In this document: positions 1 through 14,499 of the stretch, one piece after another | How positions within the stretch are numbered: position 1 is the first letter of the stretch | How the letters are laid out: each line of letters begins with the position of its first letter | Notes under the pieces: generated by a model | Told to the model about the DNA's origin: nothing | Databases searched by the model: none | The model's input: only the letters and a program-made list of their open reading frames with translations | Assembly (NCBI GenBank): GCA_963624325.1 | Contig: CAVFPH010000051.1 | Coordinates: 1 to 14,499 of the forward strand | Direction: 5' to 3' | DNA length: 14,499 bases | DNA from: a bacterium | GTDB taxonomy: Bacteria > Bacillota > Clostridia > Christensenellales > Aristaeellaceae | Translations under genes and position numbers: made by a program

Positions 1-36
1 CCTCATTGGCACTGCATCCGCCTTCATCTGCCACAG

Positions 37-236
37 GCAGCGGCGGATTTGTGCCTCCCGCCGTACACGCCGCCGCTGCGGATTTCAAACGGAGGCGCTT
101 GCGCCCTCCGTTGCCTCCCGCTGAGTTACTCCTGCTTTTACGTTGACTTCAATCAATGATAAGGTGGTTCTTTGTTACTTTCTTGGCACAAGAAAGTAAC
201 GTCCCCTTCGTTCTCCCCGTCTCTCCCCGTCCCCCC
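37..236 (+). repeat. Composite hairpin repeat, 'F' orientation, 5' part probably cut by the window edge: long stem, linker, H5, tail, H6, C-rich tract
   Basis: Stem gcagcggcgg (37-46) / ccgccgctgc (70-79). H5 is aacggaggcgc..gcgccctccgtt (88-112) with a bulged C. The tail gcctcccgctgagttactcctgcttttac recurs at 6307-6330 and, reverse-complemented, at 4169-4195. H6 is gttactttctt (174-184) / aagaaagtaac (190-200), followed by gtcccc-type C-rich repeats at 201-236. Confidence 0.85.
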
Positions 237-251
237 AGAAAGGAGTATTTC

Positions 252-1442
252 ATGATACAGCGATCTGCCGCCGCGATGGCGGGTGATCTTCCCTCCGCGG
301 AGCTTTTGCAGGGTGTTCTGCGGGAGCACATCCGCGGCTGCGCGCGCCTGCAGCGTCTTCACGCCTACTATGAGGGCGCGCACGACATCCTGCGCCGCGA
401 GCGCCGCAAGGGGCTGCCCAACACGCGCATTCCCCACGGCTACCCTGCCTACATCAGCGATATGGCGGCGGGATACCTGCTGGGCGCGCCCATCCGTTAC
501 GATTACGAGCCGACAGAGGCAATCTCTCCCCTGACGCAGGCGCTGACGGCCTGCGATTCGGCCTCGGTGGATGCCGAAATTGCCATGCAGCAAAGCGTGT
601 TCGGCCGCGGAACGGAACTGTGCTACGCCGATGAAAACGCGTGCCCGCACTGCATCGCGGTGGATCCGCGCAATGCCTTTACGGTGTACAGCGATGATGA
701 GCAGGTGCGCCCGCTCTTTGCCGTCACCCTGCGCCCCGAGATTGACGCGCGGGGCAACCGCGCCGGGGTGCGCGTCACGGTGTACACCGACCGCCTGATT
801 GCCCGCTACCGCGCCGCGCAGACGGGCGGCATCCGCCATCCCTACGAAACCGTGCCGCACTATTTCGGCTTTGTGCCCTTGACCGAGTACTGGAACAACG
901 CCCGTGAGCGCGGGGATTTTGAGCGTGTCCTGCCCCTGATTGACGCCTACGACCTGCTGCAAAGCGACCGCGTCAACGATAAGCAGCAGTTTGCCGATGC
1001 CCTGCTGGTGCTGACGGGTGTCGTGGGGCTGACCGCCCCCAAGGACGGGGATCAGCGCACCCCGGGCGAGCGGCTGCGGCAGGATAAAACCCTGGCGCTG
1101 CCCGACAGCACCGCCCGCGTGGAATGGCTGACCAAGGAGGCGCGGGAGACCGATGCCGATGTCCTGCGAGAGGCGCTTGCCCGCGATATCCACAAGTTTT
1201 CCATGATGCCCGATCTGACCGATCAGCAGTTTGCCGCCAACGCCAGCGGCGTGGCCATGCGCTATAAACTGCTGGGGCTGGAGCAGCTGACGGGCGTCAA
1301 GGAAAGGTGGTTCAAGGAAGGCCTGCGCGGCAGGGTGCGGCTGTTTAACCACTATCTGAGCCTGCTGGGAGCAAGGGAAATCGTGCCCGAAAAGGTGGAC
1401 TTCATCTTTACCCGTTCCCTCCCTCTCGACGAAACCGAGTAA
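252..1442 (+). CDS. Phage portal protein (SPP1 Gp6-like family)
   Basis: 396 aa from the ATG at 252, which follows aggag (241-245) with a 6-nt spacer. The upstream in-frame ATG at 156 lies inside the repeat. Portal-like stretches include DAEIAMQQSVFGRGTEL, FTVYSDDE, YDLLQSDRVNDKQQFADALLVLTG and FSMMPDLTDQQFAANASGVAMRYKLLGLEQL. It is the first gene of a head module. Confidence 0.85.
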   Translation: MIQRSAAAMAGDLPSAELLQGVLREHIRGCARLQRLHAYYEGAHDILRRERRKGLPNTRIPHGYPAYISDMAAGYLLGAPIRYDYEPTEAISPLTQALTACDSASVDAEIAMQQSVFGRGTELCYADENACPHCIAVDPRNAFTVYSDDEQVRPLFAVTLRPEIDARGNRAGVRVTVYTDRLIARYRAAQTGGIRHPYETVPHYFGFVPLTEYWNNARERGDFERVLPLIDAYDLLQSDRVNDKQQFADALLVLTGVVGLTAPKDGDQRTPGERLRQDKTLALPDSTARVEWLTKEARETDADVLREALARDIHKFSMMPDLTDQQFAANASGVAMRYKLLGLEQLTGVKERWFKEGLRGRVRLFNHYLSLLGAREIVPEKVDFIFTRSLPLDETE

Positions 1443-1460
1443 CATCCCCTCATTCCTAAG

Positions 1461-1517
1461 ATGGTTCTTTGGTCCTTTCTTGACTCAAGAAAGGACCGTC
1501 CCCCCGTCCCCCTACCC
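1461..1517 (+). repeat. H6 leader cassette copy (hairpin plus C-rich tract) upstream of the scaffold gene
   Basis: atggttctttg, then an 11-bp stem ggtcctttctt (1471-1481) / aagaaaggacc (1487-1497) with loop gactc, then gtccccccgtccccctaccc. Same layout as 166-236 and 9947-9997. Confidence 0.85.
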
Positions 1518-1533
1518 ACAGAAAGGAGCAGCA

Positions 1534-2001
1534 ATGCCCACCGAGGACACACAAACACACGAAAATCCGCCGCCCGCCCCAAGCGACGGGGAAAGCACCC
1601 AAGGAAACGATGCGGCGGAGCGGATGCTTGCCGCCGAGCGCGCGCGCTGGGAAGCGGCGCTTCTGGAGCAGCGCACCCTGCGCGAGCAGGCGGAAGCCGC
1701 CCTGCGGGCGCAGGCAGAGCGCACCCGCGCGGGGGAAATGCGCCTGCGCGCGGCAGACGAGCTTGCGCGGCGCGGGCTTCCCCACACCCTGATCTCCGTC
1801 CTGCGCTGCGACAGCGAGGAGGCGCTCAGCGACAGCCTGAGCAGCGTGGAGCAGGCCTTCCGCGCCTCCCTGGAGCAGGGAGTGCGCGAGCGTCTGCGCG
1901 GCGCGGCACCCGCCGCCCCCGCGGAGGAAACAGGCGGCAGGCGCCTTAGCTATCAGCAGGCCGTCCGCCGCTATCAGCAGCAAAAAAATGCCCAACCCTA
2001 A
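1534..2001 (+). CDS. Capsid scaffolding protein (DUF4355-like)
   Basis: 155 aa from the ATG at 1534, preceded by gaaaggag (1521-1528). Charged coiled region, then ELARRGLPHTLISVLRCDSEEALSDSLSSVEQAFRASLEQGVRERLRG. This resembles the KRGLP..L...L..DSEE...N...F...F signature recalled for DUF4355 scaffolds. Lies between portal and capsid genes. Confidence 0.72.
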   Translation: MPTEDTQTHENPPPAPSDGESTQGNDAAERMLAAERARWEAALLEQRTLREQAEAALRAQAERTRAGEMRLRAADELARRGLPHTLISVLRCDSEEALSDSLSSVEQAFRASLEQGVRERLRGAAPAAPAEETGGRRLSYQQAVRRYQQQKNAQP

Positions 2002-2017
2002 CCGAATAAGGAGGTAA

Positions 2018-3151
2018 ATGAACATGTCCGTAACCACTGTATCCAATATGATCATTCCCGAGGTCGTCTCCTCCCTGATTGACAGCAGCCTGGGCGACGG
2101 TGTCACCCTGCTCCCTTTGACCGAACAGGATGATACCCTGGTGGGTCAGCCGGGCGATACCCTGCGCTTTCCCGTGTTTGCCTACATCGGCAAGGCCGCC
2201 GTGGTGGCCGAAAACGGTCAGGTGATCCCGGGTCAACTGACGGCCAGCATGAAGAGCGTCACGGTGCAAAAGTACGCCAAGGCCATCTCCATTACCGATG
2301 AGGCGCGATTGTCGGGCTACGGCGATCCGGTGGGCGAGGGCAGCCGCCAGCTGGCGCACGCCCTGGATCATGCCGTGGATGACGATCTCTTCCAGTGCCT
2401 GAATGATGCCGGCGTTGCCCGCAAGTACGTGTCGGGGGCGCTGAGCGCCGATGTGATTGCCGACGCGCTGACGCTGTTCGGCGAGGATCCCGAGGGGCGC
2501 AAGGTGCTGTTGACCGATGCCGCCGGCCTTGCCGCCCTGCGCAAGGATCCCGATTTTGTCGGCCGCGGGGATATGGGCGAGGAGCTGGTCATGCACGGCG
2601 CCAAGGGCGAGGTGTGGGGCTGCGAAATCGTCATCACCAATAAGGTGCGCGAGAACCCGAAAACCAAGGAGAAAAGCTATTTTATCGTAAAGCCCGGCGC
2701 GCTGCGCCTGGTCAACAAGCAGGGCGCGATGGTGGAAATCGACCGCGAGCCCGAGTACATGCGCGATAACATCTTTGCCTCCCTGCACTGCGTGCCCTAC
2801 CTCTACGACGAAAGCAAGGTGGTGGCCATCACCCGCTTTACGGGGCTTTGCGTGCTTACCGAGGATGCGCAGAAGCTGGGCTTTGAAACCGCGGCGGCGG
2901 GCAGCGGCAAAACGCGCATTGTCATTCCCCCTGCCTGGACGGCGCCCTCCGGCTGCCGCTGGGTGTATACCCTGAACGCCTCCGCCGCCGAGGAGGGCAG
3001 CTACGATACGGTGTACAGCGCGGGCACCCCCTGGGGCGGCAATGACGCGCAGGTGGCCGCGGGCGGCAAGGCGTACTGCCATCTGCTGCTGCTGGACAGC
3101 GAAAACAAGCCCGTCAAAACGCTCACCCTTGCGGTGAACGCGGGCGTGTAA
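2018..3151 (+). CDS. Major capsid protein (HK97-fold type) with a C-terminal extension
   Basis: 377 aa. Strong SD aaggagg at 2008-2014. The ATG at 2018 is only 3 nt downstream, so the second ATG at 2024 may be the true start. Position directly after the scaffold gene. The N-terminal MSVTTVSNMIIPEVV...LPLT...GDTLRFPVF...A pattern is typical of Firmicute phage capsid proteins. Confidence 0.78.
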   Translation: MNMSVTTVSNMIIPEVVSSLIDSSLGDGVTLLPLTEQDDTLVGQPGDTLRFPVFAYIGKAAVVAENGQVIPGQLTASMKSVTVQKYAKAISITDEARLSGYGDPVGEGSRQLAHALDHAVDDDLFQCLNDAGVARKYVSGALSADVIADALTLFGEDPEGRKVLLTDAAGLAALRKDPDFVGRGDMGEELVMHGAKGEVWGCEIVITNKVRENPKTKEKSYFIVKPGALRLVNKQGAMVEIDREPEYMRDNIFASLHCVPYLYDESKVVAITRFTGLCVLTEDAQKLGFETAAAGSGKTRIVIPPAWTAPSGCRWVYTLNASAAEEGSYDTVYSAGTPWGGNDAQVAAGGKAYCHLLLLDSENKPVKTLTLAVNAGV

Positions 3152-3166
3152 AGGCAGGCGAAGGGC

Positions 3167-3475
3167 ATGACCTTGGATGAAATGCTGGCCTGCCTGCACA
3201 GGCTGCTGGATGTGGATGAAAAGCAGGATGAACTGCTCTGCGATCTGCTGGCCGATGCCAACGCGCTGATGCTGGCCTATATCGGGCGGGAGGAGCTGCC
3301 AAGCGCCCTCTCCCGCGCGCAGTGCCGCCTGGCGGCGGTGCTGTATAACCGCCTGGGCATGGAGGGGGAAAGCCGACGCACCGAGGGCAGCGTCACCGTC
3401 ACGGTGGATACCCTGCCCGAGGATATATTGACCCTGCTGCGCCCCTTCCGCCTGGCCGGGACGGTGAGCCTATGA
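3167..3475 (+). CDS. Head-tail connector / DNA-packaging protein (phage gp6-like)
   Basis: 102 aa. Helical pattern L..LL.VDE...DELL..LL.DA...M..YIGREELP.....RLAAVLYNRLG.EG resembles gp6-like head-tail connectors. Position after the capsid gene. ATGA overlap with the next gene. Confidence 0.68.
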   Translation: MTLDEMLACLHRLLDVDEKQDELLCDLLADANALMLAYIGREELPSALSRAQCRLAAVLYNRLGMEGESRRTEGSVTVTVDTLPEDILTLLRPFRLAGTVSL

Positions 3476-3810
3476 TGCGCCCGCGCCGACGCACCCGCTG
3501 CGTGCTCTATGCCGCCCGCTGCGTGCCCACAGAGGATGCCATCGGCGGGATCACGGCAGGCTACGCCCCCGAGCGCCGCCCCCTGCGCGGCACGATGATC
3601 CCCCGCACAAACCGTGATGTGCCCCGCATCCCCGGGCTCTGCCGGCAAAGGGAGGCCGACTTCCTGCTTTCCCCCGATGCCGATATCCGCGAAAGGGACG
3701 GCCTCTACGCCTCCGAGGCCGATCCCCTGCCCGCCTGGCGCGTGGCCGGGATAGACCGATACCCCCTGCACCTGTGCGCACGGCTGGAGGAGGCGGGCGC
3801 GAATGCGTAG
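3472..3810 (+). CDS. Putative head closure / head-tail adaptor protein
   Basis: 112 aa. Call rests on position between the gp6-like and gp10-like genes, on size, and on overlaps with both neighbours. No motif recognised with certainty. Confidence 0.45.
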   Translation: MMRPRRRTRCVLYAARCVPTEDAIGGITAGYAPERRPLRGTMIPRTNRDVPRIPGLCRQREADFLLSPDADIRERDGLYASEADPLPAWRVAGIDRYPLHLCARLEEAGANA

Positions 3811-4123
3811 CATCGGCATCCCCGCCTATCGCAAGAACCTGCAAAAGCGCATCGAAAACGCCCTGCAAAACATCGCCCGCGATGCGCAAATCCGCGCCCG
3901 CGCCGCCGTCCCCCTGGGCGACGGCCGCGACGGCGGACACCTCAGAGACTGCATTCTGGCGGACGCCGCCTTTGACGGCACGCGCGGCTATGCGCAGGTG
4001 ACCGCCGAAAACCCCCACGCCGCCTATGTGGAACTGGGCACCATCCATATGCCCGGGCTGCATTACCTGACGAACGCGCTGAACGAGACGGAGGGAAAAC
4101 GCTGGATACGTTACTTTCTTTAG
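3803..4123 (+). CDS. HK97 gp10-family tail/neck component
   Basis: 106 aa. The ...A...AR..VPLGDGRDGGHLRD.I........G.A.V......HAAYVELGT pattern resembles the HK97 gp10 family. The last ~13 codons and the TAG stop (4121-4123) lie inside the reverse-oriented H6 repeat. Confidence 0.62.
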   Translation: MRSIGIPAYRKNLQKRIENALQNIARDAQIRARAAVPLGDGRDGGHLRDCILADAAFDGTRGYAQVTAENPHAAYVELGTIHMPGLHYLTNALNETEGKRWIRYFL

Positions 4124-4380
4124 GAAAGAAAGTAACAAAGAACCATCTCAAAACCACTCAATGTCTACTTAAAAGCAGAGTAACTCAGCGGGTGGTCAAG
4201 GCGGGCGCGAGCGCCGCCTTGTTAAATCCGCAGCGGCGGCGTGTACGGCGCGAGGAGAAAATTCGCGAAGGAGGTTCCCTCCGAGAGCGAATTTTCATTC
4301 CTTACGTTTTTCACGGCCGTCAGCGCAGCTGACAGTGAAAAACGCAAAAAATCCGTTAAAAGTCGCGGACTTTTAACGGC
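4098..4380 (-). repeat. Most complete single copy of the composite hairpin repeat ('R' orientation on the + strand): H6, tail, H5, linker, H4, H3, A-run, H1
   Basis: H6 gttactttctt (4110-4120) / aagaaagtaac (4126-4136). H5 aaggcgggcgcgagcgccgcctt (4198-4220). H4 gaaaattcgc (4257-4266) / gcgaattttc (4287-4296), inner ggagg/cctcc. H3 cgtttttcac (4305-4314) / gtgaaaaacg (4335-4344), inner gtcagc/gctgac. H1 ccgttaaaagtc (4353-4364) / gacttttaacgg (4368-4379). Confidence 0.9.
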
Positions 4381-4396
4381 ACATCCGAAAGGAGTT

Positions 4397-4756
4397 ATGA
4401 TGATCGATTTGACCAACACCCTGCGCTGCGCGGTATCCGCCGTTGTGCCCTGCACGCAGGCCTACCCCGCGCGCGCGGCGGCCTTCCCCAGCGCGGCGGT
4501 GTACGAAAGCGGCAATGCCGTGCAGGCGCGCTGCAACGGCGGCGATTACCTGAGCGCGCTGGAATACACCGTTGAAATCCGCGCCTATGCCCCGGGGGAT
4601 ACCCACGCGCTGTCGGTACGCGTGGATGAGGCCGTCGGCGCGCTGGGCTTCAGCCGCGTATCCTGCACGGATCTCTACGACAGCGCCCTGCGCGTGCATC
4701 GCCGCGTGATGCGCTACCGCGTGCTGTGCGATGCGGACGGCACGCTCTATCAGTAA
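4397..4756 (+). CDS. Putative tail terminator / tail completion protein
   Basis: 119 aa from the ATG at 4397 after aaaggag (4388-4394). The upstream part of ORF 4241.. is repeat sequence. Sits immediately upstream of the major tail gene. Small alpha/beta-looking protein. Call is by position only. Confidence 0.4.
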   Translation: MMIDLTNTLRCAVSAVVPCTQAYPARAAAFPSAAVYESGNAVQARCNGGDYLSALEYTVEIRAYAPGDTHALSVRVDEAVGALGFSRVSCTDLYDSALRVHRRVMRYRVLCDADGTLYQ

Positions 4757-4769
4757 GGAGGAAAAAAGC

Positions 4770-5183
4770 ATGCCCACAAAAACCATGGGAACGGTGTTTT
4801 CCCTGACGCCCGCAGGCGGCGAGCGCACGCAGATCGGATATCTGACCTCCATCGGCGAAATCGCCTGCGACAGCGAAATGATTGATATTACCACCCTGGA
4901 TCGGCAGGACGGCTGCCGCGTTTATATGCAGGGGGTGCGGGACGCGGGCGAAATGCGCCTGACGGGCTTCCACCGAAAGGACGCGGGCGGGCAGGCGCTG
5001 GTGCGCACCCTGTACAGCAGCGGCAGGGAGGCCGTCGCGCGCGTCGATTTTGCCGACGGCACGGCCTTTGAATTCCCCGTGCTCGTCAAGGGCTGGTCCC
5101 TTGGCGCATCGCAGGTGGAGGGCGCGGTCAGCTTTGCCTGCACCCTGCGCTTAAACGGCGCCGTAGAAAGCGTGAGCGCATGA
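4770..5183 (+). CDS. Major tail (tube) protein
   Basis: 137 aa from the ATG at 4770 after taaggagg (4754-4761). GTVF.L.......T.IG.L.SIGEI..DSE.IDITTLD resembles phi13/TP901-type major tail proteins. Followed by a chaperone-like gene with an ATGA overlap. Confidence 0.6.
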   Translation: MPTKTMGTVFSLTPAGGERTQIGYLTSIGEIACDSEMIDITTLDRQDGCRVYMQGVRDAGEMRLTGFHRKDAGGQALVRTLYSSGREAVARVDFADGTAFEFPVLVKGWSLGASQVEGAVSFACTLRLNGAVESVSA

Positions 5184-5680
5184 TGCCCCGCTATGCTGAA
5201 ATATTGAACCGTGCCTGGCCGCTGAGAATCACCCTTGCAAGCGCCGTGCGCGCAAGGGAAATCGGCGGCAAGCCCCTGCGGGAACTGTGCGCGGAGGGCA
5301 TGCCCGGCACATTGCTTTTGCTTTATGCCGCCCTGGCCGGGGAGCGCAAAAGCGTGACCCTTTCCCAGGCGGCGCGCCTGCTGTCCGCCGCCGCAAAGGA
5401 TCGGGATACCCTGGATGCCCTGCTCTCCGCCCTGACGCTGGCGCTTCGGGACAGCGGCTTTGACTGGGCGGACATCAGCCGCGAAGGGGTTGAGCGCCTC
5501 ACCCATGCCGCCCTGCGTGCAGGCTGCCCCGGGGCGGCGGAACTGCCTGACATGGGCTATACCGACGCGTTCGCCCTGATTTGGCGCTTTTTGAAGGATA
5601 GGCACGAAACCCCCGCCCCCATGGACGATAAAGATATGCAGTCCCTGCTGCGCGGCATGGCGAAGGGAGGCAAAAAATGA
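5180..5680 (+). CDS. Tail assembly chaperone (gpG-like)
   Basis: 166 aa directly after the major tail gene. The N-terminal LRITLASAVRAREIGGKPLREL pattern is typical of Firmicute phage tail chaperones. Ends in GGC AAA AAA TGA, with the next ORF in the -1 frame. Confidence 0.5.
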   Translation: MMPRYAEILNRAWPLRITLASAVRAREIGGKPLRELCAEGMPGTLLLLYAALAGERKSVTLSQAARLLSAAAKDRDTLDALLSALTLALRDSGFDWADISREGVERLTHAALRAGCPGAAELPDMGYTDAFALIWRFLKDRHETPAPMDDKDMQSLLRGMAKGGKK

Positions 5681-6090
5681 CCACCCTGGATACCCTGTGC
5701 GTGCGCCTGGAGGCCGAGGCGGGGGATGTTTTCGGCAAACTGGACACCCTGGAAACGCGCCTGCATGCCCTGCGCGGGCAGGGCGCGCAGACAATCTCCC
5801 TGCCCGCAGATCTGGAAATGCGCCTGACCGTCGCGGCGGATGATGCCGTGTCCGCCGCGCTTGCGGGCGCAGGCGAAACGCTGGCCGCCGCCGTCGCGGG
5901 CCACGATGCGCAGCTGGGCGCGGCGCTCGCCTCGGCGCAGCAGGCCCTGGCCGATGCCCTTACCGCCGCCGTCAACCGCCTGTCCGCCTCGCTTAACGTT
6001 ACCGTACCGGTCTATATCGACAGCACCCGCGTGGCAAATGCGGTGGTGGGAAATGTGAAGCAAAAACTAATGATGAAGGGAGGCCGTTAA
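5677..6090 (+). CDS. 137-aa Ala-rich helical protein: either a miniature tape measure protein or the T-domain of a G/GT chaperone pair
   Basis: Has its own SD gggagg (5664-5669), about 7 nt before the ATG at 5677. Predicted coiled and Ala-rich (AADDAVSAALAGAGETLAAAVAGHDAQLGAALASAQQALADALTAAV). C-terminal VPVYIDSTRVANAVVGNV. The TAA stop (6088-6090) lies inside repeat hairpin H1. Confidence 0.4.
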   Translation: MTTLDTLCVRLEAEAGDVFGKLDTLETRLHALRGQGAQTISLPADLEMRLTVAADDAVSAALAGAGETLAAAVAGHDAQLGAALASAQQALADALTAAVNRLSASLNVTVPVYIDSTRVANAVVGNVKQKLMMKGGR

Positions 6091-6335
6091 AAGTCCGCTT
6101 CGCGGTCTTTTAACGGGTATTCCGATAAAAATCTGCGGATTTTTATCGGGGTTTGGCGGATTTTCTTGTGCGCCGATGGCGCACGGGCAGAAAATCCGTA
6201 AGGAATGAAAATTTCCTCTCGCAGGAAACCTGCTTCGGAAATTTTCTCCTCCCGCCGTACACGCCGCCGGTCCGGGTTATAAACGGAGGCGCTCGCGCCC
6301 TCCGTTGCCTCCCGCTGAATTACTCTGCGATAAGC
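6084..6335 (+). repeat. Composite hairpin repeat, full 'F' copy: H1, H2, H3, H4, linker, H5, tail
   Basis: H1 6084-6116 (14 bp, one T/T mismatch). H2 ccgataaaaatc (6122-6133) / gatttttatcgg (6138-6149). H3 cggattttct (6157-6166) / agaaaatccg (6189-6198), inner gtgcgcc/ggcgcac. H4 gaaaatttcc (6207-6216) / ggaaattttc (6237-6246), inner gcagg/cctgc. H5 aacggaggcgc..gcgccctccgtt (6282-6306). Confidence 0.9.
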
Positions 6336-6363
6336 AGCCAAGCGGGACTGCACTTCAAAACAA

Positions 6364-6628
6364 ACTTGGCGGGTGGTCAAGGCGGGCGCGAGCGCCGCCT
6401 TGTTAATTCGTATCGCGGGGCAGGTTTCGCCTGTTTCCATCGGCATTGCCGATCAAGCTATTGGGCGAAGCCGTGAAAAAGCGGCAATGCCGTCCGCGCG
6501 GGCGGGGAAAATCCGCGAAGGAGGTCTCCTCCGAGAGCGGATTTTCATTCCTCTCAGATTTTCTGACCGTGAGCGCAGCTCACAGGAAAATCTGCAATAC
6601 CCGTTGAAAATCGAAAGATTTTCAACGG
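6364..6628 (-). repeat. Composite hairpin repeat, full 'R' copy with an extra ~70-nt insert: H5, insert, H4, H3, H2
   Basis: 6364-6420 is identical to 12833-12889 (57 nt). The insert carries stem ggcattgccg (6441-6450) / cggcaatgcc (6482-6491). H4 6507-6546. H3 6555-6594. H2 ccgttgaaaatc (6601-6612) / gattttcaacgg (6617-6628). Confidence 0.9.
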
Positions 6629-6644
6629 CAAAAAAGGAGCTTTT

Positions 6645-6998
6645 ATGTCTTTACTCACCCTGAACAGCGCATCCCTGCCCGATCCCACCGCGCTGACGGT
6701 GGAAATCGGCGATGCGCTCTCCTCCGTCCGCCGCACGCTGTCGGGCACGGCGTGCGTCACCCGCGCGGGCATCAAGCGCCGCGTGCGCATCCGCTGGGCG
6801 GTGATGACGCCGCAAAACCTGACCGCCCTGCTGACCATCCTGTGCGGGGATGCCGTTGTCACCCTGGGCTACCCCGACCCCGTGACGGGCGATGGGCGGG
6901 AAATGCGCGCCTACTGCGAAAAGCGCAGCGTCGGGCTTTACCGCGGGGGCAGCGATCCTGTGTGGACAGCCGTTGAAATCACCTTGCAGGAGGCCTGA
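6645..6998 (+). CDS. Putative minimal distal tail protein (Dit-like)
   Basis: 117 aa. SD aaggag at 6634-6639. Lies immediately upstream of the large hub/fibre gene (stop 6996-6998, next ATG 7001). Call is by position only, and the protein is small for a Dit. Confidence 0.35.
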   Translation: MSLLTLNSASLPDPTALTVEIGDALSSVRRTLSGTACVTRAGIKRRVRIRWAVMTPQNLTALLTILCGDAVVTLGYPDPVTGDGREMRAYCEKRSVGLYRGGSDPVWTAVEITLQEA

Positions 6999-7000
6999 AC

Positions 7001-9895
7001 ATGAATTGCCAACAGGCTTTTTACGCGGAAAACCGCACGCTCAGCGCCTGCGGCACCATCACCCTGTGTACGGGCTACGAAATCCCCCTTACGGCTTCGG
7101 ATATCCTTGATTTTGAGGTCACAGGCGGCGTGCAGGGCGCCATGCTCTGCGGCAGCGCGCTCAGCGCCTATGGCAGGCTCACATTGGCTAATCCAAACGG
7201 CGCGTGGCTGCAGGGCGGCGAGCGCCTCGGCACGCGCACGCTGAGCGGCGCCGCGGTGAAAATCACCCTTTGCGCCGCGGCGGACGGGCAGGAATATCCT
7301 GTTCCCTGCGCGCGCTTTCTGGTGCGCGATATCCAAAGCGGCGAGGGCGAGGATACTATCACCCTCTCGGGCTATGACGAAATGCTCACCTGCCTGTCCG
7401 TGCCCTTTTCGGATGATATGACCTACCCCCAAACCCTGGGCGCGCTGGCGGAAAATATCATCCGAAAAACCGGCCTCCCCTGCGAAACCCTGCCTGCCTG
7501 CAATGCCGATGCCGTCTTGTCCGCCGCCCCCGACTGGGGCGAGGGCTGCACCCTGCGCCGCGCGCTCAGCATGGTTGCCGGCGCCATGGGCTGCTTTGCC
7601 TATGTTGCCCCGCAGGGCAGCCTTTGCCTGAAACCCGTGTGGCAGGCACCCGAGCGCACCCTGACGGCGGGCAGCTGCTTTTCCCTGTCCCTCTCCTGCG
7701 CGGATTTTGTCCTGAACCGCCTGCGCGTCACCGATGCCGCGGGGAATGTCTTGGCCGATGCCGCCTTTGATGCCGCCCTTCCCGCCGCCGCCGACAACAC
7801 GCTGGAAATCAGCGGCAGCGCGGTCTTTGCCGTCGGGGATGCCGATGCCATGGCGCAGAACATCCTAAAATCGCTTCACGGCATGACGCTGACGCCCTTT
7901 GAGGGCGAACTGCCCGCCGATCCCACCCTGCGGACGGGGGACTGCGTGGAATGGACAGATCTTCGCGGCCGCGCGCACCTTTCCTGCATCCTGCAGTGCA
8001 CATTGACGATGGGGCAGGAGGGCACGGCGCGCATCACCTGCGATCCCGATGCCTCGGGCGTCAGCCTGCCCCAGGCGCTCTCGGGCAGCGGGCTTTTGGG
8101 CGGCGGGCTGCTTGGGGATGGGGTCATCACCGCCCGCAATCTGGCCGTCGGCGCGGTGGATGCCGAGCACATCGCCGCCCGCAGCATCACGGCGGATAAA
8201 ATCGCCCCCGGCACCATCACCGCCGAAAGCGGGGTCATCGGCAGCCTGTCGGCCGATCTCATCACCGCCGGCAAGCTGGATACCGATCGGCTGATTGTGG
8301 GCGGCACCGAGTTTTCCATCGTCCGCGCCCTGAACCAAATGCCCAAGGAGGCCGCCGGGCAGGATAACCGCCTGAGCGGGGAGGTGCTGGCAGGCGGCAC
8401 GGTCTCCCCCGATAAGGTAACGGCGGATTTCGGCACGGGCATTGAAATATCGGATAACGCCGCCCTCCTTTTGCTTGCGGGCAAGCTGGACGGCACCAAC
8501 AGCCATATGGAGCTTACGCAGGATGCCATCAACATGGTGGGCGGGGATATCAACATTGCCACCGACAGATTGCAAATCCGCGGCGTCACCGACGGCGAGG
8601 AGCGCATGAGCCTGGACGGCGAGGGTCTAAGCGCCCTGCGCGTGGTGGTCAGGGAGCGCTTTTCCGCCCCCAACGCAATGCTGAAATGCCTGACGGATAC
8701 CGCCCCGTGGCAGGGCGGCGTGCAGGCCAGCCTGGATGCCCTGCCCAAATACCTGACACGCAAAACCACCCTGCGCATCCCCGCGGGCAGCTATGCCGAA
8801 AACGTCACGGTATCGGGCTTCTGCGGGGAAGAAATAATCCTCCTGTTTGAAAGCGGCGCGTATTTGAATGGCGCCGTCACCGTGCAGAACTGCGGCAGCG
8901 TCACCCTGACAGCCGTAAATTTGGGGGATGGCTGTATCTATTCCGCGGACGCGCAAATCCCCCTGTCCGCCGTATGCGTACAGCAGCTGACCGTCAGCCG
9001 CCTGTACCTTTCGGGTGACCGCGCGCGCACGCAAAGCGGCGGCGGCAGCGCGTACTGCCTGCAGGCGCAGGGCTGCAATACGGATGTATCGGGCTGCGGC
9101 CTGGAGTATGCGGACACGGCCTGCCTGCACGTGCTGGGCGGCACCGCCTGCCTGCGGGACTGCCTTGGCGGCTGCACGGGCAGCAACCCCGCCACCAACG
9201 CCAACCTCGGCACGGCGGCGCTGGGCGCGCGCGGGGCGCACATTGCAGTCTCGGGCACCGTCCCCATGACTTTGGGCGGCACCTGCGGGGAGGATTCGCA
9301 GGCATCCTATTGCACGGGCGCGCTGGGCACGCAGACGGCGGGCGGCATGCGCCTTCCCGGCGGCACCCCCATCACCCGCACCTTTGCGCCCTCCTTCCAC
9401 TGCAGCTATTCGGGCACCAGCCGCAAGGCCTACCCCGAAAACAACCTCATCTGGCAGGGCGTGTACAAAGCCTACCGCCGCGGGTACAACGATTTCAACA
9501 CCGGCACCCTGTGGTTTGAGGAGGCCGCGCAGGCGCTGCAGGGCAAAACGGTGCGGCAGGCTACCTTGACCATCCGCCGCGCCAACGGCGGCTCGTCTGA
9601 TGCGCGCAATGTGTATCTGGGCACGGTCAAGCTGCTGCAAAGCGACTGGCAGACCACCTATCGTCCGGAGTTCATCGCCCCCGAAACCCTGCCCGCCTAC
9701 CCCGCGGGAACGCTCAAACGCGAAACCGAGGGCACGTTTGACGTAACCGGCCTGATGGCGGGCGTGCAGCAGGGCTATGGCATCGGCGTGTATGAGCCCT
9801 GCGCCGCCTACAGCGGCAGCAGCTCGGCGCACTATACGCAGTTTTACGCGCTGGGAAGCGACTACGTGCCCATTCTCACGGTCACGTATGAATAA
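7001..9895 (+). CDS. Tail hub / tail-associated fibre protein (Tal-like N-terminus, fibre repeats, beta-helix-like region, C-terminal putative receptor-binding domain)
   Basis: 964 aa. The N-terminal ~350 aa resembles siphovirus prophage-tail (Tal / Gp37-like) hubs. Residues ~370-430 carry I.A..I repeats (ITARNLAVGAVDAEHIAARSITADKIAPGTITAESGVIGSLSADLITAGKLDTDRLIVGG) typical of phage fibres. Residues ~600-760 are Gly/Cys-rich and beta-helix-like. Confidence 0.75.
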   Translation: MNCQQAFYAENRTLSACGTITLCTGYEIPLTASDILDFEVTGGVQGAMLCGSALSAYGRLTLANPNGAWLQGGERLGTRTLSGAAVKITLCAAADGQEYPVPCARFLVRDIQSGEGEDTITLSGYDEMLTCLSVPFSDDMTYPQTLGALAENIIRKTGLPCETLPACNADAVLSAAPDWGEGCTLRRALSMVAGAMGCFAYVAPQGSLCLKPVWQAPERTLTAGSCFSLSLSCADFVLNRLRVTDAAGNVLADAAFDAALPAAADNTLEISGSAVFAVGDADAMAQNILKSLHGMTLTPFEGELPADPTLRTGDCVEWTDLRGRAHLSCILQCTLTMGQEGTARITCDPDASGVSLPQALSGSGLLGGGLLGDGVITARNLAVGAVDAEHIAARSITADKIAPGTITAESGVIGSLSADLITAGKLDTDRLIVGGTEFSIVRALNQMPKEAAGQDNRLSGEVLAGGTVSPDKVTADFGTGIEISDNAALLLLAGKLDGTNSHMELTQDAINMVGGDINIATDRLQIRGVTDGEERMSLDGEGLSALRVVVRERFSAPNAMLKCLTDTAPWQGGVQASLDALPKYLTRKTTLRIPAGSYAENVTVSGFCGEEIILLFESGAYLNGAVTVQNCGSVTLTAVNLGDGCIYSADAQIPLSAVCVQQLTVSRLYLSGDRARTQSGGGSAYCLQAQGCNTDVSGCGLEYADTACLHVLGGTACLRDCLGGCTGSNPATNANLGTAALGARGAHIAVSGTVPMTLGGTCGEDSQASYCTGALGTQTAGGMRLPGGTPITRTFAPSFHCSYSGTSRKAYPENNLIWQGVYKAYRRGYNDFNTGTLWFEEAAQALQGKTVRQATLTIRRANGGSSDARNVYLGTVKLLQSDWQTTYRPEFIAPETLPAYPAGTLKRETEGTFDVTGLMAGVQQGYGIGVYEPCAAYSGSSSAHYTQFYALGSDYVPILTVTYE

Positions 9896-9896
9896 G

Positions 9897-9925
9897 CCGA
9901 TGAAAGCCATTCGGCTTTCATCAGG
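9897..9925 (+). terminator. Possible weak intrinsic terminator after the fibre gene
   Basis: 10-bp stem gatgaaagcc (9899-9908) / ggctttcatc (9913-9922), loop attc, 4 nt after the TAA at 9893-9895. The downstream U-tract is poor (aggcttacccctgctttt). Confidence 0.3.
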
Positions 9926-9930
9926 CTTAC

Positions 9931-9997
9931 CCCTGCTTTTACAGATGGTTCTTTGGTCCTTTCTTATCGCAGGAAAGGACCGTTCTCCCCGTTTCTC
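9931..9997 (+). repeat. H6 leader cassette copy upstream of the holin gene
   Basis: ccctgcttttac, then agatggttctttg, then stem ggtcctttctt (9955-9965) / aggaaaggacc (9971-9981) with one G.U on the + strand, loop atcgc, then gttctccccgtttctc. Confidence 0.85.
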
Positions 9998-10011
9998 AGA
10001 AAGGAAATCGT

Positions 10012-10425
10012 ATGCAAAAATACATAAAGCCCCTGATCGGGGCAATCGGAACAATCGGCACCTACCTTGTGTATCTGCTCGGCGGCTGGGATGCCGCGCT
10101 GACGGTCATGTTTCTGCTGATGGGCTTTGACTGCCTGACAGGGCTGCTGACGGCCTTTGCGGGCAAGAGCGACAAGACGCAGGGGGGCGGCTTTCGCTCC
10201 TCGGCGGCGTTTGCGGGCATCAGCAAAAAGATGATGATGGTGGTCATCGTGATGCTCGCCACGGCGCTTGACCGCCTGACGGGGGACAGCGGCGTGTGCC
10301 GCAGTGCCGCCATCGGCTTCTATGCCGCCAATGAAGGCTTGTCCATCCTGGAAAACGCCGCCGCGCTGGGCGTGCCTTTTCCCAAAGCAATCACGGAGGC
10401 GCTGGAAGCGCTCCGTGACCGATAA
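10012..10425 (+). CDS. Holin, phage holin family 4 (TcdE-like)
   Basis: 137 aa. Three hydrophobic segments. MGFDCLTGLL.AF, S....GI.KK....V.V.LA...D and ..FY.ANEGLSILENAA.LGVP.P match the pattern recalled for the toxin-secretion/phage-lysis holin family. The last ~11 codons and the stop fall inside hairpin repeats. Confidence 0.8.
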   Translation: MQKYIKPLIGAIGTIGTYLVYLLGGWDAALTVMFLLMGFDCLTGLLTAFAGKSDKTQGGGFRSSAAFAGISKKMMMVVIVMLATALDRLTGDSGVCRSAAIGFYAANEGLSILENAAALGVPFPKAITEALEALRDR

Positions 10426-10501
10426 AAGTTTTCAACTTTTATCGGGTAGCCGCTGAAAATCTGCAAAAAAAACCGTTAAAAGTCGTCAGACTTTTAACGG
10501 C
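10391..10501 (-). repeat. Compressed composite repeat bridging the holin 3' end and the recF 3' end: H5-like, H2-like, half-H3, A-run, H1
   Basis: H5-like tcacggag(g)cgc (10391-10402) / gcgctccgtga (10408-10418) with a bulged G. H2-like ccgataaaagtt (10419-10430) / aacttttatcgg (10435-10446). gctgaaaatctgc matches an H3 3' arm. H1 ccgttaaaagtc (10473-10484) / gacttttaacgg (10489-10500). Confidence 0.8.
10463..10501 (-). terminator. Intrinsic terminator of recF (H1 hairpin plus a run of 8 T on the - strand)
   Basis: The - strand reads ccgttaaaagtctgacgacttttaacggttttttttgcag. It is a 12-bp stem followed by a run of 8 T. The recF TAA stop (10494-10496) sits in the 5' arm. Confidence 0.7.
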
Positions 10502-11597
10502 CCTGCGTTATTTCTCCGTTGTGTACCTTCAGCACCGCCTGGGGCTTTGCGCCCGTCAGGTCGGACAGGTCTGTGCAGGTCAGCAGCGTCTGCACGCCGC
10601 GGATGCGCTCCAGCAGGCGCGCGCGGCGGCCAAGGTCCAGTTCGCTTAGCACATCGTCCAGCAGCAGCAGGGGCCCTTCCCCCTGCCGCGCGGTCAGCAT
10701 GTCCAGTTCGGCCAGTCGCAGGGCAAGCACGGCAGTGCGCATCTGTCCCTGGCTGGCAAAGGCGCGCATTTCCTGCCCGCACAGGGTCAAAACCAGGTCA
10801 TCCCGATGCGGCCCCACGGTGCTGGTCATGCGGCGAAGATCCTCCTCGCGGCTTGCGTGCAGCAGGCGCAGAAAATCCTCCCGCGGCTGACTGCTTTCGC
10901 ACAGGCAGCCGCTGTAGCGCAGGGAGAAGCCCTCCTCCGCCCGCCCGCTGATGCAGGCATAGTGCCCGGCGGCCAGGCTGTTCAAATTCTGCGCGGCGTA
11001 CTGCCGCGCGCGCACCACCGGCACGGCGGCGGATGCCAGCTGCTCATCCCAGGCATCCAGCTGGGCAAGGTTCCCGCCGCGGGACAGGTCACGCAGCAGG
11101 GCGTTTCGCTGCTTCAGGGCGGCATTGTAGGTTTGCAGGGCGTAGTAATACCCCGCCCCGCACTGGGAAAGCAGCATGTCGGTAAAGCGCCGCCTGCCCT
11201 GGGGCGCGCCGCGCACAATGTCCAGATCCTCGGGGGAGAACATCACGCACGTCACATGCCCCATCAGCTCCCCCGTGCGCGCGGCGGTCTTGCCGTTGAT
11301 GTATATCAGCTTGCGCTTTTTCTGCATGGGGGCGTACAGGCGCACGCCCACCTCGTCCACCCCGTCCCCGCGCTGCACGCGCACCTGCACGGCGGCGGTT
11401 TCCTGATCCGCGCGGATCATCTCCCGATCATTGGCCGTGCGGTGGCTGCGCCCCAGGCAGCACAAATGCACCGCTTCCAGCAGGTTGGTTTTGCCGGCGC
11501 CGTTTTCGCCCACAAACACCGTAACCCCCTCGGGCGGCGACAGCAGCACCTGATGATAGCTGCGGAAATCGTGCAGGCGCAGGGTTTTCAGCTGCAT
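10494..11597 (-). CDS. recF: DNA replication and repair protein RecF
   Basis: 367 aa. MQLKTLRLHDFRSY, Walker A GENGAGKTNLLEA, SGR...F.L.Y, and LLLDDVLSELD signature / Walker B. Full length. Confidence 0.95.
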   Translation of the reverse strand: MQLKTLRLHDFRSYHQVLLSPPEGVTVFVGENGAGKTNLLEAVHLCCLGRSHRTANDREMIRADQETAAVQVRVQRGDGVDEVGVRLYAPMQKKRKLIYINGKTAARTGELMGHVTCVMFSPEDLDIVRGAPQGRRRFTDMLLSQCGAGYYYALQTYNAALKQRNALLRDLSRGGNLAQLDAWDEQLASAAVPVVRARQYAAQNLNSLAAGHYACISGRAEEGFSLRYSGCLCESSQPREDFLRLLHASREEDLRRMTSTVGPHRDDLVLTLCGQEMRAFASQGQMRTAVLALRLAELDMLTARQGEGPLLLLDDVLSELDLGRRARLLERIRGVQTLLTCTDLSDLTGAKPQAVLKVHNGEITQGR

Positions 11598-12055
11598 TAC
11601 TTGTGATACCTTTCGTTTGCGTTGATTTTGTGGGCGCGGTAGATCTGCTCCAGCAGCATCACCCGCGCCAATTGATGCGGAAACGTCATGGGGGACATTG
11701 ATATCCGGCAGTCCGCGCGGGCAATCACCGCGCTGTCCAGCCCCAGCGATCCGCCGATGACAAACACCACCCGCGCCCCGCGCATGGCGCGCTCCCGAAA
11801 AAAGGCGGCAAGGGAGGGGCTGTCCGTCATTTTGCCGTCAATGCACAGCGCCGCCACGTAGTCATCCGCCCGAATGTGGGCAAGCATGGCCGCGCCTTCC
11901 TTTTTCATGGCCTGCGCGCCCTCGCTTTCGGGCTGATCGGGCACCTCAATGATTTCCAGCTTGGCGTAGCGGCTCATGCGCTTCTGATACTCGGCGGCGG
12001 CATCCCGCCAATAGCTTTCGCGCAGGCGTCCCGCGCACACAATGGCTATCGGCAT
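11597..12055 (-). CDS. rlmH: 23S rRNA (pseudouridine1915-N3)-methyltransferase RlmH (SPOUT family)
   Basis: 152 aa from the internal ATG at 12055 (MPIAIVCAGRL...). The listed longer ORF is an Arg/Gly-rich extension. IGGS.G, MTFPHQLARVMLLEQIYRA and the C-terminal YHK are typical of RlmH. The stop overlaps the recF start (TAATG). Confidence 0.9.
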   Translation of the reverse strand: MPIAIVCAGRLRESYWRDAAAEYQKRMSRYAKLEIIEVPDQPESEGAQAMKKEGAAMLAHIRADDYVAALCIDGKMTDSPSLAAFFRERAMRGARVVFVIGGSLGLDSAVIARADCRISMSPMTFPHQLARVMLLEQIYRAHKINANERYHK

Positions 12056-12693
12056 AGGATGATCCGCGCCGCCTCCCGCAGGTTCTCGCACACCGCGTCG
12101 CAGAAGGGCGCAAGCTCGGGGGTGTAGGGCTGCATATCGGGCACCATCACGGTGAACGCCCCCGCCGCGCGTCCCGCGCGCAGGCCTTTGGGGGAGTCTT
12201 CCAGCACCGCGCACTGATTGATGGGCACGTTCAAAAGCTCGGCCGCCCGCAGGAACATGTCGGGCGCGGGCTTGCTGGGCAGGCCGATATCGCAGGGCAC
12301 CAGCGCCTCAAAATAATCGCTGATGCCGGCGCTGGCCAGGTTGCGTACCACCTCGCTGGTCGGGCTGCCCGATGCCACCGCCATGCGCAGTCCCGCCTGA
12401 CGGAAAGCCTCCACCGTCTCCTTCAGGTAGGGCTTTTCGGGCGCGCCGTGCGCCGCCACATAGCGGTTGCCCGCCGCGCGGTAGGCAGGCCAAAAGTCCT
12501 CGGGACGGTAGGCGGGAATCAGGGGCGAAAGGTATTCGTCCACCGCCTTTTCGCTGGTGCCCAGGGTGTGCAGGATCATCTCCTCCGTAAGTTCATACCC
12601 CAGGGAGTGCGCCACCTCGCCTGCCAGCTTGCCGAACAGCCGCTCGGTGTCAAACATCAGTCCGTCCATGTCAAAGAGTACCGCGGTAATCAT
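12046..12693 (-). CDS. HAD-superfamily hydrolase, subfamily IA (phosphatase / beta-phosphoglucomutase-like)
   Basis: 215 aa from the ATG at 12693 with SD aggagg (12701-12706, - strand). MITAVLFDMDGLMFDTE gives the DxDG motif I. ASGS fits motif II. VLEDSPKGLRAGRAAG fits motif IV. Overlaps the rlmH start by 10 nt. Confidence 0.85.
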   Translation of the reverse strand: MITAVLFDMDGLMFDTERLFGKLAGEVAHSLGYELTEEMILHTLGTSEKAVDEYLSPLIPAYRPEDFWPAYRAAGNRYVAAHGAPEKPYLKETVEAFRQAGLRMAVASGSPTSEVVRNLASAGISDYFEALVPCDIGLPSKPAPDMFLRAAELLNVPINQCAVLEDSPKGLRAGRAAGAFTVMVPDMQPYTPELAPFCDAVCENLREAARIILCR

Positions 12694-12722
12694 ATAAAAC
12701 CTCCTATCGGTTGCAGTAACAA

Positions 12723-13057
12723 AGGAAAATCCGCCATAACCCGTTGAAAATCGCAGATTTTCAACGGAATAACGGCTCGTCCGACGAGCATAGCCTTTTG
12801 GTACGCCCCTTCCAAGCAAGACAGCAGAAGTAACTTGGCGGGTGGTCAAGGCGGGCGCGAGCGCCGCCTTGTTAATTCGTATCGCGGGGCTTTGCCGCGC
12901 GGGCGGGGAAAATTCGCGAAGGAGGTTCCCTCCGAGAGCGAATTTTCATTCCTCTCAGATTTTCCGGCCGTGCGCTTTGCGCACAGGAAAATCTGCAATA
13001 ACCCGTTGAAAATCGCAGATTTTCAACGGAATAACGGCTCGTCCGATGAGCATAGCC
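12723..13057 (-). repeat. Composite hairpin repeat in a housekeeping intergenic region, arranged as a 262-bp-period partial tandem duplication
   Basis: 12736-12795 equals 13000-ish copy 12998-13057 (60 nt, one mismatch, 12785 c versus 13047 t). Similarity extends back to 12723 / 12985. Between them are H5 (12848-12870), H4 (12908-12947) and H3 (12956-12995). H2 occurs at 12741-12767 and 13003-13029. Confidence 0.9.
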
Positions 13058-13895
13058 ACGCACCTGCGATCATGATCCCCAGCGCCGCCAGATAGCTTGC
13101 CTGCGGCACCTCGCGGAAGATGATCAGCGACAGCAGCGCCCCGATAAAGGGGGATACCGCGTAGTACGCGCTGGTGCGCGCCGCGCCCAGCAGCCGCTGG
13201 GCATACACGTAAAAGTAAATGCTGAGCCCGTAGGCCACAAACCCTACCGCCAGCACGGGCAGAATCAGGGAAAGCGAGGGCATCCTCTCCCCGCAAAGCA
13301 GAGCGATGATTACCGAGCCCGTGCCCGAAAAAATGCCCTTCAGCAGCACAATCTGCAGGGGATCCTTGCCCGACAGCCGCCGCGTGCAGTTGTTTTCAAA
13401 TCCCCAGCACACGCACGCCAGCAATATCAGCAGCGATCCCGCCGAAAAGCGCAGGCTTGCCGCGTCCTCCACCGACAGGATGGCGCAGCTGACCGCCGTA
13501 AACAGGATGCCCGCCCACAGCCGCGGGCTGACGGACTCCCCGAAAATCACCAGGGCGATGATCGCCGTGGCCACAATCTCAAAATTGTTAAGCAGCGAGG
13601 CCGCCGCCGCCGAGGTGGATTTCAGCCCCAGCATCAGGCACACGGGCGCGGCAATGTCCAGCAGGATCATGGCCGCCGTCCAGGGCAATTCCCGCCGTGT
13701 CAGGCGCAATTCCCGCCCCTGCTTTCCCCGCAGACGCCGAAAAAGGGCAATAAGCACCATGCCGATCCCCGCCCCGATGTAGAGCAGCCCCGCCATGACA
13801 GTGGGCGGCACGGACACCAAAAGCAGCTTGGACAGCGGCGCATTCAGCGCGTAGAGCGCCGCGGCCAGCAGCGCCAGCGCAATCCCCCTGCGCAT
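13023..13895 (-). CDS. EamA/DMT-family transporter (about 10 TM)
   Basis: 290 aa from the ATG at 13895, SD aggaggggga (13901-13910, - strand). Hydrophobic throughout. ALLAAALYALNAPLSKLLL and SAYYAVSPFIGALLSLIIF are typical of the two EamA repeats. The last ~11 codons and the TGA stop lie in repeat sequence. Confidence 0.85.
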   Translation of the reverse strand: MRRGIALALLAAALYALNAPLSKLLLVSVPPTVMAGLLYIGAGIGMVLIALFRRLRGKQGRELRLTRRELPWTAAMILLDIAAPVCLMLGLKSTSAAAASLLNNFEIVATAIIALVIFGESVSPRLWAGILFTAVSCAILSVEDAASLRFSAGSLLILLACVCWGFENNCTRRLSGKDPLQIVLLKGIFSGTGSVIIALLCGERMPSLSLILPVLAVGFVAYGLSIYFYVYAQRLLGAARTSAYYAVSPFIGALLSLIIFREVPQASYLAALGIMIAGAWLCSSDEPLFR

Positions 13896-13908
13896 CAAAC
13901 TCCCCCTC

Positions 13909-14499
13909 CTACAGCGCTTCAATCGCCGCGCACAGGGCGCGCACGATATCGTCAAGCGGCATGGATGCCTGCCCGCTTTTCGCCTGCTCGGGCAGAAAAG
14001 GCACATGGATAAACCCGCAGCGCACGGGCGTATCATGATAGCGGTGCAGCAGGCAGTAGAGCAGATCGTTGCACACAAACGTGCCCGCCGTGCAGGATAC
14101 CGCGGCGGATATCCCGCGGTCTTGGATGGCCTGCGCCATTTTCCTTACCGGCAGGGTGGAAAAGTACGCATCCGGCCCGCCCGCTGCGCAGGGAACATCC
14201 TGCGGACGGCTGCCCGCGTTGTCCGCGATGGCCGCATAGCGCAGGTTGATGCCGATCATCTCGGGCGTCACCGCCGCGCGCCCGCCCGCCTGCCCGATGC
14301 ACAGGATCACGGCAGGCTGCACTTCCTCCGCCTCGGCAATCGTCAGCCGCGCCGCCTCCCCGAATACCGTGGGCACCTGCAGGGCACGCACATGAAAGCG
14401 CCCCACCCTTTCGGGCACACGCCGTGCCGCCTCCCACGCCGGGTTGATGCGCTCCCCGCCAAAGGGATCAAAACCGGTAATCAGCAGCGTTTCGGACAT
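13909..14499 (-). CDS. pcp: Pyrrolidone-carboxylate (pyroglutamyl) peptidase I
   Basis: 196 aa. The start codon is exactly at the window edge. LITGFDPFGGE..NP, GQAGGR, AGTFVCN (catalytic Cys) and GFIHVP (catalytic His) fit peptidase family C15. Confidence 0.9.
   Translation of the reverse strand: MSETLLITGFDPFGGERINPAWEAARRVPERVGRFHVRALQVPTVFGEAARLTIAEAEEVQPAVILCIGQAGGRAAVTPEMIGINLRYAAIADNAGSRPQDVPCAAGGPDAYFSTLPVRKMAQAIQDRGISAAVSCTAGTFVCNDLLYCLLHRYHDTPVRCGFIHVPFLPEQAKSGQASMPLDDIVRALCAAIEAL

Follow-up and report, generated by a model that had tools for sequence, protein, structure and literature searches.

A compact portal-to-holin gene cluster beside recF in a gut Clostridia genome as a candidate domesticated, gene transfer agent-like operon

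Does the compact run of phage-type genes that ends against recF in this uncultured, high-GC gut Clostridia belong to a functional temperate phage, or does it make particles for its host? The window (the whole stretch of 14,499 nucleotides analyzed; the entire data set consists of MAGs or metagenome contigs) carries a portal-to-holin cluster at positions 252-10425, which an earlier note had read as a possible domesticated particle-producing locus, GTA- or tailocin-like, rather than a functional temperate phage. Upstream gene content, conservation, purifying selection, and composition support domestication. We conclude, with a probability of roughly 0.6, that most of a domesticated, phage-derived, GTA-like "viriform" operon of about 12.7 kb lies in the window. 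As judged from sequence comparison, the cluster is most likely inherited vertically in its Clostridia lineage, without replication or integration means of its own.

Pfam, PHROG, and structural evidence was used for the gene calls in the window, and every call, including the structural genes named earlier, checked out. The features are:

1-251: spacer with host dispersed repeats, between the large terminase gene, outside the window, and the portal gene
252-1442, + strand: portal protein, SPP1 type (SPP1_portal PF05133, E = 4e-75)
1446-1505: host dispersed hairpin repeat of the GGTCCTTTCTT..AAGAAAGGACC type, with copies also in host spacers of contig L093
1534-2001, + strand: head scaffolding protein (DUF4355/Gp46, E = 1e-6)
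2018-3151, + strand: major capsid protein, TP901-1/P335 type (phrog_544, E = 6e-56)
3167-3475, + strand: head-tail connector, gp6-like (PF05135, E = 7e-10)
3472-3810, + strand: neck protein, probably head closure (from position; no family match)
3803-4123, + strand: HK97-gp10-like tail completion/Neck1 protein (PF04883, E = 1e-4; phrog_5, E = 1e-8)
4093-4383: host dispersed repeat block at the divide of head/neck and tail genes
4400-4756, + strand: tail terminator (phrog_78, E = 3e-5)
4770-5183, + strand: tail tube protein (phrog_158, E = 1e-17; PF06199)
5180-5680, + strand: probable tail assembly chaperone (from position, after the tube gene and before the tape measure gene)
5677-6090, + strand: miniature tape measure, 137 aa (family-level alignment with the mini tape measures of relatives)
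6100-6633: host dispersed repeat block, part strain-specific
6645-6998, + strand: small tail-tip protein in the Dit/gpM position, 117 aa (phrog_1194, E = 5e-11)
7001-9895, + strand: tail hub (Tal) with fiber and receptor-binding domains, 964 aa (AF2 model, Foldseek)
9930-9994: host dispersed hairpin repeat in the spacer from hub gene to holin gene
10012-10425, + strand: holin, Phage_holin_4_1, TcdE family (PF05105, E = 1e-31)
10467-10501: hairpin repeat copy of family D4 between holin and recF, the right cluster boundary
10494-11597, - strand: recF, a host gene, convergent, 68 nt from the holin stop

The portal gene has a ribosome-binding site at about 235-245, and a search for portal homologues reported 892. 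The scaffold gene was called as the same 155-aa gene in the closely related contigs L001 and L002. The major capsid protein is extended at its C-terminus by about 100 aa; it shares 38% identity with the TP901-1 head protein, and its match to Gp6 of PDB entry 9m66 (E = 3e-41) aligns residues 6-272 only. The neck ORF at 3472-3810 is kept in four relatives (L007, L008, L013, and L086). The gene at 3803-4123, which runs into a repeat element at its 3' end, holds most of the within-species non-synonymous differences. The tail terminator orthologue in L089 matches Tail_completion_gp17. Family searches gave no match for the ORF at 5180-5680, and in relatives the chaperone position is taken by two ORFs, each of about 100 aa. 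The 117-aa gene lies directly 5' of the hub gene in all loci compared; its product had no match in a PDB sequence search, and its single-sequence AF2 model (pLDDT 43) was unusable. As had been described, the holin gene is the last on the + strand, and of the cluster, and is followed by convergent recF with a hairpin copy between. With portal, scaffold, capsid, and large terminase (TerL) genes present and conserved, the tailocin option (F- or R-type) falls away.

The cluster starts about 2.5 kb 5' of window position 1. Contigs of the same assembly gave the upstream order as host genes, NlpC/P60, 71-aa ORF, large terminase, and window. Window positions 1-140 correspond to the 3' end of contig L093 (97.9%), which is from the same MAG as L001 and bears the NlpC/P60, 71-aa ORF, and TerL genes; the join of the terminase contig to the window passes through a repeat element, and the NlpC/P60, 71-aa ORF, and TerL genes sit on contigs of the same two MAGs, from the same read set. 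The host genes beyond NlpC/P60 are darA, holB, PSP1, and ABC transporter genes. The large terminase is of the Terminase_3 type. An ORF of 69-74 aa directly before TerL is conserved; the 71-aa version had no Pfam match, its profile had no meaningful match in the PDB, and its alignment with Terminase_2 TerS, over the C-terminal segment, was weak (hhalign probability 22%, E = 1e-3). Because this profile match to canonical TerS is weak, we do not claim TerS identity for it. In L096, the apparent copies of a 160-aa gene that flank TerL proved to be an artifact of a 1285-nt perfect terminal inverted repeat introduced by assembly.

The earlier note had described a lone holin with no endolysin. Within the window this stands, as no ORF there matched an amidase, muramidase, or peptidase family; for the cluster as a whole it does not, since the NlpC/P60 gene at the 5' end means that an endolysin is not missing. 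This protein has no signal peptide and shares 35% identity (E = 6e-25) with NlpC/P60 proteins encoded directly before the holin in related clusters. On this sequence evidence, the endolysin is probably the first gene of the cluster.

No integrase, repressor, or replication module was found upstream in flanks of at most 10 kb, and no tRNA or att-like direct repeats were found at the cluster ends. We surveyed 7 kb upstream of the cluster at 13 further loci, with ORFs picked by a codon log-odds model that reproduced known annotations; the recurrent Pfam families were all housekeeping (among the 25 commonest of 72 families, a cut below which families confined to one or two loci would fall). In contrast, 25 control loci with a different terminase carried Terminase_2 (11/25), HTH_3 (8/25), Peptidase_S24 (6/25), and VapE (3/25), and L177, a true prophage in a related MAG, has a serine recombinase and a 1114-aa tape measure. 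For flanks of at most 10 kb, a functional temperate prophage was rejected on this basis, and a capsid-forming PICI or phage satellite was rejected as the cluster has no integrase or primase and has a full tail gene set. IMG/VR contained only 8.5-13 kb versions of the cluster, starting at the small ORF, and no larger phage with its tail module was found there. A still active mobile element, whether a helper-dependent satellite or a temperate phage whose integrase and replication genes lie outside the assembled flanks, would fit the limited length of flank in view, the weak HTH and sigma-like ORFs 3' of the L007 holin, and the differing chromosomal site of the window species. Housekeeping genes nevertheless adjoin both ends in several species, and codon usage is host-like, which with the co-divergence described below makes such an element highly improbable.

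In at least six related species the cluster occupies one chromosomal site, between sleB-ypeB and rnfB. The arrangement of sleB-ypeB followed by small ORF, TerL, and portal was seen in L006-L010, L013, and L086 (L007 thus has sleB/ypeB upstream), and rnfB lies downstream in L008, L013, and L086, the last having both flanks. Another set of species has truA upstream, and L089 has bacA upstream and a flavin reductase gene downstream. The window species differs from these relatives in carrying the cluster between the holB region and recF, which implies at least one relocation. Conservation of the locus across species at the recF-proximal site, which the earlier note proposed to test, holds for the cluster but not for the site: adjacency to recF was found in the window species only, and we rejected it as a conserved feature.

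The reading of the cluster as a cryptic remnant, in which a temperate siphovirus lost its lysogeny and replication modules and is now decaying neutrally, would account for the absent integrase and replication genes, for repeat elements between genes, for an amidase of L086 that is absent from both the window and L007, and for a 7.3 kb internal deletion in one strain of a related species (L087), which indicates that the cluster is dispensable in that strain. Against neutral decay, 13-16 ORFs are intact in all species examined, at 45-85% amino-acid identity and with no stop codons in the orthologues, and the translationally coupled overlaps of adjacent genes are preserved. Cluster dN/dS is 0.1-0.5 across the related species and 0.15-0.63 in comparisons with L007 (portal 0.21, capsid 0.15, tape measure 0.25, holin 0.25), which is well below 1 and indicates purifying selection. 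Divergence also tracks that of the flanking host genes: dN correlates with that of sleB+ypeB for TerL (r = 0.90), major capsid protein (0.91), and portal (0.71), with species pairs that are non-independent, and omega is similar to that of the host genes. Within species, pS is 0.008-0.009 in the cluster and about 0.01 for recF and rlmH. Together with the shared site and with repeats that are inserted between genes and never inside them, this renders a decaying remnant distinctly unlikely.

Host-type repeats had been said to divide the cluster, and dispersed repeats do occupy each sizeable spacer (43-217, 1446-1505, 4093-4383, 6100-6633, and 9930-9994), with families that are also present in the host spacer at 12720-13060. 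An Rfam scan of the window for repeat elements gave no match at E <= 0.1, and a promoter/terminator consensus scan was uninformative, with counts close to shuffle expectation. Positions 6150-6644 were inserted in a strain-specific manner: L001 and L002 lack this stretch and match the window elsewhere at 99.4-99.5% identity. We considered whether the block at 6100-6633 marks a break in a long tape measure gene and rejected this, as insertion-free strains have the same 137-aa ORF with the 117-aa gene directly behind it. The host-like composition reported earlier was reproduced: GC3 is 0.81 in the cluster and 0.78 in host genes, and the RSCU correlation between cluster and host (0.96) compares with 0.94 between two halves of the host genes.

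The mini tape measures of relatives, 184-285 aa long, align with the 137-aa family (hhalign probability 97.2%, E = 2.9e-11) and match only the C-terminal 130-170 aa of tape measure PHROGs of 1000-1700 aa. By this profile evidence, the 137-aa protein is a miniature of the 1000-1700-aa phage tape measures. Relatives with a canonical TerS share the short tape measure, which is thus perhaps ancestral to the phage lineage and not a product of domestication. In the 964-aa protein, residues 1-350 were modeled by AF2 with a pLDDT of about 90 and match the hub fold of Mu gp44 and T4 gp27 (Foldseek E = 2e-12, probability 1.0), and the C-terminal 62% is common to the Tal protein of the complete prophage L177 (48% identity). 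A PDB sequence search with the protein gave no match.

In the proposed GTA-like operon, a promoter with TGTCA direct repeats would be followed by the NlpC/P60 endolysin, the 71-aa ORF in the TerS position, large terminase, portal, scaffold, capsid, neck proteins, terminator, tube, chaperone, 137-aa tape measure, 117-aa tip protein, hub/receptor-binding protein, and holin. The operon may be expressed in a subpopulation of cells, where TerL and a small partner without a DNA-binding domain would package DNA into capsids by a headful mechanism. A very short, non-contractile tail would be joined to the head; with about 1.5 A for each of the 137 residues, its predicted length is roughly 20 nm. The holin and NlpC/P60 would lyse the producer cell, and the particles would adsorb to related cells via the 964-aa protein. 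As a true GTA, the particles would carry essentially random host DNA, in pieces too short for the full cluster, and deliver it to recipient cells. Self-packaging is possible, since the nearest cultured relatives of the capsid, the TP901-1/P335 phages, have 33-41 kb genomes. In keeping with a GTA, the locus is a chromosomal cluster of structural and packaging genes without replication, integration, or lysogeny genes in flanks of at most 10 kb, and it is maintained by the host, as seen from vertical inheritance, purifying selection, and a conserved locus, from which the site in the window species differs.

The same domestication evidence fits equally a DNA-containing, PBSX-like defective-phage particle that acts as a bacteriocin, works in kin discrimination, or simply brings about lysis, and does not transfer genes. 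The NCBI family name of the terminase, "PBSX family", agrees with this, and the distal 62% shared with a prophage Tal implies that adsorption specificity is maintained; the same caveat has been voiced for the GTA-like element of Faecalibacterium, FpGTA (PMC12946183). PBSX of Bacillus subtilis is likewise a defective prophage-like element of a Gram-positive host with a Terminase_3 large terminase, and it packages host DNA, as the present cluster may do. PBSX differs in its size (about 28 kb), its contractile tail with sheath, its own xre repressor, and in killing rather than transducing. No sheath gene or contractile tail was found in the cluster, it is not obvious how a non-contractile tail about 20 nm long would kill, and the low dN/dS at which TerL, portal, and capsid are conserved suggests that the packaged DNA matters. 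While the present evidence fits DNA delivery and killing alike, we consider a killing particle unlikely.

Among known systems, a precedent for the GTA-like reading in gut Clostridia is FpGTA (Borodovich et al., Nat Commun 2026, PMC12946183). Both are compact and have no replication genes; in both, a small ORF precedes TerL, portal, scaffold, and capsid, which in FpGTA is TerS-like and has no DNA-binding domain and in the present cluster is a weak TerS candidate; both are near-universal in their own host clade and pair a holin with an endolysin, a probable one in the present cluster. FpGTA is described as podovirus-like, with ten ORFs in an operon of 10.5 kb and the tail and lysis genes in another of 5.5 kb about 125 kb away (PMC12946183), whereas here one operon of about 12-13 kb encodes siphovirus parts (terminator, tube, chaperone, mini tape measure, and hub). 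The description of FpGTA mentions no tube or tape measure, and it is by this description of architecture only that the two are set apart. FpGTA is documented by TEM, proteomics, and packaged DNA; the present cluster is described from its genes.

RcGTA and the alphaproteobacterial GTAs (Rhodobacter, Caulobacter) are likewise built as head-tail clusters, of about 14 kb, that carry no genes for integration or replication. They too are inherited vertically under purifying selection, resemble their hosts in composition, have a short tail with a short tape measure, and keep endolysin and holin genes apart. RcGTA also has a TerS without DNA-binding specificity, to which the small ORF before TerL might correspond here. 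The parts of RcGTA are non-homologous (HK97-type portal, protease, and capsid): the present cluster has an SPP1-type portal, Terminase_3, a DUF4355 scaffold instead of a protease, and a Phage_capsid_4/TP901-1-type capsid, along with a Gram-positive host and lysis genes within the operon, and no CtrA/GafA counterpart was identified. As portal, terminase, scaffold, and capsid types all differ from RcGTA g2-g15, membership in that family was rejected. P335/TP901-1-type temperate siphoviruses resemble the cluster in capsid type, and the hub/Tal fold is common to them, to L177, and to the cluster, as is the distal part of Tal to L177 and the cluster. These phages differ in having genomes of 33-41 kb with integrases and replication modules, and tape measures that reach about 1000 aa or more as against 137 aa here.

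GTA-like packaging has recently been shown to be the commonest route of bacterial DNA into gut virus-like particles, and the responsible locus has so far been identified only for Faecalibacterium. GTA-like packaging of fragments of about 4-6 kb was reported for human gut Christensenellales (QANA01, HGM11616) with no locus assigned (PMC12946183). Tentatively, and with more doubt than confidence, we suggest that the cluster and its relatives in dozens of Christensenellales/Oscillospirales-like species are an ancient, independently domesticated siphovirus-type GTA with a mini tape measure, and that it lies behind this packaging. Prophage predictors and IMG/VR list such clusters as viruses, so gut "prophage" counts are inflated. 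Markers for genome mining are a 70-aa ORF followed by Terminase_3 TerL, an SPP1-type portal, a 137-285-aa tape measure, and a hub fused to receptor-binding domains. The tape measure series from 1114 to 285 to 137 aa offers material for studying tail shortening during domestication. If the GTA-like reading is true, the cluster would be a sequence-defined candidate for a second, evolutionarily independent GTA family in an abundant, hard-to-culture order.

The window carries an unbroken series of phage morphogenesis genes on the + strand, adjacent genes often being translationally coupled. Assignments were made by Pfam, PHROGs and structure:

252-1442, + strand: portal (SPP1_portal)
1534-2001, + strand: scaffold (DUF4355)
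2018-3151, + strand: major capsid
3167-3475, + strand: connector
3472-3810, + strand: ORF without a family assignment
3803-4123, + strand: HK97-gp10-like
4400-4756, + strand: tail terminator
4770-5183, + strand: tube
5180-5680, + strand: ORF between the tube and the 137-aa ORF
5677-6090, + strand: 137-aa ORF (miniature tape measure)
6645-6998, + strand: 117-aa ORF (small tail-tip protein)
7001-9895, + strand: 964-aa tail protein (hub)
10012-10425, + strand: holin (Phage_holin_4_1)

Convergent recF begins 68 nt past the holin, followed by rlmH, a HAD hydrolase, an EamA transporter and a pyroglutamyl peptidase. Window GC is 62-65%. Gene calls and repeats agree with the earlier note's description of a portal-to-holin cluster facing convergent recF with repeats in its spacers, and the host-like codon style claimed there is borne out, cluster codon usage being indistinguishable from that of host genes. 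About 100 C-terminal residues of the capsid (residues 273-377, window 2834-3151) fall outside the TP901-1-type capsid/PDB 9m66 alignment and may form a decoration or Ig-like domain. We conclude, at a probability of roughly 0.6, that the cluster is a domesticated, vertically inherited, GTA-like operon for head, mini-tail and lysis.

Three assemblies of the window species all break 100-220 bp upstream of the portal gene, about where the window starts. Searching with the large terminase (TerL) of the closest relative located the upstream contig, with a 406-aa TerL found in the same two MAGs (GCA_963620175.1 and GCA_963614755.1) from the same read set. This contig reads ABC transporter genes, AAA protein, PSP1, holB, darA, lipoprotein, NlpC/P60 (~170 aa), 71-aa ORF and TerL, and ends 339 nt later. 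Its final 140 nt are 97.9% identical to window 1-140; the join runs through a repeat and is present in three assemblies. TerL followed by portal is the gene order in every relative, and the joined cluster is therefore ~12.7 kb with NlpC/P60 first. Upstream of position 1, where the earlier note had proposed to look for phage modules, the terminase is present and no integrase, repressor or replication gene was found on its contig; no tRNA or att-like repeat was found at the cluster ends. In a further MAG contig (L096), a perfect 1285-nt terminal inverted repeat (1-1285 and 3846-5130) was set aside as an artefact that the assembly created at a dispersed repeat.

The ATPase and nuclease domains of TerL are both intact. 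A TerS deficient in DNA binding is a GTA hallmark known from RcGTA of Rhodobacter. The same hallmark is described for FpGTA of Faecalibacterium prausnitzii (PMC12946183). Directly before TerL lies a conserved ORF of ~70 aa that lacks an HTH domain, matches nothing in Pfam and aligns only weakly with the C-terminal segment of canonical TerS; it is a candidate, still unproven, for a TerS without DNA binding.

No window gene resembles an endolysin, as had been said before, and to that extent the holin is alone; the description fails for the whole cluster, at whose 5' end NlpC/P60 sits. This protein lacks a signal peptide. In some related clusters (L089, L026, L035, L036 and L064), the gene immediately preceding the holin is an NlpC/P60 with which it shares 35% identity (E 6e-25); in others (L086, L008 and L013) Amidase_3 takes that position. 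By this homology, NlpC/P60 is probably the endolysin and first gene of the operon, with the holin last, and the holin would look alone in the window because in this species the endolysin opens the operon and the holin closes it.

In 19 loci the ORF before the 117-aa gene encodes a product of 137-285 aa; as a rule, a pair of chaperone-like ORFs of ~100 aa each comes ahead of it. For all nine relatives tested, the similarity to tape-measure PHROG families, which are 1000-1700 aa long, is confined to the C-terminal 130-170 residues of those families. The 137-aa family of the window matches the relatives' miniature tape measures (97% probability, E 3e-11), covering both termini without the central segment. 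A tape measure sets ~1.5 A of tail length per residue, so that 137 aa implies a predicted tail of roughly 20 nm. Residues 1-350 of the 964-aa protein are confidently modelled as a Mu gp44/T4 gp27 hub fold, and its distal 62% is found again, at 48% identity, in the Tal protein of L177 (JAFUNX010000016.1), a complete prophage; this indicates that phages and the domesticated cluster have exchanged a receptor-binding module. With HK97-type head genes, a 1114-aa tape measure, amidase, holin and serine recombinase, L177 gives a useful picture of what the cluster is without.

A search with a portal profile placed relatives in 268 species-representative genomes; most of these are MAGs labelled Christensenellales, Limiplasma or Oscillospiraceae. 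L007, L008, L013 and L086 have the complete set of genes at 45-85% identity, the short ORF ahead of the 117-aa gene among them, and ~20 further loci have it in more distant form. IMG/VR copies are only 8.5-13 kb "viral" contigs starting at the small ORF.

Wherever flanks are visible in relatives, the cluster ends adjoin host genes: sleB-ypeB upstream in L007, seen on that side only; sleB-ypeB upstream and rnfB downstream in L086, L008 and L013; bacA and flavin reductase in L089; and truA upstream in L059, L083 and L085, whose downstream flank lies beyond the locus. The order sleB-ypeB then ORF-TerL-portal is common to L006-L010, L013 and L086. A Pfam survey covered 7 kb of upstream sequence at each of 13 further loci. 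Of its 72 families, the 25 most frequent were listed and all were housekeeping, a list that leaves out families confined to one or two loci. Applied to 25 control loci whose terminase is of a different type, the survey found canonical TerS (Terminase_2) in 11, HTH_3 in 8, Peptidase_S24 repressors in 6 and VapE in 3, so it detects phage modules where they exist. Six control loci (L014, L021, L028, L041, L043 and L049) combine a different TerL and canonical Terminase_2 TerS with miniature tape measures of 184-285 aa; their upstream flanks are often host-like, sometimes with an S24/HTH repressor beside TerS. They may be further GTA-like families, or a short-tailed phage lineage ancestral to the cluster.

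The recF-proximal site is not conserved across species, relatives having other flanks; in the window species the cluster has moved, a point against the reading or limiting it. The two flanks there are window 10494-14499 and L093:1-8934 (the contig with the upstream end), with recF on the first and darA-holB-yaaT/PSP1 on the second, genes that are located close to the replication origin in Bacillus subtilis. In other species the cluster adjoins dnaN-containing regions, and a preference for origin-proximal locations is possible. Also counting against the reading, or limiting it, is a 7.3 kb deletion in one strain of a related species (L087 versus L086:11960-19255; all sequences compared are MAG-derived). 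The deletion begins inside the capsid gene and reaches the 252-aa gene; its junction shows an overlap of 13 nt, and TerL, portal, scaffold, amidase and holin are kept.

Selection was assessed by dN/dS, as had been proposed. No stop codons were found in orthologues of cluster genes, and dN/dS against L007, where saturation probably makes dS too low, was 0.15 for capsid, 0.21 for portal, 0.25 for tape measure and for holin, 0.36 for hub and highest (~0.6) for scaffold and chaperone. Differences in the cluster between strains of the species number 18-22 synonymous versus 10-11 non-synonymous, and its pS (0.008-0.009) equals that of recF and rlmH. The gp10-like gene (3803-4123) holds 7-8 of these non-synonymous differences, mostly at its 3' end, overlapped by a repeat (4093-4178) that seems to have remodelled the C-terminus of the protein. 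Across six sleB-linked species, dN correlates with that of flanking sleB+ypeB (TerL r = 0.90, capsid 0.91, portal 0.71), a description of co-divergence and not a formal test since species pairs are non-independent; omega and dS span similar ranges in both.

Repeats occupy every sizeable cluster spacer and one host spacer (43-217, 1446-1505, 4093-4383, 6100-6633, 9930-9994, 10467-10501 and 12720-13060, the last being the host spacer). They belong to two or three host-wide REP/MITE-like hairpin families, found in cluster spacers as well as between housekeeping genes, with copies also in L093 host spacers and no Rfam match for those of the window. A 495-bp block (6150-6644) is strain-specific, missing from two other strains.

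Just 5' of the first cluster gene, a direct repeat TGTCR-N5-TGTCR is followed by a TTTCCTG..TATAAT-like -10 box (L093:9042-9066, where it precedes NlpC/P60 of the window species; L059:8439, L085:8445, L069:8427 and L083:8446 in related loci). In 740 kb of related loci scanned, 6 of 7 strict matches occupy this position. The repeat is a candidate site for an activator or an operator. In the sleB-linked species its place is taken by a CCGTCA..GCCATGGC element. Directly 3' of the holin in L007 (19863-20538) is a pair of small ORFs that weakly match BetR-type HTH and Sigma70_r4_2/DUF1492; they could be cluster regulators, and the window is without them.

On the flanks covered, the cluster is not a temperate phage, and the earlier inference of a domesticated particle-producing locus stands. 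Nor is it a tailocin, an option raised in the same note; it has head genes. Its building blocks have no homology to those of RcGTA, which places it outside that family. It also differs in architecture from FpGTA, whose published description sets it apart: two operons and podovirus-like particles with 8.5 kb DNA (PMC12946183). No account of the present cluster turned up in the literature searches. In human faecal VLPs, Borodovich et al. (Nat Commun 2026, PMC12946183) found that bacterial DNA is most often encapsidated by GTA-like packaging, and Christensenellales MAGs with such packaging (QANA01, ~6.3 kb; HGM11616, ~4.1 kb) are reported there with loci not assigned. Judged by its genes, the present cluster may serve as a gene transfer agent rather than make particles like PBSX of B. 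subtilis.

Follow-up and report, generated by a model that had tools for sequence, protein, structure and literature searches.

Hairpin modules between the genes of the window

The window, by which we mean the whole 14,499-nt stretch of DNA that was analyzed, carries a phage-like gene cluster that includes portal, scaffold, tail, and holin genes, together with recF and genes encoding EamA and HAD proteins. Recurring hairpin modules account for ~93% of its 1.7 kb of intergenic DNA and fill all of the spacers of the cluster, in agreement with the original prediction that they occupy nearly all of its non-coding space. These hairpin clusters are genuine: they belong to a rapidly changing family of non-coding structured repeats, not described before, from an uncultured, GC-rich lineage of Clostridia. 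The eight sites proposed to carry a single set of modules all proved, by repeat search, to be members of one repeat system, and their description as a BOX/BIME-style modular mosaic of variable content and both orientations is borne out.

The largest unit is a composite element (CE) of ~280 nt in which the modules are arranged in the order M1-linker-M2-M3-M4-M5-M6. It is complete at 4098-4380, with partial or rearranged copies at 37-236, 6151-6328, 6356-6628, and 12796-13029, and the remaining sites are single M1 or M6 units. The basic unit is the hairpin series M2 to M6 with its conserved single-stranded linkers, to which an M1 "leader" unit and the accessory modules M0, M7, M8, and M9 are optionally attached. 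Complete and truncated units, solo hairpins, and inverted doublets (6151-6628 of the window and L057:3560-4100) are all found, and the two ends of the CE (the M1 or M0 side and the M6 side) are unrelated to each other. The modules are not strictly intergenic, since the stop codons of four genes lie inside a hairpin arm and that of a fifth inside an M1 loop. The features of the window are as follows.

1-36, no strand assigned: accessory module M9, at the edge of the window; L057:3731-3812, which lies between dnaN and lipase in the same species, matches 1-82 at 97.6% identity.
37-131, minus: CE copy b, comprising an M3-derived hairpin (37-79), an M2 B-type hairpin (88-112), and linker; aligned in A1.
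132-236, plus: linker box CTGCTTTTAC (132-141), M1 unit (GGTTCTTTG at 166-174, hairpin 174-200), and C-rich leader before the portal RBS; repeat families D3/D7, M1 alignment A6.
1463-1520, plus: solo M1 unit (hairpin 1471-1497) and C-rich leader before the scaffold gene; repeats, M1 alignment.
4098-4380, plus: CE a, complete, comprising M1 hairpin 4110-4136, linker, M2 4197-4221, M3 4228-4257, M4 4257-4296, M5 ~4305-4344, and M6 4353-4379; repeats, alignment, folding.
4250-4350, plus: M4-M5 core of CE a; 111.5 bits with model R1 (E = 1e-23), 14.9 bits on the opposite strand.
6084-6149, no strand assigned: two M6-type hairpins, 6084-6116 (containing the TAA stop of gene 5677-6090) and 6122-6149.
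6151-6328, minus: CE copy c, comprising core 6151-6253, M3 6246-6275, M2 B-type 6282-6306, and linker; R1 117.3 bits.
6356-6628, plus: CE copy d, comprising M2 A-type 6378-6402, accessory M8 6406-6500, core 6500-6600, and M6 6601-6628; R1 110.2 bits.
9897-9924, plus: local hairpin directly after the tail-gene stop; hairpin scan, folding.
9933-9997, plus: linker box, M1 unit (hairpin 9955-9981, whose sense strand has a single U-G wobble), and C-rich leader before the holin gene; repeats, M1 alignment.
10419-10445, no strand assigned: M6-type hairpin with the holin stop codon (CGA TAA); hairpin scan.
10453-10500, minus: truncated M5 arm (GAAAATCTGC), A8 tract, and M6 (10473-10500); read from the sequence.
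12720-12795, plus: copy 1 of a 76-nt duplication, comprising half of M5, M6 12741-12767, and the final 28 nt of EamA in a second copy (hairpin 12775-12789); family D6.
12796-13029, plus: CE copy e, comprising M0 12796-12840, M2 A-type 12847-12871, an M3 variant, core 12901-13001, and M6 13003-13029; R1 114.9 bits.
12982-13057, plus: copy 2 of the 76-nt duplication, sharing sequence with CE e (3' part) and with the authentic 3' end of EamA, where hairpin 13037-13051 includes a G-T pair; family D6.

The repeat search of the window returned direct repeat families of 140, 85, 76, and 66 nt, which are 63-95% identical, as well as inverted pairs of 146, 89, and 86 nt (74-83% identity). Together these connect 37-217, 4093-4320, 6179-6328, 6356-6633, and 12720-13057 in both orientations; repeats of 60-146 nt at 75-95% identity are found either way round. 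CE copy b is thus an 89-nt inverted repeat of 4178-4266 (83%) and an 85-nt direct repeat of 6241-6325 (88%), and CE copy c a 146-nt inverted repeat of 4175-4320 (81%). Copies c and d form an inverted doublet, with 6075-6644 folding into one long hairpin of -298 kcal/mol. M1 is reversed in CE a and contains the TAG stop of gene 3803-4123, and M6 of CE copy e contains the EamA TGA stop on the minus strand. Read on the minus strand, 10453-10500 presents M6 and T8 as a terminator-like end to recF, the TAA stop of which lies in the hairpin arm; the RecF cluster contains forms of 364, 367, and 370 amino acids. The hairpin at 9897-9924 was not seen elsewhere, so it is probably a native terminator-like stem rather than a member of the family.

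Three of the proposed sites require adjustment. The repeat at 37-236 is confirmed, but bases 1-36 are also repetitive, 1-40 being 100% identical to L057:3731-3770. Site 10391-10501 does hold family members, but these are two M6-type hairpins (10419-10445 and 10473-10500) and a truncated M5 arm, and at 12723-13057 a single CE is accompanied by a local duplication of 76 nt (12720-12795 and 12982-13057). Similarly, the suggestion of an AT-rich core in nearly every stem holds for M4, M5, and M6, which carry GAAAAT or TAAAAG, but not for M1, with its stem CTTTCTT/AAGAAAG, or for M2 and M3, which are GC-rich. Across the window, GAAAATC/GATTTTC occurs 16 times in intergenic and four times in coding DNA. 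Perfect hairpins (stem of at least 8 bp, loop of at most 12) number 17 in the 1,738 nt of intergenic sequence versus only one in 12,652 nt of coding sequence.

Folding and covariation

Folded as RNA, 4098-4380 has a predicted energy of -119.4 kcal/mol (z = -8.3), and its other strand, folded as DNA, one of -69.2 kcal/mol (z = -7.7), values reached by none of 200 shuffles in either case. Alignment A1, the eight rows of which represent seven paralogous copies (one is split across a scaffold gap), contains six modules in a fixed order. RNAalifold predicts 59 pairs from this alignment, with compensatory double changes at 21 of them; 99.2% of cells pair, none of 500 shuffles matched any of these measures, and slid controls gave 0-2 compensatory pairs. 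G-U pairs are nearly missing from the stems (four one-sided cells compared with 32 double changes). The M4-M5 architecture is retained in 14 copies from genomes of 55-66% GC, in which 18 of 34 pairs are compensated and both the loops (GAA/GAGA and GNCCGT...ACA) and the junction ATTTTCATTCCT are invariant. A K-turn in the M4 internal loop was considered and rejected, the loop having 3 + 4 rather than 5 + 2 unpaired nucleotides.

Covariance model R1 scores the known copies at 78-121 bits and their opposite strands at 14-28 bits. It also detected two further cores, at ~67 bits, in viral contig L059, which lies outside the set used to build it, and gave no match in L052, a relative that lacks the CE, or in the viral contigs L031 and L035-L039. 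The family had not been recognized originally, and comparison with Rfam, which covers structured RNAs including STAXI, HEARO, IS605-orfB, the group II intron, and the Clostridiales motifs, gave no matching family in the window or in seven other loci. A permissive E-value scan of the window yielded a single chance-level hit in a coding region (archaeal sR53, E = 0.99), and the same scan of L001, L032, L050, L053, L056, L057, and L058 returned nothing at E ≤ 0.1. A shared partner recognizing the conserved AT-rich stem bases and the invariant loops is plausible, since covarying stems and invariant junctions fit such recognition.

Distribution of the family

The proposal that the repeat is common to the phage-like cluster and to housekeeping DNA is upheld, copies not being confined to the cluster: the family is host-wide and not phage-private. 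Both in the chromosome and in prophages it fills the intergenic space, in much the way that REP/BIME or BOX elements do elsewhere. Members lie by dnaN/oriC and by lipase and radical-SAM genes in L057, a contig from the same MAG as L001 and the same species as the window. Here (dnaN/oriC, lipase, radical-SAM, and HIT genes) all five intergenic spaces contain modules, which make up an estimated ~22% of the contig; any extrapolation of copy number draws on few loci, in part biased by ascertainment. Other chromosomal sites are the helicase-pcp spacer (L001 and L050), a position beside a hydrogenase (L032), another after pemK (L056), and the rpmJ-rpsM and secY-adk spacers of a ribosomal-protein operon (L053). 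The M2-M6 core is also found beside an MFS transporter, and M1 upstream of pcp and of a radical-SAM gene. The copy in L058 lies between convergent genes and those in L059 in the HK97-like head module of an unrelated prophage. At the syntenic locus of a relative whose helicase is 79% identical, there are no copies.

Of 14 cores, seven are co-directional with the neighboring genes and seven antisense, as would be expected if the DNA can insert in either direction. An apparent bias among the first seven copies, with M6 first after the upstream gene, disappeared once 14 had been collected.

Searches further afield were largely negative. Comparison of 4098-4380 with 50,697 phage records by blastn gave no match, nor did patterns for M2 and the M4-M5 junction against metagenome and viral contigs, and four core-specific patterns matched one contig in total among 2.9 million viral contigs. 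No related locus was found with the tail-terminator protein as query, no tRNA or tmRNA was found by scanning, and a literature search by accession numbers and sequence strings produced chance primer matches only. The M6 pattern gave 24 single matches in unrelated phyla among 185,579 species genomes, a set that does not include the source species; we read these scattered matches as chance terminator stems.

Turnover and insertion

The window, L003, and L001 are 99.4-99.5% identical, yet have four, two, and one cores, respectively, between portal and pcp. CE copy c is missing from L001 and L003, and CE copy e from L001. Of the two hairpins at 6084-6149, both are present in L003 and L004 and only the second in L001, and the wider site 6084-6644 exists in three allelic states of 37, 76, and 554 nt. 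The EamA-HAD spacer of the sister species L050 is only 16 nt long. Segments of the window are 98.9-100% identical to segments of the dnaN locus L057, M8 of CE copy d being 98.9% identical to L057:2104-2196. As genomes that are 99.4% identical differ in core number, turnover is recent, with copies gained or lost between near-identical genomes. The original argument that a shared repeat implies long co-residence of cluster and host is therefore not supported: 99.4% identical genomes differ by carrying one, two, or four cores, and together with the near-identical segments this means that the sharing is the product of recent spread that is still under way, and no long history is required to explain it.

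These differences are not artefacts of assembly, the same modules being present in NCBI, ENA, JGI, and Logan assemblies. A collapsed repeat as the source of the short alleles was likewise rejected, because they have a unique junction, TGGAAAAGGAGCAAACG, that collapse would not create. Logan contigs L042-L044 end exactly at the M1 unit at 1463-1520, as expected of a multi-copy repeat.

Several insertions have occurred at hairpins of gene 3' ends, with local sequence duplicated around them. Three CE insertions are flanked by local duplications, of 76 nt in the window, 40 nt in L056, and 30 nt in L058. These duplications contain hairpins, each occurs at its own locus only, and two of them take in the 3' end of the upstream gene. 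The two copies in the window are 95% identical at a spacing of 262, and L001 has the single-copy, unfilled state. At 6084-6644, by contrast, the flanks have been replaced, not duplicated; given this, and the long and variable duplications, recombination or gene conversion fits as well as transposition.

Nature of the elements

We consider it fairly likely that these are lineage-specific, non-coding, modular structured repeats that spread and rearrange as DNA within intergenic regions and also enter resident prophage-like clusters, and so are the counterpart of REP/BIME/REPIN, BOX, or bcr-type elements. The invariant loops and covarying Watson-Crick stems suggest that the element would be recognized as a folded single strand by a trans-acting factor, most likely whichever enzyme or repair pathway does the copying, either a single-strand transposase of the HUH/RAYT type or template switching provoked by hairpins. 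Inserted units may then have side effects on expression. M6 with a T-tract would terminate or stabilize the upstream transcript and supply stop codons, and M1 with its C-rich leader may serve as the 5' UTR of the downstream gene. No mobilizing gene was found in ~110 kb of CE-bearing loci, the called genes of which include no transposase domain, TnpA, or TnpB, and repeat search of seven loci revealed neither terminal inverted repeats nor a short fixed target duplication. With these features and the GTAG/CGTC tag all lacking, no described transposition chemistry fits.

A functional RNA classically shows the same combination of invariant loops and stems that covary across species, and this counts against an account that puts DNA first. 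The alternative is that the elements are functional structured RNAs, either a multi-copy small RNA or a cis-acting element in mRNA processing, stability, or translation, in which the M3-M5 core binds a partner, protein or RNA, and selection maintains the DNA copies as duplicated genes or regulatory elements. The very strong covariation and invariant loops and junctions in genomes of 55-66% GC argue for this, as do the strand specificity of R1 (78-121 versus 14-28 bits), the presence of copies in a ribosomal-protein operon and beside a major head gene, both highly expressed contexts, and the wobble pairs, which are few and read as G-U on the plus strand of the CE or on the sense strand of M1. 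However, we regard it as unlikely. The 7:7 orientation relative to flanking genes means that a cis-acting mRNA role cannot hold for every copy; there is no sigma-70-like promoter (one site versus 3.2 expected by shuffling), and the T-run is missing after M6 on the CE plus strand. Copies differ between 99.4% identical genomes and are absent from the syntenic locus of the 79% relative, truncated and inverted-doublet forms are common, and the near-lack of G-U pairs (4 versus 32) is unusual for RNA but typical of DNA palindromes or of template-switch correction.

A bolder reading, possible but doubtful, is that an element of 100-280 nt, folded as a single strand, is recognized and then copied into hairpins of the terminator type with a target duplication of 30-76 nt, or else that the M3-M5 core represents a new functional RNA that exists in many copies and has its own protein partner. 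Candidate routes for the copying would be hairpin-triggered template switching, staggered cleavage on either side of a cruciform, and target-primed copying. Target duplications of 30-76 nt that include the end of the upstream gene are not produced by any described bacterial transposition chemistry. Either possibility, single-strand copying or a new functional RNA, would, if true, constitute a new class and not another REP-like family.

That the modules are instead a phage-private regulatory system (late-operon leaders, antiterminators, processing or packaging signals) with chromosomal copies as spill-over beside the cluster is very unlikely. The M2-M6 core occurs at the non-phage dnaN/oriC, ribosomal-protein operon, hydrogenase, pemK, and MFS transporter loci and M1 before pcp and a radical-SAM gene, only one of 2.9 million viral contigs matched any of four core patterns, and five further MCP relatives have none. 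The idea draws on the filling of all cluster spacers in the window, on most host copies having first been seen within 7 kb of the cluster, and on viral contig L031/L034, where M1 and its flanks stand at matching places relative to the genes, one ahead of portal and one between the neck and tail-terminator genes. The cluster of this contig is 75-81% identical to that of the window and lacks M2-M6. M1 alone may be phage-private.

The original contrast with ordinary terminators was overdrawn. On the opposite strand, M6 is followed by T-runs at recF (hairpin and TTTTTTTT) and at 4379-4353 (ATTTTTTG), and the identical stem is a canonical terminator in low-GC Clostridia MAGs. The intrinsic-terminator pattern is present at M6 10500-10473 (minus, with T8) and 4379-4353 (minus), and absent from M6 6601-6628, 12741-12767, and 13003-13029 and from all M1-M5 units; to judge from sequence, some M6 units may double as terminators. 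It is nonetheless highly improbable that the whole set consists of ordinary Rho-independent terminators and 5'-UTR hairpins, alike through favored stem composition and with no repeat family behind them. Such a view could accommodate the T-runs after opposite-strand M6 (recF and 4379-4353), the location of hairpins at the 3' ends of genes and in the spaces where genes converge, the occurrence of the identical stem CCGTTGAAAATC...GATTTTCAACGG with T8 as a canonical terminator in unrelated low-GC Clostridia MAGs, and the 24 scattered matches in unrelated phyla, which fit chance among terminator stems. For the composite element it is already refuted, since stretches of 100-280 nt, non-hairpin linkers included, are 80-100% identical between unlinked loci; moreover, most modules (M2-M5 and M1) have no T-run on either strand, terminator-like sites are not enriched (19 versus 13.3 ± 4.4 expected), and the covariance model places members >50 bits above background.

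The scarcely credible notion of a small protein-coding gene or remnant, prompted by one frame that is open across M2-M6 in many copies (up to 102 codons, annotated by gene callers) and by 21 database "hypothetical proteins" that have NPQRRRVRREEKI...IFIP in common, is effectively refuted: there is no start codon or RBS at a conserved position, 2-nt length differences in the M5 inner loop shift the frame between copies so that none is consistent, substitutions track base-pairing and not codon structure, both orientations occur inside operons, and none of the 21 proteins has a precomputed Pfam domain. These proteins, recovered by searching with the open frame of eight aligned copies (a first search had found only one), are spurious translations of further copies.

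Comparison with known repeat families

Taken as DNA-level interspersed repeats, the elements resemble in habit the REP/BIME and REPIN-RAYT systems of Enterobacteria and Pseudomonas (PMC3116915, PMC3337134, PMC3733652). Like these, they are extragenic palindromic units, present many times per genome and intermingled with other motifs in mosaics; they are found in either orientation and as inverted doublets that fold into long hairpins, lie at gene 3' ends and between co-directional or convergent genes, combine lineage-specific sequence with conserved structure and variability between close strains, and may have side effects as terminators or mRNA stabilizers. Extragenic position, multiple copies, and inverted doublets are traits shared with REPINs in particular. 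The unit, however, is a 100-nt two-domain core that extends to ~280 nt with six hairpins, compared with 20-40 nt for REP; the stem cores are AT-rich, unlike the GC-rich stems of REP; and some insertions are flanked by local duplications of 30-76 nt, of which REPINs have none. RAYT is a single-copy Y1/HUH transposase gene that is usually flanked by repeats, and no RAYT gene was found among the called genes of the CE-bearing loci. Direct reading of the flanks of the M6, M2, and M1 hairpins revealed no consistent GTAG or CGTC tag of the REP type, GTAG following a hairpin in two places only (10446-10449 and L057 at ~3552).

The BOX elements of Streptococcus pneumoniae (boxA-boxB(n)-boxC) are intergenic, with ordered modules in variable number and a stable predicted structure; they have no coding capacity and influence the expression of neighboring genes, and no dedicated transposase is known for them. 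The resemblance to this other Firmicute intergenic repeat of ordered modules is architectural only, and the present family has more modules, solo hairpins that overlap stop codons, and strong cross-species covariation. The bcr1 repeats of the Bacillus cereus group are MITE-like, ~150 nt long, intergenic, and variable in position among close strains, with a structure supported by compensatory changes, a uniform unit, and a short fixed target duplication (TTTAT). Variable positions in Firmicute intergenic DNA and a conserved structure with compensatory changes are common to both, but the modular mosaic described here has neither terminal inverted repeats nor a short target duplication. The Correia elements of Neisseria and the enterobacterial ERIC sequences possess terminal inverted repeats, Correia also a TA duplication. 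They too are abundant imperfect palindromes found in either orientation inside operons, with terminator or processing signals; neither the terminal repeats nor the TA duplication has a counterpart here. A classical MITE, Correia and bcr1 included, was accordingly rejected, there being no terminal inverted repeat or short target duplication but only the 30-76-nt local duplications at three loci.

Elements derived from IS200/IS605 have subterminal hairpins at both ends, insert 3' of a fixed tetra- or pentanucleotide, and produce no target duplication. Hairpins are present here as well, and the core is strand-asymmetric, but three insertions have long duplications, and no common target motif of the IS200/IS605 kind was found at the insertion junctions. 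M6-type stems at gene ends, some with a T-run on one strand, are reminiscent of Rho-independent terminators, from which they differ in lying inside a conserved multi-module repeat, often without a T-run, with copies upstream of genes and inside essential operons. Integron attC sites were rejected: M6 reads CCGTTAAAAGTC...GACTTTTAACGG, in which TTTTAAC and GTTAAAA violate the R and Y positions of RYYYAAC/GTTRRRY, and the gene order is that of a standard phage head-tail module, not of attC cassettes. A CRISPR array was dismissed on the grounds that spacing is irregular and the repeats, in both orientations, are separated by genes.

Significance

The family adds a well-defined member to the short list of bacterial interspersed structured repeats, in an uncultured lineage of Clostridia for which none was known before, and comes with a covariance model, module boundaries, and unfilled and filled alleles. 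It explains why MAGs of this lineage assemble into pieces of 1-20 kb and accounts for at least 21 bogus "hypothetical proteins" in the databases. The differences in insertion between strains can be used as typing markers, and the long hairpin-containing duplications, with the invariant loops, offer a handle for finding the factor that moves or binds the elements. For the organisms themselves, the repeats change where genes end, because they provide stop codons; RecF, with variants of 364, 367, and 370 amino acids, is an example. Their presence within essential operons and in the structural modules of prophages makes it probable that they affect termination and mRNA stability at these places.

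The phage-like cluster and its intergenic DNA

The window encodes a siphovirus-like head-tail module on the plus strand, followed by a group of genes on the minus strand.

Genes of the window
252-10425, plus strand: portal, scaffold, major head protein, adaptor, neck, tail terminator, major tail protein, two ORFs without hits, 117-aa protein, 964-aa tail protein, holin
After the module, minus strand: recF, rlmH, HAD hydrolase, EamA transporter, pyroglutamyl peptidase (pcp)

The tape-measure position is occupied only by a 137-aa ORF (5677-6090) with no PHROG hit, and the window contains neither an endolysin after the holin nor a terminase. The cluster adjoins recF in all sister assemblies, recovered by exact-protein look-ups; both it and EamA are missing from the syntenic locus of L052, a relative with 79% identity in its RecD2-like helicase. 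The cluster may be a degraded prophage or, alternatively, a domesticated module of GTA-like kind.

Intergenic DNA totals 1,738 nt, of which we estimate about 93% to be repeat. In a repeat search, direct repeats formed families of 140, 85, 76 and 66 nt (63-95% identity) and inverted repeats formed pairs of 146, 89 and 86 nt (74-83% identity); these join into one system all the sites at which hairpin modules had originally been predicted to recur. Intergenic DNA contains 17 perfect hairpins of 8 bp or more, the 12.6 kb of coding DNA just one, and spacers have 16 occurrences of GAAAATC/GATTTTC where genes have 4. Folded as RNA, 4098-4380 has z = -8.3; its other strand, folded as DNA, has z = -7.7.

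Anatomy of the composite element

A composite element (CE), about 280 nt long and with its modules in a fixed order, emerges from the alignment of seven paralogous copies. Five of these lie in the window, and the sister assembly L001 and the hydrogenase locus L032 contribute one each, the latter in two rows across a scaffold gap. An AT core had been ascribed to nearly every stem, but is confined to M4, M5 and M6.

Modules of the CE, in order
M1: GTTACTTTCTT hairpin with GGTTCTTTG on its flanks
Linker: between M1 and M2, contains CTGCTTTTAC
M2: GC-rich hairpin in two forms, distinguished by compensatory changes
M3: between M2 and M4
M4: outer stem GAAAATYCGC, internal loop GAA/GAGA, short inner stem
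M5: outer stem CAGATTTTC, internal loop GNCCGT/A, variable inner stem
M6: CCGTTRAAARTC hairpin

Occurrences in the window
37-236: M3-M2-linker-M1, reversed
1463-1520 and 9933-9997: solo M1 units
4098-4380: complete CE copy
6151-6328 and 6356-6628: inverted doublet, with two solo M6 hairpins ahead
10419-10500: two M6 units and a truncated M5 arm
12796-13029: M0-M2-M3'-M4-M5-M6

A separate multi-hairpin module of about 150-200 nt, M7 (AAGGCTTCCCCC...GGGGGAAGCCTT), is found alongside CEs in the sister species L050 (7086-7300 and 11196-11395) and at the hydrogenase locus (L032:1-240); it is missing from the window and has no Rfam match. Directly 3' of the tail-gene stop, at 9897-9924, lies a 10-bp hairpin, GATGAAAGCC attc GGCTTTCATC, of which there are no copies elsewhere and on to which an M1 unit abuts; it is probably a native terminator-like stem.

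Covariation and a model of the core

The consensus structure of the CE alignment (RNAalifold) has 59 pairs, 21 of them with compensatory double changes, and standard pairs fill 99.2% of cells. None of 500 column shuffles reached it on any of five measures, sliding the partners by 1-3 columns left 0-2 compensated pairs, and one-sided (G-U) changes are scarce (4 cells against 32 double changes). M1 covaries too (GTTAC/GTAAC, GGTCC/GGACC, GGTAC/GTACC and GTTTC/GAAAC). In a wider alignment of 14 core sequences, which includes copies from more distant genomes of 55-66% GC, the architecture of M4 and M5 is unchanged, 18 of 34 pairs are compensated, and the internal loops and the junction ATTTTCATTCCT are invariant.

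A covariance model of the 103-nt core gave 17 already identified cores, most of them in its training set, scores of 78-121 bits, and their opposite strands 14-28 bits. It also found two cores of about 67 bits each in L059, a viral contig outside the training set, and had no match in L052 or in six viral contigs.

A 7-bp hairpin in the C-terminal coding tail of EamA bears on how such covariation is to be read. The same pair is G-C at 12775-12789, G-T at 13037-13051 and A-T in L001 (about 7925-7940), in genomes that are 99.4% identical; in the sister species the region is not palindromic and EamA is 3 aa longer. This compensatory series among near-identical genomes shows that perfect palindromes are quickly restored, and covariation here need not mean selection on RNA.

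Distribution in host genomes and phages

The family was not recognised from sequence, and nothing relevant came back when the window and seven related loci were scanned against Rfam at permissive thresholds. There was no match to the repeat in a phage nucleotide collection, and literature searches with sequence strings gave chance primer matches only. The M6 pattern has five matches in the window, but it recovered no related genome from a species-representative collection, so the lineage is missing from that collection.

Further loci were reached through a profile of the repeat's open frame (up to 102 codons) and the contigs of matching proteins. The 21 database 'hypothetical proteins' that it retrieved (P0145-P0165; 49-160 aa) all share NPQRRRVRREEKI...IFIP, the translation of M3-M4. 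Public protein databases hold at least these 21 annotated entries that translate the CE repeat, and they are annotation artefacts.

Loci beyond the window
L057, same MAG as L001: HIT, radical-SAM, lipase and dnaN genes and a DnaA-box cluster; modules in 5 of 5 spacers
L032: core adjoins an FeFe-hydrogenase
L053, ribosomal-protein operon of a 56%-GC organism: cores at rpmJ/rpsM and secY/adk
L056: core 3' of pemK
L058: core between convergent genes
L059, unrelated HK97-like viral contig (terminase, portal, protease, major head protein): two diverged cores, 215-346 and 1475-1610, flanking the major head gene

The original prediction that the family is common to the phage-like cluster and the chromosome is borne out by cores at the dnaN contig and the hydrogenase, ribosomal-protein operon and pemK loci, and the family is apparently host-wide rather than phage-private. 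In a scan of 2.9 million viral contigs with four core-specific patterns, L059 was the sole match. M1 is the single module linked to phages: three copies stand at corresponding positions in L031/L034, a viral contig that is without M2-M6 and has a cluster 75-81% identical to that of the window. Among host genes, pcp and a radical-SAM gene also have M1 ahead of them. The sister species (about 92% DNA identity) carries CEs at helicase/pcp and 3' of recF, and its EamA-HAD spacer is only 16 nt. Across 22 kb of syntenic DNA, L052 has no modules, and its spacers resemble ordinary promoter and terminator regions.

Upstream of dnaN, about five DnaA-box-like sequences (TTATCCACA variants) cluster at L057:5266-5861, probably oriC, with pairs of M6-type hairpins directly beside them. 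The S10-spc-alpha operon of L053 has spacers of 450-850 nt (972-1427, 6762-7528, 9776-10451 and 13563-14416), an uncommon feature in an essential operon of such compactness. Within these spacers lie CE cores, oriented either way, and an unrelated second repeat (GACGTAGCGCTGCTACGCC).

Recent turnover and the signature of insertion

L001 and a second sister assembly, L003, are 99.4-99.5% identical to the window, and the portal-to-pcp stretch contains four cores in the window, two in L003 and one in L001. Between genes 5677-6090 and 6645-6998 the spacer is 554 nt in the window, 76 nt with two hairpins in L003 and L004, and 37 nt with one hairpin in L001; the short alleles bear unique junction sequence and are therefore not assembly collapses. 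The counterparts of these genes overlap in L031, which suggests stepwise accretion at this site. Segments of the dnaN locus match window 1-40 at 100% and 6406-6500 at 98.9%, and Logan contigs end at units of M1 and M6, as multi-copy repeats would lead one to expect.

The EamA-HAD spacer is 262 nt longer in the window than in L001. A direct duplication of 76 nt (95% identity) flanks the additional stretch; it comprises the final 28 nt of EamA, one M6 hairpin and one half of M5, and L001 has it as a single copy. The same layout recurs with a 40-nt duplication in L056, within which the pemK stop codon lies, and a 30-nt duplication in L058; the duplicated hairpins are found nowhere else in the data. 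In length and variability these duplications exceed what a classical transposase would leave, and they suggest that insertion may proceed by staggered breaks on both sides of a hairpin or by template switching at the hairpin.

Effects on neighbouring genes

Five genes stop inside family hairpins.

Stop codons within modules
4121-4123: neck gene, TAG, M1 loop
6088-6090: gene 5677-6090, CGT-TAA, M6 arm
10423-10425: holin, CGA-TAA, M6 arm
10494-10496, minus strand: recF, CGT-TAA, M6 arm
13023-13025, minus strand: EamA, GTT-TGA, M6 arm

RecF occurs in forms of 364, 367 and 370 aa (90% cluster), the differences mapping to the M6 junction. On the strand opposite the CE, T-rich sequence lies 3' of M6 (T8 after recF, ATTTTTTG at 4353), so that M6 would be able to terminate transcripts entering from that side; low-GC Clostridia MAGs use the M6 stem as a canonical terminator.

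One arm of the M1 stem is anti-Shine-Dalgarno-like (GGTCCTTTCTT) and the other Shine-Dalgarno-like (AAGAAAGGACC), and the stem is followed by a C-rich leader of 25-45 nt and then by a AGAAAGGAG RBS. The other strand of the leader has at least four G-runs and is hence predicted to be G-quadruplex-prone. Such units (window 166-251, 1463-1533 and 9947-10011; L001:6396-6475; L057:1946-2030) precede portal, scaffold, holin, pcp and radical-SAM genes, and a role for M1 in translation or 5' stability is possible.

Nature of the repeat

Relative to flanking genes, seven cores are co-directional and seven antisense, a balance that fits DNA inserting either way and argues against a purely cis-acting mRNA element. 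That the repeat is a functional RNA is suggested by its invariant loops and by stems that covary across species, but we regard this reading as unlikely. Ordinary terminators only, a phage-private system and a coding gene are largely excluded by the findings set out above.

With moderate confidence, we favour a REP/BIME/BOX-like repeat family, selfish or semi-domesticated, on the grounds of its high density (estimates of which are biased upward, several loci having been found through the repeat itself), its truncated and doublet forms, its strain-level turnover and its absence from a close relative. The long co-residence of cluster and host that had been read into their shared repeats does not follow, as these repeats move faster than the genomes that carry them diverge.

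Follow-up and report, generated by a model that had tools for sequence, protein, structure and literature searches.

The window analysed here is a 14,499-nt stretch of an Aristaeellaceae genome (CAVFPH010000051.1, assembly GCA_963624325.1) that carries phage-type head, tail, and lysis genes on its forward strand. The first of these encodes an SPP1-type portal protein (252–1442; Pfam SPP1_portal, E 4e-75; phrog_64, E 4e-100). Its ORF is open from 156, and the gene calls of the sister strains L009 and L010 begin at the equivalent of 252. A head scaffolding protein (1534–2001; Pfam DUF4355, phrog_172) and a TP901-1-like major capsid protein (2018–3151; phrog_544, E 6e-56) follow. Over residues 1–277, the latter shares 38% identity with the major head protein of TP901-1; it carries ~100 additional C-terminal residues. 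This capsid family normally builds full-size heads, a point that counts against the gene transfer agent (GTA) reading developed below. Further downstream lie three head–tail connectors (3167–3475, 3472–3810, and 3803–4123; Pfam Phage_connect_1 and HK97-gp10_like; phrog_132 and phrog_5) and a 118-residue tail terminator or tail completion protein (4400–4756; phrog_78; Tail_completion_gp17 in its orthologues).

The tail module proper spans 4770–9895. It opens with the 137-residue tail tube (major tail) protein (4770–5183; Pfam Phage_tail_2; phrog_158, E 1e-17), which shares 34% identity with the tube protein of Paenibacillus phage PG1, and closes with a 964-residue tip protein (7001–9895). As reported in the initial annotation, and confirmed here for coordinates and lengths, just three ORFs of 166, 137, and 117 aa and a 554-nt gap lie in between. 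ATGA overlaps join the ORFs at 5180 and 5677, and the last two genes lie 2 nt apart (6998/7001). The ORFs are intact and coupled, overlapping or abutting, as had been proposed. We regard them as real genes, since at least eight diverged lineages carry orthologues that match in size and order. A holin is the final gene of the cluster (10012–10425; Pfam Phage_holin_4_1, E 1e-31), downstream of which the host genes recF, rlmH, HAD, eamA, and pcp (Pfam) occupy the minus strand.

The gap at 6091–6644 is a recent insertion of host repeat elements and irrelevant to the question of the tail ruler. It is non-coding and contains two inverted copies of a ~210-nt dispersed repeat (6118–6328 and 6363–6628), with further copies in the window at 43–217, 4093–4383, and 12720–13057; the insertion at 6091–6644 has no match in Rfam. 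The initial annotation had listed the gap as part of the module. It is indeed present in the window, but it is strain-specific and not a fixed feature: Strains 99.4% identical to the window lack the insertion, the spacing at this position being 76 nt in L010 and 37 nt in L009. In all other lineages the insertion is likewise absent; more distant relatives show a spacing of 10–15 nt. All repeat insertions are intergenic and leave the ribosome-binding sites preserved.

Profile searches and structure prediction, which the initial annotation had recommended for the three ORFs, point to a G-type chaperone, a tape measure homologue, and a distal tail ring. The 166-residue protein (5180–5680), placed between tube and tape measure genes, had been described as chaperone-like. 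Its family profile A6 covers an entire 99-residue G-type ORF of L008 (hhalign 96%, E 3e-9), which bears out that description and identifies its N-terminal half as a G-type tail chaperone. The C-terminal end of the profile weakly matches the end of the second, 105-residue ORF. A single ORF thus appears to span G-like and T-like parts.

The 117-residue protein (6645–6998; phrog_1194) yields a confident AlphaFold2 model (pLDDT 90.9). Foldseek matches this model to phage baseplate rings, a 116-residue chain of the T1 tail tip, lambda gpM (8iyk_E), and RcGTA tail proteins. The protein also aligns with a 119-residue ORF 3′ of the PG1 tape measure gene (hhalign 98.8%, E 1e-16). It is predicted to be a minimal, lambda-gpM-like distal tail ring with the tail-tube fold. 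In the 964-residue tip or hub protein, residues 6–343 match the tail protein family phrog_6616 and residues 370–475 match fibre PHROGs, followed by C-terminal domains; a 617-residue ORF 3′ of the PG1 distal tail gene is a BLASTP match (E 2e-7).

The 137-residue protein in the tape measure slot

The length of a tape measure protein sets the length of the tail at ~0.15 nm per residue, as in lambda gpH, and its gene is usually the longest or second longest of the tail module. Profile comparisons indicate that the 137-residue protein encoded at 5677–6090 is a true, miniature tape measure homologue. The family HMM A2 matches the 1220-residue tape measure protein of L027, itself a member of phrog_1535 (E 1.9e-54), over residues 1–101 (i-E 5.7e-7), and weakly at its last ~35 residues (domain i-E 1.4). 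With a profile restricted to the close family, residues 2–34 align with residues 3–35 at 42% identity. The C-terminal end of the family also weakly matches the PG1 tape measure (hhalign E 0.07), and the remote members P0060 and P0062 match the extreme C-terminal end of phrog_1535. Moreover, family members of 171–184 aa bridge the 137-residue protein and the 1220-residue tape measure; a member of 184 aa matches phrog_1686, phrog_5493, and phrog_4372 at E 7e-19 to 3e-10. By itself the 137-residue protein has no direct match in Pfam, PHROG, NCBIfam, or the PDB, so that its membership rests on these profile links. It retains the N-terminal ~100 and, by a weak match, the C-terminal ~35 residues of its long relatives, and has lost ~1,000 central residues.

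Position and structure agree with this assignment. The gene sits in the tape measure slot, with the chaperone on its 5′ and the distal tail gene on its 3′ side. In PG1 (~840 aa) and L027 (1220 aa), this slot is occupied by long tape measures; the L027 gene is flanked by chaperones on one side and by a homologue of the distal tail gene on the other. The gene of the 137-residue protein has its own conserved Shine–Dalgarno site, and no conserved slippery site was found at the gene. The AlphaFold2 model, of moderate confidence (pLDDT 68), consists of three helices (residues 4–34, 44–105, and 116–135) and is mainly α-helical and extended, as is characteristic of tape measure proteins; no globular fold in the PDB matches it. 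Compared with its orthologue in L001, the protein is 74% identical with a dN/dS of 0.26, which places it among the better conserved proteins of the cluster.

The length of the protein is atypical. Tape measures commonly comprise hundreds to more than 1,000 residues, while the present protein has 137 and its family 95–184. All 50 homologues retrieved with a word index are short (80–202 aa, mostly ~139 aa, at identities down to 46%), those below ~130 aa being deletion alleles or fragments, and no long tape measure protein is among them. When 1.8 billion representatives were searched exhaustively with HMMER, the full-length relatives were again all short (131–178 aa). They share the motifs MxxLDTLxVxFxA at the N-terminus and VPxxVDGxxLG at the C-terminus, and the search found no long protein with the N-terminal motif. 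A chaperone T-domain at this ORF, together with a long tape measure gene in orthologous clusters, had been named as the mark of a simple deletion remnant; instead, the slot lacks a long gene in every orthologous cluster and holds the short one in all. An even shorter allele, which a 44-codon in-frame deletion has reduced from 139 to 95 aa, is common in one lineage. Therefore, the central part of the protein is not strictly constrained, although the allele could instead mark a loss of function.

The initial annotation had left two branches, a missing tape measure gene or a 137-residue ruler of a miniaturised GTA-like particle. The second is favoured by the homology to a tape measure, the slot, conservation, and the hallmarks of domestication described below. 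Alternatively, the protein might serve as a channel plug, needle, or assembly adaptor, with tail length set by an unlinked tape measure or by no ruler. The short tape measure of RcGTA does have tail-needle-like features (PMC7296036), the central region tolerates the 44-residue deletion, and the absence of a long gene is established for orthologous clusters rather than for whole genomes. We nevertheless consider such a role unlikely, given its homology to a genuine tape measure at either end (weak at the C-terminus), the exact placement between chaperone and distal tail genes, and the outcome of the N-terminal motif search. An unlinked ruler would also depart from known siphoviruses, in which the tape measure gene is linked to that of its chaperone.

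Conservation and chromosomal position of the cluster

In relatives, the cluster extends over ~12 kb from terminase to holin, with gene order and sizes kept down to ~45% identity. It comprises a 71-residue TerS candidate, TerL, portal, scaffold, capsid, three connectors, terminator, and tube, followed by chaperone, mini tape measure, distal tail ring, hub/fibre protein, in some lineages an amidase, and the holin. L001, L005, L006, L007, L014–16, and L020 agree fully in the sizes and order of their genes. The amidase of the L007 and L020 clusters is missing from the lineage of the window. The terminase region lies outside the window, and the upstream flank is known only from relatives: In L007 and L020, the cluster is located between sleB-ypeB and the rnf operon, and in L001 and L002 it adjoins sleB-ypeB.

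Several observations could be taken as signs of a decaying prophage remnant, whose particle would have become non-functional through a large internal tape measure deletion before the other ORFs decayed. The 137-residue protein resembles a tape measure with its middle deleted, the window lineage is devoid of the amidase, host repeats have inserted in intergenic regions of the cluster, and an additional 44-codon deletion allele exists. However, many lineages, now diverged to 45–50% identity, descend from an ancestor with the short form, and all 13–15 genes are intact with conserved lengths and order. Further, dN/dS relative to L001 ranges from 0.17 to 0.66 across all cluster genes and thus stays below 1 throughout, including the mini tape measure gene, and the repeat insertions spare genes and ribosome-binding sites alike. 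Decay is therefore a very unlikely explanation.

The surroundings of the cluster bear on a third possibility, a mobile element such as a capsid-forming phage satellite or minimal phage that packages its own ~12-kb DNA. Fragments of the cluster are catalogued as viral contigs in IMG/VR, and 12 kb could fit a TP901-1-like capsid. In the loci with full flanks (L001, L002, L007, and L020), however, just packaging, head, tail, and lysis genes lie between the host operons, and no integrase, excisionase, replication, or repressor genes were found in or beside the cluster. The upstream neighbour is sleB-ypeB in lineages at 50–74% identity. Cluster divergence follows host divergence, with the identities of cluster proteins tracking those of flanking host proteins, and the GC3 of the cluster (0.804) equals that of host genes (0.814). 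Unlike cf-PICIs, which have an integrase, replication, and regulatory module and no tail genes but take their tails from a helper phage, the cluster encodes a full tail module of its own. A mobile element is thus quite unlikely. A structural cluster devoid of integration, replication, and lysogeny functions, inherited vertically at a fixed locus (as judged from relatives) under purifying selection, corresponds to two of the features that define a GTA. A GTA particle would, in addition, package random pieces of host DNA too small to hold the entire cluster and deliver them to recipient cells.

A candidate gene transfer agent and its known counterparts

We consider it likely that the locus is a domesticated, chromosomally fixed, phage-derived head–tail cluster that produces a mini-tailed, GTA-like particle rather than a decaying prophage. 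It is a strong candidate gene transfer agent, recognised here from its genes alone. If assembly proceeds as is standard for siphoviruses, the 137-residue protein would form a trimer that is held by the 166-residue chaperone and nucleates on hub and distal ring. The ruler would admit ~4–5 rings of tube protein (137 residues × ~0.15 nm = ~20 nm), whereupon the terminator would cap the tube, giving the particle a non-contractile and very short tail like that of RcGTA.

More tentatively, and with a somewhat less than even chance in our estimate, the cluster represents an undescribed, independently domesticated GTA family of spore-forming gut Clostridia with the shortest tape-measure-templated siphovirus tail known, which may supply the loci still missing for the GTA-like DNA packaging recently observed in gut Oscillospirales and Christensenellales. 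In that case, the natural 95-residue alleles would give still shorter tails. To our knowledge, gene transfer agents are well characterised almost exclusively in Alphaproteobacteria. If the reading is correct, it provides concrete candidate GTA loci for other gut taxa, and tail miniaturisation via a gutted tape measure arose independently of RcGTA. A short tape measure would then be a convergent signature of domestication, usable for the bioinformatic discovery of such elements. The forms of 137, 95, and 171–184 aa would constitute a natural minimal system for the indispensable parts of a tape measure, of which the N-terminal ~100 and C-terminal ~35 residues survive.

The closest relatives of the tail are those of PG1, a 37.6-kb phage record, and L027 (phrog_1535), an 11.7-kb contig fragment from IMG/VR. 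They share the homologous tube protein, distal tail protein (phrog_1194), and N-terminal hub domain in the same gene order, and the N- and C-terminal ends of their tape measures align with the 137-residue protein. In contrast, ~700–1,080 central residues of the ~840-residue (PG1) and 1220-residue (L027) proteins are missing from it. In lambda gpH, internal in-frame deletions that keep both termini yield assembly-competent, proportionally shorter tails. According to work cited in PMC8718954, in-frame internal deletions in the TP901-1 TMP likewise shorten tails. The natural 139-to-95-residue allele has the same anatomy. The lambda and TP901-1 deletions take away a modest part of the tape measure; the 137-residue protein has lost ~90% of its ancestral length, a state that is evolutionarily stable.

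Among GTAs, RcGTA offers the closest parallel in architecture. Both are chromosomally fixed head–tail clusters of ~12–15 kb that lack integration and replication genes, both encode a siphovirus-type tail of tube protein, distal tail ring, and large hub protein, and in both the tape measure is drastically shortened. The RcGTA tape measure (g11, Rcc01694) has 216 residues and spans five tube discs (PMC7296036). It includes an 83-residue β region that is missing from the present protein of 137 aa (95 aa in the short allele). Moreover, the RcGTA head is HK97-like with a protease, whereas the present head is TP901-1/SPP1-like, and RcGTA has four tail tip genes (g12–g15) compared to two. The present cluster, a putative GTA, belongs to a Gram-positive spore-former and contains a holin (in relatives also an amidase). 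No sequence relationship between the cluster and RcGTA is detectable.

A 2026 report describes GTA-like packaging of host DNA as widespread in gut Clostridia, with detection in Oscillospiraceae, Ruminococcaceae, and Christensenellaceae. It traced the packaging to specific loci in Faecalibacterium alone and found none outside this genus (PMC12946183). The FpGTA of Faecalibacterium prausnitzii (Borodovich et al, 2026, PMC12946183) resembles the present cluster as a gut Oscillospirales element with GTA-like biology shown or suggested. It likewise has a compact terminase-to-capsid operon with a tiny TerS candidate, and a major capsid protein under the same broad label as that of TP901-1 (N4-gp56 family). 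In contrast, FpGTA is described as podovirus-like: It has a tail nozzle protein but lacks a visible tail (PMC12946183), and it is encoded in two operons ~125 kb apart. The present cluster is one operon, which encodes a siphovirus tube protein along with a terminator, chaperone, tape measure, and distal tail protein.

Gene content of the tail module

The window (G+C ~63-65%) comprises a plus-strand phage-like operon, followed by host genes on the minus strand (recF, rlmH, a HAD hydrolase, an EamA transporter, and a pyroglutamyl peptidase). The operon starts with an SPP1-type portal and continues via a scaffold protein, a TP901-1-like major capsid protein (38% identity), and three connector proteins to the tail terminator (4400-4756, 118 aa). 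The terminase region is absent from the window because the contig ends in repeats. For the terminator, a longer ORF (4241-4756) opens within a repeat copy, and orthologues place the true start at 4400. In the capsid protein, residues ~278-377 (window 2849-3151) form a stretch of ~100 C-terminal residues past the alignable TP901-1-type part (272 aa), which may constitute a fused decoration or Ig-like domain.

The tail module proceeds, likewise on the plus strand, with a 137-aa tail tube protein (4770-5183), a 166-aa ORF (5180-5680), a second 137-aa protein (5677-6090), 554 nt of non-coding DNA, a 117-aa ORF (6645-6998), and the 964-aa tail protein termed hub (7001-9895), while a holin (10012-10425) is the last gene of the operon. 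The initial annotation had described this module accurately, placing three ORFs and the 554 nt between the tube and the 964-aa gene.

The model of the 117-aa protein (pLDDT 90.9) displays a tail-tube fold composed of a β-barrel and one helix. Its Foldseek matches are baseplate-proximal ring proteins, a 116-aa chain of the T1 tail tip, lambda gpM, and RcGTA tail proteins (RcGTA, gene transfer agent (GTA) of Rhodobacter capsulatus), and together with the fold they identify it as a minimal distal tail ring. Homologue searches with the single 117-aa sequence returned one match, and an alignment query was required for more.

In the 166-aa family, the N-terminal ~95 residues align with the whole 99-aa G-type chaperone ORF of L008, a related locus with separate chaperone ORFs (hhalign 96%, E 3e-9). 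The C-terminal end of the family matches weakly that of the other chaperone-sized ORF of L008 (105 aa), which suggests a fused G-T chaperone. A strong Shine-Dalgarno sequence lies 6-9 nt ahead of the ATG of the downstream 137-aa gene in every lineage, and a CAAAAAA run at the junction of both genes occurs in the window lineage only. Therefore, the 137-aa ORF is not a frameshift (T) extension of the chaperone; such a reading is also countered by the division of the 166-aa protein itself into a G-type homologue and a weakly matching T-like part.

Tape measure homology of the 137-aa protein

Alone, the 137-aa protein finds nothing meaningful in Pfam, PHROGs, NCBIfam, PDB sequences, or Foldseek, and its homology becomes visible only via family profiles and intermediate members. 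In L027, an IMG/VR contig, homologous tube proteins are followed by two small chaperone-sized ORFs and then a 1220-aa ORF, directly behind which sits a 117-aa protein homologue (E 8e-38). The 1220-aa ORF is a confident phrog_1535 tape measure (E 1.9e-54). The family HMM of the 137-aa protein matches its residues 1-101 (i-E 5.7e-7), with the alignment starting at MATTLEELEIKFKASFGDV... versus MTTLDTLCVRLEAEAGDV..., and, weakly, its last ~35 residues (...LNVDGQVLGRVAIKGINQATRAAG..). A profile restricted to the close family yields 42% identity between residues 2-34 and 3-35. Moreover, two independent remote members (P0060 and P0062) match the extreme C-terminal end of phrog_1535, and a 184-aa member found in L024/L025 has several matches to tape measure PHROGs, up to E 7e-19.

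Further, Paenibacillus phage PG1, a 37.6-kb phage record, has in common with the window the tube protein (34% identity), a 119-aa distal tail protein (hhalign 98.8%, E 1e-16), and the hub N-domain (E 2e-7), and carries a ~840-aa tape measure in the slot. The best alignment of the family with this tape measure is at the very C-terminus and is weak (E 0.07). In a tblastn search of GenBank phages, neither P0062 nor the hub N-domain had a match. As modelled by AlphaFold2 (pLDDT 68), the 137-aa protein consists of helices 4-34, 44-105, and 116-135, without a globular fold match. By its profile links, the 137-aa protein is a tape measure homologue whose middle is missing.

Its 50 homologues are all short (80-202 aa, mostly ~139 aa; identity at least 46%); those below ~130 aa represent deletion alleles or fragments. 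When 1.8 billion representative proteins were searched exhaustively with an HMMER profile, 18 matches emerged, the full-length ones again all short (178 aa at most). The remote relatives have in common an N-terminal motif, M-x-x-L-D-T-L-x-V-x-F-x-A, and a C-terminal motif, V-P-x-x-V-D-G-x-x-L-G, which flank a variable, Ala/Gly/Ser-rich middle. Scanning genome contigs with the single protein as query returned nothing, while an alignment query led to four MAG loci; related loci were also retrieved with an alignment of the tube protein. Carriers of the cluster include GCA_963620175.1, GCA_963614755.1, and the SFIM01, CAKUFG01, and JAFXJP01 MAGs; carrier MAGs are classified as uncultured Clostridia/Clostridiales. 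Across the orthologous clusters (L001-L007, L013-L016, L020, and L022-L026, drawn from MAGs, metagenome contigs, and IMG/VR fragments), gene order is the same and gene sizes are near-equal. The short gene is thus the ancestral, conserved state, and the alternative of a missing tape measure gene or simple decay finds no support.

In-frame deletion alleles of 95, 98, and 109 aa that keep both termini were also observed (L017-L019, alleles of the gene at 10001-10420 in the related locus L001; proteins P0046, P0045, and P0035). An in-frame loss of 132 nt between two GATACGCTG repeats gave rise to the 95-aa allele, which was seen in 20 or more contigs of several samples, its neighbour genes being intact. 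It fits the tolerance of internal deletions expected of a ruler; alternatively, it could be a sign of relaxed constraint.

Repeats and the 554-nt gap

The gap consists of two inverted copies (6118-6328 and 6363-6628) of a ~210-nt dispersed repeat, further intergenic copies of which lie at 43-217, 4093-4383, and 12720-13057. L010 and L009, MAG contigs with 99.4% identity to the window, share its gene content and recF-proximal setting. In place of the gap they have 76 and 37 nt, respectively, and already contain the small hairpin that forms the insertion point. In more distant orthologous clusters, the two genes are 10-15 nt apart. Despite the insertion, the window keeps the ribosome-binding site of the 117-aa gene, and a search of Rfam gave no match for the gap. 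Hence, the gap does not mark a lost gene. A hidden tape measure remnant or an RNA gene is ruled out by the dispersed nature of the repeats, their absence from the sister strains, and the Rfam result; the gap, which had been considered part of the tape measure question, is a strain-specific repeat insertion without bearing on it.

The ~210-nt repeats end in hairpins, e.g. CCGTTGAAAATCGCAGATTTTCAACGG. Their copy number varies among the 99.4% identical strains, the window having extra copies at 6150-6600 and ~12796-12981 compared to L010/L009, so that the family resembles an active MITE/REP-like element. A repeat copy just upstream of the portal gene coincides with a breakpoint in three independent assemblies. 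A second family, the short palindrome GGTCCTTTCTT...AAGAAAGGACC, is found at cluster gene junctions: pre-portal (174-200), portal/scaffold (1471-1497), after the third connector (4110-4136), and hub/holin (9955-9981). These palindromes could be terminators, attenuators, or REP-like elements.

Probable domestication and comparison with gene transfer agents

Four related loci with full flanks (L001, L002, L007, and L020) delimit a cluster of 11.7-12.2 kb, which opens with a conserved ORF of 71 aa, followed by the large terminase (414 aa), and closes with the holin. Upstream lie the spore genes sleB-ypeB and downstream host genes, with the rnf operon in L007 and L020. None of the four contains an integrase, repressor, or replication gene. 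The pairwise identities of element proteins mirror those of the flanking host proteins, with L007/L020 as the closest pair and L002 farther away, consistent with co-divergence. All 13 genes display dN/dS values of 0.17-0.66 (Nei-Gojobori, window versus L001 or L007), which are approximate owing to near-saturated synonymous sites. The mini tape measure (dN/dS 0.26, 74% identity) is more conserved than tube, distal tail, and chaperone. Base composition of element genes (GC 0.652, GC3 0.804) is close to that of adjacent host genes (0.648, 0.814). By these measures, the cluster seems to behave like a domesticated element.

The direct adjacency to the cortex-lytic genes sleB-ypeB, shared by all relatives whose upstream flank is visible, can be read as co-regulation with sporulation/germination or as mere synteny. 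An Amidase_3 endolysin lies between hub gene and holin in L007 (13741-14457) and L020 (13239-13967); in the window (9896-10011) and L001 lineages, only the holin is present, the endolysin having been lost or relocated. The 71-aa ORF directly upstream of the terminase (L001 1950-2165, L020 2711-2926, L007 ~3366-3581; 62% identity across lineages) has no Pfam match on record and is a candidate for a very small TerS.

Given the homology, slot, neighbours, and conservation of the mini tape measure, we infer its assembly route from the siphovirus pathway (lambda, TP901-1, and SPP1; PMC8718954). A chaperone-bound trimer would nucleate on hub and distal ring, tube hexamers would polymerise along its whole length, and the tube would then be capped by the terminator. 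With ~0.15 nm spanned by each residue, or some 27 residues to a ~4-nm ring, the 137-aa protein would correspond to a ~20-nm tail of ~4-5 rings; an unlinked tape measure gene elsewhere in the genome is a less likely alternative. The earlier idea of a GTA-like particle with a miniature ruler is supported in silico by tape measure homology, slot, and conservation. The evidence points to a putative, independently miniaturised siphovirus-type, GTA-like element.

In a limited literature collection, we found no published description of a Clostridia element with a miniature tape measure. Packaging of random host fragments of 4.6-8.9 kb in a GTA-like manner has recently been shown for gut Ruminococcaceae, Oscillospiraceae, and Christensenellaceae; the sole locus identified for it is FpGTA of Faecalibacterium prausnitzii (proteins RCH50844-50852), which is podovirus-like with a nozzle protein and two operons, and no such locus was found in Onthomonas and Gemmiger MAGs (PMC12946183). 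Judged by the described architecture of FpGTA (nozzle, two operons), the present cluster is distinct from it. A 2026 preprint presents a 12.7-kb Butyricicoccaceae cluster (QXXE01), from terminase to holin and endolysin, as candidate GTA or satellite, leaving its tail unanalysed. The precedent for the short ruler is RcGTA, in which five tube discs make up a tail filled by a 216-residue tape measure, with a 113-residue helix followed by parts of 83 and 20 residues (PMC7296036). The 71-aa candidate TerS is, in turn, reminiscent of RcGTA and FpGTA, whose TerS is devoid of a DNA-binding domain.

Follow-up and report, generated by a model that had tools for sequence, protein, structure and literature searches.

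The stretch of DNA analyzed here (the window) comprises the 14,499 nucleotides of contig CAVFPH010000051.1 from GenBank assembly GCA_963624325.1, a member of the Aristaeellaceae (Clostridia). Positions 156-10425 hold a compact phage-like structural cluster encoding an SPP1-type portal, a DUF4355 scaffold, a capsid protein, connectors, a tail protein, a 964-amino-acid (aa) protein, and a holin, and this cluster is followed by the host genes recF, SPOUT methyltransferase, HAD hydrolase, EamA transporter, and pyroglutamyl peptidase (pcp). The cluster directly adjoins recF, and its gene order is conserved in several Clostridia metagenome-assembled genomes (MAGs) and in one IMG/VR contig. No gene for an integrase or for lysogeny was seen around positions 156-10425, and the cluster could be a defective prophage or a unit resembling a gene transfer agent. 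The 964-aa protein shares 100% identity with P0121. The contigs that encode P0121 come from GCA_963614755.1 (L024) and GCA_963620175.1 (L025), and each can be aligned colinearly with the window, at a nucleotide identity of 99.4-99.5%; the species of the window is represented by these two assemblies. Sister clusters with a capsid identity of 55-85% are present in other Clostridia MAGs (L001-L008 and L032), and RecF proteins that are 84-94% identical are encoded on contigs L012-L023.

Positions 6157-6246, to which an initial annotation had drawn attention, are two stem-loops, H3 and H4, that belong to R1, a copy of a composite repeat in reverse orientation. By repeat finding and alignment, the composite was defined as a unit of approximately 205 nucleotides (nt) with the fixed order H5, GTGTAC linker (which contains GGCGTGTACG), H4, CATTCCT linker, H3, and H2, in which all of the modules are imperfect palindromes of 25-42 nt. 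Some copies are joined to a further hairpin, either H1 on the H5 side (e.g., 4110-4143) or H0 after H2 (e.g., 13037-13051), and modules are also met singly, truncated, or swapped between copies. The composite is present at least six times within approximately 20 kb of same-species DNA; five of these copies lie in the window, three forward (F1, F2, and F3) and two reverse (R1 and R2). Both orientations are represented, and every copy is intergenic. The features are as follows.

1-131, minus strand: composite R2, cut by the window start, with H5 at 88-112 and the GTGTAC linker at 62-71.
4175-4379, plus strand: composite F1, with H5 at 4197-4221, H4 at 4257-4296, H3 at 4305-4344, and H2 at 4353-4379.
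6084-6116, no strand assigned: solitary H2-type hairpin, CCGTTAAAAGTCCGC-TTC-GCGGTCTTTTAACGG, the 5' arm of which provides the stop codon (6088-6090) of the gene at 5677-6090.
6122-6328, minus strand: composite R1, containing 6157-6246 and recognized by alignments, fold, and a covariance-model match, with H2 at 6122-6149, H3 at 6157-6198, a linker at 6199-6206, H4 at 6207-6246, the GTGTAC linker at approximately 6256-6265, and H5 at 6282-6306.
6150-6644, no strand assigned: block of 495 bp (the rest of R1, F2, and, ahead of the ribosome-binding site, a spacer that differs), in the strain of the window only.
6356-6628, plus strand: composite F2, with H5 at 6378-6402, H4 at 6507-6546, H3 at 6555-6594, and H2 at 6601-6628.
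10419-10445 and 10473-10500, no strand assigned: two solitary H2-type hairpins between the holin gene (plus strand) and recF (minus strand).
12720-12795, plus strand: truncated copy consisting of the 3' half of H3, H2 at 12741-12767, and H0 at 12775-12789.
12825-13057, plus strand: composite F3, with H5 at 12847-12871, H4 at 12908-12947, H3 at 12956-12995, H2 at 13003-13029, and H0 at 13037-13051.
Approximately 13651-13858 of L024, past the window end: composite F4, the sixth copy, with the H4 inner stem GAAGC/GCTTC.

R1 and F2 together make up an inverted doublet, and the other copies are singlets. The match of R1 to the covariance model covers 6157-6249 on the minus strand and scores 105.7 bits. 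F2 carries an extra hairpin-rich insert of approximately 68 nt between H5 and H4 (approximately 6421-6490); the insert has small palindromes of its own (CAGG..CCTG and CGGCATTGCCG / CGGCAATGCCG) and represents a further module type. F1 is preceded by a reverse-oriented H1 (4110-4143), and R2 adjoins an H1 (167-200) upstream of the portal gene. In R2 (1-60, minus strand), the place of H4 is held by another hairpin, GCACAAATCCGCC...GGCGGATGCAGTGC, with the inner stem CTGCC/GGCAG; the conspecific contigs also stop at this position. F3 lies between the EamA and HAD genes, which are both on the minus strand, and its end (12982-13057) forms a 76-nt direct repeat with the truncated copy at 12720-12795, at a distance of 262 bp.

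Hairpin H1 has a distribution that extends beyond the composite. It occurs in the window at 167-200, 1464-1497, and 9948-9981 (plus strand) and at 4110-4143 (minus strand), in L024 at 13594-13627 (minus strand), in L001 at 8100-8133, 12275-12308, and 12135-12168 (minus strand), and in L002, L005, and L032. Its layout comprises GTTCTTTG, an 11-bp hairpin (GTTAC, GGTCC, or GTTTC followed by TTTCTT, a 5-nt loop, and AAGAAA-...), and GTCCCC, followed by a C/T-rich, G-poor tract of 20-55 nt, then GAAAGGAG and the ATG. H1 precedes portal, scaffold, holin, and pcp genes, is kept in the sister species, and has a stem that covaries; it resembles a control element of the phage-like cluster, of the shared-leader or promoter type. 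Of the hairpins, just H1 recurs in the sister clusters (L001-L008 and L032), and on these grounds the idea that the composite is a conserved component of the cluster was rejected.

The H2 arm CCG(A/T)TAAAAG gives the TAA stop codon to four genes, namely, the gene at 5677-6090 (arm at 6084-6095), the holin gene (10419-10430), recF on the minus strand (10489-10500), and the 138-aa L024 allele of the gene at 5677-6090 (L024 5940-5951). The two hairpins between holin and recF thus each include the TAA of their own gene. Because the arm carries the stop codon, gain or loss of the hairpin alters the final two or three codons for the upstream protein (137 versus 138 aa). The hairpin at 10473-10500, with a T-run on the minus strand, looks like an intrinsic terminator by its sequence, and a matching hairpin follows recF in L023, the RecF of which is 94% identical.

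All of the hairpin sequences quoted in the initial annotation were found at the positions given there. H4 at 4257-4296 and at 12908-12947 reads GAAAATTCGC-GAA-GGAGG-TTC-CCTCC-GAGA-GCGAATTTTC, the copy at 6507-6546 has the outer stem CCGC/GCGG, and the minus strand of 6207-6246 reads GAAAATTTCC-GAA-GCAGG-TTT-CCTGC-GAGA-GGAAATTTTC. The inner stems of H3 are gtcagc/gctgac (4319-4333), gtgagc/gctcac (6569-6583), gtgcgc/gcgcac (12970-12984), and gtgcgcc/ggcgcac (6168-6184); the whole of H3 at 6157-6198 reads CGGATTTTCT-GCCC-GTGCGCC-ATC-GGCGCAC-A-AGAAAATCCG on the minus strand. The two stem versions described for H5 (GGCGG/CCGCC and GGAGG/CCTCC), with one bulged base retained, are also present, although the labels given there to the forward and reverse copies are the reverse of those used here. 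Throughout the composite units the outer stems are AT-rich and the inner stems GC-rich. The modules fold independently, in beads-on-a-string fashion, and the 95 nt around 6157-6246 give folding z scores of -6.8 to -8.0 relative to shuffled sequences, whichever strand is folded and whether it is treated as RNA or DNA. The arms of the R1+F2 doublet are approximately 80% complementary, and when the doublet is folded as one strand, it reaches -276 kcal/mol, compared to -230.6 kcal/mol for the separate halves, with 140 of 192 pairs joining the halves.

Covariation in H4 and H3 was assessed in seven paralogous copies from the window, two conspecific assemblies, and one metagenome contig. In these seven copies, some of which are linked by gene conversion and from which the structure itself was derived, 99.5% of 218 stem cells were in standard pairs, and 15 of 32 pairs had changed on both sides, with no one-sided changes. 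None of 500 column shuffles reached the observed pairing and covariation, and controls in which the partners were slid were 30-57% paired. The lone unpaired cell is a misregistered, longer inner stem in L011. The other modules behave similarly: the H2 family is 100% paired, with two-sided changes at 4 of 12 pairs (eight hairpins), and H5 has four stem versions, every one of which is paired. The GAA/GAGA and GNCC/A internal loops and the CATTCCT linker are almost invariant across copies. Among unpaired columns of the internal loops and linkers, 17 of 20 were invariant, compared to 32 of 63 paired columns (Fisher P = 0.0085); none of the five terminal-loop columns was. The copies of another organism (L010 and L011) have the same geometry, with the outer stem CCC/GGG and the inner stem GGCC(C)G/CGGCC.

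The suggestion that these paired changes reflect selection on the fold, and not recent duplication alone, is supported by these data: changes in the stems are numerous and invariably two-sided, the geometry is retained in L010 and L011 with wholly different inner stems, F4 has a further H4 inner stem, and conservation is higher in the asymmetric internal loops and linkers than in the stems.

A mutational origin of the perfect stems, in which quasi-palindrome correction (intrastrand template switching) and gene conversion operate with no selection on the fold, would be expected to yield near-perfect stems devoid of one-sided changes, and the region is recombinationally unstable, with visible gene conversion. 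F2 and F3 share a 59-nt tract of 100% identity and yet differ in H4 and H3, and H3 is identical between R1 and F4. However, templated correction should also erase asymmetric loops and bulges, and the GAA/GAGA and GNCC/A loops and the H5 bulge are retained in all copies, including those of the other organism, and the loops and bulges are more conserved than the stems. The fifth pair of H0 (GCTCG-TCCGA-CGAGC; 12775-12789, 13037-13051, and L024 at approximately 12094-12108) occurs as G-C, as G.T, and, in L024, as A-T; read from the sequences, this series is stepwise compensation among sequences that are otherwise 99.5% identical, and it does not look like one-step correction. Since the asymmetric loops and the bulge persist, we regard templated correction alone as very improbable.

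Equally, the inverted repeats could be envisioned as double-stranded DNA operators for dimeric regulators of the phage-like cluster. A GAAAATC/GATTTTC heptamer recurs in the arms of H2, H3, and H4, and several copies lie inside the phage-like structural operon, as the L011 copy does inside another. Binding by one regulator should keep the site sequence constant, whereas these half-sites vary within one genome and still remain complementary; in addition, copies are found between host genes (EamA/HAD and pcp/RecD2) and are dispensable between strains. The covariation of the half-sites within one genome makes this explanation highly improbable, and selection on the fold remains the preferred reading of the paired changes.

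G.U pairs in two hairpins on the plus-strand reading had also been taken as a weak hint that the fold might act at the RNA level, with the proposal that the G.U versus A.C asymmetry might indicate the strand. The T.G pairs at 6564.6585 and 9964.9972 do exist; the RNA-level role that was read from them is unsupported, because both strands fold equally well at 6157-6246 and the orientation relative to the flanking genes is mixed. Three copies (F1, F2, and L010) have F as the sense strand, and five (R1, R2, F3, F4, and L011) have it as the antisense strand. The asymmetry itself was uninformative, since G.U pairs turn up on either strand in minimum-energy folds.

A functional structured RNA, either a cis element cotranscribed with the operon, where it could affect termination, processing, or stability or insulate cistrons from one another, or a multicopy small RNA with transcription of its own, nevertheless deserves consideration. 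The purine-rich asymmetric GAA/GAGA loop and the GNRA-type loops (GCGA in H5 and GAAA in some H2 hairpins) are typical RNA motifs, copies lie within operons, in the space that separates a stop codon from the ribosome-binding site of the next gene, and, as RNA, the F strand is more stable than the R strand by 1-10 kcal/mol in six of seven copies. In the well-defined stems, all four G.T pairs (6564.6585, H0 at 13041.13047, the L025 copy of F3, and an H2-like stem of L011) are on the F strand and none is on the R strand, numbers that are too small for significance; for three of the four, that strand is not the one transcribed with the flanking genes. Just three of eight copies have F as the sense strand, the strands of R1 fold equally well, and copies are dispensable between strains. 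No sigma-70-like promoter was found inside the composite, and a scan of both strands detected no T-run after H3 or H4; its two H5 matches were weak 5-bp partial stems, and the only positive was H2 at 4353-4379 (minus strand), to which 10473-10500 (minus strand) can be added by eye. The best Rfam matches in 6080-6650 scored 11-15 bits against gathering scores of 35-270, a search of the whole window with Rfam 15 returned a single unrelated match (E = 0.99), and a known RNA family was thereby ruled out. The mixed orientation and the location of G.T pairs on the untranscribed strand argue against a cotranscribed, strand-specific RNA, and overall we consider a structured RNA unlikely. The strand pattern would fit a folded DNA strand, or hairpins whose action does not depend on their orientation.

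A coding function was rejected as well: open reading frames cross the copies, but varying loop lengths and inserts break the frame, and the changes come in base-paired sets. Among structural motifs, a kink-turn in H4 was set aside by eye, as the 3+4 loop is unlike a 3-nt bulge with tandem G.A pairs; the GAA/GAGA internal loop may be loop-E-like.

Copies of the composite have been gained and lost among strains that are 99.5% identical, and the same junctions are empty in sister species. The block at 6150-6644 is absent from four conspecific contigs (L024, L025, L039, and L040): in L025, L039, and L040, 17 bp stand in its place, and in L024, 47 bp replace all of 6084-6644, so that the solitary H2 at 6084-6116 is missing too. 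The junction between the genes at 5677-6090 and 6645-6998 spans 555 bp in the window, compared to 76 bp in L025 and L039 and 26-37 bp in L024 and the sister species L001, L004, L005, and L032. The long R1+F2 allele is known from the window's own assembly alone and could conceivably reflect a misassembly. F3 is present in L025 and missing from L024, which holds one copy of the 76-nt unit; given the flanking 76-nt direct repeats, this absence is best explained by recombination, not by transposition. In L011, the 235 bp that separate the portal stop codon from the following gene are taken up by a composite; in related phages, this gap measures 10-18 bp. No target-site duplication was found at the polymorphic junctions (window versus L025 and L024; L011 versus L034 and L033), which are imprecise, the sequence up to the start codon also having been replaced. 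The H4+H3 covariance model detected no copy in approximately 290 kb from sister species and related phages. Several short-read contigs (L029-L031, L039-L041, L023, and L025) start or end inside H1, H4, or H2, an indirect indication of further copies elsewhere in the genome.

The pattern used to scan metagenomes was anchored on one half of each hairpin (3' for H4 and 5' for H3) and the linker between them, so that pairing was not preselected. The scan returned two true copies (L010 and L011) and one chance match (L009, 42% GC). Exact patterns for H4 and the junction had no match in IMG/VR or in GTDB representative genomes, the exact H2 pattern had none in IMG/VR, and exact and homologue look-ups for more same-species DNA yielded only L024, L025, and short Logan contigs ending at repeats. 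Known phage DNA was rejected as a source, with no megablast match in 50,697 phage records.

Taken together, the composite is probably a dispersed, unstable, structure-constrained mosaic repeat of an uncultured gut Clostridia species, and the best reading of the data is that it is a lineage-restricted, modular REP/BIME/BOX-like repeat selected for a folded single strand. The combination of variable stems with conserved unpaired bases leads us to infer a protein that reads a folded single strand. Such a protein would recognize the conserved unpaired bases (GAA/GAGA, CATTCCT, GNCC/A, and one bulge), and the stems would need only to pair; the folded strand would then serve the persistence or spread of the element. 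The likeliest mode would be that of REP/BIME/REPIN or BOX elements, in which copies may be moved or copied in trans or may spread via recombination and gene conversion, and would be tolerated at operon junctions. If transcribed, the hairpins could have a secondary role as RNA 3'-end or stability barriers, with H2 acting as a terminator-like hairpin that even donates stop codons. Since the repeat is dispersed and polymorphic for insertion and deletion, "function" may mean only its own persistence or spread. A trans-acting transposase that recognizes the composite as single-stranded DNA is possible, if somewhat doubtful; no RAYT or other transposase gene was found in approximately 35 kb of same-species DNA.

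In two unrelated phage-type clusters, a composite copy is positioned exactly between a stop codon and the following ribosome-binding site. It can be envisioned that the composite is an undescribed Clostridia hairpin-array element, with the invariant unpaired motifs as the recognition code of a dedicated protein, which would be part of a new single-strand transposase/recombinase system or an RNA-binding factor that punctuates phage-like structural operons. We consider this proposal quite unlikely and favor the REP/BIME/BOX-like reading; the biological questions that the composite raises are those already familiar from REP, REPIN, and BOX elements.

To our knowledge, interspersed repeats have been little catalogued in uncultured gut Clostridia-type lineages, and the composite adds a well-defined modular family of hairpin repeats from one of these. 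Its copies are a neat example, on a small scale, of evolution in which structure is preserved and unpaired bases are conserved. The H4+H3 covariance model can be used for masking or for a census of the family, the composite repeats fragment metagenome assemblies of this lineage, and the gain and loss of copies at the strain level offers possible strain markers.

REPINs are REP doublets mobilized by RAYTs, which are Y1 transposases of the IS200/IS605-like type. The composite resembles REP and BIME elements in that it is intergenic, occurs in both orientations, and consists of imperfect palindromic units with conserved linkers in mosaic clusters that differ between close strains, with no terminal inverted repeats and no target duplications. 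As in REP sequences and REPINs, for which compensatory changes and hairpin doublets have been documented (PMC3116915), its stems are held by compensatory changes, and the inverted R1+F2 doublet can form one long foldback hairpin, as a REPIN can, although its arms are short of near-identity. The sequences are unrelated, however, and the composite combines AT-rich outer with GC-rich inner stems in a Firmicute MAG; the conserved 5' GTAG of REP sequences was not noticed in it by eye. REP/BIME clusters contain one or two unit types in alternating orientation, whereas the composite has four or five hairpin types in a fixed order. The likeness to BIMEs is therefore one of architecture only: the composite is unrelated to the Y and Z palindromic units of Escherichia coli and is not a member of the BIME family.

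Likewise, the BOX elements of Streptococcus pneumoniae (boxA, repeated boxB, and boxC) are Gram-positive, modular, intergenic composites, the length of which varies by extra modules; they are predicted to fold strongly and to be cotranscribed with neighboring genes and have been classed as MITE-like despite lacking classic MITE ends (PMC3184786). Their sequence is unrelated to that of the composite, and boxA pairs with boxC into one long stem-loop, whereas the modules of the composite fold separately. The bcr1 repeat of the Bacillus cereus group is a further Firmicute interspersed repeat, of approximately 155 nt, with two independent stem-loops, a fold kept by compensatory changes, and a distribution that varies between close strains (PMC3184786). 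It differs in its 5-bp flanking direct repeats and known transcription, the composite having no target duplication.

Other classes were set aside. In local alignment, the first 40 nt of the composite and the reverse complement of its last 40 nt score 5-8 (eight copy definitions), compared to a mean of 4.8-6.2 and a maximum of 9-13 for shuffled ends, and the lack of terminal inverted repeats and of target-site duplications rules out a MITE such as Correia/NEMIS or RUP. H2, a 12-bp hairpin at gene 3' ends, is reminiscent of SPRITEs and intrinsic terminators, and two of the seven H2-type hairpins in the window (10473-10500 and 4353-4379) are followed by a T-run on the minus strand; H3, H4, H5, and most H2 hairpins are not, and the composite also lies upstream of genes in both orientations. 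A plain array of intrinsic terminators, which would be GC-rich hairpins each directly followed by a T tract, was rejected. Integron attC-like sites, in which structure is conserved over sequence and extrahelical bases occur, were set aside because the annotated same-species DNA contains no integrase gene. In conclusion, among bacterial repeats the composite is a further representative of the known REP/BIME/BOX type and not a new kind of element.
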